Shown here: piece after piece, positions 1 to 64,000 of the stretch
Numbering within the stretch: the first letter of the stretch is position 1
Layout of the letters: each line of letters opens with the position of its first letter
Origin: Eubacterium sp.
Lineage (GTDB): Bacteria > Bacillota > Clostridia > Lachnospirales > Lachnospiraceae
Direction: 5' to 3'
Assembly (NCBI GenBank): GCA_017420535.1
Contig: JAFOIV010000068.1
Span: 7,541-71,540, forward strand
Length of the DNA stretch: 64,000 nt
Position numbers and translations under genes: made by a program
Notes under the pieces: model-generated
Told to the model about the DNA's origin: nothing
The model's input: the letters and a program-made list of their open reading frames with translations, nothing else
The model's database searches: none

Positions 1-2
1 AA

Positions 3-2393
3 ACAGAAAGAGCTCTCAGTGTTCTGGATTACTGCGTCCTTTTGATCTCTTCATCTGATGGTATAACTGCCCATACAAGAACACTTTTTAATCTTCTTCA
101 GGAATATAATATTCCATGTTTTATCTTTGTTAATAAGATGGATATGGCAGTAAGAAGCAAAGAAGAAATCTTAGAAGAATTAAATGAAAATCTTTCGGCG
201 GGTTTTATAGATATGACTGCTTCGGATGAAGATATTTATGACGAGGCAGCTCTTCTTTCAGAGGAAGCTTTAAATTATTTCCTTGAAACAGGAGCAATCC
301 CGGAGGCTTGTCTTAAAGAACTGATACATAATAGAGAGATGTTTCCGGTATATTTTGGATCAGCATTAAAGGAAATGGGAATAGATTTATTTTTAGATTC
401 TATTTCAGGACTTATTAAAGAAAGAGAATATCCAGAAGAGTTTGGCGCACTGGCCTATAAGATATCAAGGGATAAGGAGAAAAGATTAACCTTTGTAAAA
501 ATTACAGGTGGAAAGATTGCTGTAAAAGATTTAATTTCTGATGATGAAAAGATAAATGAGATAAGAAAATATGATGGGGCTAAATTTGAAATCTTAAAAG
601 AAGCTGTTGCCGGTGATATAGTTGCTCTTATCGGACCTTCAAAAACCTACGCAGGTCAGGGCTTTGGCTATATGCTCGATAAAAGTGAGATTAAGATAAA
701 GCCTGTTTTAAAATATATTTTAAATCTTCCAAATGAGATCAAAGCAAGAGATTTCTTTCCTGAATTAAAAGAACTAGAAGAGGAAGAACCTTTACTGTCT
801 TTATATTGGAATGAAGAAAATGAAACTATTGAAGTTTGCATTATGGGTGAGATCCAACTGCAGATTCTTAAAGCAGTAATAAGTGAGCGTTTTAATATAG
901 ATGTATCATTTGGCGATGGAAAAGTTCTTTATAAAGAGACTATCGTAAATCCTACTTATGGATGCGGGCATTATGAACCTCTTAAACATTATGCAGAAGT
1001 TCATGTGCTTATAGAACCTTTAAAAAGAGGCAGTGGTGTGGTTCTTTCCAATGATGTTACTACAGATGAATTATCTATTAATTATCAAAAAAATATATTA
1101 TCAAATCTTTCAAATACGTGTCTTAGGGGAGTTCTTATAGATGCGCCACTTACAGATGTTAAGATCACTGTATGTGCAGGACGTTCTCATAAGAAACATA
1201 CAGAATCACAGGATATGAGAGAAGCTGTTCTGCGTGCTGTAAGACAGGGCCTTATGAAAACTGAAAGTGTGATCTTAGAGCCATTTTTTAGTTTTGTTAT
1301 AAATCTTCCTCAAAGTGCAGCTGGTCGTGCTCTTACTGATATAGAATTGTTTAATGGTACTGCTGTTATTGAAAATCAGGACAAGGATATTGTTACTATT
1401 GTAGGAAGAGCACCGGTTTCAAAGATAGGTAATTATCAGGGGGAATTGAATACTTATACTCATGGGGCAGGACTTATCAGCTTTAAATATGATGGATATG
1501 ATATATGTAAGGATCAGGATAAAGTTGTTGAAGAGTTTAACTATGACCCGGACAGCGATATGCTTGATTCTGCAGGATCTGTATTTGTTGATCATGGAGC
1601 TGCCATGTTTGTGCCATGGTATATCAGTGATGAATATATGCATATTTATCCTAGATTAGAGAAATATTTTGATATTCCTTGTGATGAAGATGATATGGGT
1701 CATGAAAGTTCAAAAGTCATTCCACTTTCTGAAAGACTAGAAGCTATTGGGACAGATGAGATTGATGATATATTAAATAATATAAACAGAAATAAAAAGA
1801 ATGATCCATTTGAAAATAAGAATCATTTTAAAAGACAGTCCGCTATGCTTAGTTTTAAGAGGACTGCTGTTAAAAAGAAGATTGCAAAATATCTTCTTAT
1901 TGATGGATATAATATAATCCATGCCTGGCCAGAATTAAAAGAATTAACAGAAGATAATATGGATGGCGCGAGAGCAAAACTGCTTGATATGATATGTAAT
2001 TATCAGGCCATAAAAAACGAAGAGATAATTGTTGTATTTGATGCATATAAAGTAAAAGGGCATTTTACTGATGTAATGGATTATCATAATATCCATGTGG
2101 TCTATACTAAAGAGGCTGAAACAGCTGATCAGTATATTGCTAAATTTACGGATCAGAATAAAGATTCTTATGATATAAGAGTTGCTACTTCTGACGGGCT
2201 TATACAGCTGATCATCTTTGGATCTGGGGCAACAAGGGTATCTGCTAATGAGTTTTATCATGAGGTGATGGAGACTACAAAGGAGTTTAGCAGGCAGTTT
2301 ACCAATGTGCATTCAGCGGTTTTAAAAGATGGTATAGAAATGTCAGAAGAAATAATCAGTAAGATAAAGGAGAAAACTGATGGAACTCAGTAG
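3..2393 (+). CDS. 5'-truncated translational GTPase (TetM/TetO/EF-G family) fused to a C-terminal YacP/Rae1-like NYN nuclease domain
   Basis: The reading frame is open from nt 3 (TERALSVLDYCVLLISSSDG), so the gene starts upstream of the window. G4 NKMD (FIFVNKMD) and G5 GSALK are present, with TetM-like collinearity through domain V. The last ~150 aa carry YacP-family motifs: LLIDGYN, VVFDAY, TKEAETADQYI, VATSDG. Confidence 0.75.
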   Translation, partial: TERALSVLDYCVLLISSSDGITAHTRTLFNLLQEYNIPCFIFVNKMDMAVRSKEEILEELNENLSAGFIDMTASDEDIYDEAALLSEEALNYFLETGAIPEACLKELIHNREMFPVYFGSALKEMGIDLFLDSISGLIKEREYPEEFGALAYKISRDKEKRLTFVKITGGKIAVKDLISDDEKINEIRKYDGAKFEILKEAVAGDIVALIGPSKTYAGQGFGYMLDKSEIKIKPVLKYILNLPNEIKARDFFPELKELEEEEPLLSLYWNEENETIEVCIMGEIQLQILKAVISERFNIDVSFGDGKVLYKETIVNPTYGCGHYEPLKHYAEVHVLIEPLKRGSGVVLSNDVTTDELSINYQKNILSNLSNTCLRGVLIDAPLTDVKITVCAGRSHKKHTESQDMREAVLRAVRQGLMKTESVILEPFFSFVINLPQSAAGRALTDIELFNGTAVIENQDKDIVTIVGRAPVSKIGNYQGELNTYTHGAGLISFKYDGYDICKDQDKVVEEFNYDPDSDMLDSAGSVFVDHGAAMFVPWYISDEYMHIYPRLEKYFDIPCDEDDMGHESSKVIPLSERLEAIGTDEIDDILNNINRNKKNDPFENKNHFKRQSAMLSFKRTAVKKKIAKYLLIDGYNIIHAWPELKELTEDNMDGARAKLLDMICNYQAIKNEEIIVVFDAYKVKGHFTDVMDYHNIHVVYTKEAETADQYIAKFTDQNKDSYDIRVATSDGLIQLIIFGSGATRVSANEFYHEVMETTKEFSRQFTNVHSAVLKDGIEMSEEIISKIKEKTDGTQ

Positions 2394-3279
2394 ACGTACC
2401 AGATTAATAAAGAATTTAGTGGCTGATATTAACCAGATGGATAGGTTTACTGACCTTAGATTATCCAGATTTTCTGAGTCAGAGATAGACAGGGTATATA
2501 AATATCCTGATCATATAGATTCAGAGGTGATCGATATGGGGAATTTTAAAATGCTTAGACTTTCCTCAAAAGAAGGTGGATCAGACTGGGTTACATTAAT
2601 GTTTCATGGAGGAGGATACTGCCAGGCTTTCAAGAGAAATTATAATAGAGTTGCAGGCTATTATCATGAAGTTTCCAGGGGAGGCACGGTTTTTGCTGTG
2701 GATTATAGAGTTGCTCCGGAAAATGTATTTCCTGCAGCGCTTGATGATGCTATGGCGGCTTACGACTATCTTATATATGATCTTAATATAGATCCTTCAA
2801 GAATCATTTTATCTGGAGATTCAGCGGGAGGCGGACTTGCTCTTTCGTTAGTTCATGTGCTTCGTTCTCAGTGGAAGAAACTTCCTGCTGGCATTGTTGT
2901 TATGTCGCCTTGGGCAGATCTTACCACTTCAGGACCATCCTATGTAAATAATAAGGAGATTGATCCTGTATTTGGCGGTGGAAATGATGAACTTATATTT
3001 AATAATCCATATCCGGGAGAGACGGATAAAAAGGATATAAGAATATCTCCTTTGTTCGGGGATTTTTCTGGATTTCCGCCTATGCTCGTGCAGGCTGGAT
3101 CTGATGAAATGCTTTTATCCGATTCAGAAGAATTATATTTAAAGGCAAAATCTCAGGGAGTACAGGTAAGATTCACTGTATATCAGGGGATGTTTCATGT
3201 ATTTCAGTTAGGTGGAAAATTAATGGAAGAATCAAAAGAGGCCTGGAGAGAAGTTGGGCGTTTTTATGAATCTTTATAA
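2380..3279 (+). CDS. alpha/beta hydrolase, esterase/lipase of the hormone-sensitive-lipase (Aes-like) type
   Basis: HGGGY oxyanion motif and GDSAGG nucleophile elbow. A late D and H (MFHVF) fit a catalytic triad. The start overlaps the upstream stop by 14 nt. Confidence 0.85.
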   Translation: MELSRRTRLIKNLVADINQMDRFTDLRLSRFSESEIDRVYKYPDHIDSEVIDMGNFKMLRLSSKEGGSDWVTLMFHGGGYCQAFKRNYNRVAGYYHEVSRGGTVFAVDYRVAPENVFPAALDDAMAAYDYLIYDLNIDPSRIILSGDSAGGGLALSLVHVLRSQWKKLPAGIVVMSPWADLTTSGPSYVNNKEIDPVFGGGNDELIFNNPYPGETDKKDIRISPLFGDFSGFPPMLVQAGSDEMLLSDSEELYLKAKSQGVQVRFTVYQGMFHVFQLGGKLMEESKEAWREVGRFYESL

Positions 3280-3293
3280 AACAGGGGTATGAA

Positions 3294-3986
3294 ATGGATA
3301 GAAAGATATTAGTTATAGAAGATGACTTTGCCCTTGCAATGGGACTTAATTATACCTTAAAGGCAGATGGATATCTTACTGATCATGCAAAAAATCTAAA
3401 AGAAGCCAGAGAGTTTCTGCTTAAAGAAAAGAATTATAGTCTTATAATACTTGATGTTATGCTTCCGGATGGAGATGGCTTTTCTTTTCTTGAGGAATTT
3501 ATGCAGATGAATATAGATATTCCTGTAATTTTTTCAACTGCTGTCAGTGATGAAGCAAATATTGTCAGAGGCCTTGATCTTGGGGCTGATGATTATATTA
3601 CGAAACCGTACAGAGTTAAAGAACTTTTAGCCAGAATAGCTGCGGTTATAAGAAGGCATGAAAGGGGAAGAAATAACACTAAAGCCAGTGAGGATTTTAT
3701 TTATTTTGGAGAACATAAGTTTAGTGAATCTTCTTTAAGACTTTATATTGGAGATGAGCTTATAGACTGCACTCCTGCTGAATTAAGATTATTAAGAGAA
3801 TTCCTTAATAATAAGGGAATAGTTCTTACCAGGAATTTACTTATGGAAAGGCTTTATGATACTGAAAATTCGTTTATCGACGATAATACTTTATCAGTAT
3901 ATATTAAGAGGCTTAGAGATAAATTAGGGGAAGATGCTGGATTTATAAAGACAGTAAAAGGTGTAGGATATAGGTTTGGTGAATAA
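3294..3986 (+). CDS. OmpR-family response regulator
   Basis: Receiver motifs (ILVIEDD, LDVMLPDGDG, TKP) plus a winged-helix C-terminus ending VKGVGYRF. Confidence 0.9.
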   Translation: MDRKILVIEDDFALAMGLNYTLKADGYLTDHAKNLKEAREFLLKEKNYSLIILDVMLPDGDGFSFLEEFMQMNIDIPVIFSTAVSDEANIVRGLDLGADDYITKPYRVKELLARIAAVIRRHERGRNNTKASEDFIYFGEHKFSESSLRLYIGDELIDCTPAELRLLREFLNNKGIVLTRNLLMERLYDTENSFIDDNTLSVYIKRLRDKLGEDAGFIKTVKGVGYRFGE

Positions 3987-5044
3987 TGAAAAGTGATTTT
4001 GAGAAAAAAGAGTTTAAATTTTTTAATATAGTGATAGTTGCAATATATCTGGTGATAAATCTTGGCATCATGATCATCTTAAGTTATGTTTCAGATATAT
4101 TTGTAATTGTAATGCTTTGGATACTTTTTTCTATAAATATCATTTCCTTATTGGTCTTATATCTATATTCAAGAAAAATGATATATAAAGCATATTCATC
4201 AGTAGATAAAGCTTCGGATATGATGGAAGCAATCATAAGAGATAATGAAGCAGAAATTATCAAAAATAATGATAATGCTCTGGAAGAAGGAGCCATTGGA
4301 GTTTTATATGATAATTTCGGTAAACTTGTAAATATGTTTAGAGAAGCTAAGAATAAAGAGAAGAAAGAAAAAGAGTATCTTATGAATGTTATGCAGGATA
4401 TATCTCATCAGTTAAAGACGCCTCTTGCTTCAATGAATGTTTTTCTTGATCTTTTAATTGAGAATAAAGTAGATTCTCTGGATGAAAGAAATCTGATCTT
4501 AAAAGAAACAGCAAATCAGGTTAACAGAATGGAATGGATGGTCCTTGCCATGCTGAAACTCGCTCGTATTGAAGCTGGTGCAGTTGAATTTTTGAATGAG
4601 GAATTTAATCTTTATGATGCTCTTTCTGAGGCAAAAAGTGCAGTGGCTTATCTTACTAAAGAAAGAGGTCAGGAGGTTGTGATAGATAGTCCCCCTAAAA
4701 TTATAGTTAAGGGAGATATGCAGTGGATTACAGAAGCATTGATAAATATTATAAAGAATGCTTCAGATTATTCTTATGAAAAGTCAGATAAGATAGATGT
4801 CTCAGTTGAACAAAATAATATATATACGAGAATATATATAAAAGATTATGGAATAGGGATGACTGAAGAAGTTCTTTCTCATATTTTTGAAAGATTTTAC
4901 AGGGCCAGCAATGAAGTAAATCCTAACAGTGTTGGAATAGGTCTTTCACTTTCAAAATCCATAATTGAAAAGCAGGACGGTCGTATCACGGTAAATAGTA
5001 AGGTTAATGAAGGCACTGTATTTACCATCCAGTTAAATAAATAA
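3986..5044 (+). CDS. sensor histidine kinase with an intramembrane-sensing (BceS-like) layout
   Basis: N-terminal hydrophobic helices with almost no extracytoplasmic loop. H-box ISHQLKTPL, N-box NIIKNASDYS, G1 DYGIGM, G2 GIGLSL. Start overlaps the regulator's stop. Confidence 0.88.
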   Translation: MKSDFEKKEFKFFNIVIVAIYLVINLGIMIILSYVSDIFVIVMLWILFSINIISLLVLYLYSRKMIYKAYSSVDKASDMMEAIIRDNEAEIIKNNDNALEEGAIGVLYDNFGKLVNMFREAKNKEKKEKEYLMNVMQDISHQLKTPLASMNVFLDLLIENKVDSLDERNLILKETANQVNRMEWMVLAMLKLARIEAGAVEFLNEEFNLYDALSEAKSAVAYLTKERGQEVVIDSPPKIIVKGDMQWITEALINIIKNASDYSYEKSDKIDVSVEQNNIYTRIYIKDYGIGMTEEVLSHIFERFYRASNEVNPNSVGIGLSLSKSIIEKQDGRITVNSKVNEGTVFTIQLNK

Positions 5045-5049
5045 GATAA

Positions 5050-5090
5050 AAAGGCAATCTTTCAAATTTGTAAGATTGCCTTTTTATTTT
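5050..5090 (+). terminator. rho-independent terminator after the two-component genes
   Basis: Stem aaggcaatctt / aagattgcctt followed by a T-run. Confidence 0.6.
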
Positions 5091-5154
5091 GTCACTTGAT
5101 TGTAAGTCGTGGGTGATAAATTGATAATAGAAAAATGAAAGGAAAGGTATAGTA

Positions 5155-5823
5155 ATGGATAATATCGTTGAAATGAGAAATGTATCTAAGATTTATGGGG
5201 AAAAAGATTCTAAGATACTTGCTCTTCATAATGTAAATCTTGAGATTGAAAGAGGCAGCGTAGTAGCGGTTGTTGGTGCTTCGGGTAGTGGTAAATCTAC
5301 TTTGCTTAATGTAATTGGAGGAGTTGACTATCCATCTGATGGAACCATTATTGTAGATGGTAAAGAGATCACAAGATATAATGATGATGAATTAAGTATA
5401 TTCAGAAGAAGAAAAGTTGGCTTTATATTTCAGGCTTATCATTTAATACCCGTACTTACAGTTGAAGAAAATATCAATCTTCCAGTGCTTCTTGATCATA
5501 GAAAACCTGATAAGGAATATCTGGATCATGTAATAAATCTTTTGGGACTTTCTGATAGAAGAAAACATCTTCCGGGTGAATTATCCGGCGGACAGCAACA
5601 AAGAACAGCCATTGCAAGGGCCCTGGCTAATAATCCTACTTTAATTCTTGCAGATGAACCTACAGGTGCTCTGGATTCTAAAAATGGTAAAGAAGTTATG
5701 GATCTTCTTATGAAATCTGTACATGACCTGGGACAGACTCTTGTTATCATAACTCATAATATGGATCTGGCAAGAGAGGCTGACAGGATAATCAGGATAA
5801 AGGATGGAGAGATTGAGGAGTAG
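5155..5823 (+). CDS. ABC transporter ATP-binding protein (MacB/BceA-like)
   Basis: Walker A GASGSGKST, signature LSGGQQQR, Walker B LILADEPT, H-loop ITHN. Confidence 0.95.
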   Translation: MDNIVEMRNVSKIYGEKDSKILALHNVNLEIERGSVVAVVGASGSGKSTLLNVIGGVDYPSDGTIIVDGKEITRYNDDELSIFRRRKVGFIFQAYHLIPVLTVEENINLPVLLDHRKPDKEYLDHVINLLGLSDRRKHLPGELSGGQQQRTAIARALANNPTLILADEPTGALDSKNGKEVMDLLMKSVHDLGQTLVIITHNMDLAREADRIIRIKDGEIEE

Positions 5824-5832
5824 GGGAAAAAT

Positions 5833-8193
5833 ATGGAGCATTATAAAGAACTTGGAAATAAATATTTCAGACAGAATAAAAAACGGAATATCTTTACGAT
5901 AGTATGTACAGCACTTGTTGTTATCTGTATATTTTCAATACTTAATATTACTTTTAACTGGGTAAGAAATTATAGAAAAGATGTAAGAGGATTTGCTGAT
6001 TATGAAATCCTTATAACTAACGTTGATAAGGAAAAAGCAAAAGAGATTATTGATCAAGAGTTTGTTGAATCTGGATATGTAGGTACTGAAATTACGGGAG
6101 TTAAAGATGATAGAGAACCAATTTTAGAGGATGCATTACATATTAATGTAAAGAATAAATTGCTTATCAACTATTATAGAGATAAGCTTACAAAAGAATA
6201 CGGTGTTAATGCAGAGGTAAATGAAGACCTTGTATGGACATACGGTCAGGATATCGCGCATGAAGGTAATATCATCGTATTACTTGCTGTAATAGTCTCA
6301 TATATCATAACGATAATTGGAGTCGGATACATAAGAAACAGTATGCAATTATCGGCAATTGAAAGAATTAAAGATTATGGAAATTTAAGATGTATAGGCG
6401 CTACTAAAAAAGAGATAAAACAGATCATATTACATGAAGCTTTTATGATCGAAACCATAGGAATTACTATTGGATGTGTTTTAGCATTTGTTTTCAGTTC
6501 TCTGATCAGTTTTAGAAGAGGATATCCAGTTGGTTTTAATTTTCTTCCATTTATAATTGTATTTGCTGAGTTCTATTTTGATCTTTTCTTTATCGTAAGA
6601 GAAAGAATGAAATATATTATAAATCTTTCACCAGTGGAAGCATTAAGTGCAAATATCAAGATAAAGCAGAGCAGACTTAAAAAAAGAGATAGTGGAATAT
6701 GGAAGTTATTATTTGGAATTGAGGGGGATTATGCATATAAGAATTTAAAGAGAAATAATAAAAGAACTTTGAAAACAACATTATCCATAATGTTTGGATT
6801 GGTGGTTATTGTGACTGTAGGAGGCCTTGTTAATGGGTTTCTTAAATACATGAAATTGGTCAATTCACAGTTTGGATATTATCAGGATTATATAATTCCT
6901 AGTAAATATTATAGTTACGTAAGTTTTGAAGAAATAAAATCTTATCTTCCATCAAAGGATAATATGGAAGTGATCAAAAATACAAATGGTATTGGAGAAG
7001 TGAAATATGTTTATGATAATAATATTCTATTAAAACAAAAATCAGATTTATTAAAACATATAAATAAAGAATATTTAAATGAAACCCGCTCCGAATTTGA
7101 TATTCTTAGGAGCCTTGATAAGATTAATGATCCTGACGCTGGAGAATGGTATGAAAGAGTTTATAATCTTTTAGATTTTCAGATTTATGCGTATGATGAA
7201 AATGATTTTAAAAGAAATGAGGAATACCTTATAGATGGAACCTTGGATATATCAGAAAATGGAGTGATCCTGGTTAATTATGGATTGTGTGAAAATCATA
7301 ACAGTTATTATTATGATGGACTTCTTCCTGAAGTGAAAAATTACACATTTACTGATTATAAGGTAGGGGATGAAATAGAAATAGTTGATCCGGTTATCCT
7401 AAGAAACAGAATTGCAGAAGAAGTAAAAGTTGAGGATCAGGAAATTGGTTATCCTGATTACTCGCAGTCTATATCAAATGTGGTTGAGGAATTAAGAGCA
7501 AAGGGATATACAAAGAAACTGGTTATAGAAGGGATTGTGGAGAAAGACGCAAATATTTTTTCTGATGAACCTAAGTTTTTAACAACCACAGACAATTATT
7601 TTAAACTGTTTAAGTGTAATGCTAATGATTATTCTGGATTTATGGTTCATGTAGATAATTGCTTTAATTCGGGATTATCAAAGTTAGATATAGATTACGA
7701 AGGTGATGGTGAAGGGATTGACAGGTACTATTTCAGTTCTTTTATGTCAGGTTATTTTTCTACGGTTCCGGAGATTATAGATAATGTTTTAAAAATAGTT
7801 TCTTTTATAAGTGTTGTTTTTATATTTATATTAATTAATGTTATTAACTCCATAATCATAACAAGAAGTAATCTGCGTATCAGGACAAATGAAATGGCTC
7901 AGTTAAGAGCACTTGGCATGACTAAAAAAAGCTTATATAAAACGGTTATGTTGGAGGGCTTTATAGTTTGGTTTAGAGCTTCACTTATTGGAATTCCTTT
8001 AGGAATATTGGTTCAGCTTTGGCTTTATAATAATATACTTGAATATGTATTTTACATTAAATTTTCTATTGCTATATGGGCTATAGTTTTAGGATTGGTT
8101 TTATCAGCTTTAGCATATATTTATTCTAATTATAAATATGTAAAGAATATGAGGCTTGATGTAGCAAAAGAATTATCATGTGATTCTATTTGA
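5833..8193 (+). CDS. large FtsX-family ABC permease with duplicated TM-ectodomain-3TM architecture
   Basis: Two hydrophobic FtsX-like blocks (about aa 140-260 and 650-780), each preceded by a single TM and a soluble loop. The second loop is ~300 aa. Lies directly downstream of the ATPase gene. Confidence 0.8.
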   Translation: MEHYKELGNKYFRQNKKRNIFTIVCTALVVICIFSILNITFNWVRNYRKDVRGFADYEILITNVDKEKAKEIIDQEFVESGYVGTEITGVKDDREPILEDALHINVKNKLLINYYRDKLTKEYGVNAEVNEDLVWTYGQDIAHEGNIIVLLAVIVSYIITIIGVGYIRNSMQLSAIERIKDYGNLRCIGATKKEIKQIILHEAFMIETIGITIGCVLAFVFSSLISFRRGYPVGFNFLPFIIVFAEFYFDLFFIVRERMKYIINLSPVEALSANIKIKQSRLKKRDSGIWKLLFGIEGDYAYKNLKRNNKRTLKTTLSIMFGLVVIVTVGGLVNGFLKYMKLVNSQFGYYQDYIIPSKYYSYVSFEEIKSYLPSKDNMEVIKNTNGIGEVKYVYDNNILLKQKSDLLKHINKEYLNETRSEFDILRSLDKINDPDAGEWYERVYNLLDFQIYAYDENDFKRNEEYLIDGTLDISENGVILVNYGLCENHNSYYYDGLLPEVKNYTFTDYKVGDEIEIVDPVILRNRIAEEVKVEDQEIGYPDYSQSISNVVEELRAKGYTKKLVIEGIVEKDANIFSDEPKFLTTTDNYFKLFKCNANDYSGFMVHVDNCFNSGLSKLDIDYEGDGEGIDRYYFSSFMSGYFSTVPEIIDNVLKIVSFISVVFIFILINVINSIIITRSNLRIRTNEMAQLRALGMTKKSLYKTVMLEGFIVWFRASLIGIPLGILVQLWLYNNILEYVFYIKFSIAIWAIVLGLVLSALAYIYSNYKYVKNMRLDVAKELSCDSI

Positions 8194-8210
8194 TCATGGG
8201 GGAGGTTAAG

Positions 8211-9152
8211 ATGAAGGCAGAATTTAGGAAAAAAATAAGTATAATAATGACTTTATCAGTACTAATCCTTGGCACATGTGGTTTAATACCTATTAAAGAA
8301 GTTAGTGCTGATACACCAAGACTTATGGTTTCTGATTATTCTATTGATAAAGAAAAAATCTATCCGGGAGATACATTTAAAATAACTTTTACTTTAAAAA
8401 ATAATGCGTTAAACAGGGTTTCTAATATAAAGTGTAAGATTTCATCGGATAATGGTCAGTTTCTTCCGGTAAATAGCCCAGGAACAGCCTATATTGATGA
8501 AATCTATGGAGAGGAAGAAGAGACTCTGTCATTTACATTAAAAGCAGATAAGGGGTTGAAGGAAAATGCTTATAAGATAACAATAAAAACTGAATATGAG
8601 AACTGGAATGGCAGCTATGAAAATGTGGATGAGATCTATATCCCGGTTTCTTATGAAGCAAGAGCAAAGATTTATGGTGCATATATCATAGAGGAAGACA
8701 TACGTCTCGGAGATAATATTGAAATTGTTGCCAGTGTAAATAATATTGGTAATTCTGATATTTATAATGTTGAAGCTGTATGTAAAGGAGATAATATCAC
8801 ACAGACTGATCAGTTTATTGGAACTATTGAGGTTGGAAAAAGTGCAAATATTGATCTCATAACAAAGACTATAGCATTGGGAAGAGGCGACAGGATAAAT
8901 AAGCTGTATGTTAATTATGAAGATAAAGATGGAAATAAATATACAGATGAATATAGACTTGGCGTTTCTGGTGTGATCAATGTAATGGAACAGGATTATT
9001 CGGATATTATCACAGTTAAAGAAGGCCCTGAAAAAAAAGGTGAAGGAACTTGGTATGGTATTATTTTTGGTATTGTAGTTCTTTGTATTGTTCTATTTTT
9101 CATTGTAAGAAGGATTAAATATAAACGCAGAATATCAAAGGAATTTGAATAA
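8211..9152 (+). CDS. secreted, C-terminally membrane-anchored two-domain beta-sandwich protein (CARDB/COG1361-like)
   Basis: ATG at 8211 preceded by the RBS gggggagg. Signal-peptide-like N-terminus, two similar ~130-aa repeats, then a C-terminal TM (WYGIIFGIVVLCIVLFFIV) followed by RRIKYKRR. The family assignment is by resemblance only. Confidence 0.55.
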   Translation: MKAEFRKKISIIMTLSVLILGTCGLIPIKEVSADTPRLMVSDYSIDKEKIYPGDTFKITFTLKNNALNRVSNIKCKISSDNGQFLPVNSPGTAYIDEIYGEEEETLSFTLKADKGLKENAYKITIKTEYENWNGSYENVDEIYIPVSYEARAKIYGAYIIEEDIRLGDNIEIVASVNNIGNSDIYNVEAVCKGDNITQTDQFIGTIEVGKSANIDLITKTIALGRGDRINKLYVNYEDKDGNKYTDEYRLGVSGVINVMEQDYSDIITVKEGPEKKGEGTWYGIIFGIVVLCIVLFFIVRRIKYKRRISKEFE

Positions 9153-10384
9153 TGAAAATGTTTTTAAGGTTAAGTTTTAATCATTTAAAAATTAAAAAGT
9201 TAAGAACATGTCTTACGATCTCGGGGCTGGTCATAGGTGTAATGTCATTAGTTATCATGATATCCATCGGGGAGGGGTATAAAACTGCGGTCCTTGCTGA
9301 ATTAAAAAAGAATAATCCAGGTGTGGATCTATATGTGACAAGTCAGGACAACAGAAGAAAAGACAGGGTGATAACTGATAAAACTATAGAAAAGATCAGT
9401 CAGATGGAAGATGTAGAACAGGTCTTTCCTATGTTGGATGGTTCTGGAACGATGGAACTTAATGGATATTACTATTATGGTCCTGTTTACGGCATAACCA
9501 GAGAATATATGGAGGAATTGGGACTTTCAGAAGGTGAATTTCCTTGTTCAAATGGTCCTAGACCAGAACTTTTATGTGGGGGAGGATTTAAACAGGCTCT
9601 CTTTAGTTCGACAAAAACAGTTAAATATAAGGATTCATCTTCTGGAAAAGAACCTCAGGTTGGGAAAAGATTTACATATGAATCACAGTATAAATTAAGT
9701 GTATCCGGTATTACAGCTGATGAATATGACTATAATATATATACAGATATGGACACATTAAAAATGTTCCTTAAAAGACAGATGGTTGATGGTGCTGTGC
9801 CAAATCAGCCTAAAGATAAGGATGATAAGCCTTATCCTATGTGGGTTTATGATTCTTTGACGGTACGTGTTGATACAATAGAAGATGCAAAAAGAGTCAG
9901 TAATGCTATAAATGAAATGGGATTTATGGTGGATAGTAATATTGAGATTATAGAAGAATCAGAAAATATGATCTCTAAAGTGCAGATAATCCTTGCAGTT
10001 ATAGGCACAGTAGCGGCTATAGTTGCATTTATTGGTATAGTTAATACTATGGTAACAGCGGTATATGACAGGATTAAAGAGATAGGACTCCTTAAAATGA
10101 TAGGTTCAGATTCGGATGATATTGTCTTTATGTTTTTATTTGAATCAGGATTTCTTGGAGCCATAGGTGCAGTGATAGGTGTTGTTTTATCATATCTGTT
10201 AAGTCTTTTTCTTAATCCCAAGTTGGCAAAGCTTATGGAGCTTTCAAAAGGAAGCCGTCTTGTAGGGATAAATTGGAAGATAGCATTAGGTGCAGTTGTA
10301 GTTACCATTATTGTAGCAGTTATAGCTGGTATCATACCTTCGAGAGCGGCAGTAAAAGTAAAACCTCTGGATGCCATAAATTAA
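9152..10384 (+). CDS. MacB-type FtsX-family ABC permease (single module)
   Basis: N-terminal TM, ~230-aa periplasmic-type domain and C-terminal 3-TM FtsX block. Start overlaps the upstream stop. Confidence 0.85.
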   Translation: MKMFLRLSFNHLKIKKLRTCLTISGLVIGVMSLVIMISIGEGYKTAVLAELKKNNPGVDLYVTSQDNRRKDRVITDKTIEKISQMEDVEQVFPMLDGSGTMELNGYYYYGPVYGITREYMEELGLSEGEFPCSNGPRPELLCGGGFKQALFSSTKTVKYKDSSSGKEPQVGKRFTYESQYKLSVSGITADEYDYNIYTDMDTLKMFLKRQMVDGAVPNQPKDKDDKPYPMWVYDSLTVRVDTIEDAKRVSNAINEMGFMVDSNIEIIEESENMISKVQIILAVIGTVAAIVAFIGIVNTMVTAVYDRIKEIGLLKMIGSDSDDIVFMFLFESGFLGAIGAVIGVVLSYLLSLFLNPKLAKLMELSKGSRLVGINWKIALGAVVVTIIVAVIAGIIPSRAAVKVKPLDAIN

Positions 10385-10422
10385 TAATAAGCTAAAATGT
10401 AGCTAAATTATAAAATATATGG

Positions 10423-10451
10423 TTGCATTATTATTTTTCATATGATACTAT
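10423..10451 (+). promoter_or_regulatory. candidate sigma-A promoter for secG
   Basis: TTGCAT, 17-nt spacer, TACTAT, about 40 nt upstream of the secG start. Confidence 0.4.
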
Positions 10452-10490
10452 AACACAGTATGATTTTAATTTGATCAGGAGGAATTTGTT

Positions 10491-10730
10491 GTGAAACTCG
10501 CACTTACAATATTACTTATTGTTATTGGTATAGCACTTTCAATCGTTGTTCTTATGCAGAAGGGTGTAGAAGGCAACGCTGCAGATACATTTGTTGGTTC
10601 AGTTAGTTCATCTTACTGGGAGAAGAATAAGAAGCACTCAAAGGAAGAGATCACAAAGAAGGTAACTCTGGTTCTTGGAATCCTTTTCTTCGTTGTTGCA
10701 GCTATTCTTTCTTCAAAGTGGGTTAGATAA
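10491..10730 (+). CDS. secG: preprotein translocase subunit SecG
   Basis: 79 aa with two TM helices and an N-terminus typical of SecG (ILLIVIGIALSIVVLMQKG). Sits in the conserved secG-rnr-smpB-ssrA synteny. GTG start with the RBS aggagg. Confidence 0.8.
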   Translation: MKLALTILLIVIGIALSIVVLMQKGVEGNAADTFVGSVSSSYWEKNKKHSKEEITKKVTLVLGILFFVVAAILSSKWVR

Positions 10731-10749
10731 TCTGATATATGAATTATTT

Positions 10750-10779
10750 AAGGTGCTGATCATTTCAGCACCTTTTTTT
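10750..10779 (+). terminator. rho-independent terminator after secG
   Basis: Stem aaggtgctga / tcagcacctt followed by TTTTTTT. Confidence 0.65.
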
Positions 10780-10892
10780 GTGCGAAGCCTAAGGTTCGCG
10801 AGATGTATTTTCAGTTGTGTCACGACTTTCCTTATTTTATAATAATCTATAGAGAAGTTACATACCACGGGGCAATTGATCAGGAGGTTAAC

Positions 10893-13052
10893 ATGTTAGA
10901 TACATATAATATAGAAAATGAAGAAGATAAAAAAAGATCAGAAAGAAAAAATATGATCTTAGAATTCATGTCGGTTCCAAATTATAAGCCGGCAAGATTT
11001 AAAGAACTTTGTTACATTTTTAATGTAAGCGAAGAAGATAGAGATGAATTACTTGTTTGTCTTAACGAGCTTGAAGATGAAGCTCGTATAGTAAAAACAA
11101 AGAACAACAGATATATGCCTATGCCAGAAAATGTTATGGTGGGCACATATATTGGAAATAAGAGAAGTTTTGGTTTCGTTAAGGTTGAAGGTAGAGAAGA
11201 GGATCTTTTTATCCATGATAAGAATTCTCTCAATGCTTTTCATGGGGACACTGTGCTGGTTCAGCTGGATAAGAGAAAGACTGGCCCTAGAACTGAAGCA
11301 AGGATAATAAGGATAATCAAACGTGAGATAACTGAACTTATAGGCATTTTCCAGGCCTGTGACGGTTATGGATTTGTTATTCCTAATAATAAAAAGATAG
11401 CAGATGATATTTTCGTCCCTGAGAAGGCTAGTAAGGGGGCTGTTACTGGTAATATCGTAATAGTTGAGATACGCGACTATGGAAATGATAAGAAGTCTCC
11501 AACAGGTAAGGTTACTGAGATCCTTGGCCATGTTGATGACCCTTCATCAGATATAATCCAGGTAGTCCGTGCTTTAAATATTCCTGAAGAATTCCCTCAG
11601 GATGTGGAAGACCAGTTAAATGAAATTCCTGATACAGTATCTGAAGAAGATAAAAAAGGAAGAAGAGATTTTAGAGATCTTCCAACAGTAACAATAGATG
11701 GAGAAGATGCAAAGGACTTAGATGATGCTATTTCCCTTTCTTTTGAAGATGGGATATATCATCTGGGAGTTCATATTGCGGATGTTTCTCATTATGTAAC
11801 AGAAAATTCTCCTTTGGATAAGGAAGCGCTTAAGAGAGGAACCAGCTGTTATCTTGCTGACAGTGTTATCCCTATGATACCTCATAAGCTTTCAAATGGA
11901 ATTTGCTCCCTTAATCATGATACAGATAGACTTACACTTTCTTGCGTTATGGATATAGACGATAAGGGTAAGATAATTAGTCATGAAGTTTGCGAAGGCC
12001 TTATAAATGTAAATGAGAGAATGAATTATTCTGACGTTTATAAGATCTTGGAAAGAAGTGATGAAGGACTTCTTGAAAGATATAAGGATTTTGTTCCTAT
12101 GTTTGATCTTATGAAGGAACTTTCTCTTAAGCTTAGAAATGTAAGAAAGAAGAGAGGGGCTATAGATTTTGATCTGCCTGAAACAGACATTGTCTGTGAT
12201 GAAAACCATAATCCAATTGATATCAAGCCTCATGAAAGAAATACTGCCACAATGCTTATTGAAGACTTTATGCTGGCGGCAAATGAGACAATAGCCGAGG
12301 ATTATTTCTGGGAAGATATTCCTTTTGAATATCGAATTCATGAATCACCTGATATGGAAAAGGTGGATAAGTTAAAAGTAATGCTTCGTTCTCTTGGAAT
12401 TTTCCTTAAAACAGGAAAAGATAATATCCATCCAAAGGAATTCCAGAAATTGCTTAAGCAGATAGAAGGACTTCCATTTGCTGATATGATAACCAAGGTG
12501 ACTCTTCGAAGCATGCAGCAGGCAAGATATTCAACTGAATGTGAAGGCCATTTTGGACTTGCATGTAAATATTATTGCCATTTTACATCGCCTATCAGAA
12601 GATATCCGGATCTTATGATACACAGGATCATTAAGGAAAATCTTCATGGTACTCTTGATGATAAGAGAAGAAAGCATTATGCAAAAATCCTTCCGGATAT
12701 AGCAGCTGATAATTCTGCAAAGGAAAGAAGAGCGGATGATGCTGAAAGAGATGTTACTAAATTAAAAGAGATCGAATATATGTCAGAACATATAGGTGAA
12801 GTATTTACAGGAAGCATTTCCGGCTTTACTAATATGAATATCTTCGTTGAACTCGATAATACAGTAGAAGGATGCATCAGCCTTGCTTCTATCCGTGATG
12901 ATTTCTACAATTATTTCGAAGATAAATATATGATGGTGGGAGAAAGAACTAAGAAAACTTATGTTCTTGGGGATAAAGTAAAGATAAAAGTTGTAAACTG
13001 TGATAAGATAGACAGGGTTATAGATTTTGAATTTGCAGATGAAGAGGACTAG
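10893..13052 (+). CDS. rnr: ribonuclease R
   Basis: RNB catalytic region (TIDGEDAKDLDDAIS), a C-terminal S1 domain and N-terminal cold-shock-like domains. I prefer the ATG at 10893 (RBS aggagg) over the track start at 10803. Confidence 0.9.
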   Translation: MLDTYNIENEEDKKRSERKNMILEFMSVPNYKPARFKELCYIFNVSEEDRDELLVCLNELEDEARIVKTKNNRYMPMPENVMVGTYIGNKRSFGFVKVEGREEDLFIHDKNSLNAFHGDTVLVQLDKRKTGPRTEARIIRIIKREITELIGIFQACDGYGFVIPNNKKIADDIFVPEKASKGAVTGNIVIVEIRDYGNDKKSPTGKVTEILGHVDDPSSDIIQVVRALNIPEEFPQDVEDQLNEIPDTVSEEDKKGRRDFRDLPTVTIDGEDAKDLDDAISLSFEDGIYHLGVHIADVSHYVTENSPLDKEALKRGTSCYLADSVIPMIPHKLSNGICSLNHDTDRLTLSCVMDIDDKGKIISHEVCEGLINVNERMNYSDVYKILERSDEGLLERYKDFVPMFDLMKELSLKLRNVRKKRGAIDFDLPETDIVCDENHNPIDIKPHERNTATMLIEDFMLAANETIAEDYFWEDIPFEYRIHESPDMEKVDKLKVMLRSLGIFLKTGKDNIHPKEFQKLLKQIEGLPFADMITKVTLRSMQQARYSTECEGHFGLACKYYCHFTSPIRRYPDLMIHRIIKENLHGTLDDKRRKHYAKILPDIAADNSAKERRADDAERDVTKLKEIEYMSEHIGEVFTGSISGFTNMNIFVELDNTVEGCISLASIRDDFYNYFEDKYMMVGERTKKTYVLGDKVKIKVVNCDKIDRVIDFEFADEED

Positions 13053-13056
13053 TTAG

Positions 13057-13524
13057 ATGGCTAAAGATAATTCAGAGAGGCTTATAGCAAATAATAAAAA
13101 GGCTTATCATGACTTTTTTATTGATGAGACCTATGAAGCAGGGCTTTCTCTTGCAGGTACAGAAGTTAAATCTCTTAGAATGGGACAGTGTTCTATAAAG
13201 GAGGCATATGTAGGTATCGAGGATGGAGAGATATATGTATATCATATGCATATAAATCCTTATGAAAGAGGAAATATATTCAATAAGGATCCTCTTAGGA
13301 CCAGAAAACTGCTTATGCATAAAAATGAGATATTGAAATTGTCTCATCAGATTAAGGAAAAAGGCTATACTTTAATGCCATTGAAAGTTTATTTTAAAAA
13401 TGGCAGAGTGAAGATTCAGATTGGCCTTGCCCGTGGTAAGAAAAATTATGATAAGCGTGAAGATATCAAAAAGAGAGATCAGCAGCGTGAAGCTGAGAAA
13501 GATTTTAAAATCAGCTTAAGATAA
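13057..13524 (+). CDS. smpB: SsrA-binding protein SmpB
   Basis: [13 protein letters not shown] and GTEVKSLR motifs, 155 aa, lying upstream of the tmRNA. Confidence 0.95.
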
Positions 13525-13620
13525 TTAGATTTTATCTTGATTTTAAGTAGCGCATTTATTAAAATATATCTTGCTGAGTGCATAAGGGTGCACAATCAAA
13601 TTATAAGGAGAAGCTATAAA

Positions 13621-13956
13621 ATGAGCCAGGAAAAGGTTGATAGATATAAAGAGAATAAAAAGAATAGAGCAAAGATCTTAAAGAAAAAGAAGATCAAGAA
13701 ATATACAGCAATTTTAGTAACTGCTTTCTGTGTAGGAGCTCTTATTGGAATTCCTGTTGGAAGAGGTATCTATAAATATACCAAGAATGCTGCTGAAAGA
13801 AATAAAACAGTAGCTGATATGGATTATAACAACTGGTTCAATAGTTATTGGAATGAAAAGCTTCCTTCTACAGCTTCAGCTACTTCTGCAGAGGTAGCAA
13901 CAGAGGATGCTAACACTTCAAGCACAACTGATGCTACAGCAACTGATGCTCAGTAA
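13621..13956 (+). CDS. small single-pass membrane protein with a Thr/Ala-rich tail, function unknown
   Basis: ATG at 13621 with the RBS aaggag. Lys-rich N-terminus, one TM (ILVTAFCVGALIGIPV) and a low-complexity C-terminus. Confidence 0.5.
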   Translation: MSQEKVDRYKENKKNRAKILKKKKIKKYTAILVTAFCVGALIGIPVGRGIYKYTKNAAERNKTVADMDYNNWFNSYWNEKLPSTASATSAEVATEDANTSSTTDATATDAQ

Positions 13957-13970
13957 TGAAGCATAAGTCA

Positions 13971-14318
13971 GGGGTTGTACAGGTTTCGACAGGGATTTAG
14001 AGATTCCGGCAGCTATCCGTGGACCCGAGACCACGTTAAAACTTGGAAAAAAATAAACGCTGAAGATAATTTAGCACTCGCTGCCTAATTAGGCAGCTGT
14101 CAGTTCTTTTGTAATCCGCGGCATTAGAAACTGGCATCAAACTAGCGGAGAACTTTCTTCCCAAAGCTTTGAGGGCGGGAAAGAATATATGAAGCTACTG
14201 AAACAGTAAGCCTGTCTTTTGGCGTACTACGTAGGGAATTTTAAATAATAGACTGTGATAGGAGACACCTGAATTAAAGAGTCTTTGGACGCGGGTTCGA
14301 TTCCCGCCAGCTCCACTA
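13971..14318 (+). ncRNA. ssrA: tmRNA (SsrA)
   Basis: 5' GGGGTTGTACAGGTTTCGACAGGG. 3' tRNA-like end GGACGCGGGTTCGATTCCCGCCAGCTCCA. The acceptor stem pairs GGGGUUG with CAGCUCC. Tag reading frame GCT GAA GAT AAT TTA GCA CTC GCT GCC TAA at 14059-14088 encodes ...AEDNLALAA. Confidence 0.9.
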
Positions 14319-14419
14319 AAATGTGTTTTGACGAACACCTGTCCATAAAGGTGTACAAAACGCTGGAATCTAATATCAGTAAAAGAAACATTTTAAGATT
14401 TTAGGTTTTATAGCAGAAA

Positions 14420-14458
14420 ATAAAGAGCAGAGGAAATATTCCTTTGCTCTTTATTTTA
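14420..14458 (+). terminator. rho-independent terminator downstream of ssrA
   Basis: Stem aaagagcagagg / cctttgctcttt (one mismatch) followed by ATTTTA. Confidence 0.5.
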
Positions 14459-14543
14459 ATTATACCAATTTCTTCTTCCTGCTGCTACATTACTAAGAGT
14501 AGTATCGTGATCGGCGCTGTTAAAATATGTAATAGATGTTTTT

Positions 14544-14572
14544 TTGACAGCGAGAGTACTATAAGATAAAAT
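14544..14572 (+). promoter_or_regulatory. candidate sigma-A promoter of the 14604-18532 operon
   Basis: Consensus TTGACA, 17-nt spacer, TAAAAT, about 30 nt upstream of the start codon. Confidence 0.5.
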
Positions 14573-14603
14573 ATACATATCTTATTTTTAAGGAGAAGAA
14601 ATT

Positions 14604-15146
14604 ATGGGGATTTTTGATAATATCGGGGTTTCAAATTCATCAGGCAGTCAGTATAAGACTGTAACTATCACATTTGACAAAATGCCAGAATCAATGGCCG
14701 ATTTTATGGCTTTGCCACAGGTGGATTTAAGTGATCCATTTAAAACAGCGGCACTTACTATCATGGCATTTTGCTATTATCCATCAAATAAGGATTTTGC
14801 TTTAGAAATGCTTAATTATCTGAGAGGTCCAAGAACTTTAAGCGAATATGATAAGCAGTTTATAAGAGATCGTTTTATGGATAAAGACTATGTTCCACGT
14901 TCTTATTTTAATGGAACTTCACCAGCTAATGACTATAAGCCATCACAACCTTATAGTATTACTCTTTTTGAAAACCCATATTCATACACAGACCAGGGCT
15001 ATGCCAAATTATATGTTAATTCCAGTGGGGCTGATTCTCCAAGGTATGTCCAGCTTCGTCTTGCAAAAGATGGAAAATGGTATCTTTGGGAACAGTTCAT
15101 ATTATCGGATATAAGACAGCCTGAAAGTTCTAATCCATGGGCATAA
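14604..15146 (+). CDS. hypothetical soluble protein, 180 aa
   Basis: Good RBS (aaggag). No family motif I recognise. First gene of a tightly spaced four-gene unit. Confidence 0.6.
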   Translation: MGIFDNIGVSNSSGSQYKTVTITFDKMPESMADFMALPQVDLSDPFKTAALTIMAFCYYPSNKDFALEMLNYLRGPRTLSEYDKQFIRDRFMDKDYVPRSYFNGTSPANDYKPSQPYSITLFENPYSYTDQGYAKLYVNSSGADSPRYVQLRLAKDGKWYLWEQFILSDIRQPESSNPWA

Positions 15147-15168
15147 TTAAATAAAAGGGAATAAAACA

Positions 15169-16695
15169 GTGTCACTTACAAAAAATGAGAAGATGAAACT
15201 TATCATTTGGACTTTGGTACTTCTGGCGGCTCACCTGTATCCGGGTATAGAATTAACTAAGTATAGATCCTGGGGAATGCCTCAGATATTTTATATTTTG
15301 CTGCTTTTTTTATGGAGTGCAAGTTTAAATATGAGGCTGGTTGGAAAAAAGACTAAAAGGCTTTTCTTTCAGCTTACTCTTTTCATGGTTATCCTCATGT
15401 TAGTCCAGATGATAAAATATAACTTTTGCCGTAAACCTGTGTATTGCAGGTATCTTTGGTATACCTATTATCTGCCTATTGTTTCTGTACCCATTACATG
15501 TTTTAGGATCGTATGTTCAATAGGGGAACCAGAAGAAGGAAAAAATAAGAAGAGTCATCTCTTATGGATTCCAAGTGCAATATTCATTTTGATCGTTCTA
15601 ACAAACGACTTTCATCAAAAGGTTTTTTATTTTAAAAATGGTCTTTTGGATTTTAATAACTATGATCATAAGCTTTTTTATTATATTATCCTTATTTGGG
15701 CTTTTTTCTTTATTTTTGCTACATTTATAATGATTATTTTTAAATGTCCTATAAAGATAAAAAAGACCAGCTTTATCTTGCCTTTTATGCCAATAGTTCT
15801 TTATTTTATCTACATGGTGTTCTACAACAAATATCATATTATGTTTGATGAGCTCCCTATAAAAATACATTTTCAGCAAGCCATGCTTTTAACCCTGATA
15901 CTTTTCTGGGAAGCCTGCATTAAGCTTGGCATAATAAGGACAAATAAGAAACATAAGGATTATCTTGAAGTAACAGGGCTTGATTTTACCATCATTGATA
16001 AAAAAGGTTCTATTATATTTACCGACAATGGTTTAGATGAAGAACTGATCAGATTAAGATCAGGGGAGTATGTAAATGAAACAAAGATCATTAGAAAAAA
16101 TTATCTGAAGGCTGGTCAGATAGTCTGGCTGGAGGATGTTTCAAGCCTGGTGGAGGCAAAAAAAGAATTAGAAAAGATTAAAGTGGAATTAAAAAAAGAA
16201 GAGGAAATCCTTAGATCTGAAAATGAAGTTAAAGAGATCAAGGCCAGAAATGAAACTAAGAATTATATCTATGATAAGATATATCTTTCTTTATCTAAAG
16301 AGAGAGATGATATATTAAATATCTTACATAATAAAGATTTGGATAGGGAAAGTATTAAGTATATTGCTCTTAAAGGTACCTATATCAAGAGATGGTCGAA
16401 TCTTAAGATCATTGCAGAAGACTTAAAGAATAAGGGCTTCGATACAGTTTCTATTCAGGAACTATATTATGCCATTAAGGAATCTTTAGATCAGCTGGAT
16501 TTTTATGATATTAGTTATGAAATATCTGGTTTTGAAGATCCTTACTTAATAAAGTTCGATGAATTACTTGAGATCTATAAAGATTTTGAGAAAAAGTTAG
16601 AGGGCCTTTTAGAGGGGGACTCAAAAATTAGTGTGAGTCTCCTTAGAGATGATAAGGGATCAAAGTTAGTTTTAGAGGGAGGCAGTTATGCTTAA
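15169..16695 (+). CDS. polytopic membrane protein (about 7 TM, resembling the histidine-kinase N-terminal 7TM domain) with a coiled-coil cytoplasmic tail and no kinase motifs
   Basis: About 250 aa of hydrophobic helices, then a charged coiled coil (EAKKELEKIKVELKKEEEILRSENEVKEIKARNE). I found no H-box or ATPase boxes. The stop overlaps the next gene's start by 8 nt. Confidence 0.6.
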   Translation: MSLTKNEKMKLIIWTLVLLAAHLYPGIELTKYRSWGMPQIFYILLLFLWSASLNMRLVGKKTKRLFFQLTLFMVILMLVQMIKYNFCRKPVYCRYLWYTYYLPIVSVPITCFRIVCSIGEPEEGKNKKSHLLWIPSAIFILIVLTNDFHQKVFYFKNGLLDFNNYDHKLFYYIILIWAFFFIFATFIMIIFKCPIKIKKTSFILPFMPIVLYFIYMVFYNKYHIMFDELPIKIHFQQAMLLTLILFWEACIKLGIIRTNKKHKDYLEVTGLDFTIIDKKGSIIFTDNGLDEELIRLRSGEYVNETKIIRKNYLKAGQIVWLEDVSSLVEAKKELEKIKVELKKEEEILRSENEVKEIKARNETKNYIYDKIYLSLSKERDDILNILHNKDLDRESIKYIALKGTYIKRWSNLKIIAEDLKNKGFDTVSIQELYYAIKESLDQLDFYDISYEISGFEDPYLIKFDELLEIYKDFEKKLEGLLEGDSKISVSLLRDDKGSKLVLEGGSYA

Positions 16696-17899
16696 ATTTA
16701 TAGAGCATTTTTTAATGCTCCTTTGTCTTCTTATATTCTGGGGCGAAGGTTATCTTTGCTATAGGATCATTAAGGAAAGACAAAAAAAGAATAAAGCTGT
16801 ATTGTCTATCGGAATTTGTGTCATTTTATTTGTAACATTTCAGTATGTAAAGAATGTAGGCGATATAAGGCTTTTATCCTCAGCCGGCAGTATGTGCTTA
16901 AAACTAATGATGTTTATTATACTTTTAGTATTCATAGTCCAGGTGATCGGTGAGAACAAATGGAATAAGGAACATATCTCTGACTTTTCCATAGAAGAAG
17001 GTTTGGATAGTCTTCCTGTTGGAATAGCGGTTTATTCTTCTTTAAATGGAATGCCGATATTGGTAAATGCCATTGCTGATAAGGTTTCTATGAGACTATT
17101 TGGTAACACACTTATAAATGGACTTAAGTTTAATCAGGAATACCATGAGTATATAAAAGGCTGTAAAGAAGAACTTCTTCATATGGATGATCATCTTTAT
17201 ATGCTGACTGAAAATAAACTGAGGATAGATGATACTGAATATATAGAGCTTTTATTTTATGATATCAAGGATGTCCATGAAATTAATGAAAAGATCCATA
17301 AAGATAATGAGATAATCAAAAAGCTTAATGAAAGACTGAGAGCTTTAAACCGAAGGATAAATGACTTATCAGTTGAAACAGAGCTTATCAATATCAAATC
17401 TAAGGTTCATGATGATCTTGGGGAAGCATTGACTATCACTAGAAATTATTTAAAACAAAATGAGCCGGAGATAAATAAAAACAAGTTGTTTACTTTATGG
17501 CTTGATAGACTTGACTTCATGAAGTCTGTATCCGAAAATAAAAAGAAGGATGAGTATCAGAATCTATTTTCGGCGGCGAAGGATGTGGGAGTTGATATTG
17601 TAATAAATGGTGAACTTCCGGATAAGCAGCCTGCTAAACAGATATGTTCCATGGCAATACATGAGTGTCTTACTAATACTATAAGACATGCCAAGGGAGA
17701 TAAAGTATATGTTGAGACTCATTTCGAAAATGATGATAAATTCATAATAAAGATTACAAATAATGGATATCCTCCACTGGGGAAGATAAAAGAAAGTGGT
17801 GGACTTGCTAACCTTAGATCTATTGTTGAGATGGCAGGTGCCAGTATGGATATTTCTACTGATGTAGTTTTTTTACTTACAATATGTATATATTATTAA
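16688..17899 (+). CDS. membrane sensor histidine kinase, HisKA_3 (NarX/LiaS-like) type
   Basis: N-terminal TM helices. H-box KVHDDLGEALT, N-box HECLTNTIRHA, G-box region ITNNGYP...GGLANLRSIVEMAGA. Confidence 0.75.
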   Translation: MLKFIEHFLMLLCLLIFWGEGYLCYRIIKERQKKNKAVLSIGICVILFVTFQYVKNVGDIRLLSSAGSMCLKLMMFIILLVFIVQVIGENKWNKEHISDFSIEEGLDSLPVGIAVYSSLNGMPILVNAIADKVSMRLFGNTLINGLKFNQEYHEYIKGCKEELLHMDDHLYMLTENKLRIDDTEYIELLFYDIKDVHEINEKIHKDNEIIKKLNERLRALNRRINDLSVETELINIKSKVHDDLGEALTITRNYLKQNEPEINKNKLFTLWLDRLDFMKSVSENKKKDEYQNLFSAAKDVGVDIVINGELPDKQPAKQICSMAIHECLTNTIRHAKGDKVYVETHFENDDKFIIKITNNGYPPLGKIKESGGLANLRSIVEMAGASMDISTDVVFLLTICIYY

Positions 17900-17908
17900 G
17901 GGGGAAAT

Positions 17909-18532
17909 ATGAAACGTAAAATACTGATTGTTGATGATCAGAATATGGCCAGAGAGTTTGTGGAAGGGATAATTGCCACTGATGATTCTCTGGAATTAGT
18001 TAAATCTATATCTTCAGCAAGTCTTATAGACGTTTATATGGCAAGGCTTTCTGTGGACCTGGTAATACTGGATATAGTTATGGTGGACGGTAGCAGTGGT
18101 CTTAATGCAGCTGAATATATAAAGAAAAATTATCCTAAAGTTAAGATTATACTTTCTACTGCAATGCCTGAAGCAAATTTCCTTAATAGAGCAAGAATGA
18201 TAGGGGTGGAAGGCTTTTGGTATAAGGAGTCAGGAAGAGATAAATTATTAGAGATAATAAATGGAGTCTTTAATGGTGAATCAATCTATCCTGACACTAC
18301 TCCTGCATTACAATTAGGAGATATTATTTCCAGCGAACTTACTCAAAGTGAGTTAGAGGTCTTAAGGGAACTTACAAATGGTTCTTCAAATGCGCAGATA
18401 GGAAACAGGCTTCATATATCTGCTAATACTGTTAAAACTCATATTCAGCATATGTTGGATAAGACAGGCTTTAATAATAGAACTGAACTGGCTATAGAAG
18501 CAAGGATAAGGGGAATTGTTATTCCAGATTAG
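17909..18532 (+). CDS. LuxR/NarL-family response regulator
   Basis: Receiver domain (ILIVDDQ, LDIVM) plus a C-terminal HTH (LTQSELEVLRELTNGSSNAQIGNRLHISANTVKTHIQHM). Confidence 0.9.
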   Translation: MKRKILIVDDQNMAREFVEGIIATDDSLELVKSISSASLIDVYMARLSVDLVILDIVMVDGSSGLNAAEYIKKNYPKVKIILSTAMPEANFLNRARMIGVEGFWYKESGRDKLLEIINGVFNGESIYPDTTPALQLGDIISSELTQSELEVLRELTNGSSNAQIGNRLHISANTVKTHIQHMLDKTGFNNRTELAIEARIRGIVIPD

Positions 18533-18560
18533 TTTTAAAATAATGAAGATATTAAATATA

Positions 18561-18593
18561 CAAATCACCCGTTTGGGTGATTTGTTTTTTTTT
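18561..18593 (+). terminator. rho-independent terminator
   Basis: Stem caaatcaccc / gggtgatttg with loop gttt, followed by nine T. Confidence 0.75.
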
Positions 18594-18653
18594 AATCCTG
18601 TTAGAATGTTAAAAGCTTAGTTAATTAAACTTAGTTGTGAGGAGGAAGAAAAT

Positions 18654-19919
18654 ATGTTTAATAAGAATTTAAGAAAAAAGCTTGGAATACTTTGCGTTTC
18701 GCTTGCTATGACAGGACTTTATGCTTGTGGCAAAACGGGCGATTCTAAGAGCAAAGAAGAGGCAACTGTAAAAACTGTAACAGAAGCTACATCTACAGAA
18801 GCTAAATCAGAAGAGGAAAACACAACAGAAGAAGAGTCAGGCATCACACAGGAAAAGTATGATTCAATGACTGAGGACGAACTACTTGAAGCCCTTGGTA
18901 TTACTGATCTTGAAAATGTAACTGAAGAGCAGTATCTTGCGCTGGTTCAGACTCTTAAATTTGTTCCTATTGTTGATGATGACAGAATTGATTCTTTATA
19001 TATCGACAATAATATTACAAAGAAGGCAATTTCTAAGGTAAAAAAGGGACTTCCATCTGTTGATACCATAATTGAAAAGATCATTAAGGATGAAGCTCCA
19101 CAGGTAAGAGGTTATGCATATCAGAGCATGTTCTCTTTCTTTGGTGTTAAAGATAAGAGTGTTGCTCTTGCAAAAGAAAATCTTGAAACAGAGACAAATG
19201 ATTATGTTCTTAAAGCAGCTGTAGATGCTCTTTCAAATGAAATGGCAAAAGATCCTTTTGTTGCAGAATTCATTTTCAAGATGTCAAAACATGAAAATCC
19301 AAAGATCAGATACAAAGCTGCAATGGCAATTGGTAATTCTTGGTCAATCGGAGTGGATGGTACTGTAGACAGAATCATCGAAATGATGGACGATGAAAAT
19401 CAGGATGTAAGAAAGATGGCTTGTTATGAAGCTGGTAAGCTTAATGACGAGAAGGTAATTGACAGATTAGTTGAAATCTTAAATGATCCTAACGAGAAAG
19501 CTGATCTTAAAGGTAAATGTATCAACGGACTTGCAACTTTATGGTATGATTATCCATTCCATAAGAATACAAGTGAAAGAGCATATAGAGAAACAATCAA
19601 TTATTGGTCCAAAACTCCAAGAGATAATGATAATCCAGAGTGGTCATCAATTCTTGTCCTTAATAATAAATCAGAGACAAGCTATCCTGAATGGAGAGAG
19701 AAAGCAACATATTTTAGCGAAGATGAGATTTATAATGTTTTTGTAGATGTTATTAAAGATGAAAATGCTAACTGGCTTGCAAGACAGGGAGTTATAAAGG
19801 CTATACATACTCATTGTTCAGCTGAAAAGTTCGCTGAGCTTAAAGATGTAGTCTATGGTCTTACAGACGGCAAGGCTGAAATGATCCAGAAAGAATACGA
19901 TAACGAAGCTTCAAAATAA
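18654..19919 (+). CDS. lipoprotein with HEAT/armadillo-like repeats
   Basis: Lipobox LYAC after a signal peptide, an acidic Thr/Glu-rich linker, then repeated motifs of the form NPKIRYKAAMAIG and DENQDVRKMACYEAGKL. Confidence 0.65.
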   Translation: MFNKNLRKKLGILCVSLAMTGLYACGKTGDSKSKEEATVKTVTEATSTEAKSEEENTTEEESGITQEKYDSMTEDELLEALGITDLENVTEEQYLALVQTLKFVPIVDDDRIDSLYIDNNITKKAISKVKKGLPSVDTIIEKIIKDEAPQVRGYAYQSMFSFFGVKDKSVALAKENLETETNDYVLKAAVDALSNEMAKDPFVAEFIFKMSKHENPKIRYKAAMAIGNSWSIGVDGTVDRIIEMMDDENQDVRKMACYEAGKLNDEKVIDRLVEILNDPNEKADLKGKCINGLATLWYDYPFHKNTSERAYRETINYWSKTPRDNDNPEWSSILVLNNKSETSYPEWREKATYFSEDEIYNVFVDVIKDENANWLARQGVIKAIHTHCSAEKFAELKDVVYGLTDGKAEMIQKEYDNEASK

Positions 19920-19956
19920 TTGATCTATAAAGATAATAAAGGTAATAAAGAAAATA

Positions 19957-19990
19957 AAGGACTTATGGCTGGCCATAAGTCCTTGTTTTT
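19957..19990. terminator. bidirectional terminator between convergent genes
   Basis: Stem aaggacttatgg / ccataagtcctt with loop ctgg. A-rich on the left and T-rich on the right. Confidence 0.65.
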
Positions 19991-21008
19991 ATCTTTTTTT
20001 AGACATGATAAGTTTAGTTATCTTTTTACTGTATTCTTCAATGAATTCCTTATTACTAAGGAAGGTGTCATTTATCTCGATATAATTAGTTTTAGATTTA
20101 TATTCCTCTTTAAAGACAGGCATTCTGTCAAAATCAGCTGAGTAGATATAATAACCTTCATTTGTTTCGAATTCCCTGGAATCAGGATAATAATATCTAA
20201 GACTTCCTGTAAAAACGGGAATCCTTAATGTTAGTATATCCTTATCACTGGATAATAATATGCCCTGAAATGATGCATCTAAGGTTCTAGGAAGAGAAGT
20301 CTTAGATTTAAGATAAATATTTAGATAAAGGCAATTATTTTTTTCTTCCATGCTGATGTTTTGAAAATGAAAGAATCCTTGTTTAATAGCATCATAGGAA
20401 AGGATGGAAGTGAGAAAATACATTCCTTCCATATCATCTCTATTATGTCTTAATACTAATGATTTAGAGGTTTCGTCTTTGGTGGTAAGATAATCAAAGT
20501 AAACCTCGATCAGCTGGCCTCCATTATATTTATCTTCTCGAAAGATCCCTAAATATTTTTCGATGGTCTTTTGCTTTGCGTTAGGAAGACCCAGTATCAT
20601 CTTATAAGGTCTTATCATTTTATAAAGATCGATGGAAGTGATATTATCTAGTTCGTCTGAAAAATTATGTCCGGTCTTATTTCTGATATAATCCATTCGT
20701 CCCTTAATAAATGGTATATCGAACATATCCCCATTGAACTCCATAAGATATTTATAACCATGGATCATCTTTAGAAATGTATCTATTATTTCTTTTTCTG
20801 ATCTGCCATCATCATTAAATAACTGGGTGATATAATATTTGCCATCTTTATAATAATTTAATCCGATAAGATAAATAAATGAATTTCTGGATGAAAGTCC
20901 AGTGGTTTCGATATCAAACATTATTATTTCATTCTTATCGTAATAATCCTCCATGACGAAAAGAGGTTTTAAATCTTTTTCATTTAAAATTTCATCTATT
21001 ATCTTCAT
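19989..21008 (-). CDS. RNase H-fold (DEDD-type) exonuclease, YprB-like
   Basis: FDIETTGL exo motif I near the N-terminus, then later acidic motifs (FNGDMFD, HNRDD). This is the only protein-coding gene on the - strand. Confidence 0.65.
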   Translation of the reverse strand: MKIIDEILNEKDLKPLFVMEDYYDKNEIIMFDIETTGLSSRNSFIYLIGLNYYKDGKYYITQLFNDDGRSEKEIIDTFLKMIHGYKYLMEFNGDMFDIPFIKGRMDYIRNKTGHNFSDELDNITSIDLYKMIRPYKMILGLPNAKQKTIEKYLGIFREDKYNGGQLIEVYFDYLTTKDETSKSLVLRHNRDDMEGMYFLTSILSYDAIKQGFFHFQNISMEEKNNCLYLNIYLKSKTSLPRTLDASFQGILLSSDKDILTLRIPVFTGSLRYYYPDSREFETNEGYYIYSADFDRMPVFKEEYKSKTNYIEINDTFLSNKEFIEEYSKKITKLIMSKKR

Positions 21009-21144
21009 AAAAAGCTCCGCGGAAATTGAATGTTTTTTTATAAAAGTGCCATTTTCTTAAATTTAGTCATATATTATACACAATAATATCATATAATTTT
21101 TGTATAAAAAACTTAATTGTATAAATTTTCACGACTTTTTAGTG

Positions 21145-21172
21145 TTGAAAGTTTGGTTTTATATGATATAAT
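21145..21172 (+). promoter_or_regulatory. candidate sigma-A promoter with an extended -10 for the DivIVA-domain gene
   Basis: TTGAAA, 16-nt spacer ending in TGA, then TATAAT. Confidence 0.45.
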
Positions 21173-21210
21173 TTTTATTAGACAATAATGTTAAATGGAG
21201 GTCGTACGTC

Positions 21211-21771
21211 ATGATTGAACCAATGGATTTAAGAACACAAAGCTTTAAAAAAGGACTTTTTGGTTATAAGACTACAGATGTAGATACATACGTTGAAACA
21301 GCTTACAGAGCTTACGATGAAGCTTATAATGAAAACAGAAGACTTAAAGATGAAGTAGAAAGATTAAATAAAGTTATAGAAGAAAACAGAGTTAAGTTAT
21401 TTGATCTTGAAAATAAGGTTCAGAGACTTGAAAATGTTTCTACATATAAGTCAACTGCTGATACAAAGAAAGCTGAGACAGTGAAGCCACAGCCAGAGGC
21501 ACCAAAGATGCATACAGAAGCACCAAAGCCACAGCCTGAAACTGTAAAGCCACAGCCACAGCCAGAGGCACCAAAGCCACAGCCAGAGGCTCCTAAAGCA
21601 GAGGAGAAATCAGCTACATCTAAATTCTTCCAGCAGGCAGAAGCAAAGGAAACAGTTGCTATGGATGATGATGAAGTATTTGTTGGTGAGATTGAAGATA
21701 ACAGAAAGCCAGCAAAGGCTATGATCGGTGATGGAGAAGATAGATCAGGAGACGACTTCGAATTCTTATAA
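21211..21771 (+). CDS. DivIVA-domain protein with a proline-rich repeat tail
   Basis: N-terminus DLRTQSFKKGLFGYKTTDVDTYV plus a coiled coil, typical of the DivIVA domain. The C-terminal half contains PQPEAPK-type repeats. Confidence 0.8.
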   Translation: MIEPMDLRTQSFKKGLFGYKTTDVDTYVETAYRAYDEAYNENRRLKDEVERLNKVIEENRVKLFDLENKVQRLENVSTYKSTADTKKAETVKPQPEAPKMHTEAPKPQPETVKPQPQPEAPKPQPEAPKAEEKSATSKFFQQAEAKETVAMDDDEVFVGEIEDNRKPAKAMIGDGEDRSGDDFEFL

Positions 21772-21795
21772 ACCGAAAATAATTATTGAATCATT

Positions 21796-21825
21796 AAGAG
21801 TGCTGCACCTGTGGCACTCTTTTTT
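21796..21825 (+). terminator. rho-independent terminator
   Basis: Stem aagagtgc / gcactctt followed by TTTT. Confidence 0.5.
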
Positions 21826-21845
21826 AAGAGTGTGGAGGAATCATT

Positions 21846-22436
21846 TTGATTAGCTTTATTAGAGGTATACTTGACGAAGTGTCTGGTGAAGGTCTTATAA
21901 TTGATTTGAATGGTCTGGGCTTTCTTGTTAGAACTACAGAAAGAACCATTAAAGAGTGTTATTCCATGGAAGGTAAAGAAGTAAAGCTTTATACTTATTT
22001 TCATGTAAGAGAAGATGATAGAGCTTTATATGGTTTTAATACTAAAAAAGAGCTGAATATTTTTAAAATGCTTATAACCGTTAATGGTGTTGGGCCAAAG
22101 GGAGGGCTTTCTATTCTTAATACACTTCCTCCGGATGAACTTTATTCAGCTGTTCTTTTAAATGATTCAAAAGCAATCTCAAAAGCCAATGGAATAGGAG
22201 TAAAAACAGCTCAAAAGATAATCATTGAGCTGAAGGATAAAATGGCTAAAGAAGATGCTGACTTTTCAGATATATCTTCATTTTCAAATGATGATCATAT
22301 ATGTGATGAAGCAGCAGAGGCGCTTACTTCTTTAGGCTATTCTAATACTGCTGCCCTTAGAGCTATACAGAAAGTAAAAGATAAAGAAAATATGACAGTA
22401 GAACAGCTGCTTAAAGCTGCTCTTAAAAATATTTAA
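21846..22436 (+). CDS. ruvA: Holliday junction DNA helicase subunit RuvA
   Basis: MISFIRG... N-terminus, HhH motifs ([29 protein letters not shown]), and location immediately upstream of ruvB. TTG start with the RBS ggagg. Confidence 0.9.
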
Positions 22437-22447
22437 TTGGAAAAAAT

Positions 22448-23452
22448 ATGGAAAAACGTATAATCACCACTAGTGTTACAACTGAAGATGAAGGCCTTGA
22501 AGCAGGCCTTAGACCAAAGAGTCTTAAGGAGTATATCGGACAGGATAAGGTAAAGAAAAATCTTTCTGTTTTTATCAAAGCTGCAAAAAAGAGAAAAGAA
22601 TGTCTTGACCATGTTTTGCTTTATGGTCCTCCAGGGCTGGGTAAAACCACTCTTGCAGGAATTATCGCAGAGGAGATGGGAGTTCAGTTAAAGGTAACTT
22701 CCGGACCTGCTATTGAAAAGCCAGGGGAGATTGCTGCGATACTTAATAATCTTTCTGAAAATGATGTGCTTTTTATTGATGAGATCCACAGATTAAATAA
22801 ACAGGTAGAAGAAGTTCTTTATCCTGCAATGGAAGATTTTGCTATTGATATAGTTATTGGAAAAGGTGAAAGTGCCAGATCCATAAGACTGGATCTGCCT
22901 CATTTTACTTTGGTCGGAGCCACCACCAGGGCAGGTATGTTATCAGCACCATTAAGAGATAGATTTGGTGTTGTAGATAAATTGGAACTTTATGATGTGA
23001 CAGATCTTATGCTTATCATTATGAGATCTTCAAAAGTATTAGGGGTTGATATTGATGAGGAAGGCGCTCTTGAACTAGCTAAAAGATCAAGAGGAACCCC
23101 ACGTCTTGCCAATAGACTTTTAAAGCGTGTCAGAGATTTTGCAGAGGTTGAACATCAGGGAAAAATTGATTATAATATAGCAAGAAATGCACTTGATCAG
23201 CTTGACGTGGACTCTGCAGGCCTTGATCAGACTGATCGGAATATCATAACGACTATTATTCATCAATTCAGTGGTGGTCCGGTGGGGCTTGATACCCTTG
23301 CCGCTGCAATTGGTGAAGATTCTGGAACTATTGAAGATGTCTATGAGCCATATCTTATCAAAAATGGCTTTATAAACAGAACGCCTAGGGGAAGAGTAGT
23401 TACAGAGAAATGCTATAGGCATTTCGGTCTTGATGAATTAATTGAGAGTTAA
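22448..23452 (+). CDS. ruvB: Holliday junction DNA helicase RuvB
   Basis: [12 protein letters not shown], Walker [10 protein letters not shown], Walker B LFIDEIH, sensor GATTRAG. Confidence 0.97.
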
Positions 23453-23467
23453 AAGGAGATATGGAAA

Positions 23468-23875
23468 ATGGCACAAAAGATCGATATTCCAGTCGTTATT
23501 AATGGAAAAGTTTATACTCTTAGTGGATATGAAGGAGAGGATTATCTCCAGAATGTAGCCAGCTATATTAATTCAAAGATTGCTGAATGTAAAACTTCGG
23601 AAGAATATAGAAGAATGAATACAGAATATCAGGGTATTCTTCTTGCTTTAAATATTGCTGATGATTACTTCAAAGCAAGAAATCTTGCTAATAAGGCTGC
23701 GCTTGATGATACAGAAAAAGAACAGCAGCTTTACGACTTAAGACATGAAGTTATTGAATCTCAGATCAAACATGAGGCCGCTCTTAAGCTTGTTGAAGAA
23801 TATAAAGAACAGATCAGCGCACTTCAGAGAAAGATAGTTCAGTTAGAAGCTGAAAAAGAAAGAAACAATGAATAA
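23468..23875 (+). CDS. zapA: cell division protein ZapA
   Basis: About 135 aa. The N-terminal V.INGK.Y.L pattern followed by a long coiled coil is typical of ZapA. Confidence 0.7.
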   Translation: MAQKIDIPVVINGKVYTLSGYEGEDYLQNVASYINSKIAECKTSEEYRRMNTEYQGILLALNIADDYFKARNLANKAALDDTEKEQQLYDLRHEVIESQIKHEAALKLVEEYKEQISALQRKIVQLEAEKERNNE

Positions 23876-26255
23876 TATTAAAAGACCTGAAATCCTTGCC
23901 CCATGTGGAAATGCAGCCTGTCTTTACGCGGCTATAAATGCTGGTGCAGATGCTGTTTATCTTGCGGGAAATGCCTTTGGTGCAAGGGCTTATGCCGGAA
24001 ATTTTAATAATGAAGAACTTGTACACGCCATAGAGATTGCACATCTGTATGGCGTTAAAGTTTATCTTACTATTAATACCCTTATTAAAAATAATGAGAT
24101 AAAGCATATTTTTAATTTTTTATTACCTCTCTATAAAGCAGGGTTAGATGCCGTGCTTGTTCAGGATTTTGGAATAGTTCGTGTTGTGCAGGAATTATTT
24201 CCGGATCTTCCTATACATTCTAGTACACAGATGAATATTACGTCTCATTATGGAGCTTGCCTTGCTAAAGAACTTAAATTTGAAAGAGTTGTAGCTGCAA
24301 GGGAAAACTCTCTTGATGAGCTTACATTGATGAAGCAAAAGTCTGGCCTTGAGGTGGAGACTTTTGTTCATGGTGCCATGTGTTTTTCTTATAGTGGCAG
24401 ATGTCTGCTTTCTTCAATGGCAGGAGACAGAAGTGGAAACAGGGGAAGATGTGCCCAGCCATGTAGAAAAATGTATGATGGGTCCTATAAAATTTCCATG
24501 AAAGATATGTGTGCCATAACGGATCTTCCTTCCTTAGTTGAAAAGGGAATGGATTCTCTTAAGATTGAAGGAAGAATGAAGAATGAATACTATGTGGCCT
24601 CAGCCGTAAGATGTTATAAAGAGATAGTGGATGACATTATAAATGGCTGTTATAAAAAAGAAAAAGCTGAAGAATATAAGAATCTCTTAGCGGATATTTT
24701 TAATCGCGGCGGTTTTTCTACAGGATATTTCTTTAAACATCATGGTAAAGATATGATAGATGAAAATATCTCAGGCAGAAGGGGCGTTAAAGCTCTTAAG
24801 ATAAAAGATGTTTTAAAGGGAAAGATACGTATTACTGCATTGACTGATATAAATGCTCATGATGACATTGCATTTTTAGATGATGATTATGAGGAGCCGG
24901 TTAAGCTTACTACCGGATCCTTTATAAGAAAGGGGCAGGAGGCAATCCTTAACTGTCCGGGAACTAAAAGGCTTAGAGCTGGAAATATAGGATACAGAGT
25001 AAGAAGTGAGAAGATTCTTAGTGACATTTATGAAAATATTATAAATGTAAATAAAAAAATCGATATTTCATATAAAGTTAGATTAGAAGCAGGAAAACCT
25101 CTTTATATCATGGCTAAAGCTAATGTTTTTGGAGAGGATATAAGCGCTGAAGTATCAGGAGATATTCTTGATAAGGCTGAGGCGAGAGCTGTAAGTGATG
25201 AGGATATAATATCAAAGCTTTCTAAACTAGGGGATACTCCATTTAACGCTGTTTCCTTTGAGATTGAAAATGATTCTTCCTGCTTTGTAAGAATGTCTTC
25301 TTTAAATCAGCTGAGAAGAGATTTGGCCACAATGCTTGAGAGAAATATCATAGATTTAAAGAAAAGATCCTATGATAAGTCTAAAGACAGTTGCTTAAAA
25401 GAAGAAGAGTTAGAAAGTTATAATCCTCCTTTAATTAATAATAAAGAATTATATATTACAATCAGTACTAAAGATCAGATGTCTTTACTTGTTGACTATG
25501 ATCTTTCTGATACAGATCATCATGTAAGGGTGATAATAGATGACACTTTATGCAGCGATGATATTGAGGAAGGATTTATATTAGATTTTATCTCTTCTTT
25601 AAGAGAAAAAAAAATAAGATCTTTTGTTGCAATGCCTTATATCTTAAGGGATGGAATGGATGATCTTTATATAAAGAAGATACTTAAAATTATAGATAAA
25701 GCTGATGGTGTATATATTAGGAATATAGATTCCTTTGCTTTATATAGGTCTTATGCAAGAGAAAATGACATAAGAAAAGATGTAATCCTTGCTTCTTCTT
25801 TATATTGCTATAATGATGAGGCATTTAAAGAATATTATGATCTTATAAGGGAATACTCAAATGAGATAATATATGAGCTTTCATATGAACTCTCCAGGGA
25901 TGAGACAGATAAGCTTTCACTGCCTTCAGGTACAAAGAGTTATATGACATTTTATGGCAGGATCCCGGTTATGGTTACAGCACAGATGCTTACCTATGAC
26001 AAAATGGATCTTACAGACGAACTAAGTAATCAGTTTGTATTTACTGGTAACAATCGCCTTGGCTATAATGTTTTATTTAATAAAGCACCTCTTTGTCTTA
26101 ACAGGTTTAGAGAGGATATTCCTGATAAAGGAATGATATTTACAACGGAATCAGTTGTGGATATGAAGAATATTTTAGATAACCTTAAAAATGATGAAGA
26201 TGTTCTAACTAAAGAAAGCATAACTACAGGACATTATAACAGAGCAGTTTTATAA
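23868..26255 (+). CDS. peptidase U32 family protein with a long C-terminal extension
   Basis: U32 signature ETFVHGAMCFSYSGRCLLSS and a Cys cluster GRCAQPC, in a 795-aa protein. Confidence 0.85.
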   Translation: MNNIKRPEILAPCGNAACLYAAINAGADAVYLAGNAFGARAYAGNFNNEELVHAIEIAHLYGVKVYLTINTLIKNNEIKHIFNFLLPLYKAGLDAVLVQDFGIVRVVQELFPDLPIHSSTQMNITSHYGACLAKELKFERVVAARENSLDELTLMKQKSGLEVETFVHGAMCFSYSGRCLLSSMAGDRSGNRGRCAQPCRKMYDGSYKISMKDMCAITDLPSLVEKGMDSLKIEGRMKNEYYVASAVRCYKEIVDDIINGCYKKEKAEEYKNLLADIFNRGGFSTGYFFKHHGKDMIDENISGRRGVKALKIKDVLKGKIRITALTDINAHDDIAFLDDDYEEPVKLTTGSFIRKGQEAILNCPGTKRLRAGNIGYRVRSEKILSDIYENIINVNKKIDISYKVRLEAGKPLYIMAKANVFGEDISAEVSGDILDKAEARAVSDEDIISKLSKLGDTPFNAVSFEIENDSSCFVRMSSLNQLRRDLATMLERNIIDLKKRSYDKSKDSCLKEEELESYNPPLINNKELYITISTKDQMSLLVDYDLSDTDHHVRVIIDDTLCSDDIEEGFILDFISSLREKKIRSFVAMPYILRDGMDDLYIKKILKIIDKADGVYIRNIDSFALYRSYARENDIRKDVILASSLYCYNDEAFKEYYDLIREYSNEIIYELSYELSRDETDKLSLPSGTKSYMTFYGRIPVMVTAQMLTYDKMDLTDELSNQFVFTGNNRLGYNVLFNKAPLCLNRFREDIPDKGMIFTTESVVDMKNILDNLKNDEDVLTKESITTGHYNRAVL

Positions 26256-26274
26256 CATGAATTAGAGGTTTAAA

Positions 26275-27684
26275 ATGAATCATATTATTGTTACAGTAGC
26301 AAAGTATTTAAATCTTCTTTTTGTGATTCTTTATACTTTAAAATGTTTTTCCTATTTTACTGCGAAGAATAAAAAGAAGAGAAACAGCAATTTGAATAAA
26401 CAGATATTTTATATATTTGCAATGCATTTTCTTTGTCATGTCTGTCTTTATATAAATACAGAGAAGACATATATAATCTATTATTATCTGATAGAAATAT
26501 CCATTGCCATATTTTATATTGTACTGTTTCATTTTGCCTATAAACATGCCTCAAGACTGATAACTAATAATGTTGTCTTTTTGATGCTTGTGGGTTATAC
26601 GATGCTTACAAGACTTAATACAAAACTTGCTGTAAAGCAGTTTATTCTTGCAACTGCAGCACTTTTTATCTGCAGCTTTATTCCATTTATAATGGGAAAA
26701 CTAAAAGAAATGTATAAGTGGGATAAGCAATATGCCATTGTAGGATTAGTGCTTCTTATTACAGTATTTGTCCCGGGACTTGGATATGAGGCCTGGGGTT
26801 CCAGAAACTGGATCCATATAGGAAGTCTTACTTTACAGCCTATGGAATTTGTAAAGATCATATTTATCCTTTTCGTTGCCAGTGCTTTGGTTAAGGCTGA
26901 AACTATGAAGGATATAATGATAAATGCAGGAATCGCAGTTTTATTTATGGGAGTACTTGCTATTGAAAAGGACTTTGGTGCTATAGCAATATTCTTTGTA
27001 ACCTATGTTTTAATGGTTTATCTTGCCACTGGACGTTCGATATTTATGTTTGGTGGATTTTCCCTTGCCATAATTGCAGTTATATTAGGATATGTATTGT
27101 TTAAGAATAGTCTGTTCGAACATATCATGGTAAGAGTAGAAGCCTGGAAGAATCCGTTTAAATTCTATGAAACAGGCGGATATCAGGTCTGCCAGTCTCT
27201 TTTTGCTATAGGTACAGGAGGTTTTGTTGGTTCAGGTCTTGGAAATGGTATGCCTACCACGATACCTGTTGCGGAAAGTGATTTCATCTATTCTGCAATA
27301 TGCGAAGAATTAGGTCTCATTTTTGGCCTTGCCCTTATACTTATTTATGTATCTCAGTTTATTGCGATAGTTAATATAGCTATGAAGTGTAAGAAACCAT
27401 TTAATAAATATGTTACCTTTGGAATCGCTATAACTTATATCATTCAGACCTTCCTTAATATTGGTGGTGTAATTAAATTCATACCTTCCACAGGTGTTAC
27501 ACTTCCTCTTATAAGTTATGGTGTAAGTAGTGTTTTCAGTACATTGATATTAATGAATATGGTTCAATATACATATATACTTGTTAGTAGAGAGGCAGAA
27601 GAAATTGAAAAAGAAAGAGAAGATATCGTTAAAAGAGCAGCAGAACCAGTCGGGGACATTGAATCAGGAACTGCTGGAGTTTGA
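26275..27684 (+). CDS. SEDS-family peptidoglycan polymerase (FtsW/RodA/SpoVE)
   Basis: Polytopic membrane protein with the conserved SEDS blocks LQPMEFVKI, PVAESDFIYSAICEELG and TGVTLPLISYG. Confidence 0.9.
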   Translation: MNHIIVTVAKYLNLLFVILYTLKCFSYFTAKNKKKRNSNLNKQIFYIFAMHFLCHVCLYINTEKTYIIYYYLIEISIAIFYIVLFHFAYKHASRLITNNVVFLMLVGYTMLTRLNTKLAVKQFILATAALFICSFIPFIMGKLKEMYKWDKQYAIVGLVLLITVFVPGLGYEAWGSRNWIHIGSLTLQPMEFVKIIFILFVASALVKAETMKDIMINAGIAVLFMGVLAIEKDFGAIAIFFVTYVLMVYLATGRSIFMFGGFSLAIIAVILGYVLFKNSLFEHIMVRVEAWKNPFKFYETGGYQVCQSLFAIGTGGFVGSGLGNGMPTTIPVAESDFIYSAICEELGLIFGLALILIYVSQFIAIVNIAMKCKKPFNKYVTFGIAITYIIQTFLNIGGVIKFIPSTGVTLPLISYGVSSVFSTLILMNMVQYTYILVSREAEEIEKEREDIVKRAAEPVGDIESGTAGV

Positions 27685-29110
27685 TAAGAAGATAGAAAGA
27701 AGAAATGAAAATAACAGGAGAAAGAATAAGCCTATAGTATTTATTACTTATGTTATGGTGCTTGTCTTTCTTAGTATGTTTGGGTACCTTATTTATTTTC
27801 AGGTTTTAAAGGCTAAAGACATAGTAGGTAATTCCAGCAATGTGAGACTGGATAATATGTCAAAATATGTCACCAGAGGAGAGATAAGAACTTCTGATGG
27901 AATAGTTATTGCCGAAACACGTACTGATGATGAGGGTGAAGAAGAAAGATATTATCCTTATGGTTCACTTTTTTGCCATGCAGTTGGATATAATGATTAT
28001 GATAAAGCAGGTGTGGAATTAAGCCAGAATTTTAATCTTCTTACAACAAATGTAAATATTGTTGAGAGAGTTAAAAATGACCTGGCAGGAGATAAAAATC
28101 CTGGAGATAATGTGATAACCACCTTAAATTATGATCTTCAGACTGCAGCAAGAGATGCGCTTTCAGACTGTAAAGGAGCAGTTGTTGCTATTGAACCTTC
28201 CACAGGTAAGATTCTTTGCATGTATTCAAATCCTTCATTTGATCCAAATGAAATAGATGATGTATGGAATTATGTTCATTCTGATGAAGGAAAAGACAGT
28301 ACAGTCCTTCTTAACAGAGTAACTCAGGGATTATATGCACCTGGATCCACATTTAAAGTTATCACTTCTCTTGAATATATAAGAGAAAATCCTAATGATT
28401 ATAATAACTATACCTATACCTGCCAAAATACTGATTATTTTACAGGGGTTGAGATAAGCTGTCATGATAATTCGGTTCATGGTGAGGTGAATCTTAAGGA
28501 TTCTCTGGCATATTCCTGTAATACAAGCTTTGCTAATATCGGTTCACAGTTAAATATTCAGAAGTTCAGAAGTACTTGTGATTCTTTATATTTTAACAAA
28601 GCAATTCCTTTTGATAATGTTTCTAAATCTTCCTTTGTATTAACAGGTATAAGTGATAAATCTGAGGTGCCTCAGACTGCAATCGGCCAGGGAAACACTT
28701 TAGTAACACCACTTCACAACTCCCTTATCATGGCTTCCATCGCTAATGGCGGAGTTATGATGAAACCTATGATGATCGATAGAGTAGAAAATGCTGATGG
28801 TGCTTTAGTTAAAAAATATAAACCTGAAGTTTGTGATACTCTTATGACAGTGTCAGAAGCTGAAGAATTAAGAAATCTCATGTCAGGAGTAACAGAATAT
28901 GGAACAGCCTCCTGGAAATTTAGTGGTACATCAATAGTTGGTAAAACAGGAACTGCAGAATATGACAGCGAAGGCCATTGTAATTCCTGGTTTTCTGGCT
29001 TTGATACAGAAAATGACATAGTTGTCTGCTGCATTGTTGAGGATTCGGGTTCTAATGGTTTAACTGGAGTAGAAGTAGCAGGCAGAGTTTTTGACACCTA
29101 CATAAAATAG
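27581..29110 (+). CDS. class B penicillin-binding protein (transpeptidase); start codon uncertain
   Basis: SxxK (GSTFKV), SxN (SCN) and KTG (GKTGTAE) motifs, with one N-terminal TM. There is no in-frame ATG upstream of the TM helix. The candidate TTG starts at 27581, 27605 and 27659 all overlap the SEDS gene. Confidence 0.8.
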   Translation: MLVERQKKLKKKEKISLKEQQNQSGTLNQELLEFDKKIERRNENNRRKNKPIVFITYVMVLVFLSMFGYLIYFQVLKAKDIVGNSSNVRLDNMSKYVTRGEIRTSDGIVIAETRTDDEGEEERYYPYGSLFCHAVGYNDYDKAGVELSQNFNLLTTNVNIVERVKNDLAGDKNPGDNVITTLNYDLQTAARDALSDCKGAVVAIEPSTGKILCMYSNPSFDPNEIDDVWNYVHSDEGKDSTVLLNRVTQGLYAPGSTFKVITSLEYIRENPNDYNNYTYTCQNTDYFTGVEISCHDNSVHGEVNLKDSLAYSCNTSFANIGSQLNIQKFRSTCDSLYFNKAIPFDNVSKSSFVLTGISDKSEVPQTAIGQGNTLVTPLHNSLIMASIANGGVMMKPMMIDRVENADGALVKKYKPEVCDTLMTVSEAEELRNLMSGVTEYGTASWKFSGTSIVGKTGTAEYDSEGHCNSWFSGFDTENDIVVCCIVEDSGSNGLTGVEVAGRVFDTYIK

Positions 29111-29269
29111 TTTTTTCGACATTTTCCATTAAATGAATAAATTCGTTTTTCTTTTATTTGATTATATGTATAAGAGTTGATATACTTTTATACAGATGTT
29201 AATTAATAAATCACATGATGAGTTGTGACTGATAAATAAGACACACCCAAATATGCAGGAGGGATTGCA

Positions 29270-29728
29270 ATGATCGAAGCAACTAGCTGCGGTGGTGTGG
29301 TAATCTTCAGAGGTAAGATTCTTCTGCTTTATAAGAACTACAGGAACAGGAGCGATGGCTGGGTCCTTCCTAAAGGAACAGTTGAAAAGAATGAAGAATA
29401 CAACGAGACCGCTTTAAGAGAAGTAAAAGAAGAGACCGGTGTAAAGGCTCAGATAATTAAATATGTCGGTAAGACTAACTATACATTTACTACATCAAAA
29501 GATGTTATAAATAAAGAGGTGCATTGGTACCTGATGTCTTCTGACAGTTATTATAGTAAGCCTCAAAAAGAGGAATTTTTCTGTGACTCAGGTTATTATA
29601 AATACCATGAAGCTTTTCATTTACTTAAATTTCCTAATGAAAGGCACATTCTAGAACTGGCCTATAGTGAATATTTAGCCCTTAAGAAAGCAAATCTATG
29701 GGACGGTAAAAATATTTTAAATCGGTAA
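29270..29728 (+). CDS. NUDIX hydrolase
   Basis: NUDIX box GTVEKNEEYNETALREVKEETGV. Confidence 0.8.
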   Translation: MIEATSCGGVVIFRGKILLLYKNYRNRSDGWVLPKGTVEKNEEYNETALREVKEETGVKAQIIKYVGKTNYTFTTSKDVINKEVHWYLMSSDSYYSKPQKEEFFCDSGYYKYHEAFHLLKFPNERHILELAYSEYLALKKANLWDGKNILNR

Positions 29729-29733
29729 GTCAT

Positions 29734-30564
29734 ATGAAAGATAAAGTAAATAAAAAAAAGAAAAGCAGTGGAAAAGATAAGATACTAAACGTTTTGCTTG
29801 TTATATTTCTTATTATTTTTGCTTTTTCTGCAGCTTATCTGTTCAATTATTATTATAAGTCATATAAGAACGAAAAAAGTGTAGACAATCTACATAAACT
29901 TATAACAAAAAATGAGATAGAGGAGAGTGATAATAAAGCGAGTCAGTCGGATGCAGATCTTTACATGACCACCTCGGATGGCAAGAGGATCCTTAAAAAA
30001 TATAAGGATATTTATGAATTAAATCATGATTTTATTGGTTGGTTAAAGATCGATGGAACTGCTGTTAATTATCCCGTGGTTTATACTCCGGGAGATGAGC
30101 AGGAATACTTAAGACTTGACTTCGAAAAGAATTATCTTATTGCTGGAACATTGTTTTTATCAGCAAAGTCGGTGCCTGAAATACCAGGAAATAATATGAT
30201 CATCTATGGTCATAATATGAAGAATGGTACAATGTTTTCAGATATTCTTTCTTATAAAGATGAAAGTTTTTATAAAACTCATAAATATATAGATTTTGGC
30301 ACTATATATTATGAGGGTAGATATGAAGTGGTTGCGGCATTTAAAATAAATGTAAATAATGATGGTTTTGATTATTACAATCACTCCGGGGTACTCGGCG
30401 AAGAGGAATTTAAGCAATATATCGAAAATTGCGAAAATTTTTCTGAATATCAATTTGATTCCAAGGCGCAATACGGGGACGAGATAATAACTCTATCAAC
30501 TTGTGATTCTTATGGATCTCATGAGGGAAATAGATTCGTTATAGTCGCTAAGAAGATCAAATAG
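29734..30564 (+). CDS. srtB: class B sortase
   Basis: N-terminal TM, YGHNMKNGTMF, catalytic TLSTC and a downstream Arg (NRFVIVA). Confidence 0.8.
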   Translation: MKDKVNKKKKSSGKDKILNVLLVIFLIIFAFSAAYLFNYYYKSYKNEKSVDNLHKLITKNEIEESDNKASQSDADLYMTTSDGKRILKKYKDIYELNHDFIGWLKIDGTAVNYPVVYTPGDEQEYLRLDFEKNYLIAGTLFLSAKSVPEIPGNNMIIYGHNMKNGTMFSDILSYKDESFYKTHKYIDFGTIYYEGRYEVVAAFKINVNNDGFDYYNHSGVLGEEEFKQYIENCENFSEYQFDSKAQYGDEIITLSTCDSYGSHEGNRFVIVAKKIK

Positions 30565-30567
30565 AAA

Positions 30568-30650
30568 TGCCGGCAGTGGGACTTGAACCCACACGTGGTT
30601 ACCCACAACAGATTTTGAGTCTGCATCGTCTGCCATTCCGACATGCCGGC
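30568..30650 (-). tRNA. tRNA-Leu (anticodon CAA), class II long variable arm, CCA not encoded
   Basis: The reverse complement folds as a cloverleaf: acceptor GCCGGCA/TGCCGGC, anticodon loop CTCAAAA, T-arm GTGGG-TTCAAGT-CCCAC. Confidence 0.9.
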
Positions 30651-30662
30651 GGAACGATATCA

Positions 30663-30691
30663 ATATTATCATAGTTGAGAAGGAGTGTCAA
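30663..30691 (-). promoter_or_regulatory. candidate sigma-A promoter for tRNA-Leu
   Basis: On the - strand: TTGACA, 17 nt, TAATAT. The -10 element ends about 12 nt before the mature tRNA 5' end. Confidence 0.5.
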
Positions 30692-30697
30692 AGGTTT

Positions 30698-30943
30698 ATG
30701 GCAAAAGTTGGTTTTTTTGAAAAGAAAAAGATAAGTAGAGAAATTGAAGATATCATACTCCTTATTGTACAGGATGTTGCTAATAATTATAAAGATAATG
30801 CAAAAGTCAATTTAAAAAAATTGTCTAAAACTGTAGAAAACTATAGAAGGAAAGACAAGCTTGAAGATAAGGACTTTGGAAGATATATGAATATCATAAA
30901 AGAGTATGAAGACAAGCTTTCTAACTGGAAAAGAACTTATTAA
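30698..30943 (+). CDS. small hypothetical protein, 81 aa, Lys/Glu-rich
   Basis: ORF with an upstream gaaggag. No recognisable family. Followed by hairpins. Confidence 0.4.
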   Translation: MAKVGFFEKKKISREIEDIILLIVQDVANNYKDNAKVNLKKLSKTVENYRRKDKLEDKDFGRYMNIIKEYEDKLSNWKRTY

Positions 30944-31028
30944 AGCATTGGAAACTGTTTTTCTTTTAAATGCTTTGATGATTGAAAATGAACTTTTTCA
31001 GATATAAACTGAATACTAAAATCTAGTG

Positions 31029-31069
31029 CAGATGGCTACAATCTAATTATAGATTTGCCATCTGTTTTT
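31029..31069 (+). terminator. rho-independent terminator
   Basis: Stem cagatggc / gccatctg enclosing an inner palindrome aatcta-atta-tagatt, followed by TTTTT. Confidence 0.6.
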
Positions 31070-31074
31070 AGTTT

Positions 31075-31142
31075 CAAAAAAACCAACTTTGCCAAAATCA
31101 AAACCAATTTTGCCAAAACCAAAAACCAACTTTGCCAAAATT
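31075..31142. repeat. three tandem direct repeats C-A(4-7)-CCAA(C/T)TTTGCCAAAA, spaced 21 and 22 bp, upstream of the gal operon
   Basis: The CCAA cores start at 31083, 31104 and 31126. Units 1 and 3 are identical in the 15-nt core and unit 2 has one C-to-T change. Confidence 0.85.
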
Positions 31143-31280
31143 AAAAAATGAACAAATAATGTGAAAATTTAGATAAATTTATTTCACATAAACTTAACTA
31201 ATATAGGGTGGACAATCGGTTGCACAAATGCTATCATAAATTTGTATAAAATAAAAAAGTATAACTATGGAGGTTATCTG

Positions 31281-32783
31281 ATGGAGAAGCTATATAGAGC
31301 AATTGATGATCTGATTTCTTATGGACTTAACAAGGGCCTGATCGACAAAGATGAGGTTATCTATTCAAGAAATCTATTATTAGATCTTTTTAAGGAAGAT
31401 GATTACGTAGAACAAAGTGAAGTTTGTGATAAAGAAGTAAACCTTGCTGACACCCTTCAGATTCTTCTTGATATTGCTGTAGAAAAGGGACTCGTGGAAG
31501 ACAGTGTTGTTTACAGAGATCTTTTTGATGCTCGTATCATGAACTGTATCGAACCTAGACCATCTCAGGTTATTTCAAAATTTAATGATCTTTACAAAGA
31601 ATCACCAGAAAAAGCAACTGAATATTTTTATGATTTTAGTAAAAATACAAACTATATCAGAGTAGACAGAATAGTAAAGGATATGAGATGGGATGTGCCA
31701 TCTGATTATGGAAACATTGATATTTCAATCAACCTTTCCAAGCCTGAAAAGGATCCTAAGGCTATTGCCGCTGCCAGAAATATGAAGAATAGTTCTTATC
31801 CAAAATGTCAGCTTTGCGTTGAAAATGTTGGATATGCCGGAAGAGCAAATCATCCAGGCAGAACTAACCATAGGATAATTCCTATCAGAGTAAATGATTC
31901 TGATTGGGGTTTCCAGTATTCACCATATGTTTATTATAACGAGCATTGCATCGTTTTTAACCAGCAGCATATACCAATGAAGATTGAGAGAGCAACATTT
32001 AAGAAGCTTTTTGATTTCGTTCAGCTCTTCCCTCATTATTTCCTTGGTTCTAATGCGGATCTTCCTATTGTTGGGGGATCAATCCTTTCCCATGATCATT
32101 ATCAGGGTGGACATTATGAATTTGCTATGGCTAAGGCAGCAGTTGAAAATGTATTTAAGATCAAAGGCTATGAAGATGTAGACTGTGGTATCGTTAACTG
32201 GCCACTTTCAGTTATCCGTATCAGCTCTGCAGATCCTGAAAGACTTATTGATCTTGCTGCATATATACTTGATAAGTGGAGAGGATATACTGATGAGGAG
32301 GCATTTATATTTGCTGAAACAGAAGGTGTACCACATAATACTATCACTCCAATTGCAAGAAAGAGAGGCGATAAATTCGAGCTGGATCTTGCACTTAGAA
32401 ATAATATAACAACAGAGGAGTGCCCTCTGGGAGTTTATCACCCACATGCACAGTATCATCACATAAAGAAAGAGAACATTGGTCTTATTGAAGTTATGGG
32501 ACTTGCTGTTCTTCCTGCAAGATTAAAGCAGGAGATATTTGTTGAATTACGTGAAGCCCTTCTTACAGGTAAGGATTTAAGAAGTACAGAGACTCTTAAG
32601 TCACATGCTGACTGGGCCGAAGAGTTTATTAAGTCTTATGAAGATATTAACGAAGACAATATCGATAAGATCCTTAAGGATGAGATCGGTAAAGTATTCG
32701 TTGGAGTTCTGGAAGATGCAGGTGTATTTAAGAGAACAGTTGAAGGAAAAGCAGCTTTCCAGAGATTTATAGAGAGTTTATAA
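31281..32783 (+). CDS. galT: UDP-glucose--hexose-1-phosphate uridylyltransferase (Firmicutes-type, ~500 aa)
   Basis: Active-site region SHDHYQGG. Length and N-terminus are typical of type 2 GalT. ATG at 31281 with the RBS ggagg. Followed by galK and galE. Confidence 0.9.
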   Translation: MEKLYRAIDDLISYGLNKGLIDKDEVIYSRNLLLDLFKEDDYVEQSEVCDKEVNLADTLQILLDIAVEKGLVEDSVVYRDLFDARIMNCIEPRPSQVISKFNDLYKESPEKATEYFYDFSKNTNYIRVDRIVKDMRWDVPSDYGNIDISINLSKPEKDPKAIAAARNMKNSSYPKCQLCVENVGYAGRANHPGRTNHRIIPIRVNDSDWGFQYSPYVYYNEHCIVFNQQHIPMKIERATFKKLFDFVQLFPHYFLGSNADLPIVGGSILSHDHYQGGHYEFAMAKAAVENVFKIKGYEDVDCGIVNWPLSVIRISSADPERLIDLAAYILDKWRGYTDEEAFIFAETEGVPHNTITPIARKRGDKFELDLALRNNITTEECPLGVYHPHAQYHHIKKENIGLIEVMGLAVLPARLKQEIFVELREALLTGKDLRSTETLKSHADWAEEFIKSYEDINEDNIDKILKDEIGKVFVGVLEDAGVFKRTVEGKAAFQRFIESL

Positions 32784-32829
32784 AGAGAGTTTAAAACTCG
32801 GATTAGTATCATTTTCCAGGAGGAATAAT

Positions 32830-34020
32830 ATGAAAGATAAGTTACTTGAGAAGTTTTATGAAGTTTTTGGCCGTGAAGGTGAGGAGCCAGGTGTTTATTT
32901 TGCTCCAGGACGTGTAAATCTTATCGGTGAACATACTGACTATAATGGCGGGCATGTATTCCCATGTGCACTTACTATTGGTACGTATGGTGTAGCAAGA
33001 AAGAGAAATGATAGTAAGCTTCGTTTCTATTCTCTTAATTTTGAAGATAAGGGAGTGATCGAATCTTCAATTATCAATCTTAAGCCAGAGAAGGATGCTG
33101 ATTGGACTAATTATCCAAAGGGGATCATCTGGGCTTTCAATGAAAGAAATTATACTATTCCATATGGTTTTGATCTTTTACTTTTTGGTAATATTCCAAA
33201 TGGTTCAGGTCTTTCATCATCAGCTTCAGTTGAAGTACTTACAGGATTTATCCTTAGAGATTTTTATAAAGAAAACAAAGTATTTGATGCTATTACAAAT
33301 GAGGAACTTGCTATTATCGGTCAGTTCTCAGAAAATAGATTCAATGGCGTAAACTGTGGTATTATGGACCAGTTCGCTATTGCTATGGGAAAGAAAGATA
33401 ATGCTATCTTCCTTGATACTGCAACTCTTAAGTTTGAATATGCTCCTGTTAAGCTTGATGGAATGAAGTTAGTCATTGCATGTTCTAATAAAAAGAGAGG
33501 ACTTGCAGATTCTAAATACAATGAAAGAAGATCTGAATGTGAGGCGGCTCTTAGTGAATTACAGAAAAAAAAGTCGAATCTTAATTCTCTTGGTGAGCTT
33601 ACAGAGGAAGAATTTGAGGAACTAAAGTCTCAGATTTCTGATCCAATCAGGGTTAAGAGAGCAAAACATGCAGTATATGAAAATCAGAGAACAGTTAAAG
33701 CAGTTGCGGCTTTAAAAGAAAATGATATAATTGAGTTTGGCCGTCTTATGAACCAGAGCCATGAATCTCTTTCAAAGGATTATGAAGTTACAGGCATTGA
33801 ACTTGATACTCTTGTAGAAGAAGCATGGAAACAGGATGGCGTTATAGGATCTCGTATGACAGGTGCTGGTTTTGGTGGATGTACAGTTAGTATCGTTAAA
33901 GACGAAGCAGTTGATGCATTTATCAAGAATGTAGGCGAAGCATATGAGAAGAAGATTGGATATGCAGCTGATTTCTATGTAGTTGAGATTGGTGATGGTC
34001 CAAAGAGAATAATCTTATAA
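32830..34020 (+). CDS. galK: galactokinase
   Basis: Galactokinase signature GRVNLIGEHTDYNGG, GHMP motif PNGSGLSSSAS, and GAGFGGC. Confidence 0.95.
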   Translation: MKDKLLEKFYEVFGREGEEPGVYFAPGRVNLIGEHTDYNGGHVFPCALTIGTYGVARKRNDSKLRFYSLNFEDKGVIESSIINLKPEKDADWTNYPKGIIWAFNERNYTIPYGFDLLLFGNIPNGSGLSSSASVEVLTGFILRDFYKENKVFDAITNEELAIIGQFSENRFNGVNCGIMDQFAIAMGKKDNAIFLDTATLKFEYAPVKLDGMKLVIACSNKKRGLADSKYNERRSECEAALSELQKKKSNLNSLGELTEEEFEELKSQISDPIRVKRAKHAVYENQRTVKAVAALKENDIIEFGRLMNQSHESLSKDYEVTGIELDTLVEEAWKQDGVIGSRMTGAGFGGCTVSIVKDEAVDAFIKNVGEAYEKKIGYAADFYVVEIGDGPKRIIL

Positions 34021-34054
34021 TTTTGTAGTCTTTTATTGACGGAGGTATTTATTT

Positions 34055-35071
34055 ATGAAAATTCTTGTAACAGGTGGTACAGGATATATCGGCTCTCATG
34101 CTTGTGTTGAACTTCTTAATGCAGGTCATGAAGTAGTAGTTTTTGATAATCTTTATAATTCTAAAGAAGATGCTATTGATAGAATTAAGAAGATTACTGG
34201 TAAGGATCTTAAATTCTACAAGGCAGATATGCTGGATGTAGAATCAATGCGTAAGGTTTTTGAAGAGAATAAGTTCGATTGTGTTATTCATTTTGCAGGG
34301 CTTAAGGCTGTTGGAGAATCTGTTGCTAAGCCACTTCTTTATTATGAGAACAATATCTCTGGAACTATTAACCTTTGCAAATTAATGAATGAATATGGAT
34401 GCAAGAGAATCGTTTTCTCTTCATCAGCGACTGTTTATGGTTCACCAAAGACAGTTCCTATTACAGAGGATTTTCCACTTTCAACAACAAATCCTTATGG
34501 TTCAACAAAGCTTATGCTGGAGAGAGTTCTCTCAGACTTAACTGTTGCTGATAAGGAATGGAGTGTTGTACTTCTTAGATACTTTAATCCAATTGGTGCT
34601 CATGAGAGCGGACTTCTTGGTGAGGCTCCAAATGGAATCCCTAATAATCTTATGCCTTACATCATGCAGGTTGCTGTTGGAAATCTTCCAGAGCTGGGGG
34701 TATTTGGTGATGATTATGATACACCAGATGGAACAGGTGTAAGAGATTATATCCACGTTGTTGACCTGGCTAAGGGGCATGTTAATGCTGTTGATAAAGC
34801 AACAAGTACTACAGGTGTAAATATCTACAATCTTGGTACTGGTATCGGATATAGCGTACTTGATATTGTTCATGCATTTGAGAAGGCTAATGACCTTACA
34901 ATTCCATATTCTATCAAGCCTAGAAGACCTGGCGATATCGCTATGTGTTATGCAAATCCTGCTAAGGCTAAGGAAGAACTTGGCTGGGAAGCTGAGTATG
35001 ATCTTGAGAGAATGTGTAAGGATTCCTGGAGATTTGCTCAGGCCTATAATGAAGAACAGAAAAATGCATAA
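34055..35071 (+). CDS. galE: UDP-glucose 4-epimerase
   Basis: GGTGYIGSH Rossmann motif and YGSTK catalytic YxxxK, in a 338-aa protein. Confidence 0.95.
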
Positions 35072-35097
35072 TTCATTTAAATTCATATAATTTCTCT

Positions 35098-35139
35098 AAG
35101 GACAGTATTGATTTTTTAATATTGTCCTTTTTTATTTTG
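35098..35139 (+). terminator. rho-independent terminator after galE
   Basis: Stem aaggacagtatt / aatattgtcctt (one G-U pair) followed by TTTTATTTT. Confidence 0.65.
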
Positions 35140-35194
35140 GCTTACTGTGATAACATTAATACGTTGCTAAATATATAATTATAAGGTGATTTTT

Positions 35195-36058
35195 ATGATG
35201 ACTGACAGAAGATATAGACAGAGAAAATTATTATTTTTTTATACAGTATTCACTTTGGTCATATTGACCATCATTTGTATTTTTATCATTTTTTCAACTT
35301 CTGATAAGAAAAAATATAGAAATGCTGGAGTAGAGGCTTTTAAGGCAGGAAAATATGAGGAAGCCATTAAGAATTTTGATAAAGCTTTATCAGAAAAGCA
35401 GTGGTTTGCTGAAAAGCTTAACTTAGATTCAAAATACTATAAAGCAGCATCATATATGAGACTTAACAGATATAGTGATGCCTATGCCATATACCAGGAA
35501 CTGGAGAAAAACGATAATAAATATCTTAACAAAGATGCCCTTAATGGACTTTTAGATCTTTCTAAGACTCTTATGGATACAACAGATGAGAGATTTGGAT
35601 ATACTGACGCAGATGTAGACAAACTTCAGAAATTTGCTGAGTCTGGAAATACTAAGATGTATCTTTATCTTGCTTCAATTTATGAAAAGAATAATGATCT
35701 GGATAAAATGAAAGAGGCTGTAGAAGCTTATATTGAAAAAGAGAAGCCGACTACATATACATCATACCTTCTTTCATCCTATTATCTTGAGAAAGATGAT
35801 ATTGATTCTGCCAGAAAATGTATAGAGACGGGACTTTCATGTCGAGATAATCTTTATGTGGATCTTTTAAGGTTTAATGAAGCTGTTTGTTATGAAAAAG
35901 AAAAAGATTATGAAACAGCTTTTGCGAAAATATCTGAACTTCATAACCAGTATCCGGATAACAAAGAGTTTTTAAAGGAATATAATATTCTTTTATCAAG
36001 GGTAAAACCTGATACCCAGTTCGTTCATACATCATCTGATGCAGATTATTTTGATTAA
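35195..36058 (+). CDS. membrane-anchored TPR-repeat protein
   Basis: N-terminal TM (LLFFYTVFTLVILTIICIFIIF), then TPR-like A/Y-rich helical repeats. The ATG at 35195 is preferred, with the RBS aaggtg. Confidence 0.6.
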   Translation: MMTDRRYRQRKLLFFYTVFTLVILTIICIFIIFSTSDKKKYRNAGVEAFKAGKYEEAIKNFDKALSEKQWFAEKLNLDSKYYKAASYMRLNRYSDAYAIYQELEKNDNKYLNKDALNGLLDLSKTLMDTTDERFGYTDADVDKLQKFAESGNTKMYLYLASIYEKNNDLDKMKEAVEAYIEKEKPTTYTSYLLSSYYLEKDDIDSARKCIETGLSCRDNLYVDLLRFNEAVCYEKEKDYETAFAKISELHNQYPDNKEFLKEYNILLSRVKPDTQFVHTSSDADYFD

Positions 36059-36078
36059 AAAACAGATTGGAACTATAT

Positions 36079-37479
36079 ATGAGATTACCACAGTTATTTA
36101 TTGATAATATGACTAAGCTTTGGGGAGAAGAAGATTTTAAATCCTATGAAGAAGCTTTAGCCGAACCAATGCAGCACGCTCTTCGTGTTAATACAAAGAA
36201 AATATCCGTTGAGGATTTTTTAGCTATATCTCCATTTGAACTTAGTCCGATTCCCTGGTGTCCAAATGGCTTTTATTATGATGATAAGATTTATCAGCCT
36301 TCAAAACATCCTTATTATTATGCGGGTTTATACTATCTTCAGGAACCATCTGCAACATTTCCTGCGGCAACACTTCCTATTGTTCCGGGGGACAGGGTGC
36401 TGGATATATGTGCGGCTCCGGGGGGTAAATCAACTGAGATAATGTGCCGTTTAAAGGGTGAAGGGCTTTTGGTATCAAATGATATCAGTGCATCTAGAGC
36501 TAAAGCACTTCTTAAAAATCTGGAGGTTTTTGGTTCTACTAATTCACTTATTACCTGTGAGAGTCCTGAAAATCTCTCTAAGCATTTTGGATGTTATTTT
36601 GATAAGATAATCATTGATGCTCCTTGCTCCGGAGAAGGCATGTTTAGAAAATCTCAGTCTATGATCAATGCCTGGGAGCAGAATGGCAATGAGTTATTTA
36701 AGAATATTCAGATCTCAATATTAAATGAAGTTGTTAAGATGATAAGGCCAGGTGGAATGATCCTTTATTCTACCTGTACTTTTTCGCCTCTTGAGGATGA
36801 GCAGAGTGTTGAATATCTTCTTTCTCTTGACCCTGCACTTGAAATTGTGGATTGTCCTTATTTTGAGGGCTTTGTAAAGGGACGACCTGATTGGGGGAAT
36901 ACAGATAATCCTGATCTTGGAAAAACAGTTCATCTTTATCCTCACAAGATAAAAGGTGAAGGGCATTATGCGGCACTGATCAAAAAGAAGACTTTAGAAG
37001 AATGTGAAACAGTTCATAACACTTCAGCTCTTGTTTCAGATATGATGGTAAGGACTCCTAAGCTTTCTCTTGAGATAGAAGAGTTTTTAGCTCATATCAG
37101 TAATAAATATGACAGATCACGTTTTGTCTTAAAGAATGATAAGCTTTTTTATATGGATAAAGGATTTCCGGATGTATCAGGGCTTCGCACCCTTAGATGC
37201 GGACTTCTTATGGGAGAGCAAAAGAAGAACAGATTTGAACCTTCTCAGGCTCTTGCCATGACACTTGATGGGGCTTCATTTGATAATAGTCTTAAACTTA
37301 AAGTAGATGACGAAAGAGTTGTGAAATATCTTAAGGGTGAGACTCTTGAAATTACTAAGGAAGACCAGGTAAATGACGGATGGGTTCTTGTATGCATAGA
37401 TTCATATCCTCTTGGATTTGGTAAGCTGAAGAATAATACCCTTAAAAATAAATATCTTCCTGGATGGAGAATGATGTGA
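36079..37479 (+). CDS. RsmB/RsmF-family rRNA (cytosine-C5) methyltransferase
   Basis: SAM motif CAAPGGKS, catalytic DAPCSGEGM and YSTCT, and a C-terminal PUA-like extension. Confidence 0.8.
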   Translation: MRLPQLFIDNMTKLWGEEDFKSYEEALAEPMQHALRVNTKKISVEDFLAISPFELSPIPWCPNGFYYDDKIYQPSKHPYYYAGLYYLQEPSATFPAATLPIVPGDRVLDICAAPGGKSTEIMCRLKGEGLLVSNDISASRAKALLKNLEVFGSTNSLITCESPENLSKHFGCYFDKIIIDAPCSGEGMFRKSQSMINAWEQNGNELFKNIQISILNEVVKMIRPGGMILYSTCTFSPLEDEQSVEYLLSLDPALEIVDCPYFEGFVKGRPDWGNTDNPDLGKTVHLYPHKIKGEGHYAALIKKKTLEECETVHNTSALVSDMMVRTPKLSLEIEEFLAHISNKYDRSRFVLKNDKLFYMDKGFPDVSGLRTLRCGLLMGEQKKNRFEPSQALAMTLDGASFDNSLKLKVDDERVVKYLKGETLEITKEDQVNDGWVLVCIDSYPLGFGKLKNNTLKNKYLPGWRMM

Positions 37480-37481
37480 TT

Positions 37482-38054
37482 ATGAAATTGTTCAATCTTG
37501 ATAAAGGCGAATTTGGATACGCAAAACGTTATAAGAATAGACAGATATTATTTATGTTTTTATTATTTCTATTTATCCTTAGTGATGTTTTAGTAAGTAT
37601 TTTATATTTTAATACTAGAAAGACCTGGCTTATTATCATTGCCTGTGTTTTAAGTATTCCTTTCGCCAGAAATTTTGTTAATTATCTTCTTATCATTAAA
37701 GCAAAGCCTTTAAATGATAAAGAACATAAGATAGCGGATGAACTTAGTGAGAAACATGGATTTATCATGGCTTATGACATTTCAGTAACTGACAGCGAGG
37801 GACTGTTGTTTTATCCTTGCCTTACAGTGTATAACAATAATGTCATAGCTTACGTTAATGATCTTTCCAGTAAGGAAAAGAAGTATACAGATTATCTTAA
37901 AAAATGTTACCAGGAAGGACTTAAACCAAGAGTTGCAGTTGTGGATAGTTTTGAAAAATTTGAGAAAGAAATCGAAAGACTTAATCCACCGAAAGATGCT
38001 CAGAGAAAACAGGATCTTCTTATTGCAAAGAAGCTTCTTACTCTTGGCTTATAA
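37482..38054 (+). CDS. hypothetical two-TM membrane protein
   Basis: ORF with two N-terminal hydrophobic helices and no recognisable motifs. The ATG at 37482 lies just after the upstream stop. Confidence 0.5.
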   Translation: MKLFNLDKGEFGYAKRYKNRQILFMFLLFLFILSDVLVSILYFNTRKTWLIIIACVLSIPFARNFVNYLLIIKAKPLNDKEHKIADELSEKHGFIMAYDISVTDSEGLLFYPCLTVYNNNVIAYVNDLSSKEKKYTDYLKKCYQEGLKPRVAVVDSFEKFEKEIERLNPPKDAQRKQDLLIAKKLLTLGL

Positions 38055-38057
38055 AAT

Positions 38058-39086
38058 ATGAAAGAAATAATAATCCGAAGAAATGAAGAAGGAAAGAAAT
38101 TAAAGAAGATACTCTTTAATATACTGGATAAGGCTCCGGCTTCATTTACTTATAAGATGCTTAGAAAAAAGAATATAAAGATCAATGACAAAAAGGCTGA
38201 TGGGGAAGAAGTAGTAAAAACAGGAGATGTTATAAAAATATTTCTTTCTGATGAGACCCTTATGTCATTTTCCAGTATGAATTTTGATAAGAAAGATACT
38301 GACAGTAATAATAAGGAAACAGAAGTTAAGAAGACTGGATTTGTCATTAGAAAAAAAGATATCTTATATGAAGATCAGGACATAATCTGTGCCGATAAAC
38401 CAAAGGGTATATTGTCCCAGAAAGCTGAAAGAGATGATTATTCAATAAATGAAGCATTGATCGATTATCTTTTGGCTAAAGGTGAGATCACAAAGGAAAG
38501 TCTTTTTCTGTTTAAGCCTTCAGTTGCTAACAGACTGGACCGTAACACCAGTGGCATCATTTTATTTGGAAAGACTGCTAAGGGAACCCAGTATCTATCT
38601 AAGATCTTAAAGGATAGAAGCATTAAAAAGTATTATTACTGTGTCTGTCAGGGGATAGTTACTGATCCTGTAAAGGGAAAGGCTTATCTTTCCAAGGACA
38701 GAGAGTTGAATAAAGTAAAGGTCATATCAAAGGCAGAGTATCTTTTGCTTCCTTCCGGAGAAAAGGAAAAGTTTGATGAGATAATAACTGACTATAGTCC
38801 AGAGGGTTATGGGGATGGGCTTACATTACTTAAGATACATCTTGTAACAGGAAAGACTCATCAGATAAGGGCTCATTTAGCTTATCTGGGACATCCTATC
38901 ATTGGTGATATTAAGTATGGAAATCCACGTATCAATAATAAATATAAAAAATATGGGGTTAAATCTCAGCTGCTTCATGCAGGAGAGGTGATATTTCCAG
39001 AAAAAACAGAAGGTTTTGATATGGAGGTTTCCAATAAAATAATTATGTCGCCTAAGCCGGAAATCTTTTTTGATCTTTTGAATTAA
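38058..39086 (+). CDS. RluA-family 23S rRNA pseudouridine synthase with an N-terminal S4-like domain
   Basis: Catalytic motif NRLDRNTSGIILFGK, plus the HQIRAH motif. Confidence 0.85.
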   Translation: MKEIIIRRNEEGKKLKKILFNILDKAPASFTYKMLRKKNIKINDKKADGEEVVKTGDVIKIFLSDETLMSFSSMNFDKKDTDSNNKETEVKKTGFVIRKKDILYEDQDIICADKPKGILSQKAERDDYSINEALIDYLLAKGEITKESLFLFKPSVANRLDRNTSGIILFGKTAKGTQYLSKILKDRSIKKYYYCVCQGIVTDPVKGKAYLSKDRELNKVKVISKAEYLLLPSGEKEKFDEIITDYSPEGYGDGLTLLKIHLVTGKTHQIRAHLAYLGHPIIGDIKYGNPRINNKYKKYGVKSQLLHAGEVIFPEKTEGFDMEVSNKIIMSPKPEIFFDLLN

Positions 39087-39110
39087 AAATATAATTAGGT
39101 GGTGAATAGT

Positions 39111-42100
39111 ATGAATGAAGAAATATGGGAAATTCTTGGAATTGAAAAGACTAAAGACGAAGAAGCTATTATAAATGCCTATAGAGCTAAGGTAGTCACT
39201 GTTAATCCTGAAGATGATCAGGAAGGATTTATGAAGCTTAGAGCAGCTTTTGAAGCTGCAAGAGAATATGCCGCAAAAGGTGATGAAGAAGAAAATAGTG
39301 AAGAAGATTCAGTAAGATATAATGATAATGACGAGATCGATAGGGCCATTAAGGAACATATCAGTAAGTTAGACGCTATCTACTGTGATATGAACACCAG
39401 ATTAGATACTTCTATCTGGAAAGAATGGCTTAATGCGGATATCTGTAAGAATATTGACAGTGTAGATTCTATGGCAGAAGCTATGCTGGTTTTTTTGATG
39501 CGAAATAATTTTCTTCCTTTTGAAATCTGGCAGATGATCGCTGAAACTTTTGATTTTTTCAATAATAAGGATCATATCCTTAAGAAATTTAGAAGTGATT
39601 ATATTGAGTTTATTCAGATCCATTGTACTAAGGATGACTGCGGGGATTATCAGGATTATGTAGAAAGAGATGTATATTTAGATCTTTTCTCTGATATCAT
39701 TTCTGAAATATCTGTATATAGAGAAAAACAGCTCTATACCCCTGTGAATTATTTCTTTAAAGATGATGAATATATTAATAATATGCAGAATATCCAAGGG
39801 TATTTTAATTCCTATTTTGATAATTATCTTTATTATGAAAAGACTAAAGATCAGGAATATAAGGATGGTATGGAGACCTGCCTTACTTATATTTCTAATA
39901 TTCTTGAAATATGCGATAAATCATCTTTATTTATTCCGGTGGAACTGGGAGCTAGAATACTTTACCTTGAATTAGAGGGAAAATTTGATCTTTCTTTACG
40001 TCTTTCAATGGCAGTTTTTGATCGTTGGAAAGATGTTCATTTTTATGCAACGAATAATGCCATTAAGATAATTCTTAAAAATATTGATAAGATTGAAGAT
40101 AAAGATGAGATTGTAAAGAAGATCATAGAAAAGGTTGAAAAGATAGAAGAACTTCATCCTGATTATGTTTCTACTAAAAAGGTAAGATTTGCTCTTCTTA
40201 TGCTGGATAAAAAATATAAAGAAGCAGAAGAAAAGATTAAAGAAGTTCTTAATGTAAATAATAACGATCTTGAAGCGGTTATCTTATTCAGGATCGTTAC
40301 AGCCAAAGAGACAGAGGCATTTAAAGAGGCGTTAAAAGAAGGAAATGTTTCTGATAAAGAAAAAATGGATGCTGTCTGGAGGTATTATCAGAATTTAGAC
40401 ATTGACAATGCTCTTAATCTGTTAAAGAAGATAGTTCCAAATCCAGAGATTTTTTTTGATTATAATAAGCTTTTTGGTATCTGCTATAGTGAGAAAAAAC
40501 AATTTGGCTATGCTGAACCTTATCTCAAAAAGTGGGTAGAACTTCATGAAGAACTTCTTTCAAAGAAAGATTCATTAAATGAGGAAGATCTAAAGAGAAT
40601 AAAAAATGTCAGCGCCTGTTATTCCCGATATGGCATTTGCCTTTATGAGACAGGAAAACCTGAAGAAGCTGAAAAGTATTTTACCAAGGATCTTAAATTT
40701 GAAAATGTTGAAGATAAACTTAGATATAGAGAGTCATATGGTACCTTCCTTGTAAAGAGCAATAGATTTAATGATGCAATGAAGGTTTGGGATGAGCTTA
40801 TAAATGAGCCTACCCTTTCTCTAGTGGGCTATATTCACAGGCAGGAAACAGCTTATAAGATGAAAAAAGCCCAGCTTGTTATTGATGATTATTATGAAAT
40901 ACTTAACAGATATAAAAGATATTCCAAAGCGTATTATTATGCGGCGTCAGTTTTCTGTATCTACGAGCAGTATGAGGAAGCTGATAAAATCATAAAAACA
41001 GCCGAAGAAAATAATGTAAATACAGATCTTATCAGTCTTATTAAGGCCCGACTTCTTTATTTAACTGAAAAAGAGCATGAATACGACAAGAATATTGGAG
41101 AATTATATGAGGAAATTTTTAATAATATTGAGTTAAGTAAAAAGAATGATGATTATAATTCTGATGCTGAAGATGAGCTTCTCACAGTCTATGGAGATGC
41201 TGCTGATTATTACCTTCAGGTTGTGGATGAACACGGTGCTTTTTCTAAACTTGATCTTGCTGAAAAATACATTGAGAAGGGATGTGAATTAGAGCCTTTT
41301 GCCTGGAGATTTCTGTATCAGGATGTAGTCCTCGCAAAAAATAAAGGATTGGATGCAGATGACAGTTATAAAAATCTGATAGATGCCTTTAGGGATTATC
41401 CAAAGCCTTATTATTTATATGCTGAATATTTAAATGACAGAAATAATAAAAAAGAAGCTCTTAAAATGTATGAGAAAGTGTATGATTTAGATCCGGAATA
41501 TCCGGAGATAAATAACAGACTTATGCATTGTTATATGGAAAAGTATTCTGATTCACGTAAAAAGAGAGATAAGTTATTTTATAATAGAGCAGTTGAACAT
41601 GCTACAAAACAGATAGAATTAGATCCAGATGCATATTACTATCTTGAAAGAGGATGGGTTTATTTTGGTGCCGGAGATTTTGATCTTGCTATTAGAGATG
41701 CTCTTCATTGTATTGATGAGGAACCTGAAAATGGTTATGCATATAATCTCCTTGGTAAGGCTTATTATGATAAAAAGGAATATGATAATTCCATCGCTGC
41801 TCTTGAAAAAGCAATAGAACTCCTTCGTGATAAAAAAAATTTTGCTGCATATAATAATATAGTAAAGGCTTTAGAAACTGTCGGAAGGTATGATGAAGCA
41901 TTAAAATATCTTGATCAAAAAGCTGAGAAATTTAATACAAAGAAAAATGATAGAAATATTTATCTTAGACTTTATAAAAAGAATAATGACAAAGCAAAGG
42001 TTTTGGACATTACTGATCTGATAATAATCGATGTTTTAAACGAAGATGGTTATAAAAATTATAATGCTGAACATGTTATAAGTAGTTTTATTACGGTCAT

Positions 42101-42794
42101 TGATACCTTCATCATGTATAATGACATAAATGCTGTTAAGCTTTACGAGAAAAACATGATGAAATATTTAAAGAAAATCGACTTTAGTATTGACGGAAAA
42201 CATAGAGGTATTGATTCAAAATTAAAGTGTAAGATAGATAATGATACTGTTTTAAATCTGCTTGATAATCTTGGCCGTTTCTATCTGTTTGAGAAGAGAG
42301 ATTATAAGAGTGCCATAAAGTGTTTTGAGTCATGGCTTAATTTGGATGATAAGAAGAAAATCAGGACCAATAGAAGAGCGGTAATCTATAAAAATTTATC
42401 CCAGGCTCTTTATAGAAGGGGCAAACATAATGAAGGAAATGTAATTGCACGACTTGCTTTGGATGATATATTGGAGGTATATTCGGATTATTCTCGATAT
42501 ATAAATGATCCAGAAGAAGCGCCTTTTAGATTAAATGTTTTGGCCAAACTCCTTTATTTTGCCAACAAAAAGAATGAGGCGTATGATCTTCTTTTAAAAG
42601 TAGATAATTGTATTTGTTGTGATTTCTGTCATTGTAAAAGATGCTATGATAAATTACTAGTCCTTGCGGATTTCTCTGAATTTGAAGGACGTACAGAAGA
42701 AGCAATAAGTTACCTTAAAGATGCATTAGAGATTGCACCGGATGATTCAGAGATCAGACCATCCCTTAGGCATCTTGGAGTAAAAGATATATAA
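39111..42794 (+). CDS. giant J-like-domain / TPR-repeat protein (1227 aa) with a C-terminal Cys cluster
   Basis: The N-terminus IWEILGIEKTKDEEAIINAYRAKVVTVNPEDDQEGFMKLRAAFEAA follows the J-domain helix I-III pattern, but NPE replaces HPD. Many TPR-like repeats follow. CICCDFCHCKRC lies at nt 42609-42644. Confidence 0.65.
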   Translation: MNEEIWEILGIEKTKDEEAIINAYRAKVVTVNPEDDQEGFMKLRAAFEAAREYAAKGDEEENSEEDSVRYNDNDEIDRAIKEHISKLDAIYCDMNTRLDTSIWKEWLNADICKNIDSVDSMAEAMLVFLMRNNFLPFEIWQMIAETFDFFNNKDHILKKFRSDYIEFIQIHCTKDDCGDYQDYVERDVYLDLFSDIISEISVYREKQLYTPVNYFFKDDEYINNMQNIQGYFNSYFDNYLYYEKTKDQEYKDGMETCLTYISNILEICDKSSLFIPVELGARILYLELEGKFDLSLRLSMAVFDRWKDVHFYATNNAIKIILKNIDKIEDKDEIVKKIIEKVEKIEELHPDYVSTKKVRFALLMLDKKYKEAEEKIKEVLNVNNNDLEAVILFRIVTAKETEAFKEALKEGNVSDKEKMDAVWRYYQNLDIDNALNLLKKIVPNPEIFFDYNKLFGICYSEKKQFGYAEPYLKKWVELHEELLSKKDSLNEEDLKRIKNVSACYSRYGICLYETGKPEEAEKYFTKDLKFENVEDKLRYRESYGTFLVKSNRFNDAMKVWDELINEPTLSLVGYIHRQETAYKMKKAQLVIDDYYEILNRYKRYSKAYYYAASVFCIYEQYEEADKIIKTAEENNVNTDLISLIKARLLYLTEKEHEYDKNIGELYEEIFNNIELSKKNDDYNSDAEDELLTVYGDAADYYLQVVDEHGAFSKLDLAEKYIEKGCELEPFAWRFLYQDVVLAKNKGLDADDSYKNLIDAFRDYPKPYYLYAEYLNDRNNKKEALKMYEKVYDLDPEYPEINNRLMHCYMEKYSDSRKKRDKLFYNRAVEHATKQIELDPDAYYYLERGWVYFGAGDFDLAIRDALHCIDEEPENGYAYNLLGKAYYDKKEYDNSIAALEKAIELLRDKKNFAAYNNIVKALETVGRYDEALKYLDQKAEKFNTKKNDRNIYLRLYKKNNDKAKVLDITDLIIIDVLNEDGYKNYNAEHVISSFITVIDTFIMYNDINAVKLYEKNMMKYLKKIDFSIDGKHRGIDSKLKCKIDNDTVLNLLDNLGRFYLFEKRDYKSAIKCFESWLNLDDKKKIRTNRRAVIYKNLSQALYRRGKHNEGNVIARLALDDILEVYSDYSRYINDPEEAPFRLNVLAKLLYFANKKNEAYDLLLKVDNCICCDFCHCKRCYDKLLVLADFSEFEGRTEEAISYLKDALEIAPDDSEIRPSLRHLGVKDI

Positions 42795-42818
42795 ATTTTT
42801 AGATTTGGAGAAGAAATA

Positions 42819-44504
42819 ATGATAGTCGGAATTGATTTAGGAACAACTAACAGCTTAGTGGCGTATTATACAGATGATGGTCCGAAAGTTATTCCAAACA
42901 GACTTGGGGAAAATCTGACTCCATCAGTTGTTAGTATTGATGAAGAAGGAACAGTGTATGTAGGTAAGACAGCTCAGGAAAGACTTAGACTTTATCCAGA
43001 GTCCAGTGCGGCTGTATTTAAGAGAAATATGGGAACTCAAAAAGTTTATAAGCTTGGTAATAAGGAGTTTACAGCAGAAGAGCTTTCGAGCCTTGTTATC
43101 CGTTCTCTTAAAGAAGATGCAGAAGTTTTCCTTGGAGAAGAGGTTACTGAAGCAGTTATAAGTGTTCCTGCATATTTCAATGACATGAGAAGAAAAGCGA
43201 CTAAAAGAGCCGGGGAACTGGCTGGTTTAAAAGTTGAAAGAATCATCAATGAACCTACTGCAGCAGCCATTGCCCATGGGCTTTATAATGAGACTAAAAG
43301 ATCAAAGAATCTTGTTTTTGACCTGGGAGGAGGAACATTTGATATCTCTATCCTGGATTATTTTGATCCGATACTTGAGGTTAGAGGTGTTGCAGGAGAC
43401 AATTATCTCGGAGGAGAAGACTTTACAGAAAAGATTGAAGAGATCTTTTTAACAAAGAATAGTGATATCGATAAAGAGTCTTTAACAGCAAGAGAACAGG
43501 CTCTTCTTTGGAAGGCCTGCGATGAAGCTAAAAAAGACATTTCTGATAAAGATAAAGTAAATGTTAAGGTTGTTATCAAAGAAAAAGAACATACAGCTGA
43601 GATATCATTTTCTGAATATGAAAGAGCATTAGAAGAGCTTTATGACAGAATCAGGATTCCTCTTAAAAAGGCCCTTTCAGATGCTAAGATTTCTATTTCT
43701 GATATTGATAAGGTGGTACTGGTAGGTGGTGCCACTAAGTATGCAGGAATCAGATCTTTTGTAGTTAAAACATTCCATAAGTTCCCGGATACTTCTATCA
43801 ATCCTGATGAGGCTGTTGCCCTTGGAGCTGCTATTGAAGGCGGAATGAAGGAAAGAGCTAAATCTATAAAAGAAGTTATCCTTACGGATGTATGTCCATT
43901 TACCCTTGGTACTGAGGTGGTAGTAGACACTGAGTTAGGTATTAAAGAGAGTGGTGTTTTCTGTCCTATTCTTGAAAGAAATACCATCATCCCTGCCAGC
44001 CGTACAAAAACTTTCTATACATCAAGAGATAATCAGGAAATGATAGATATCCGTGTCCTTCAGGGTGAAAGCAGGATCGCAGATAATAATCTTGAGCTTG
44101 GAATTCTTTCTTTAAATGTTCCAAAGGCTAAAGCTGGCGTGGAATCAGTAGAAGTTACTTATACTTACGATATAAACTCTATCCTTGAAGTTGAAGTTAA
44201 GGTTAATTCTACTGGAGTTAAGAAGAGACAGATCATCAAAGGTCAGTATATTGAGATGACTGATGAAGAAATTGATGCAAGATTTAAAGAACTGGCTTAT
44301 CTTAAGGTTTTACCTCGTGATTGGGAAGAAAATAAACTTATCATGCTTAAAGCTGAGAGAATCTATGCCGAACTTCTTGGTCAGGATAGAGAATTTGTAG
44401 GAATTAGTATTGATAAATTCAGAGCAGTTTTAGATACCCAGGATAAAGATAAGATCAATGAGGAAAGAAAGAAACTTGAAAATGTTCTTTCTCAGTATGA
44501 ATAA
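42819..44504 (+). CDS. Hsp70-family chaperone, short HscC-like form (561 aa)
   Basis: [27 protein letters not shown] and [11 protein letters not shown] motifs. A substrate-binding beta domain is present but the C-terminal helical lid is short. Confidence 0.85.
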
Positions 44505-44543
44505 GATTATCTTACGTTAGGATAAAGGAGTTAAGGATTAGTC

Positions 44544-45086
44544 GTGGCTACGTGGGGCACCCGAGGTCTTAGAGGATCAACCTTAGAAGATCTTATAAAT
44601 TCAACAAATGAATATTACAGAAGAAATGGGCTTTGTCTTGTACAGAAGATTCCGACTCCTATTACTCCCGTAAGGTTTGATAAAGAGAAAAGAAAGATAA
44701 CGGAAGGATATTTTGAGAAGGATTCAACGGTAGATTATATCGGAGTAGTCCAGGGTATACCTGTTTGTTTTGATGCTAAAGAATCAAAGACAGATACATT
44801 TTCCCTTCAGAATATTCATGAACATCAGGTTAGATTTATGGAGGATTTTGAGAAACAGGGTGGAATATCTTTTCTCATTATCCTTTTTACCACCAGAAAT
44901 GATCTTTATTATATGCCTTTTAAGGAATTAAAGACTTATCTGGATAGAGTGGCTGATGGTCATCCCAAGAATTTTAAGTATGAAGAATTGTCTGATGACT
45001 TTTTCTTAAAAAAGAACGGACCGGCTTTAGTTCCATATTTAGAGGGGATGAACCTGGATCTAAACTTAAGAGATAAGGATGAATAG
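44544..45086 (+). CDS. recU: Holliday junction resolvase RecU
   Basis: LE..IN.TN..Y N-terminal block, VDYIGVVQG, CFDAKES and EHQ catalytic-core motifs. GTG start. Confidence 0.85.
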   Translation: MATWGTRGLRGSTLEDLINSTNEYYRRNGLCLVQKIPTPITPVRFDKEKRKITEGYFEKDSTVDYIGVVQGIPVCFDAKESKTDTFSLQNIHEHQVRFMEDFEKQGGISFLIILFTTRNDLYYMPFKELKTYLDRVADGHPKNFKYEELSDDFFLKKNGPALVPYLEGMNLDLNLRDKDE

Positions 45087-45103
45087 GATGAATAAATTCT
45101 ATT

Positions 45104-45185
45104 CGAAAATCTGTTCGATTTTTGCTTGACAATCGAACGGATGTGCGGTAATATTGAACCATAGAAAGGAACGAACAAGTGTTCG
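45104..45185 (+). promoter_or_regulatory. sigma-A promoter overlapped by three LexA (Cheo-box-like) operators
   Basis: TTGACA at 45126-45131, 17-nt spacer, TAATAT at 45149-45154. Boxes are CGAAAATCTGTTCG (45104-45117), CGAACGGATGTGCG (45134-45147, inside the spacer) and a perfect CGAACAAGTGTTCG (45172-45185). Confidence 0.65.
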
Positions 45186-45201
45186 CTAGGGAGGTTTCAA
45201 T

Positions 45202-45558
45202 ATGAGCAGAGCAGATTTAGTTAGAAAAGAACAGAGAAATAAAGATAAAAGAAATAAAGAAATCAGAAGCAAGGTACGTAATCTTATAATTTCCGTTACA
45301 GTTATTCTTTCAATCGTGGTTTTATTAGGAAGCCAGAAGAATAATTATGTTAATGACGCAGAGGCTCATGCTGATATTGAAAAATGTTATACAAGCATTG
45401 AGATCATGCCTGGGGATACTCTCTGGGGTATTGCTGAAAGATATTCAGAGTCATATTGCTCAATAAATGATTACATATCTGAAGTTAAGAGTGCCAATAA
45501 TTTAACATCAGATGATATTACTGCAGGTGGATATCTGGTTATCCCGGTATATAGATAA
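45202..45558 (+). CDS. LysM-domain single-pass membrane protein, YneA-like SOS cell-division inhibitor candidate
   Basis: 118 aa with a basic N-terminus, one TM (LIISVTVILSIVVLL) and a LysM domain (YTSIEIMPGDTLWGIAERY...GGYLVIPV). LexA boxes lie directly upstream. Confidence 0.65.
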   Translation: MSRADLVRKEQRNKDKRNKEIRSKVRNLIISVTVILSIVVLLGSQKNNYVNDAEAHADIEKCYTSIEIMPGDTLWGIAERYSESYCSINDYISEVKSANNLTSDDITAGGYLVIPVYR

Positions 45559-45621
45559 ATAGGTGAGCTCCTGCATAATATTATGCGGATCTTATATACA
45601 TTTTATAATCATCTTTCTTCG

Positions 45622-45662
45622 GACCTTTGGTATTATTCCCAGATACCAAAGGTCTTTTTTAT
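45622..45662 (+). terminator. rho-independent terminator
   Basis: Stem gacctttggtat / ataccaaaggtc followed by TTTTTT. Confidence 0.7.
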
Positions 45663-45729
45663 TTGAGAAATCAGACATATTATGATAAAATAAATCGGTT
45701 ATAGATCATATAAAGTAAAGGGATTATTT

Positions 45730-47193
45730 ATGGAACAGATTAGACTCGACGAATTAAATGAAGAGAAAGTACCTGTCACAGAACCAGAAAGACAGGAATA
45801 TTATATCAACCTGCTTAAGAATTATATTGATCAGTGTAAAAAAGAAGGGAAAACTCTTACTTACTGTGTACAGACCTTCGGTTGCCAGATGAATGCACAT
45901 GATTCAGAGCGTTTAGAGGGTATCCTTGAGAAGATAGGATTTGTTCAGGCTGAAACTGAAGATGCAGATGTAGTTCTTTATAATACATGTACAGTAAGAG
46001 AGAATGCTAATAAGAAATTATTTGGACATTTAGGTCATCTTAAGAATAAGAAGCAGAAGAATAAGGATATGCTTATCGGTATCTGTGGCTGCATGATGCA
46101 ACAGAAAGAAAATGTTGATTTTATTGAAAAAAGCTACAAATATGTGGACCTTGTATTTGGAACATTTAATACATATAAATTAGCGGAATTGATCGCTGAT
46201 AGGCTTATGACAGGTAAGCAGGTTATTGAAGTTCTTCCTCAGCCAAATAAAAATGTTGAGAATCTTCCTCAGAAGAGAAAATACAAGTTTAAGTCAGGCG
46301 TAAATATTATGTATGGATGTAATAATTTCTGTACATATTGTATCGTTCCATATGTAAGAGGACGTGAAAGAAGCCGTGTTCCAGAAGAGATTATGGCTGA
46401 GATCAAATGTCTTCGTGATGATGGTGTAAAAGAAATAATGCTTCTTGGCCAGAATGTTAATTCCTATGGAACAAATTATATGGGCGAAAGCGAGATTCTT
46501 AAGGAAAACCCATCTTACGATTTCCCGGATCTTTTAAGAGACGTTTGTAAGATTGATGGAATTGAAAGAGTCAGATTTATGACAAGTAATCCAAAGGATC
46601 TTTCAGATAAGCTTATTCAGGTCATAAAGGAAAATAAGAAGATCTGCAGACATATCCATCTTCCTGTTCAGTCAGGTTCCAGCAGACTTCTTAAGGCGAT
46701 GAACAGAAAATATACAAAGGAGCATTATCTTGCTCTTGTTGAAAAGATAAGAAAAGAACTTCCTGATATTTCACTTACTACAGATATCATGGTAGGTTTC
46801 CCAGGGGAAACAGAAGAAGATTTCCTTGATACCATGGATGTAGTTAAAAAGGCTGAATATGATCAGGCGTTTACATTTATTTATTCCATTAGAACCGGAA
46901 CACCGGCTGCAACCATGGAACAGGTTCCGGAAGAGGTAGTTAAAGAAAGATTTGACAGACTCCTTAAATTAGTACAGGATATTGCAGCAAAACGTTCCAG
47001 CAGATTCGAAGGAATGGTAAAGGACGTTTTAGTTGAAGAAAAGGATGAACATGAAGAAGGTTATCTTACAGGTAGAATGGATAACAATATCACAGTTCAT
47101 TTTAAGGGTGATGAAGAGCTTATTGGCAGTATCGTAAATGTGAAATTAACAGAAGCCAAGGGATTTTACTATATTGGTGAATTGGCAGAATAA
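45730..47193 (+). CDS. miaB: tRNA-i6A37 methylthiotransferase MiaB
   Basis: N-terminal UPF0004 cysteines (TFGCQMN), radical-SAM CNNFCTYC and a C-terminal TRAM domain. Confidence 0.9.
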   Translation: MEQIRLDELNEEKVPVTEPERQEYYINLLKNYIDQCKKEGKTLTYCVQTFGCQMNAHDSERLEGILEKIGFVQAETEDADVVLYNTCTVRENANKKLFGHLGHLKNKKQKNKDMLIGICGCMMQQKENVDFIEKSYKYVDLVFGTFNTYKLAELIADRLMTGKQVIEVLPQPNKNVENLPQKRKYKFKSGVNIMYGCNNFCTYCIVPYVRGRERSRVPEEIMAEIKCLRDDGVKEIMLLGQNVNSYGTNYMGESEILKENPSYDFPDLLRDVCKIDGIERVRFMTSNPKDLSDKLIQVIKENKKICRHIHLPVQSGSSRLLKAMNRKYTKEHYLALVEKIRKELPDISLTTDIMVGFPGETEEDFLDTMDVVKKAEYDQAFTFIYSIRTGTPAATMEQVPEEVVKERFDRLLKLVQDIAAKRSSRFEGMVKDVLVEEKDEHEEGYLTGRMDNNITVHFKGDEELIGSIVNVKLTEAKGFYYIGELAE

Positions 47194-47210
47194 GAATAGA
47201 GGTATAAAGC

Positions 47211-49844
47211 GTGGCACAGGAAAAAATGTCACCTATGATGGTGCATTATCTAAAAACAAAAGAAGAATATAAAGATTCAATACTTTTTTACAGACTTGGT
47301 GATTTTTACGAAATGTTCTTTGATGATGCCATTCTTGTATCAAAAGAACTTGAACTTACCCTTACAGGCAGGGATTGTGGACTTAGTGAGAGGGCTCCTA
47401 TGTGTGGGATCCCTTTTCATGCTGCCAATGTATATATAAGTAAACTTATAGCAAAAGGGTATAAGGTAGCAATATGCGAGCAGGTGGAAGATCCAAAGCT
47501 TGCAAAAGGACTTGTGGAGAGAAAGGTTATAAAGATAGTTACTCCTGGTACTAATATGGCACCAGAAGCTCTTGATGAAGAGAAAAATAATTATCTTATG
47601 TGTATTTCATTTTCAGGTATCAGCTATGGAATAGCTGTAACTGATATTTCTACAGGGGAATTTAGTACCACTTTCTTAGATAACGGAAATAAGGTTATTG
47701 ATGAGATCAATAAATTCGAACCTAGTGAGATCATAATTCAAAAATCATTTAATGAATCAGGAACTGATATAAAAGAGCTTACAGAAAAACTCTCAATAAG
47801 TGTAAGCGAAGCTCCTGATTATTATTTCGATTACGATTCCTGCCAGAAGATAATTGAGAGATATTTAAAGGTATCATCACTTGAAGGCCTGGGTCTGCAT
47901 GATTTTAATGATACTGTTATAGCAAGTGGAGCTCTTCTTAAATATATTGAAGAGACTCAGATGTCAGCATTAAATCAGATCAATTTTATTAATTTATATT
48001 TTGTTAATCAGTACATGGTAATAGATTCTTCCACCAGAAGAAATCTTGAATTAACTGAAACTATGAGAGAAAAAGCTAAGCGTGGCTCACTGCTTTGGGT
48101 GCTTGATAAGACCAAAACTGCCATGGGTGCCCGTAAGCTTAGAAAATTTGTGGATCAGCCGCTGCTTTCAAAGGAGAAGATCCTTGATAGATATGATGCC
48201 ATTGAAGCATTAAATAATGACCTTATGACAAGAGATGAAATGAGAGAATATCTCGGGGCCATTTATGATCTTGAAAGATTAATGACAAGGATTTCAATTA
48301 AGACAGCTAATCCAAGGGATCTGCTTTCTTTTAAGAACAGTCTTAAATATCTGCCATATATTAAGGATCTTATCAGAAATCTCAAGGGAAATATATTTAA
48401 GAATATTTATGAAGATTATGATGATCTAAATGATATTTATGAAACCCTTGAAGCTGCCATAAGTGAAGATGCACCTCTTACCATTAAAGAGGGTGGAATT
48501 TTTAAGGACGGCTTCAGTAAACAGATTGATGATTTTAAGCTTCGTAAGGCAAATTCCAAGAACCTGCTTGCTGAGTTAGAAGAAAAAGAAAGACAGAATT
48601 CTGGAATTAAAAATCTTAAGATTAAATTCAATAAGGTATTTGGATATTATTTTGAAGTAACCAATTCTAATAAAGATATGGTTCCTGATTATTTTATCAG
48701 AAAGCAGACACTTGCAAATGCTGAAAGATTTACTACAGCAGAATTAAATGATCTTTCAGATGAGATCCTTAATGCTGAAGATAAATTATTTGCCCTTGAA
48801 TATGAAGTCTATACAGAACTTAGAGATGATATTGCTGCTAAAACTGTTAGAGTTCAGAAGATGGCAGAATATATAGCTGAAATTGATGCTTTGGCTTCAT
48901 TATCCTATGTAGCAGTAAAGAATCATTATGTAAGACCAGAAATTAATGATAATGGTGTGATTGATATTAAAGACGGTCGTCACCCGGTTGTTGAATTAGT
49001 AACAGGAGATGACAGCTTTATTCCCAATGATACCTTCCTTGATAATCAGGGCAACAGAATATCAATAATCACTGGACCTAATATGGCTGGTAAATCTACT
49101 TATATGAGACAGACTGCTATAATCACTTTAATGGCACAGGTTGGTTCATTTGTACCGGCGGCCTCTGCATCTATCTGCCTTTGCGACAGGATATTTACAC
49201 GTGTTGGAGCAAGTGATGATCTAGCCCAGGGCCAGTCAACATTTATGGTTGAAATGAGTGAGGTAGCTAATATCCTTAGAAATGCTACTAAAGACTCTCT
49301 TATCATCTTAGATGAGATAGGTCGTGGAACTTCAACCTTTGATGGACTTTCAATAGCCTGGGCAGTGGTAGAATATATCGCTGATAATGATATTTTGGGA
49401 GCAAAAACCTTATTTGCAACTCACTATCATGAGCTTACAGAATTGGAAGGAAAGTTATCCTCTGTGAATAACTACTGTATCGCAATAAAGCAGGACAGGG
49501 ATTCTATCGTATTCCTTCGTAAGATAATAAAGGGCGGAGCTGATAGATCCTATGGTATTGAAGTTGCAAAACTTGCAGGAGTTCCGGAGATAGTTATAAA
49601 TAGAGCAAGAGAGATTTCTGCTTTACTTGAAGAGGAAGATATAACCGGAAATGCTAAGAATATAGAAGTTAAATCTCTTAAAAATAAAGAAAAGAATAAA
49701 AAAGAAGAAGATGGACAGCTTTCATTATTTGCTAGTCCTGAGGAATTATCTATTACAGCTGAGATAAAAGCTATGGATCTTAATAATATGACACCGGTTA
49801 AGGCTATGCTTTATCTTTCAGAACTTAAAGAAAGGCTTAAGTAA
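47211..49844 (+). CDS. mutS: DNA mismatch repair protein MutS
   Basis: TPMM-like N-terminus with FYE(M)F, Walker A GPNMAGKST, DEIGRGTST, and 877 aa. GTG start. Confidence 0.97.
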   Translation: MAQEKMSPMMVHYLKTKEEYKDSILFYRLGDFYEMFFDDAILVSKELELTLTGRDCGLSERAPMCGIPFHAANVYISKLIAKGYKVAICEQVEDPKLAKGLVERKVIKIVTPGTNMAPEALDEEKNNYLMCISFSGISYGIAVTDISTGEFSTTFLDNGNKVIDEINKFEPSEIIIQKSFNESGTDIKELTEKLSISVSEAPDYYFDYDSCQKIIERYLKVSSLEGLGLHDFNDTVIASGALLKYIEETQMSALNQINFINLYFVNQYMVIDSSTRRNLELTETMREKAKRGSLLWVLDKTKTAMGARKLRKFVDQPLLSKEKILDRYDAIEALNNDLMTRDEMREYLGAIYDLERLMTRISIKTANPRDLLSFKNSLKYLPYIKDLIRNLKGNIFKNIYEDYDDLNDIYETLEAAISEDAPLTIKEGGIFKDGFSKQIDDFKLRKANSKNLLAELEEKERQNSGIKNLKIKFNKVFGYYFEVTNSNKDMVPDYFIRKQTLANAERFTTAELNDLSDEILNAEDKLFALEYEVYTELRDDIAAKTVRVQKMAEYIAEIDALASLSYVAVKNHYVRPEINDNGVIDIKDGRHPVVELVTGDDSFIPNDTFLDNQGNRISIITGPNMAGKSTYMRQTAIITLMAQVGSFVPAASASICLCDRIFTRVGASDDLAQGQSTFMVEMSEVANILRNATKDSLIILDEIGRGTSTFDGLSIAWAVVEYIADNDILGAKTLFATHYHELTELEGKLSSVNNYCIAIKQDRDSIVFLRKIIKGGADRSYGIEVAKLAGVPEIVINRAREISALLEEEDITGNAKNIEVKSLKNKEKNKKEEDGQLSLFASPEELSITAEIKAMDLNNMTPVKAMLYLSELKERLK

Positions 49845-51851
49845 ATGATCAATGTACTTGACCAGAGTACCATCGACAAGATCGCTGCAGGTGAAGTAAT
49901 CGAGCGACCAATGTCGATCGTAAAAGAACTTGTTGAAAATTCAATAGATGCAGGAGCCACTAAGATCACTGTTGAGATTAAAGATGGCGGAACTAGCTTT
50001 ATCCGTGTAACTGATAATGGTTCAGGTATTGAAAAAGATGATGTTAAAAAAGCGTATCTTAGCCACGCCACATCAAAGCTTAATACAGCTGAGGATCTTA
50101 TAGGTATAGGAACCCTTGGCTTTAGAGGTGAAGCTCTTTCTACCATTGCAGCTGTTACACAGACTGAAATGATAACTAAAACTGCAGATTCTTTAGTGGG
50201 TCTTAAGTACGTAATAGAAGGTGGTAAGGAAATTGAATTTAAGGAAATAGGTGCTCCTAAGGGAACAACAATTATAGCTAAAAATATTTTCTATAATACC
50301 CCTGTAAGGCTTAAATTCCTTAAATCCAATATGACTGAAGGTTCATATATAAATGACCTTATCAGCCATATTGCCATGTCTCACCCGGAAGTATCCATGA
50401 CTCTTATCTCCAATGGTAAGACCATAATAGATACTACAGGTAACGATAATATTAAAGAAACTATCTATAAGCTTTATGGAAGAGAAATAGCTTCAAGCCT
50501 TCTTCCTGCAGATTATAGTGAAGGCAGGATCCATATTCATGGATACGTTGGAAAGCCATTTCTTGCCAGAGGAAACAGGGGCTTTGAGAATTATTTCGTA
50601 AATGGAAGATATATAAAGAGTCCTATAATCAATAGAGCTATAGAAGAAGCTTATAAAACATATATAATGCAGCATAAATTTCCGTTTACAGTGCTCTTTA
50701 TAGATATTCCTAAAGAGGAATGTGATGTAAATATACATCCGGCTAAAAGAGAATTTAAATATGGAAATGAAAAAGAGCTGTTCTCTGCAGTTTATCATGC
50801 AGTAGCTTCAGGCCTTGCCAATAAAGAAATGATCCCTAATGCTGAAGTGGATTATGGAACAAGAGATAAGCACTATAAAGTAAGACCTGATGTGACTGAA
50901 GAAAAGAAAGAAATAAAGACAGAGATTAGACCGGTTGAAAGACCGGTAGAAAGGCAAGTTGAAAGGTCAGTAGAAAGACCAGTAGAAAAGTCAGTAGAAA
51001 GACCGGCAGAAAAGGTAGAGATACCAAGACCTAAAAAATCCGCTTCTTCATATAATATCCTGGAATCTTTACTTCCAGAATCCTTTAGAAAAAAGCTTAT
51101 GGAAGAAGAGACCAGGCCTTCTTATGAAACTGAAACAAAGCCTGAGGCTAATGTGACTCCTGAGCCGGAAGTAAAGGAAGAAGAAAAAGAAGATATCATA
51201 GAAGAAACTCCTAAGTATGAATTTAAGCAGGAGACTTTAACAAGTTCCGGATATTTAGAACCGGAAGCTTTTAAGAAACATACTATAATCGGACAGGTTT
51301 TTAAGACTTACTGGATATCTGAATTTGATAATTCTCTTTATATAATGGATCAGCATGCAGCTCATGAAAAGCTTAATTATGAAACATTTTTAAAGGAATT
51401 TAAGGAAAGAGAAGTAGTAAGCCAGTCTCTTTATCCTCCAATGATCATCAACCTTTCAGCCGCTGAAAAGGCAGCTGTAATGGAGAATGAAGAATTGTTC
51501 CAAAAGACCGGCTTTGATCTTGAAGATTTCGGCGGAAATGATGTTAAGATCAGTGCAGTGCCTGTTAATTTAGAAGGCTTATCAGGAAAAGAGATCTTCC
51601 TTGAATTTGCTGATTACCTTTCAAAGGGTGTATCTGGAGTTACAGAGGATATATTTGTCCATAAGATTGCTACAATGGGATGTAAAGCGGCTATAAAAGG
51701 AAATCAAAAGATTTCTTTAATGGAAGCACAGCAGCTTATTGAAAAACTTATGACTCTTGATAATCCTTATACTTGTCCTCATGGACGACCAACGATAATT
51801 AAGATCACAAAAGAAGATCTGGAGAAAAAATTTAAGAGGATCGTTGAATGA
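49845..51851 (+). CDS. mutL: DNA mismatch repair protein MutL
   Basis: GHKL ATPase motifs (ELVENSIDAGA, DNGSGI, GFRGEAL) and a C-terminal endonuclease-domain motif (DQHAAHEK). Confidence 0.97.
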   Translation: MINVLDQSTIDKIAAGEVIERPMSIVKELVENSIDAGATKITVEIKDGGTSFIRVTDNGSGIEKDDVKKAYLSHATSKLNTAEDLIGIGTLGFRGEALSTIAAVTQTEMITKTADSLVGLKYVIEGGKEIEFKEIGAPKGTTIIAKNIFYNTPVRLKFLKSNMTEGSYINDLISHIAMSHPEVSMTLISNGKTIIDTTGNDNIKETIYKLYGREIASSLLPADYSEGRIHIHGYVGKPFLARGNRGFENYFVNGRYIKSPIINRAIEEAYKTYIMQHKFPFTVLFIDIPKEECDVNIHPAKREFKYGNEKELFSAVYHAVASGLANKEMIPNAEVDYGTRDKHYKVRPDVTEEKKEIKTEIRPVERPVERQVERSVERPVEKSVERPAEKVEIPRPKKSASSYNILESLLPESFRKKLMEEETRPSYETETKPEANVTPEPEVKEEEKEDIIEETPKYEFKQETLTSSGYLEPEAFKKHTIIGQVFKTYWISEFDNSLYIMDQHAAHEKLNYETFLKEFKEREVVSQSLYPPMIINLSAAEKAAVMENEELFQKTGFDLEDFGGNDVKISAVPVNLEGLSGKEIFLEFADYLSKGVSGVTEDIFVHKIATMGCKAAIKGNQKISLMEAQQLIEKLMTLDNPYTCPHGRPTIIKITKEDLEKKFKRIVE

Positions 51852-52792
51852 AACCAGTAATAGTACTTACAGGACCTACTGCAGTCGGAAAAACAGATCT
51901 TTCTATCAAACTGGCTAAATTAGTAAATGGAGAGATCATTTCTGCTGATTCCATGCAGGTCTATAAAGAAATGAATATAGGAACCGCAAAGATCACAGCA
52001 AAAGAAATGCAGGGTGTAAGGCATCATCTGATAGATATATTAGAACCGGATGAGGATTTTAATGTAGCTTTATTTACTGAGCTGGCCACAGATGCTGCAA
52101 AAAATATCCATGACAGAGGTAAGATCCCTGTTGTTGCTGGTGGAACAGGCTTTTATATTCAGGCGTTTTTAAAAGGTGTTAATTTTAATGATGAACCTGA
52201 AAATGAAAAGGAACGCCTTAGGTTAGAAAAAATAGCAGAATCAGAAGAGGGAAGAAAACAGTTATATGATGAACTCGCCCTTGTGGATCCTGAAGCTGCA
52301 AAAAAGATACATCCAAATAACATTAAACGAGTGATCAGAGCTCTATCATTTTATAAATTAAATGGAAATAAAATTTCAGAGCATAATGATACAGAGAAGG
52401 AAAAGCCTTCAAGATATAATTCTTGTTATTTTGTTCTTACTATGGACCGAGAGAAGTTATATCAGCGTATTGAAAAAAGAATTGATATAATGGTTGAGGC
52501 TGGTCTTATTGAGGAAGTAAAAAGACTGTATGACAGGGGACTTACAGAAGAAAATATTTCCATGCAGGGTATTGGTTACAAAGAAATACTTGAATATATA
52601 AAGGGAAATGTTACAAAAGAGGAAGCTCTTTATAATCTTCGTCTTAATACAAGACATTTTGCTAAAAGGCAGCTTACATGGTTTAGACATGAGAAAGATG
52701 CCATCATCATAAATAAAGATGAATTTAAAAATGATGATGAAATACTTCTGTATATGGAAAAAATCTTAAGATCGAAAGGAATTATTGATTAA
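51848..52792 (+). CDS. miaA: tRNA dimethylallyltransferase MiaA
   Basis: P-loop GPTAVGKT, SADSMQVYK, and 314 aa. Confidence 0.95.
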   Translation: MKPVIVLTGPTAVGKTDLSIKLAKLVNGEIISADSMQVYKEMNIGTAKITAKEMQGVRHHLIDILEPDEDFNVALFTELATDAAKNIHDRGKIPVVAGGTGFYIQAFLKGVNFNDEPENEKERLRLEKIAESEEGRKQLYDELALVDPEAAKKIHPNNIKRVIRALSFYKLNGNKISEHNDTEKEKPSRYNSCYFVLTMDREKLYQRIEKRIDIMVEAGLIEEVKRLYDRGLTEENISMQGIGYKEILEYIKGNVTKEEALYNLRLNTRHFAKRQLTWFRHEKDAIIINKDEFKNDDEILLYMEKILRSKGIID

Positions 52793-54078
52793 TGAGTAAT
52801 GCATTAAAAGAGTATTACATGTCTCTTGGAATTGATGAAAAAGTATATGATTATTGCAACGAAGTAGAAGAAGGTCTTAAAGAAAGATTTGAAAAAATAG
52901 ATAAGATCGCTGAACAGAATCAGATTAAAGTAATAAAGGCTATGCAGAAAGCAAGACTTGCTGAAGAACATCTCTATGGTTCTACAGGTTATGGATATAA
53001 TGATTCAGGTCGTGATGCACTTGAGATAATCTATTCAGAAGTATTCCATACAGAGGATGCCCTTGTTAGACAGCAGATCACTTGCGGAACTCATGCCCTT
53101 ACAATTGCTCTTGCTGGTAATACAAGACCAGGAGATGAGATCCTTTCAATTGCTGGAAAAGTATATGATACTCTTCAGGGAGTTATCGGTGTAAGAGAAG
53201 AAAAAGGAAGTCTTAAAGAATTCGGTATCACCTATGATCAGGTGGATCTTTTAGAAGACGGAAGCTTTGACTTTGAAAATATTAAAAAGAAGATCAAACC
53301 AAACACAAAGCTGATTGAAATTCAGCGTTCAAAGGGATATGACACACGTCCAACCCTATCAGTAGATCAGATTGGAGAAGCAATTAAATTCGTTAAATCC
53401 ATTAAAGAAGATGTTATCGTTATGGTAGATAACTGTTATGGAGAATTTGTTGAATTAAAGGAGCCAACTGATGTTGGGGCTGATCTTTGTGTTGGTTCAC
53501 TTATAAAGAATCCGGGAGGCGGCCTTGCACCTCTGGGTGGTTATATAGTAGGAAGAAAAGATCTGATAGAAAACTGTGCCATAAGACTTACAACACCAGG
53601 TCTTGCTAAAGAAGTTGGTGCAACTCTTGGTCTTACAAGACAGTTTACTCAGGGGCTTTTCCTTGCTCCAACAGTAACTGCCGCTGCACTTAAGGGTGCG
53701 ATCTTTGCTGCCAATATATATGAAAAGCTTGGATATAAAGCTATTCCAAATGCTACAGAAGAAAGACATGACATTATTGAATGTATTGAATTTAATGATA
53801 AAGATATAATGTGTGCATTTGCAGAAGGAATTCAGGCAGCGGCTCCTGTTGACAGCTTTGTTAAGCCTATTCCATGGGCAATGCCGGGCTATGACTGTGA
53901 TGTTATCATGGCTGCTGGAGCATTTGTATCAGGTTCATCTATTGAACTTTCAGCAGATGGCCCTGTTAAAGAGCCTTATGCTATATATTTCCAGGGAGGA
54001 CTTACCTATCCTCATGCAAAGCTGGGAATAATCTATTCATTACAGAAAATTGTAGAAAAAAAGCTTATCAAATGGTAA
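52792..54078 (+). CDS. YnbB-like PLP-dependent enzyme (aluminium-resistance / methionine gamma-lyase-like family)
   Basis: N-terminal block YGSTGYGYNDSGRD and overall length typical of this family. Positioned after miaA, as in other Firmicutes. Confidence 0.75.
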   Translation: MSNALKEYYMSLGIDEKVYDYCNEVEEGLKERFEKIDKIAEQNQIKVIKAMQKARLAEEHLYGSTGYGYNDSGRDALEIIYSEVFHTEDALVRQQITCGTHALTIALAGNTRPGDEILSIAGKVYDTLQGVIGVREEKGSLKEFGITYDQVDLLEDGSFDFENIKKKIKPNTKLIEIQRSKGYDTRPTLSVDQIGEAIKFVKSIKEDVIVMVDNCYGEFVELKEPTDVGADLCVGSLIKNPGGGLAPLGGYIVGRKDLIENCAIRLTTPGLAKEVGATLGLTRQFTQGLFLAPTVTAAALKGAIFAANIYEKLGYKAIPNATEERHDIIECIEFNDKDIMCAFAEGIQAAAPVDSFVKPIPWAMPGYDCDVIMAAGAFVSGSSIELSADGPVKEPYAIYFQGGLTYPHAKLGIIYSLQKIVEKKLIKW

Positions 54079-54136
54079 GCTTTTAAGATATCATATTAAA
54101 CTCCCGAAGAGGCGCAAAAGATAAGGGAGGTTTTAT

Positions 54137-54838
54137 ATGAATAATTTAAGAGTCGTTGATATGGCTGATAATGAAAAGCCTGTTGAAAAAGCTTTGATGT
54201 ATGGCATTGATAGTCTCAGTGATGCTGAGCTGCTGGCCATAATAATAAAGTGTGGAACTAAAGAACATAGTGCTATACAACTAGCCCAGCTGATACTTAA
54301 TAAAGACCCTGTATATAAGGGGATAGTTGGGCTTAATTATCTTTCATTAGATGACCTTACCAGCATACCTGGTATTGGGAAAATGAAAGCGGCCCAGATT
54401 ATAGCTTTGACAGAAATCTCAAGAAGGATGAGCCGTAACAGTTTTAAAGACAGCCTTAAACTGAAGGATCCTAAAAGTATAGCTGATTATTATATGGAAA
54501 AGGTCAGATACCTTACAAGAGAAAAAGTATATGTTCTATATTTATCCAGTGCCCTGAATCTTCTTAGTGAAGAACAGATTTCTGAAGGCACAATTGACAG
54601 ATCTCTGGTTTCAGCAGGAGAAGTGTTTAAGAAGGCATTAAGATTAAATGCTTCCTGTATCATTTTAATTCATAATCATCCATCAGGTGACCCAACCCCA
54701 AGCGAAGCGGACATCAGTGTAACAAAAAAGCTGATAAAAACCGGGGAAATGCTGGGGATTAGAGTAGTTGATCATATCATCATAGGTGATAAAAAATATT
54801 TTAGTATAGCCGAAAGAGGGTACATAAATGAAAATTGA
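54137..54838 (+). CDS. radC: RadC-family JAB-domain protein
   Basis: HhH-like N-terminus (LLAIIIKCGTK, IPGIGKMKAAQI) and JAMM motif HNHPSGDPTPS. Confidence 0.9.
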   Translation: MNNLRVVDMADNEKPVEKALMYGIDSLSDAELLAIIIKCGTKEHSAIQLAQLILNKDPVYKGIVGLNYLSLDDLTSIPGIGKMKAAQIIALTEISRRMSRNSFKDSLKLKDPKSIADYYMEKVRYLTREKVYVLYLSSALNLLSEEQISEGTIDRSLVSAGEVFKKALRLNASCIILIHNHPSGDPTPSEADISVTKKLIKTGEMLGIRVVDHIIIGDKKYFSIAERGYINEN

Positions 54839-55679
54839 TTACAAGAAAGATCTACACCCAAAATATCTGCTTTTGACTTTATCAGTCATTTGTGTGATTC
54901 TTATCATTCTTTCCGTGTTTATGAAGAATTCACTGGCACCTATCAGAAATGCAGCTTCAAGTATAATCAATCCACTTCAAAAAGGCGTAAATGAGATTGG
55001 CCTCTGGGTGGAAGATAAGTTAGAAATCTTTGGAAATATTAAAGATCTTAAAGAAGAAAATCAGAGATTAAAAGAAGAGAATAAAGTAAATGAAGAAAAG
55101 CTTGCCAGAAATGAAGCAGAGCTTACAGAACTTCAGGATTTAAGAGATCTTTATAATCTTGATAAGATGTATCCTGAATATAATAAGATAGCTGCAAGAG
55201 TTTTCTCAGTAAATGTTTCAGGCTGGTTTGCGGAATTCTATATTGATAAAGGCTTAAATGACGGAGTATATGAAGATTGTAATGTGCTTTCAGATAGTGG
55301 CCTTATCGGTATAGTAGAAGAATCATATGCAGATTATTCAAAAGTCAGAGCTATAATCGATGATCATTCAAAGATCACAGCAGAAATAGGTTCTAAGGGT
55401 TCACTTTGCACTGTTGAAGGAAGTCTTAAGACTATGGATGATGGATATATCTATGCAAGAAACATAGATAAAAATGCTGGTATTAAGGAAGGTGACAGAG
55501 TAATAACCTCAAGCGTATCAGACAGATACCTTTATGGACTTACTATTGGCTATGTCACTGAGATTAAAGACGATACAAATAACCTTACAAAGACAGCTAA
55601 GATTACACCAGCTGAAAACTTTAATGATATTAAAGATGTCCTTGTAATAACAGATAGAAAAAAGAAAGTGTCATATTAA
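54828..55679 (+). CDS. mreC: rod shape-determining protein MreC
   Basis: N-terminal TM, coiled coil (LKEENQRLKEEN), C-terminal beta domains with GLIG.V and GD.V.TS motifs. Confidence 0.85.
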   Translation: MKIDYKKDLHPKYLLLTLSVICVILIILSVFMKNSLAPIRNAASSIINPLQKGVNEIGLWVEDKLEIFGNIKDLKEENQRLKEENKVNEEKLARNEAELTELQDLRDLYNLDKMYPEYNKIAARVFSVNVSGWFAEFYIDKGLNDGVYEDCNVLSDSGLIGIVEESYADYSKVRAIIDDHSKITAEIGSKGSLCTVEGSLKTMDDGYIYARNIDKNAGIKEGDRVITSSVSDRYLYGLTIGYVTEIKDDTNNLTKTAKITPAENFNDIKDVLVITDRKKKVSY

Positions 55680-56182
55680 TGAGACGAGTAATAACCTTAT
55701 TCTTCCTGATAATAATTACATTTCTGATACAGACTACGCTATTTTCATTTCATGATGTTACTGGAATAGCGCCTAATTTATTGCTTATAATGACAATGTC
55801 ATTTGGTATCTTACGTGGCAGACGAGAAGGGCTTCTTATAGGTTTCTTTTCAGGTCTTCTGTTTGACTTGTTATATAACGAAATATTAGGACCTTATGCT
55901 TTTATTTTCATGGTGATTGGTTACGTAAATGGCTTTTTCCATAAGACATTCCTTATGGAAGACGTTTTACTTCCGGTACTTATCGTGTCAGTAGACCAGT
56001 TTGTTTTAGATTTTTTAATTTATCTGGCTTCATTCTTATTAAGATACAGAACAGAATTTACTTATTATTTTAAACACATCATTTTGCCTCAGGTTCTTTA
56101 TACAGCAGTTGTTACTGCTATTATTTACAGAGGCTATGTATTGATTAACAGATATTTAAAGAAAAAGGCACAAAATAAATGA
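55679..56182 (+). CDS. mreD: rod shape-determining protein MreD
   Basis: 167-aa polytopic membrane protein immediately after mreC with overlapping stop and start. Confidence 0.7.
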   Translation: MRRVITLFFLIIITFLIQTTLFSFHDVTGIAPNLLLIMTMSFGILRGRREGLLIGFFSGLLFDLLYNEILGPYAFIFMVIGYVNGFFHKTFLMEDVLLPVLIVSVDQFVLDFLIYLASFLLRYRTEFTYYFKHIILPQVLYTAVVTAIIYRGYVLINRYLKKKAQNK

Positions 56183-59028
56183 AAATGATCAAGGAATTCC
56201 TCGAATATTTAAGAGGTCTTATAAAAGAATATTTAACTAGTCGAATATTTCCTTTGACTATTCTTATGATAGTTCTCTTCAGCCTGCTGGTTTTCAGACT
56301 TTTCAAGCTGCAGATAAAAGAGGGTGATTCATATAATGACAGTCTTACTGTCCGTACAGAGAAAACACTTAGTATCCCTGCCATAAGAGGAAAGATCTAT
56401 GATGTAAATGGTAAGCTTCTTGCCTATAACAAGATAACTTATTCCCTTACTTTTGGAAATGATCAGAGACTTTCTGATGCGTCAGAGGAAAAAGATGTTT
56501 CAGAAAACATACTGAAAAATCAGGTTCTTTCAGATACCATAAAAATCCTTAATGCTAATGGCGATAAATTAGATATCGATTTTGAGATAGGTTATAAGAA
56601 TGGAATTTATTTCTTTAATATTTCCGGAGACGAGAAATTAAGATTCCTTAGAGATGTTTATGCTGCTGATTCAGTAAAAGATCTTAAGGATGAAGAAAGA
56701 AATGCTTCAGCAGAAGATGTTATCAAATATCTTACAGAACTCTTTGAGGTTTCTGATTCTTATGATCAGTTAATGGCCTATGAGATAATAGCCTGCCGAT
56801 ATAAATTATGGCTCAACAGATTTAAGCAGTATGTCCCTGTAAATATTGCCAGTGACATTTCAGAGAAATCAAGAGCAGCTATTGAGGAGAATCAGGATTC
56901 ATTATTTGGAATGAATATCTCGGTAAAATCTCAGAGAATCTATAATGATCCTGTATACTTCTCAAATATTATCGGTTATGTGGGAGATGCCTCAAGCGAT
57001 GATATAGAATACTTTAATTCAAAGATAAATGGCAATGCTTATTCAGAAACCAGTGTTGTAGGTAAGATGGGAGTTGAAAGAGTATTTGAGACAGATCTTC
57101 AGGGAATTGAAGGTGAAGAAACTCTCTACGTAGATAATCTTGGTAAAGTACTTGAAACAAAGAAGAGTACATCAGCTATTGCCGGAAATGACATTTACCT
57201 TACTATAGATGCTGATCTTACAAAGTATTGTTATGACATGTTAGAGAAGGAGATTGCATCAATCCTTCTTAGACATATCGAAAATATTGCATATCCACCA
57301 GATGATAATAAAGATAATGTGATAGCTATTACTGATGTATATGCTGCATTGTTCAGCAATAATCAGATTAATATTGAAGATATGGCTTCACCTACAGCAT
57401 CTGAACATGAAAAAAATGTTTATGCAACATTTCAGAGTGGTAAAAAAGATACCATTGATTCGATAAATAAGCTTCTTACTGATGATCCTGAGATAAACAA
57501 TAATCTTTCAAAAACTTACCAGGCTTATATGGAATATATCTGTGAATTACTGGGAAGAGAAGGGCTTTATAACAGATCCCTTGTAAATGAAGACTCAAAG
57601 GAATTTAATGATTATGTTAATGGTAATTCAAGTCTTAAGTCATTTCTTCAATACCTTATAAGTGTTGAGGCAATTGATGTATCTTCAATTGAAGAGCAGG
57701 ATAAATATTATGATTCAGATGAGATCTATAATATCCTTGTAGACTATATCGTTAAATATCTGGATAAGGATGAAACCTTTGGAGATGATGTGATCACAAG
57801 CCTTATAAGAGAAGGAAACATCTCTGGAGATGATGTTGTAAATTTATTATATGAGCAGAAGGTCCTTACAGAAGACGGTGACCAGGAATATGCATCATTT
57901 AAAAATGGAGAATTCGGCGCTTATTCATTCGTAATAAAGAAGATAACAAAGTTAGATATTACCCCTGCAATGCTTGCCCTTTCACCTTGTTCCGGATCTG
58001 TCATAGTTACTGATCCAAAGAATGGTGAAATTAGAGCATTGGTAAGTTATCCTGGTTTTGATAATAACAAACTGACTAACCAGATTGACTCAGCTTATTA
58101 CTCAAAATTATTAAAGGATAAGACTGCGCCTTTCTATAATAAGGCCACCATGATGAGAACAGCACCTGGTTCAACTTTTAAGATCGTATCAACTGTTGCA
58201 GGTGTTAATGAAAATGTTCTTGGTATTGATGAAGAGATAAAGGACATGGGTATCTTCGATAAGGTATATACAAAGCCTAGATGCTGGATCTATGCATCTG
58301 GTGGAGCAACCCATGGTACTCTTACAATTCCATATGCTATTGATAATTCCTGTAACTATTTTTATTACGAAGTAGGTTACAGACTTGCCAGTGTTTCAGG
58401 TACATATGATGATAGCGTGGGACTTGCCAAGATCAACAAATATGCCACAGAATTTGGACTTGATTCCACAAGCGGAATTGAATTAGATGAAATATCACCT
58501 AATCTTTCAGATAATGATGCGGTTACAACAGCAATCGGTCAGGGACATAATCTTTATGCACCGGTTCAGCTGGCCAGATATGCAACCACTATCGCTAATA
58601 GCGGAACTGCCTATAATCTTACTTTATTAAGTAAAGTTACAGATTATGAAGGACAGCTTATACGTGAAGGTACTCACACAGTTCATTCTGAAGTAAATGT
58701 TTCGGATCAATTGTGGAATGCTATTCATCAGGGTATGCGACTGGTAGTAACAGATGACTTAAAGTCAACTGAAATAATAAACGGTATTAAGGTAGAAGTA
58801 GCAGGAAAGACTGGTACAGCTCAGGAAAGTGAAGATAAGCCTGAACATGGTCTTTTCATTTCCTATGCTCCTTATTCAAATCCGGAAGTTTCTGTAACAA
58901 CTGTAATCCAGAATGGTTATAATTCTGCCAATGCAGCGGAACTTACAGGATTTATCTATGCATATTTATATGATAAAGATGCTCTTACCCGTTACTCTAT
59001 AAATGGTAATGGTAAGTTATCTGACTAA
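56179..59028 (+). CDS. class B penicillin-binding protein (PBP2/MrdA-like), unusually long at 949 aa
   Basis: N-terminal TM, SxxK (GSTFKI), SxN (SCN), KTG (GKTGTAQ). Located between mreD and rodA. Confidence 0.85.
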   Translation: MKMIKEFLEYLRGLIKEYLTSRIFPLTILMIVLFSLLVFRLFKLQIKEGDSYNDSLTVRTEKTLSIPAIRGKIYDVNGKLLAYNKITYSLTFGNDQRLSDASEEKDVSENILKNQVLSDTIKILNANGDKLDIDFEIGYKNGIYFFNISGDEKLRFLRDVYAADSVKDLKDEERNASAEDVIKYLTELFEVSDSYDQLMAYEIIACRYKLWLNRFKQYVPVNIASDISEKSRAAIEENQDSLFGMNISVKSQRIYNDPVYFSNIIGYVGDASSDDIEYFNSKINGNAYSETSVVGKMGVERVFETDLQGIEGEETLYVDNLGKVLETKKSTSAIAGNDIYLTIDADLTKYCYDMLEKEIASILLRHIENIAYPPDDNKDNVIAITDVYAALFSNNQINIEDMASPTASEHEKNVYATFQSGKKDTIDSINKLLTDDPEINNNLSKTYQAYMEYICELLGREGLYNRSLVNEDSKEFNDYVNGNSSLKSFLQYLISVEAIDVSSIEEQDKYYDSDEIYNILVDYIVKYLDKDETFGDDVITSLIREGNISGDDVVNLLYEQKVLTEDGDQEYASFKNGEFGAYSFVIKKITKLDITPAMLALSPCSGSVIVTDPKNGEIRALVSYPGFDNNKLTNQIDSAYYSKLLKDKTAPFYNKATMMRTAPGSTFKIVSTVAGVNENVLGIDEEIKDMGIFDKVYTKPRCWIYASGGATHGTLTIPYAIDNSCNYFYYEVGYRLASVSGTYDDSVGLAKINKYATEFGLDSTSGIELDEISPNLSDNDAVTTAIGQGHNLYAPVQLARYATTIANSGTAYNLTLLSKVTDYEGQLIREGTHTVHSEVNVSDQLWNAIHQGMRLVVTDDLKSTEIINGIKVEVAGKTGTAQESEDKPEHGLFISYAPYSNPEVSVTTVIQNGYNSANAAELTGFIYAYLYDKDALTRYSINGNGKLSD

Positions 59029-59060
59029 CATTTTTTTACTGGCTTAATTTGAGGAAATAT

Positions 59061-60173
59061 ATGTTTAAGAAATATAAATTGAGAAATTACAATTTCATGC
59101 TTCTTATTTTAGTTATAGCTGCAATGATCGTGGGAGTTGTTGCCATAAATGCAGCTGATAGCTCCTATACACAGAAACAGGCTATTGGTGTAGTTGGCGC
59201 AGTATTTATAATGGTATTCGTTTCATTTATAGATTATCATTTTGTATGCCGTTTCTTTATACCACTTTATATTTTAAGTGATCTGCTTCTTGTGGCGGTG
59301 CTTATGTTCGGTGACGGTGCTAATAATGCGGTAAGATGGTTTACTATAGGCGGAATTACTTTCCAGCCATCAGAGCTTACTAAGGTCATAATGATAGTAT
59401 TTATGGCACAGGTACTGAGTAAATTTAAAGAAAAAGAAGCTATTAATACCTTTAGATGTATAGCCTTATTCCTTATATCCATAGGTATTCCCATTTTTCT
59501 TATATATAAGCAGCCGGATCTTTCCACAACACTTTGTTTTACAGCTGTTATGTTTATCATGCTTTATCTTTCAGGATTAAGCTATAAGATAATGGGAGTT
59601 GCACTGCTGATTTTAGTTCCTGTAACCGGAACATTTATATGGTATATACAGCAACCTAACCAGAAGCTTTTATATGCCCATCAGGTTCAGCGTATCCTTT
59701 CATTTATCTATCCGGCTAAGTATGCAGAAGAAAATATTCAGCAGCTTAATTCCGTCATGGCTATTGGTTCAGGAAAGTTAGGCGGAAAGGGACTTTTATT
59801 ACAGGAATCAAAGTCCACAGTTGCATCATCAAAATTAGTATCAGAACAGCAGACTGACTTTATTTTCTCAATAATAGGAGAGGCTGCAGGTTTTATTGGA
59901 AGTGTAATTGTTATTGGACTAATTCTTCTTATAGTGTTACAATGTATACGAATAGCTAGGCGTTCCAAAGATACCTGTGGGATGCTCCTTAGTGGAGGTG
60001 CTGCAGGTTTAATAGGATTTCAGTCCTTCATCAATATTGCTGTTGCGACTGCTTTTATTCCAAATACCGGCATTCCGCTGCCATTTATAAGTTACGGACT
60101 TACGTCCTTACTTACAATTGCAATCCTAGTTGGAATAGTACTAAATATAAGCTTGCAGAAAAAACAATTTTAG
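59061..60173 (+). CDS. rodA: SEDS-family peptidoglycan polymerase RodA
   Basis: SEDS blocks FQPSELTKV, SEQQTDFIFSIIGE and TGIPLPFISYG. The ATG at 59061 with the RBS gagga is preferred over the TTG at 59049. Confidence 0.85.
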   Translation: MFKKYKLRNYNFMLLILVIAAMIVGVVAINAADSSYTQKQAIGVVGAVFIMVFVSFIDYHFVCRFFIPLYILSDLLLVAVLMFGDGANNAVRWFTIGGITFQPSELTKVIMIVFMAQVLSKFKEKEAINTFRCIALFLISIGIPIFLIYKQPDLSTTLCFTAVMFIMLYLSGLSYKIMGVALLILVPVTGTFIWYIQQPNQKLLYAHQVQRILSFIYPAKYAEENIQQLNSVMAIGSGKLGGKGLLLQESKSTVASSKLVSEQQTDFIFSIIGEAAGFIGSVIVIGLILLIVLQCIRIARRSKDTCGMLLSGGAAGLIGFQSFINIAVATAFIPNTGIPLPFISYGLTSLLTIAILVGIVLNISLQKKQF

Positions 60174-60188
60174 GAGGTATTTGACTAC

Positions 60189-60587
60189 ATGAATATTGTA
60201 CTTATTGCACATGATCCAAAGAAGAAATTAATGCAGAACTTCTGCATTGCATACAGAGGCATCTTAAAGAATCATAATCTTTTTGCAACATCTACAACAG
60301 GAAGACTTGTAGAGGAAGCTTCAGGTCTCCAGGTTCATAAATTCCTTGCAGGACATCTTGGTGGTGTTCAGCAGATTGCTACTCAGATTGAGAGTAATCA
60401 GATGGATTTAGTTATCTTCCTTCGTAATCCAATGGATCATATCACACCAGATAATGATTTCCTTAATATTTCAACACTTTGTGATATTCATAATATTCCG
60501 CTTGCTTCAAATCTTGCTTCTGCTGAATTAATGATCAAATCCCTTGAAAGAGGTGATCTTGACTGGAGAGATTTGTATAAGCATTAA
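60189..60587 (+). CDS. mgsA: methylglyoxal synthase
   Basis: IALIAHD-type N-terminus (IVLIAHDPKKK), ATSTTG, LGGVQQI, and 132 aa. Confidence 0.85.
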   Translation: MNIVLIAHDPKKKLMQNFCIAYRGILKNHNLFATSTTGRLVEEASGLQVHKFLAGHLGGVQQIATQIESNQMDLVIFLRNPMDHITPDNDFLNISTLCDIHNIPLASNLASAELMIKSLERGDLDWRDLYKH

Positions 60588-60611
60588 TGAAGATTATAAA
60601 GGGGATGAATT

Positions 60612-61598
60612 TTGAGATACGGACTCTTATATATGGGGATTCTTGTTATTGCAGCAATCCTCACGATTTCAATCTGCTATAAAAAGAATCAGATCTTTAG
60701 TGATGGATATAACAGTTCAATTTCTGTAACCTCCGATTCTGATTCAGATGTGAGAAGACCTTCTTTATATGGCTTCTCCAGAAATAGAGCATCAGTAGGC
60801 TTAAATGAAGAGATAAATGTCAAAAATTTTGAAGGTACTTACTGTGCTTTAATGATAAATAATGAAACCAATGAAGTCATTGTTAGTCATAATGCCAACA
60901 AAAGGATTTATCCTGCCAGTATGACTAAACTTATGACTTCTATTCTTGTGGCTGATGCAATAGAAAGCGGAAAGATCAGCCTTGATGATGAAGTTACCAT
61001 TACTCATGATATAACATTTAGAGAAGATGGTGCTATGAAAAGTGATCTTACAAAAGGATGTAAGATTACTGTAAGAAACCTGCTTTCAGGACTTATGATC
61101 TGTTCTTATAATGATTACTGTGTCATTTTAGGAGAACTTGTAGCTGGGGATCTGCCAACATTTATTCAGATGATGAATAACAAGGCTCACGATATTGGAG
61201 CAACTAATTCACATTTTATGAATCCTCATGGTCTTGATGAGCACGGACACTATGTTACAGCTTATGATATGTATCTTATTATAAATGAGGCTGAAAGGCA
61301 TGAGATACTTAGAGAGATAGATCAGTATAAGACATATACTTATTCATATATTGATTCATATGGTGATAAGGTTGAAGAAACCATAACTCCTACCAATGAA
61401 TTTTTATCAGAAAAGTCAACTCTTCCTTCTAATATTCAGATAGAAGCCTGGAAGACTGGTACAACAGGAGGAGCAGGACATTGTCTTTCTATGATCTGTA
61501 AAATTAATGGAGTCAGTTATTCATTTGTATGTTGTGATGGGGAGTCTACAGAAAACCTTTATAATGCATATTCACAGATGTTTAATATGGCTAAGTAA
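60612..61598 (+). CDS. D-alanyl-D-alanine carboxypeptidase (peptidase S11)
   Basis: SxxK (ASMTKLMT), SxN (SYN) and KTG (WKTGTT), with an N-terminal signal or anchor. Confidence 0.8.
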   Translation: MRYGLLYMGILVIAAILTISICYKKNQIFSDGYNSSISVTSDSDSDVRRPSLYGFSRNRASVGLNEEINVKNFEGTYCALMINNETNEVIVSHNANKRIYPASMTKLMTSILVADAIESGKISLDDEVTITHDITFREDGAMKSDLTKGCKITVRNLLSGLMICSYNDYCVILGELVAGDLPTFIQMMNNKAHDIGATNSHFMNPHGLDEHGHYVTAYDMYLIINEAERHEILREIDQYKTYTYSYIDSYGDKVEETITPTNEFLSEKSTLPSNIQIEAWKTGTTGGAGHCLSMICKINGVSYSFVCCDGESTENLYNAYSQMFNMAK

Positions 61599-61610
61599 AC
61601 AGGGGAAATC

Positions 61611-63023
61611 ATGAAATCTAGCAATAATAAAGTAACGTCAATTACCAAAAAGGTAAAATTTAATGCAGCTTCTATATTATTTGTTGTTATTTTATTTTAT
61701 ATAGTTGCCCAGATGGTAATGTCATTAAATAAACATCCAATAACGACTTATAAAGTAAGCTCATCGGATGTTAATGATAATATAAATTGTACAGGAATCG
61801 CTCTTAGAACTGAGACTTTGATAAAGGCAGATAAGAACGGATATCTGGTGTATTTCTTAAGAGATAATGATAAGGTGGCAAAAGGTGGTGCTGTATGTAC
61901 TGTAGATGAAACAGGAACTATAGTATCAACTATATCCGATACTAAAACCTCATCCGAGACAGTTTTTAGTTCCAGTGATTATCTTTCAGTAAGAAGCACT
62001 ATAGATACATTTAAAGATTCCTATTCAGATTCAAATTTTTCATCAGTATATAATTTTGAAGCCACAATTCAGGGAAAAGTTCTTGAGCTTTCCAATGAGA
62101 TTATGATGAAGAATTATAATGGTCAGACAGATGCAGTAAAGAATGGAGTATCCAACATGACATCTCCAGAAAGTGGAATTGTTTTATTCTACACCGATGG
62201 ATATGAAAATTATACTCCAGATACTTTACCAGATGATGCATTTTCAATCACTAACTATAAGAAGAAAGCCTATAAGTCCGGAGATATTGTAAATTCCGGA
62301 GATATTGTATATAAGCTTGTTACAGATGAGAAATGGAATCTGGTATGTAATCTTACATTTGAACAGGCAAATTCAATCCTTGAAAAGTCTAATCAGAGTA
62401 CCAGCCAGTCAAGGATCACATTTAAGATAAACAATTCTGATTTTGATATTACAACAAATTATGATTTGATCCAGAAGAAGGATGGTTATTATCTTGTACT
62501 TCCAATATCTAAATATCTTATAGATTATGCGGATGAGAGATTTTTAAATGTAAGTATCAAACTTAATGCCTATGATGGACTTAAGGTTCCTAATAAGTCT
62601 ATTGTAAAGAAGGAAGCTTATAAGATTCCTAAGGAATATTTCACCAGAGGTGGAGATGAATCCGAGACAAATAAGCTTCAGGTATACAGGTTGGATCAGG
62701 ATGGAAATAAGCAGGCTGTTCAGTTAGAGCCTAATATCCTTCAATCTGATGATAAATTTTACGTGGTAGATAAAGGTATCTTCAAGGAAGGGGATGCTAT
62801 AATCCTTATGGATTCCAGTGAGACAGTAGTTCCTGAAGCCCTTGAGAGAATCGATGTTCAAGGTGTATATCTTGCCAATAAAGGTTATGCTGAATTTAAT
62901 AGAGTAACCATTGTAAATGAAGGTGAAGAATTCACCATGATACAGCGTGGCGAAAATATTAATGAATATGACAATATTGTAATGGATGCTTCTGAGGTTA
63001 CTGATTATCAGAAGTTGTTCTAG
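61611..63023 (+). CDS. membrane-anchored HlyD/membrane-fusion-like protein with no adjacent transporter
   Basis: N-terminal TM, then lipoyl-like hairpin patterns (NGYLVYFLRDNDKVAKGGAVCTVDE, GDIVNSGDIVYKLV). The family call is by resemblance only. Confidence 0.5.
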   Translation: MKSSNNKVTSITKKVKFNAASILFVVILFYIVAQMVMSLNKHPITTYKVSSSDVNDNINCTGIALRTETLIKADKNGYLVYFLRDNDKVAKGGAVCTVDETGTIVSTISDTKTSSETVFSSSDYLSVRSTIDTFKDSYSDSNFSSVYNFEATIQGKVLELSNEIMMKNYNGQTDAVKNGVSNMTSPESGIVLFYTDGYENYTPDTLPDDAFSITNYKKKAYKSGDIVNSGDIVYKLVTDEKWNLVCNLTFEQANSILEKSNQSTSQSRITFKINNSDFDITTNYDLIQKKDGYYLVLPISKYLIDYADERFLNVSIKLNAYDGLKVPNKSIVKKEAYKIPKEYFTRGGDESETNKLQVYRLDQDGNKQAVQLEPNILQSDDKFYVVDKGIFKEGDAIILMDSSETVVPEALERIDVQGVYLANKGYAEFNRVTIVNEGEEFTMIQRGENINEYDNIVMDASEVTDYQKLF

Positions 63024-63051
63024 CTTAAAAGTTTTGAAGGGAAGCGGTAAA

Positions 63052-63744
63052 GTGATTACAGATAACTATAAAGAAGTTGAAGCAAATGTGATAGAGGCTT
63101 GTAAAAAAGCTGGCAGAGATCCTAAAGAAGTCCTTCTTATTGCAGTTAGTAAGACAAAGCCTTTATCTGATATCGAAGAACTGATAAAGATCGGCGTTAA
63201 GGATTTTGGTGAGAATAAACCTCAGGAACTTAAGGCCAAGTTCGAAGATGTATCAACCCCTGTTAACTTCCATCAGATAGGCCATCTTCAGACAAATAAG
63301 ATCAAATATATCATTGATAAGGCAGTACTTATTCACTCTGTTGATTCATTTCATTTGGCTGAAGCTATTGAGAAAGAGGCAGCTAAACGTGATATGATCG
63401 CCAATGTTCTTATTGAAGTAAATATTGCAAATGAAGAGTCAAAGTTTGGAGTTAAGAAAGAAGAAACTGAAAAACTAATAAGAGAGATTTCTGTACTGCC
63501 ACATGTGAAAATAAAGGGTCTCATGACCATTGCTCCATTTGTTGAAAATCCTGAAGACAATCGCCTGTACTTTAGGGAGATGAAGCATTTATTACTTGAC
63601 ATAAAATCTAAAAACATAGATAATGTTGACATGGAAACGCTGTCTATGGGCATGACAAATGACTATAAGATAGCTATTGAGGAAGGTTCAACTATGGTAC
63701 GTGTTGGTACTGCCATATTTGGCGAAAGAAATTACGCAATTTAA
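63052..63744 (+). CDS. yggS: YggS/YlmE-family PLP-binding protein
   Basis: LIAVSKTKP (PLP lysine), HQIGHLQTNK, and SMGMTNDY...GSTMVRVGTAIFG. The start is uncertain: GTG 63052 or TTG 63034. Confidence 0.85.
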   Translation: MITDNYKEVEANVIEACKKAGRDPKEVLLIAVSKTKPLSDIEELIKIGVKDFGENKPQELKAKFEDVSTPVNFHQIGHLQTNKIKYIIDKAVLIHSVDSFHLAEAIEKEAAKRDMIANVLIEVNIANEESKFGVKKEETEKLIREISVLPHVKIKGLMTIAPFVENPEDNRLYFREMKHLLLDIKSKNIDNVDMETLSMGMTNDYKIAIEEGSTMVRVGTAIFGERNYAI

Positions 63745-63785
63745 TTTTTACTAGTTTAAAATATTAATGATTGGAGAAAAATATA

Positions 63786-64000
63786 ATGGGAAAGGGAAAG
63801 AATGGATTCCTTGGAATTTTCAAAGTTGACGATTCAGATCAGGATTACGATGAAGAAGATATGGACATGTTCGATGATGATTATGATGATGAAGATTCAG
63901 ATGAATCTGCATTTAGTGGTATAGGTACATTTTTCGCAAATAAAAAGAAGGAGAAAGAACAAAATGCCAGCTGCATTGATCTATTTGGCGATCATGCTTG
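63786..64000 (+). CDS. 3'-truncated ORF, probably cell division protein SepF (N-terminal part only)
   Basis: ATG at 63786 with the RBS ggagaa. Amphipathic N-terminus (GFLGIFKV), then an acidic linker. Position directly after yggS/ylmE matches the ylmE-sepF synteny. The conserved C-terminal domain lies outside the window. Confidence 0.45.
   Translation, partial: MGKGKNGFLGIFKVDDSDQDYDEEDMDMFDDDYDDEDSDESAFSGIGTFFANKKKEKEQNASCIDLFGDHA

Follow-up and report, generated by a model that had tools for sequence, protein, structure and literature searches.

Rae1 (YacP) of Bacillus subtilis (PDB 5MQ8 / 5MQ9) is a stand-alone NYN endoribonuclease of about 170 amino acid residues, which is encoded beside rlmB (yacO) and finds stalled or collided ribosomes unaided. 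It makes translation-dependent cuts in mRNA at such ribosomes, supplying trans-translation (PMC12407103; PMC13622287), and a 2026 preprint links it to ribosome collisions and trans-translation (PMC13622287). In work from 2025-26, the cut is placed upstream of the A-site codon by about 12 nt, at the tail of ribosomes that have stalled or collided, and it leads to tmRNA rescue. The tetracycline-protection proteins TetM and TetO (PDB 3J9Y, 4V6V) are EF-G-like GTPases, and the tip loops of domain IV in Tet proteins contact and dislodge tetracycline (PMC4342817). A fusion of a TetM-like GTPase to an NYN_YacP domain was reported from ten species, among them Ruminococcus albus 7, Eubacterium eligens, and Clostridium cellulolyticum H10 [Atkinson 2015, BMC Genomics 16:78; PMC4342817], and was likewise described by Matelska et al. 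[2017, NAR 45:6995; PMC5499597]. A full-text search of open-access papers and preprints found no experimental study of any fusion member.

We analyzed a window of 64,000 nucleotides from Eubacterium sp. of the family Lachnospiraceae (assembly GCA_017420535.1, contig JAFOIV010000068.1, positions 7,541 to 71,540), at the left edge of which lies a gene of this kind (Table 1). The original prediction had left open whether the architecture was catalogued. It is already catalogued, from Clostridia, in publications that go back to at least 2015. As in the published clostridial fusions, a single polypeptide of a clostridial host combines a Tet-like translational GTPase with an NYN_YacP domain at the C-terminus, and nothing in kind sets the window protein apart from them; it is their orthologue in a Lachnospiraceae genome of the rumen. 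What is added here is a larger family, evidence that the protein is not of the TetM protection type, a C-terminal extension of the GTPase common to sister proteins that have no NYN domain, and a helix within the tether. The family goes far beyond ten species: it counts at least 262 species representatives and, when clustered at 50% identity, 269 clusters with the linker module; the fusion is common in gut and rumen Clostridia.

Table 1. Features of the fusion gene and its downstream neighbor (nucleotide positions in the window; aa, residues of the translated window ORF)
Feature	Position	Strand	Basis
Whole fusion ORF	3-2393	+	796 codons and stop, no internal stop, open at left window edge
G domain, C-terminal part, with reduced G' insertion	6-416	+	Pfam GTP_EFTU aa 2-138 (partial), E = 1.6e-17
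G4 NKMD	132-143 (aa 44)	+	motif in translated ORF
G5 GSALK	357-371 (aa 119)	+	motif in translated ORF
EF-G-type domains II and III	462-914	+	Pfam EF-G_D2 aa 154-217, EFG_III aa 234-304
EF-G-type domain IV	918-1262	+	Pfam EFG_IV aa 306-420, E = 7.7e-15
Domain IV tip loop AGRSHKKHTESQDMR, family-specific	1176-1220	+	alignment to TetM/TetO; TetM has GLYYSPVSTPADFR
EF-G-type domain V	1272-1517	+	Pfam EFG_C aa 424-505, E = 3.7e-13
Folded conserved C-terminal extension (...SVFxxHGAxxxVPWxxxxxYMHI)	1518-1670	+	conservation; pLDDT ~80-90
Disordered charged tether	1677-1880 (aa ~559-626)	+	pLDDT <50 over P0001 residues 648-715
Amphipathic helix in tether, GTDEIDDILNNINR	1749-1790 (aa 583-596)	+	conservation and predicted models
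NYN endoribonuclease domain including long C-terminal helix	1893-2369	+	Pfam NYN_YacP aa 631-789, E = 1.5e-49
Catalytic-type Asp codons	1902-1904, 2040-2042, 2127-2129, 2193-2195	+	D634, D680, D709, D731
Alpha/beta-hydrolase gene, context only	2380-3279	+	Abhydrolase_3, E = 4.6e-45; ORF list

The single in-frame ORF running off the left edge is as originally described, and the motifs that had been quoted from it (NKMD, GSALK, LLIDGYN, VVFDAY, ETADQYI, and VATSDG) are all at the places given. About 89 codons lie beyond the edge, so that the full-length protein has about 880-885 residues. The absent N-terminus is provided by a protein of 885 residues that is 98% identical to the window protein (P0001), and by a Lachnospiraceae MAG contig (locus L005) whose DNA is 98.5% identical to positions 1-10387 of the window. 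Recovering the upstream sequence was one of the checks suggested at the outset, and in P0001 the motifs G1 (AHVDAGKTT), G2 (RGIT), and G3 (DTPGH), which fall upstream of the window, are intact.

A frameshift, an assembly error, or a gene-calling error could in general fuse two genes in MAG-derived sequence, and nothing else speaks for such an artefact. The homologues are single genes: one continuous ORF of 803-945 residues was found in 83/83 related loci, each from a species-representative genome, and split GTPase and NYN gene pairs were not found among these loci. The 83 assemblies are independent and include isolate genomes; 120 protein clusters from several databases also have the unbroken form, and the junction between the two modules contains conserved motifs. 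Some database matches are only about 300 residues long, but they begin at a conserved Met of domain V or have no start at all, and are thus contig-edge fragments rather than split genes. The single ORF in every locus rules out separate genes, and we consider the chance of an artefact negligible. The union of a ribosome-binding EF-G/TetM-type GTPase and a Rae1-type RNA-cutting domain in one protein is therefore confirmed as a real gene, and the fusion is under selection.

The domain calls of the original prediction are right, with Pfam matches to GTP_EFTU, EF-G_D2, EFG_III, EFG_IV, EFG_C, and NYN_YacP. The matches to domains II and III are both below the gathering score; thus, these two calls rest on the AlphaFold2 (AF2) model of the fusion (mean pLDDT 80.6) and its Foldseek match to ribosome-bound EF-G structures (E ~1e-52). 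DTPGH, which carries the catalytic His, is present in 82/82 and 120/120 family sequences, and NKMD in 81/82 and 114/120, the others having NKxD except for one NRMD. As G1, G2, and G5 are also conserved across the family, the GTPase module looks competent. At the tip of domain IV, the motifs GHFEPLRHYAEV and G[RK]AHxKHTEGGDFR are nearly invariant, which argues that contact with the decoding center is functional. The GTPase of the window family is 39-45% identical to that of the sister proteins without NYN. The GTPase falls into a separate subfamily with a conserved basic tip of domain IV and a dedicated C-terminal extension, and some of its members are without the nuclease. The existence of these sisters indicates that the GTPase module has a function of its own for which the nuclease is not needed.

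The extension occupies about 50 residues (window aa ~506-556) and is predicted, with fair confidence (pLDDT about 80), to consist of a beta-hairpin and short helices. The same module forms the extreme C-terminus of the sister GTPases of 636-663 residues (P0203, P0255, P0259, and P0263). A charged linker of about 120 residues had been proposed to lie between GTPase and nuclease. A disordered, charged segment does exist there, but it does not make up a plain linker, because the folded extension precedes it and a conserved helix lies inside it. Across the family, the tether is 63-136 residues long, with a fraction of K+R of about 0.2 and of D+E of about 0.18. Its helix follows the pattern (D/E)E(I/L)(D/E)xI(L/F)xxT(F/Y), in which two residues, E675 and I679 by P0001 numbering, do not vary among 120 sequences; it was predicted at P0001 residues 674-685 and also in a second model. 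Neither the extension nor the helix had a match in Pfam or, by Foldseek, in the PDB, and in the AF2 model no contact of the NYN domain with the GTPase was predicted with confidence.

The C-terminal part scored 168.6 bits with NYN_YacP (PF05991), for which the gathering score is 24.6, over profile positions 1-162 of 166. The signature blocks begin at aa 631 (LLIDGYN, nt 1893), aa 677 (VVFDAY, nt 2031), aa 706 (ETADQYI, nt 2118), and aa 727 (VATSDG, nt 2181). By phmmer, the domain aligned with residues 3-162 of B. subtilis Rae1 (PDB 5MQ9; E = 5e-28), and identity to Rae1 is 39-45% over the whole Rae1 length. The AF2 model of the domain superposed on 5MQ9_B with a TM-score of 0.76 and an rmsd of 1.8 Å over 143 columns (TM 0.76-0.78 for the fold match to 5MQ9), and the only PDB matches with E <1e-3 were three Rae1 chains. 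The four Asp residues of the window protein correspond to D723, D769, D798, and D820 of P0001 and, as counted from the phmmer alignment, to D7, D53, D81, and D104 of Rae1. They are invariant in the 82 and 120 family members, and their conservation among orthologues had been set as a check on the original prediction. With the predicted active site intact, the nuclease domain looks competent. The full-length NYN_YacP fold, the four Asp residues, and the long C-terminal helix are shared with Rae1. However, a canonical Rae1 is a stand-alone protein from an rlmB(yacO)-yacP operon, whereas the domain studied here is the C-terminal part of a protein of about 885 residues, which a covalent tether joins to a GTPase of the factor site and whose gene lies elsewhere, with mscL and an alpha/beta hydrolase as neighbors. 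We therefore regard it as a Rae1-type domain and not as a canonical Rae1 orthologue.

The gene lies in a housekeeping, core-gene region of the chromosome, downstream of gap-pgk-tpi-mscL. When three genes on each side were clustered for the 83 loci, no conserved operon partner was found; the largest neighbor cluster (14/83) is on the opposite strand. Neighbors across the loci include AsnB, DpaA/B, NrdD/G, and MatE, and in the relative L084 it is rsmH (MraW) and gltX that flank the fusion gene. In the window, rnr-smpB-ssrA lies 8-12 kb downstream of the fusion. This linkage is not conserved, as rnr or smpB occurs within 8 kb in 0/83 other loci, and we take the proximity to be a coincidence. Sequence divergence follows taxonomy (identities of 98, 89, and 74%, then at most 48%). 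Carriage by phages or plasmids was considered and rejected. The inspected record from a phage collection (H1) is an unverified bacterial chromosome contig with AddAB, FeoB, RsmH, and GltX, and, judged by record size and annotated features, the matches in a plasmid collection look like large chromosome-like records or stand-alone yacP beside rlmB.

GTPase-guided delivery of the nuclease to the ribosome, as originally suggested, is the most likely reading of the fusion. We assign a probability of roughly 0.45 to the reading that the protein is a single-polypeptide ribosome-surveillance nuclease, in which docking of the GTP form at the factor-binding site would tether the nuclease so that mRNA on stalled ribosomes is cut. 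Domain IV would enter the decoding center of a non-progressing ribosome, and docking would raise the local concentration of the NYN domain, which would then cut the mRNA where it is exposed to solvent on the stalled or collided complex. When two ribosomes form a disome, the trailing one should have its entry channel near the tail of the leading ribosome, which is the reported place of cleavage by free Rae1. GTP hydrolysis would release the factor, and the truncated mRNA would pass to tmRNA/SmpB and RNase R. The fusion would thus do the work of free Rae1 with a GTP-gated ribosome-targeting module of its own. In favor of this reading are the conserved single ORF, the competent-looking GTPase and nuclease, the near-invariant tip of domain IV, the published role of Rae1, and the housekeeping setting. 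Against it count the sister GTPases without NYN, the AF2 model with its lack of a confident NYN-GTPase contact, and the finding that linkage to smpB, ssrA, or rnr is not conserved in the other 83 loci. The original prediction started from cleavage by Rae1 at the A site, a premise that is now outdated, and the argument that the A site adjoins the factor site loses weight because the cut lies about 12 nt upstream.

The best-scoring characterized relatives of the fusion are TetO and TetM (E ~1e-71), the best NCBIfam model is tet_protect (NF012153), and some sources, NCBI included, label members as TetM/TetW/TetO/TetS family. These facts would fit ribosomal protection against tetracycline or another A-site antibiotic, with the nuclease as a second resistance step, as was proposed in Atkinson 2015 (PMC4342817). 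The fusion indeed shares with TetM and TetO the collinear five-domain EF-G-like build and intact G motifs. However, full-length P0001 reached 384 bits against the tet_protect cut-off of 775 and 275 bits against the TetM/W cut-off of 1100, and identity to TetM is 29-30%, in comparison with the higher values for the sister GTPases. In the alignment, the YYSPVS stretch of TetM, which belongs to the tetracycline-dislodging tip, is replaced by RSHKKHT or RAHxKHT in every fusion member. The C-terminal extension is longer than that of TetM/TetO and different, and the gene is chromosomal, syntenic, and vertically inherited, whereas tetM and tetO are mobile. Protection is therefore a very unlikely function. 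The earlier call of a TetM/EF-G-type GTPase stands as to relationship, by domains and collinearity, but score, tip, and identity speak against a TetM-type protection protein; with the EF-G equivalog model TIGR00484, for which the cut-off is 659, the protein scored 256 bits. By score, tip, and context, the Tet-type names often given to fusion proteins in public records are arguably wrong, and if resistome surveys accept them, counts of tetracycline resistance in gut and rumen metagenomes would be inflated.

Two other readings keep the nuclease as the effector but change its target or its purpose. The enzyme might be a ribosome-maturation or quality-control nuclease that cuts 16S or 23S rRNA so as to process or inactivate it, the EF-G-like module test-driving or recognizing immature or damaged ribosomes, much as the eukaryotic PIN nuclease Nob1 acts in eIF5B-dependent 80S-like particles. 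Stand-alone yacP occurs in rRNA/tRNA-processing operons, beside rlmB in Clostridioides difficile and Listeria and in gltX-cysS-mrnC-yacO-yacP of B. subtilis (PMC5499597); the position of the L084 gene agrees with this, and a test of rRNA RNase activity has been proposed (PMC4342817). We nevertheless consider rRNA cutting unlikely, because the experimentally shown substrates of Rae1 so far are all mRNAs cut in a translation-dependent manner (PMC12407103; PMC13622287), rRNA-processing genes are not conserved neighbors of the fusion, and the near-invariant tip of domain IV fits a mature decoding center. An abortive-infection effector or toxin, which would stop translation by cutting RNA on ribosomes, had also been suggested in the form of a defence-type role. 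NYN/PIN nucleases and look-alikes of translational GTPases do occur in defence systems. In the window protein, however, PADLOC gave only a G-domain match to LeoBC (20.8 bits), no conserved neighbor is fit to be an antitoxin or a sensor, and the gene is in a core-gene region without mobile-element context. We therefore rejected this reading, which has very little probability.

Returning to the surveillance nuclease, the nearest analogies, which are functional only, are Escherichia coli SmrB, yeast Cue2, and Hbs1-Dom34 (Pelota), in all of which a ribosome that is not progressing receives a nuclease or a rescue factor; in Hbs1-Dom34, a translational GTPase does the delivering. Unlike the fusion, SmrB and Cue2 have SMR domains unrelated to the NYN fold, and these systems use non-covalent delivery, or ubiquitin-binding or N-terminal hook domains, with no EF-G-type factor in cis. 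More tentatively, the fusion may be a self-contained bacterial no-go-decay device, in which the GTPase reads the state of the decoding center through the invariant basic tip of domain IV and licenses the nuclease and GTP hydrolysis times the release. The license would then, possibly, be given on no ribosome but one that is not progressing or has collided, and the conserved tether helix may serve as a latch or a ribosome-docking element. Such a device would be the first case in which a translational GTPase delivers a surveillance nuclease for mRNA in cis, and would give natural access to the question of how Rae1-type domains bind the ribosome, and at which place. Models of how Rae1 recognizes stalled or collided ribosomes were revised in 2025-26. 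The fusion is natural and widespread, and its flexible tether would fix a Rae1-type domain at the factor-binding site, which makes it a ready experimental system.

An Rfam search of the whole window gave only tmRNA and one tRNA, neither relevant to the fusion. In L005, the intergenic region 5' of the fusion gene (about 120 nt) contains only a terminator-like hairpin after mscL. At the other end, the hydrolase gene starts inside the fusion ORF and shares its final 14 nt, which suggests co-transcription in this lineage; the hydrolase is a neighbor in only 5/83 loci and is not a conserved partner.

The fusion gene occupies positions 3-2393 of the window (forward strand), and its translation and the ORF list give an uninterrupted frame of 796 codons plus a stop, open at the left edge. 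This translation and the Pfam matches to EF-G-type domains and NYN_YacP, the latter strong (see the table), bear out the original prediction of a GTPase-NYN fusion in a single ORF; all the motifs quoted in it were found at their places in the protein. A rumen Lachnospiraceae MAG contig (CADANF010000008.1) shares 98.5% DNA identity with the window across 10.4 kb. The start of the protein was supplied by P0001, a full-length database copy of 885 aa that is 98% identical to the window protein and provides 89 residues absent from it. In P0001, G1 (AHVDAGKTT), G2 (RGIT), and G3 (DTPGH) are all intact.

The fusion architecture has been described before, and the copy in the window is an unremarkable orthologue. 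Atkinson (2015) reported that the Tet proteins of ten Clostridiales species gained a YacP-like NYN domain, and proposed a test of rRNA RNase activity; the sequences in Additional file 8 of that paper include Ruminococcus albus 7, Eubacterium eligens, and Clostridium cellulolyticum H10 (PMC4342817). For some Clostridia, Matelska et al. (2017) described "TetM-NYN_YacP fusion proteins", whose role they called unclear (PMC5499597). No experimental work on this fusion turned up in a full-text search of the open-access literature.

A search of 5.8 billion proteins gave thousands of matches, and the best 120, which were inspected, are all 847-977 aa long with the GTPase and PF05991 architecture. When one genome per GTDB species was scanned with narrow peptide patterns alone, at least 262 relatives were confirmed. 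Eighty loci fetched from these and three loci from assemblies were combined, and in 83 of 83 one unbroken ORF of 803-945 aa runs from the GTPase through the NYN domain, instead of two separate genes. The single ORF and the shared architecture argue against an artefact, an origin whose probability we regard as negligible. A query with the linker only against 1.84 billion cluster representatives gave 269 clusters (E <= 1e-3); short matches among them, considered as split genes, start at a conserved domain V Met and were rejected as contig-edge fragments. The great majority of hosts are Clostridia (Lachnospiraceae, Eubacterium, Butyrivibrio, Pseudobutyrivibrio, Ruminococcus, and Oscillospiraceae); a few are Erysipelotrichales. 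Identity to close relatives with shared synteny is 98, 89, and 74%, and then 48% or less. As divergence follows taxonomy and synteny is shared, the pattern is that of a vertically inherited housekeeping gene and not of a mobile resistance gene; the family as a whole is large and descends vertically.

In alignments of 82 loci-derived and 120 database proteins, G1, G3, G4, and G5 are invariant or nearly so; DTPGH (G3) is present in every sequence, and G4 (NKxD) has one exception, NRMD. The same degree of conservation was observed for two domain IV tip motifs, GHFEPLRHYAEV and G[RK]AHxKHTEGGDFR, and for four NYN aspartates, among them the acidic residues that the prediction had taken as catalytic. 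The AF2 model of P0001 (mean pLDDT 80.6) contains five EF-G-like domains, and Foldseek ranks structures of EF-G on the ribosome highest against it (E about 1e-52). Superposed on the Rae1 crystal structure 5MQ9_B, the modelled NYN domain aligns over 143 columns (TM 0.76, rmsd 1.8 A, 39% identity), and the sequence alignment spans Rae1 residues 3-162. Judged from sequence, the GTPase module, with a conserved decoding-centre probe, and the Rae1-type nuclease domain both look competent.

The closest characterised relatives are TetO and TetM (E about 1e-71). This relatedness and the five EF-G-like domains agree with the predicted TetM/EF-G-type assignment, but by the available tests the protein does not count as a tetracycline protection protein. 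The NCBIfam scores are 384 bits for tet_protect (cut-off 775) and 256 bits for EF-G (cut-off 659), and identity is 29% to TetM and 39-41% to full-length NYN-less sister GTPases (maximum 45%, from family member P0036). These stand-alone sisters end in the same C-terminal module as the fusion (SVFCxHGxGxxVPWxxxxxxMHI; window nt 1518-1670) and share its domain IV loop G[RK]AHxKHTEGGDFR, whereas TetM has GLYYSPVSTPADFR at that place. In Tet proteins, the domain IV tips are the elements that dislodge tetracycline (PMC4342817). The low tet_protect score, the identity to the sisters, and the replaced loop thus indicate that the nuclease was joined to a separate subfamily of Tet-related GTPases, which also has members without the nuclease; the fusion probably derives from these sisters. 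Together with the low TetM identity, these three findings make tetracycline-type resistance with an accessory RNase very unlikely; divergence that tracks taxonomy also argues against a mobile tetracycline resistance gene. Nevertheless, the database proteins P0036, P0108, and P0112 and the collection match H14 carry Tet-type public names despite scoring about half of the NCBIfam cut-off and having no Tet domain IV loop. The family is mis-named as tetracycline resistance protein in public annotation, which could give false positives in resistome surveys.

What joins domain V to the NYN domain had been described as a charged linker. A charged, predicted disordered tether is present (P0001 residues 648-715; 63-136 aa across the family), but a conserved folded module precedes it and a conserved helix lies inside it. 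The module (P0001 residues ~595-645; SVFxxHGAGxxVxWxxVxxYMH) has a fairly confident predicted fold of a beta-hairpin and short helices, and no Pfam or PDB counterpart of it was found. The addition made here is that the "linker" contains this C-terminal module, common to the NYN-less sisters, and the conserved helix. One database protein, P0136 (719 aa), stops directly after the tether helix without an NYN domain and is either truncated or a genuine variant; its end point hints that the helix may be a functional element of the GTPase portion.

Features of the fusion protein, its relatives, and the downstream region of the window
Feature	Position or members	Strand	Details
GTP_EFTU, C-terminal part	window fusion protein		Pfam
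EF-G domains II, III, IV, C	window protein, to aa 505		Pfam
Conserved amphipathic helix in tether	window 1749-1790	+	(D/E)E(I/L)(D/E)xI(L/F)xxT(F/Y), two invariant positions
NYN_YacP, full-length	window aa 631-789		Pfam E = 1.5e-49, 168.6 bits (gathering score 24.6)
NYN aspartates	P0001 D723, D769, D798, D820		window protein D634, D680, D709, D731
NYN-less sister GTPases	P0203, P0255, P0259, P0263		636-663 aa, full-length
OmpR-type response regulator, small histidine kinase, ABC ATPase, 786 aa double-FtsX permease, CARDB-domain protein, MacB-like permease	window 3294-10384	+	
RNase R	window 10803-13052	+	RNB, CSD2, OB_RNB, S1
SmpB	window 13057-13524	+	
tmRNA	window 13971-14318	+	Rfam RF00023, 176 bits

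Our main reading, to which we tentatively give a probability of about 45%, is that the fusion docks in a GTP-dependent manner at the factor site of a ribosome that has ceased to progress and that the nuclease tethered there cleaves mRNA exposed on this stalled or collided complex; the factor would then leave upon GTP hydrolysis, and tmRNA/SmpB rescue would follow. The basis at hand is the competent-looking GTPase and nuclease modules, the flexible tether, and the housekeeping setting. The A-site rationale of the original prediction needs updating, since knowledge of Rae1 has moved on: work from 2025-26 puts Rae1 cleavage about 12 nt upstream of the A-site codon, and according to a 2026 preprint, Rae1 makes tmRNA substrates on collided ribosomes (PMC13622287). 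With domain IV in the A site, the NYN domain (~18 kDa) would be unable to act there, and the disordered tether of ~70-80 residues could reach the mRNA entry channel, several tens of angstroms away. The trailing ribosome of a disome should have its entry channel near the tail of the leading one, the reported cut site of free Rae1. A different role, in rRNA processing or ribosome quality control, is close to what Atkinson's proposed rRNA RNase test addresses; we consider it rather unlikely.

A toxin or defence effector, as the prediction had also suggested, is highly improbable: PADLOC gave nothing meaningful, and no neighbour of the fusion gene is conserved across the 83 loci. The largest neighbour cluster, on the opposite strand, covers 14 of the 83; the neighbours are AsnB, DpaA/B, NrdD/G, and MatE. 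Phage carriage was rejected because H1, the phage-collection record that was inspected (locus L084, MT835514.1, 'Bacteriophage sp.', UNVERIFIED, 1-37798), is a bacterial chromosome fragment; it carries AddAB, subtilase, FeoB, RsmH, the GTPase-NYN gene, GltX, glycerol kinase, and others, with the fusion gene between rsmH and gltX. Plasmid carriage was likewise rejected, as the plasmid-collection matches, judged by size and annotation, look chromosome-like or are stand-alone yacP beside rlmB.

In the window lineage, gap-pgk-tpi-mscL precede the fusion gene, and an alpha/beta-hydrolase gene overlaps it by 14 nt downstream; beyond the hydrolase gene lie an OmpR-type two-component system and an ABC/FtsX transporter. 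The layout of this last module, which resembles peptide-antibiotic sensing/detoxification modules, is kept only in the closest relatives. In the window, rnr-smpB-ssrA lie 8-12 kb downstream of the fusion gene on the same strand, a suggestive proximity in view of the reported Rae1-to-tmRNA pathway; rnr or smpB was found within 8 kb of the fusion gene in 0 of the other 83 loci. Further downstream, a 403 aa ORF (16688-17899, forward strand) with no Pfam match at E <= 1e-5 is flanked by a 7TM-type sensor protein (weak HisKA_7TM match only) and a LuxR-type response regulator.

Follow-up and report, generated by a model that had tools for sequence, protein, structure and literature searches.

An HscC-type Hsp70 of Clostridia encoded next to a 1,227-residue TPR protein whose J-domain carries a conserved Asn-Pro-Glu triad

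INTRODUCTION

The described chaperone system closest to the locus studied here is that of E. coli HscC with its J-proteins DjlC (YbeV) and DjlB (YbeS), whose genes are also neighbors (ybeQ-ybeR-djlB-ybeT-ybeU-djlC-hscC). The passages of PMC8215388 that deal with HscC report that DjlC stimulates its ATPase and describe HscC-type Hsp70s as 550-580 aa long and short-tailed at the C-terminus, with a 4- to 8-aa insertion in SBD-beta L1,2, a deleted GrpE-signature loop, about nine residues gone from lid helix B, and an ATPase that responds to their own DjlC-type J-protein but not to DnaJ. The same source, in its part on HscA-HscB, presents that pair as a specialized bacterial Hsp70 with a private J-protein for which GrpE is not needed.

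Other systems share single traits with the locus. Pam16/Tim16 and further type IV J-like proteins combine the J fold with a replaced triad, and Pam16 pairs with a true J-domain, that of Pam18. The eukaryotic co-chaperones DNAJC7 and DNAJC3 are Hsp70-recruiting polypeptides in which TPRs and a J-domain are joined. Their J-domain is C-terminal with a canonical HPD, they are far shorter than the protein described below, and they serve general Hsp70s.

The sections of PMC8215388 and of a 2026 review (PMC13254874) that treat the HPD triad agree that a His-to-Gln exchange abolishes stimulation in every J-domain tested so far. The review's section calls HPE "the only replacement tolerated," gives the Pam16 triad as DKE or DKS, and terms the meaning of HPD deviations other than HPE "enigmatic." In the methods excerpts of a 2023 census (PMC10410713), sequences without a full HPD were removed, and HPE and other variants were analyzed separately; no NPE form is mentioned in these excerpts. 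A literature search returned no paper combining the terms J-domain, NPE, and HPD.

RESULTS

The window, i.e., the whole 64,000-nt stretch of Eubacterium sp. DNA that was analyzed, contains two adjacent same-strand genes whose spacing and lengths are as a preliminary description had stated (Table 1). Both reading frames are intact. The ATG of the upstream gene (here, the partner) is preceded by an RBS-like taggtggtg, and a GTG at 39099 could serve as the start instead. The pair is surrounded by housekeeping genes (rsmF, a pseudouridine synthase gene, recU, miaB, mutS, and mutL). No NCBIfam model scored above its cut-off for either protein.

Table 1. Features of the partner-hscC locus (positions in the window)
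Feature	Positions	Strand	Basis
Partner gene (1227-aa DjlB/C-family J-protein with TPR scaffold)	39111..42794	+	ORF, translation; hhalign vs E. coli DjlC; PF27158
J-domain, aa 1-58	39111..39284	+	AF2 model, VIA-align, family profiles
Asn32-Pro33-Glu34 (AAT CCT GAA), in place of the HPD triad	39204..39212	+	Sequence
DjlB/C second domain (PF27158 DjlB_C_2nd), about aa 75-215	39333..39755	+	Precomputed Pfam; hhalign; AF2
Helical-repeat/TPR scaffold, aa 216-1227	39756..42791	+	Pfam, family profile, AF2
C1170-x2-C1173-x4-C1178, then [YFH][ED]	42618..42644	+	Family alignment
Intergenic spacer, 24 nt	42795..42818	+	From ORF coordinates
HscC-type Hsp70 gene, 561 aa	42819..44504	+	BLASTP vs E. coli HscC; common indels; tree
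Hsp70 architecture: NBD, linker, SBD-beta with L1,2 insertion, shortened helical lid			Alignment with E. coli DnaK, HscC

The downstream protein is an HscC-family Hsp70, as had been proposed. It is 43% identical to E. coli HscC (556 aa) end to end over 563 BLASTP columns, and about 40% identical to the DnaK of its own genome over aa 2-502. In an IQ-TREE phylogeny, a branch with 100/100 support placed it on the side of E. coli HscC, itself a long branch, and the 21 clostridial rows, with DnaK and HscA on the other side. The two proteins belong to the same length class and share a 6-column (6-aa) deletion in the GrpE-signature region (DnaK about 285-295), an 11-column gap in lid helix B, the interdomain linker (EVILTD, aa 352-357), and an end without a C-terminal tail at about DnaK residue 595. 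The SBD-beta L1,2 insertion occupies the E. coli HscC site and measures 9-10 aa here versus 6 in E. coli HscC, thereby exceeding the range quoted for HscC-type proteins. All motifs for nucleotide binding are preserved, and Pfam HSP70 matches with 411.8 bits. The term "lidless" used in the preliminary description has to be dropped, since the helical lid is kept: the alignment with E. coli DnaK runs to its C-terminal limit given above, and the Pfam HSP70 match extends to profile position 570 of 599. Only one grpE occurs in the genome, next to dnaK.

The N-terminus of the partner scores as a J-domain by family profile (E 2e-4 against the E. coli DnaJ J-domain; E 5e-4 against 5nro_B), and 61 of 64 family members matched Pfam DnaJ. 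As a single sequence it stays under the gathering threshold of that family (PF00226, 27.8), the full partner reaching 17.0 bits and its aa 1-300 reaching 20.6; DjlB and DjlC of E. coli likewise fall short of the cut-off (21.1 and 19.3 bits). The AF2 model (pLDDT 92.7) has helices at residues 2-9, 17-30, and 37-55, and helix IV is missing. Its best VIA-align match, with Z 8.1 and an rmsd of 1.9 A over 59 aa, was 2guz_B. We take this chain of the Tim14-Tim16 complex, from its residue numbering, to be the HPD-less Tim16. The chains 2ys8, 1faf, and 2yua followed (Z 6.1-6.5; residues 1-59/69). Profile and fold thus bear out the J-domain reading of the preliminary description. A Foldseek search of the PDB with the aa 1-300 model gave no match at E up to 0.001.

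The partner family aligned with E. coli DjlC by hhalign at 98.6% probability (E 7e-16, 133 columns; 98.3% for the full-length alignment), and the match extended to column 137-139, into the second domain. PF27158 is precomputed on the window's partner and on 72 of 72 homologues. This domain is helical in the AF2 model; its VIA matches were middling (9la9_A, Z 6.7; 3l6a_A, Z 6.2), with no clear solved fold. The partner and E. coli DjlB/DjlC have in common a short three-helix J-domain, the loop x-P-E-x-D-x-[EQ]-G-F, and the ensuing second domain. They differ in that the partner reads NPE rather than HPE, has 1,227 rather than 475-483 aa, and bears a C-x2-C-x4-C motif besides its long TPR scaffold, but no C-terminal membrane anchor: its maximum 19-residue Kyte-Doolittle hydropathy is 1.07, as against 1.99 at residue 464 of DjlC and 2.39 at residue 450 of DjlB. 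The partner is a soluble member of the DjlB/DjlC co-chaperone family with a minimal three-helix J-domain. Its size and TPR scaffold, previously singled out as unusual, do set it apart from the E. coli proteins, whereas its N-terminal roughly 215 aa form the same two-domain module. Unlike the E. coli hscC locus, the window has no DUF1266 or Sel1 genes beside the pair. The partner itself was also compared with YbeU (DUF1266; 0.4% probability) and YbeQ (Sel1; 15%, generic repeat similarity only), and both candidates were rejected.

The claim of more than 1,000 aa of TPR-like repeats stands in part. Sequence matches cover about aa 490-1010 and 1182-1216: Pfam TPR families lie at aa 780-940 and 1182-1216 (15 TPR-clan families over their cut-offs), and the family profile matched PDB TPR proteins at positions of about 490-1007 (consensus TPR, E 4.7e-120; OGT TPR, E 1.6e-64). 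TPR-like hairpins at aa 217-300 come from the AF2 model and the profile. The DNAJC3 chain 2y4t was among the family-profile matches; beyond generic domains, no specific homology of the partner with DNAJC7 or DNAJC3 was seen. The reported dense Cys/His cluster, CICCDFCHCKRC (aa 1167-1178, nt 42609-42644), is present and contains the C-x2-C-x4-C motif, but only C1170 (59/60), C1173 (60/60), and C1178 (60/60) are conserved; C1167 occurs in 21 of 60 sequences. Pairwise identity is 23-26% in the TPR part versus 65% in HscC.

The NPE triad and the N-terminal string quoted earlier are both in the window's sequence. Across 64 aligned N-termini averaging about 30% identity, N32, P33, E34, D35, E38, G39, and F40 are invariant, so that the J-loop reads N-P-E-D-D..E-G-F. 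All 72 homologues carry NPE, a count from a search wholly or partly seeded by the NPE motif itself. When 1.84 billion proteins were searched with a profile free of the J-domain, the best 150 matches comprised 123 NPE, 26 HPE, 1 SPE, and 0 HPD. In addition, a paralogue in the same genome, 46% identical to the partner, has NPE unchanged. Many gut and rumen Clostridia retain NPE, which is therefore a selected feature rather than decay. In a pattern scan of 401 genomes of the phylum, the matches in four genomes (G362, G381, G210, and G345) arose by chance, in sequence that is non-coding or unrelated.

The preliminary description implied that E. coli DjlB and DjlC are canonical HPD proteins and that NPE is degenerate at both the His and the Asp. 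In fact, both E. coli proteins read HPETDPQGF and are already HPE; therefore, only the His-to-Asn change is special in the window's partner. On the family tree, the distribution of His and Asn needs at least 16 changes, 11-12 of which are forced by well-supported branches, and for 6 of the 26 HPE proteins the best full-length match is an NPE protein. The first loop position thus switches repeatedly between Asn and His among close relatives. We also compared this position with the HscC residue equivalent to DnaK N170. HPE-paired HscCs have N in 26 cases and S in 3 (1 unread), and NPE-paired ones have S in 62 and N in 5. However, the HscC tree yields only 2 independent contrasts, and the N170-equivalent residue is the same in both; the raw pattern is therefore phylogenetic, and covariation is unsupported.

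Among 51 HscC orthologues, the predicted J-site is kept: the equivalents of R167 and P419 are conserved in 51/51, and those of L391 and Q378 in 49/51.

The two genes are passed on as one cassette. All 24 genomes of the genus that were searched contain both, adjacent in 22, and so do 71 of 80 wider loci, with the Hsp70 gene within 200 nt downstream in 66, which agrees with the private pairing suggested before. ORF clustering of the 80 loci brought out only these two genes and no third conserved one; the four clusters that come next consist of antisense ORFs within these genes, and the first real cluster after them occurs in 14 loci. The genes that flank the pair in the window are common only to two other loci (L022 and L023). 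Several genomes have more than one partner paralogue. The one not linked to hscC in the window's genome lies on another contig (C96), and its neighbors are shared only with a near-identical relative (L025). The order is J then Hsp70 in the window, versus Hsp70 then J in 25 of 27 HPE-type pairs from metagenomes.

The pair resembles HscA-HscB in joining a specialized Hsp70 to a private J-protein. It differs in that HscA groups with DnaK in our tree, HscB has HPD, and the hscA-hscB pair belongs to the isc operon; no isc genes are found at the window's locus.

DISCUSSION

We consider it likely that this locus encodes a dedicated HscC-type Hsp70 machine in which the J-domain works without its "essential" His. 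The NPE J-domain is predicted from sequence comparison to bind HscC and stimulate its ATPase. The TPR scaffold would select or hold a client or assembly, and the J-domain would dock at the interface of the HscC NBD, linker, and SBD-beta. There, Glu34 could reach the invariant Arg141 (DnaK R167), Pro33 could pack on Pro392 (DnaK P419), and the side-chain amide of Asn32 could take over the hydrogen bond that His makes with the backbone of the linker at Leu355 (DnaK L391). This docking would set off ATP hydrolysis and the capture of a client. Nucleotide exchange is expected to be spontaneous, because HscC is without a GrpE signature and the only grpE of the genome is beside dnaK. Unlinked partner paralogues probably feed the same HscC. 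About evenly balanced, in our judgment, is the broader proposal that on the HscC branch the J-domain His is dispensable, Asn and His are interchangeable, and the trigger resides in the Pro-Glu-Asp-Asp...Glu-Gly-Phe loop, with one HscC serving several giant, fast-evolving TPR adaptors, both linked and orphan.

One could instead suppose that the NPE domain is a type IV pseudo-J-domain, which binds or tethers HscC without triggering hydrolysis, so that the TPR protein would serve as scaffold or regulator and place or hold back HscC in the way Pam16 acts on Pam18. The effect of the His-to-Gln exchange in all systems tested speaks for it, as do the chain of the Tim14-Tim16 complex as top structural match, the Pfam DnaJ score below the cut-off, and the missing helix IV. 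However, E. coli DjlB and DjlC have equally low Pfam scores, the short loop, and no helix IV, and yet, in the passages of PMC8215388 cited above, DjlC stimulates HscC. Moreover, Pam16 has its true J-domain companion, whereas no linked second J-protein, and no canonical HPD J-protein that could supply the stimulation, accompanies the window's pair. Unlike Pam16, the partner keeps the Pro and Glu of the triad, an invariant P-E-D-D..EGF loop, and a private Hsp70, whose R167 equivalent is itself invariant. The alternation of NPE and HPE between close relatives is also hard to square with one form being active and the other dead. We therefore regard a pseudo-J-domain as unlikely.

Far less probable still is a conflict or defense module, i.e., an Hsp70-TPR pair that senses or counters phages or mobile elements, as the preliminary description had suggested. 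The two-gene cassette in variable genomic contexts, the rapid divergence of the TPR part relative to HscC, and the multiple partner paralogues of several genomes would fit such a role. Against it, neither protein matched any family of PADLOC-DB 2.0 at E up to 0.01 (0 families) or any of 50,697 phage records, and only 3 of 72,556 plasmids gave matches, all of them large replicons. The pair is moreover present in every genome of the genus examined, its neighbors in the window are housekeeping genes, and it carries no effector domain such as a nuclease or a protease. The probability of strain-specific decay, in which HPD or HPE would recently have mutated to a non-functional NPE, we put close to nil. 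The departure from the textbook motif, and nothing more, favors it; the intact frames, the identical triad in the diverged paralogue and in the motif-seeded homologues, and its prevalence among the J-domain-independent matches refute it.

If the broader proposal on the J-domain His is right, hundreds of Clostridia would drive a functional Hsp70 cycle by a J-domain that lacks HPD, and one HscC with its several adaptors would form a small network of the type "one Hsp70, many J-adaptors," with clients of its own. The NPE family is a natural experiment, in which a constrained J-domain faces a private Hsp70 with intact J-binding residues while His and Asn have flipped many times. It would also open a way into HscC itself, for whose clients the soluble TPR partners from gut and rumen anaerobes that can be cultivated are convenient baits.

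Some observations weigh against the proposed machine as well. Besides the His-to-Gln results, the Tim14-Tim16 match, and the lack of covariation, the window's own HscC is atypical at two positions of the J-site: at the Q378 equivalent it alone of the 51 orthologues has E in place of Q, and at the N170 equivalent N replaces S. Evidence of expression consists of one 402-nt contig at 42050-42451, within the partner gene, which two metatranscriptome runs from a single study each contained; pieces of 18-31 nt over the locus were dismissed as chance matches.

Two adjacent genes within a housekeeping neighborhood

The preliminary description of this region reported two ORFs with a 24-nt gap, the upstream one encoding a J-like string, an NPE triad (Asn32-Pro33-Glu34, at the place of the canonical HPD of J-domains), and a Cys-rich string, and all of these were found in the sequence as claimed. 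We refer to the upstream product as the partner and to the downstream Hsp70 as HscC.

Coordinates of the gene pair, its motifs, and two nearby ORFs in the window
Feature	Position (nt)	Strand	Basis or remark
Partner gene	39099/39111..42794	+	ATG at 39111 after taggtggtg, giving 1227 aa
HscC gene	42819..44504	+	ORF, 561 aa
NPE codons of partner	39204-39212	+	Sequence
Cys-rich string of partner	42609-42644	+	Sequence
290-aa TPR protein, separate, upstream of rsmF	35186-36058	+	Conserved in related locus L022
196-aa ORF	37464-38054	+	Shares 16 nt with the end of rsmF; conserved in related loci L022 and L023

The GC content stays at ~0.30-0.39 over 30-52 kb and does not shift at the pair. The same-strand housekeeping neighbors upstream are, in order, galK, an epimerase gene, the 290-aa TPR protein gene, rsmF, the 196-aa ORF (with no match in Pfam or NCBIfam), and a pseudouridine synthase gene, and the pair is followed on the same strand by recU, a LysM protein gene, miaB, mutS, and mutL. 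Strong terminator-like hairpins within 34.8-45.8 kb occur only at 35098-35129 and 45621-45655. Since none was found between 35130 and 45620, the pair may share a transcript with the genes from rsmF to recU. A 402-nt RNA contig matching positions 42050-42451 with one mismatch, present in each of two metatranscriptome runs from one study in which DNA carry-over is possible, hints at expression of the pair.

The downstream protein as an HscC-type Hsp70

BLASTP aligned the window's Hsp70 end to end with E. coli K-12 HscC (43% identity over 563 columns, E 5e-159), and the true DnaK of the same genome, whose gene lies on contig C8 next to dnaJ and the sole grpE, is ~40% identical to it over aa 2-502 only. 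In an alignment with E. coli DnaK, HscA, and HscC, the window's Hsp70 and E. coli HscC agree in several features. Both show gaps of 6 columns in the GrpE-signature region and of 11 columns in lid helix B, both carry an insertion in the SBD-beta loop L1,2 (9-10 aa in the window's protein and 6 in the E. coli one), both have EVILTD as linker, and both end at about DnaK residue 595. The two gaps, the insertion, and the short end are among the traits listed for HscCs in the accessible text of PMC8215388. Given these shared features, a helical lid is present, though trimmed, and the protein is therefore not lidless as had been supposed.

In an IQ-TREE phylogeny of 25 Hsp70s, a branch with 100/100 support sets DnaK and HscA (3 rows) apart from the group formed by E. 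coli HscC and 21 clostridial rows; the exact place of E. coli HscC inside the HscC clade is unsure because of its long branch. No NCBIfam model passes its cut-off for the window's protein. Collectively, the identity, the shared indels, and the tree split bear out the HscC-like reading and, at the sequence level, mark the downstream product as an HscC-type Hsp70 with a trimmed lid.

The upstream protein as a DjlB/DjlC-family J-protein with a TPR fusion

The closest known system, E. coli HscC with its J-proteins DjlB and DjlC, is already known (Kluck et al. 2002, as cited in the reviews). As a single sequence, the partner scores 17.0 bits against Pfam DnaJ (cut-off 27.8), and E. coli DjlC and DjlB score 19.3 and 21.1 bits. 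We translated djlB and djlC and found that both read HPETDPQGF, i.e., HPE instead of HPD, so the premise of a canonical HPD in these proteins does not hold; the accessible text of a 2026 review also states HPE for them (PMC13254874).

Profile comparison (hhalign) matched an alignment of 64 family N-termini to DjlC with 98.6% probability (E 7e-16) over 133 columns, from the J-domain into the beginning of the following domain, and the full-length family alignment matched with 98.3% probability. Pfam DnaJ is hit by 61 of the 64 N-termini (E up to 0.01), and a PDB search with the family profile picked up the J-domain of E. coli DnaJ (E 2e-4 to 5e-4), which upholds the initial reading of the N-terminus as a J-domain. 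All 72 homologues found with aa 1-210 of the partner carry PF27158, a new Pfam family named DjlB_C_2nd ("DjlB/C second domain") in the protein atlas; the second domain is already defined in Pfam 38.1. NCBI names partner-type proteins only "tetratricopeptide repeat protein."

In an AlphaFold2 model of aa 1-300 (mean pLDDT 92.7), the J-domain has helices at aa 2-9, 17-30, and 37-55. A disordered acidic linker (aa 61-67) connects it to a helical domain (aa 75-195), and the chain forms TPR-like hairpins from aa 217 on. The model's best VIA-align match among 48,161 chains was chain B of the Tim14-Tim16 complex (Z 8.1, rmsd 1.9 A, 59 residues), followed by three entries titled J or DnaJ domain (Z 6.1-6.5); Foldseek with the whole aa 1-300 model returned no match. 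Relative to DnaJ, J-domains of the DjlB/C type are six residues shorter in the loop behind the triad and have no helix IV. DjlB and DjlC have a membrane anchor; the partner is without one.

More than 1000 aa of TPR-like repeats had been proposed. This is shown for profile positions ~490-1007, where the family profile matches solved TPR proteins (best E 4.7e-120), for aa 780-940 and 1182-1216, where Pfam TPR families hit, and for the modeled hairpins, but not for every part. Similarly, the dense Cys/His cluster is present as a string, and within C1170-x2-C1173-x4-C1178-[YFH]-[ED] near the C-terminus the cysteines are conserved in 59/60, 60/60, and 60/60 sequences, but the other cysteines of the cluster are not. 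Pairwise identity falls from 0.54 for the J-domain to 0.35 for the second domain and 0.23-0.26 across the TPR part; for HscC it is 0.65.

In the E. coli K-12 hscC neighborhood (L102), Sel1-repeat (TPR-like) YbeQ and YbeT and DUF1266 YbeR and YbeU are encoded by separate genes; no real similarity to the partner was found for YbeQ or YbeU.

Linkage and distribution of the pair

All 24 genomes of the genus encode both a homologue of the partner and an orthologue of HscC (51-72% identity), adjacent by coordinates in 22 and on separate contigs in the other two. Both genes are missing from the 16 genomes that represent the order's other families, where only weak TPR matches occur, in 3, and the best Hsp70 match is DnaK-like (37-41%). 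One-genome-per-species contigs contain at least 598 places that encode a relative of the partner, and we kept 80 loci, titled Lachnospiraceae, Eubacterium, Tissierella, Diplocloster, Hungatella, Defluviitaleaceae, Fusibacter, Gracilibacteraceae, and others. Cultured strains are among the titles of related loci, namely Tissierella, Diplocloster, Lachnotalea, and Lachnospiraceae bacterium NE2001. An HscC orthologue (53-95% identity) is present in 71 of them, within 200 nt downstream of the partner in 66, further downstream in 3 (one a split ORF), and upstream in 2; 4 loci end at a contig edge and 5 lack HscC within the flanks. The proposed co-occurrence of the two genes is thus borne out. No third conserved gene was found around the pair in the 80 loci, and the window's flanks are common only to L022 and L023. 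The spread is patchy: only 3 of 401 genomes in an even sample of the phylum carry these proteins, and none of 3 other genera in the same taxonomic family does.

Two subtypes were observed, one with a partner of ~1190-1310 aa and HscC of 67-72% identity, the other with a partner of ~1010-1060 aa and HscC of 51-56%, and some genomes carry both. Two full cassettes are seen in the genus genomes G011, G012, and G014. In one, a ~1230-aa partner stands with an HscC ~67% identical to the window's; the second has a ~1030-aa partner that strongly shares aa 4-200 only and an HscC at 51-56%.

A different pair, two adjacent Hsp70-like ORFs of ~550 and ~700 aa that are each 30-36% identical to the window's HscC, was seen outside the genus in 9 of the 16 genomes from the order's other families: G031:C141:2768-4195 and 6336-7763, G029:C19, G036:C10, G032:C20, G034:C131, G038:C103, G028:C12, G039:C64, and G027:C25.

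Constraint and His/Asn switching in the NPE triad

NPE is present in 72 of 72 homologues found with aa 1-210, a search possibly biased by the motif, and N32, P33, E34, D35, E38, G39, and F40 are invariant across the 64 aligned N-termini. The genome-collection scan for relatives was seeded with the NPE motif itself. Because searches could be motif-biased in this way, we searched 1.84 billion representatives with a profile that omits the J-domain and covers the linker, the second domain, and the first hairpins. This profile matched at least 629 proteins at E up to 1e-30, and in the best 150 of these the triad reads NPE in 123, HPE in 26, SPE in 1, and HPD in 0, which answers the question of the conserved state in favor of NPE and rules out strain-specific decay.

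A FastTree of 154 N-terminal fragments with E. coli DjlB/C as root requires at least 16 changes of the H/N/S state, and branches whose SH-like support is 95 or more force 11-12 of them. Independently of the tree, 6 of the 26 HPE proteins have an NPE protein as best full-length BLAST match (e.g., 54% over 831 aa), and 16 of the 123 NPE proteins have an HPE protein. A His-to-Asn replacement (CAY to AAY) is one base change. Taken together, these comparisons indicate that NPE is a selected state and that His and Asn toggle at the first triad position. Our literature search found no paper joining J-domain, NPE, and HPD. In the accessible text of a published census (PMC10410713), HPE is counted in ~1% of J-domains; sequences without a full HPD were left out there, and HPE and other variants were analyzed apart.

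HPE-type pairs (metagenome loci L113-L186) have the Hsp70 gene before the J-protein gene in 25 of 27 cases, with partners of 288-1213 aa, and NPE-type pairs nearly always have the J-protein first. In G338, a genome of the same phylum, two HscC genes each have an HPE partner.

The J-site of HscC and the proposed function

We took the DnaK residues that contact the HPD motif from the accessible text of PMC8215388. Among 51 HscC orthologues, the equivalents of R167 and P419 are conserved in 51 and those of L391 and Q378 in 49, the window's protein alone having Glu at the Q378 equivalent (HscC aa 340). With these equivalents almost invariant, the J-site of HscC is intact. The N170 equivalent (HscC aa 144) is Asn in the window's HscC; Ser occupies it in 62 of 67 HscCs paired with an NPE partner, and Asn in 26 of 30 paired with an HPE partner. 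Coevolution of this residue with the partner's H/N was considered and rejected as a demonstrated result: the sample holds only two phylogenetically independent contrasts, the residue does not differ within either, and the raw S/N table is therefore a lineage signal, i.e., phylogenetic.

The analysis shows what the two proteins are, that their genes are linked, that the loop is constrained, and that the J-site on HscC is intact. We postulate that the J-domain would dock canonically on HscC and trigger ATP hydrolysis. Asn32 would then supply the hydrogen bond that His makes to the linker backbone, and the TPR scaffold would bind a client or assembly. Nucleotide exchange would be GrpE-independent, and orphan partner paralogues could use the same HscC in trans. 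The main rival is a pseudo-J in which the NPE domain would only tether HscC. A defense role, raised initially as a possible conflict system, drew no support from PADLOC, phage, or plasmid matches.

Unlinked copies of the partner

Several genomes carry extra partner copies without an adjacent HscC. One such paralogue lies outside the window in the same genome (G000:C96:29734-33420; L009:7672-11427) with no adjacent Hsp70; it has 1251 aa, is 46% identical to the partner, and its NPE loop, VVTVNPEDDQEGFMKLR, is identical to the partner's. It is flanked by a gene for a transglutaminase-like 306-aa protein upstream and unknown 133- and 321-aa genes downstream, and these neighbors are common only to the near-identical relative L025.
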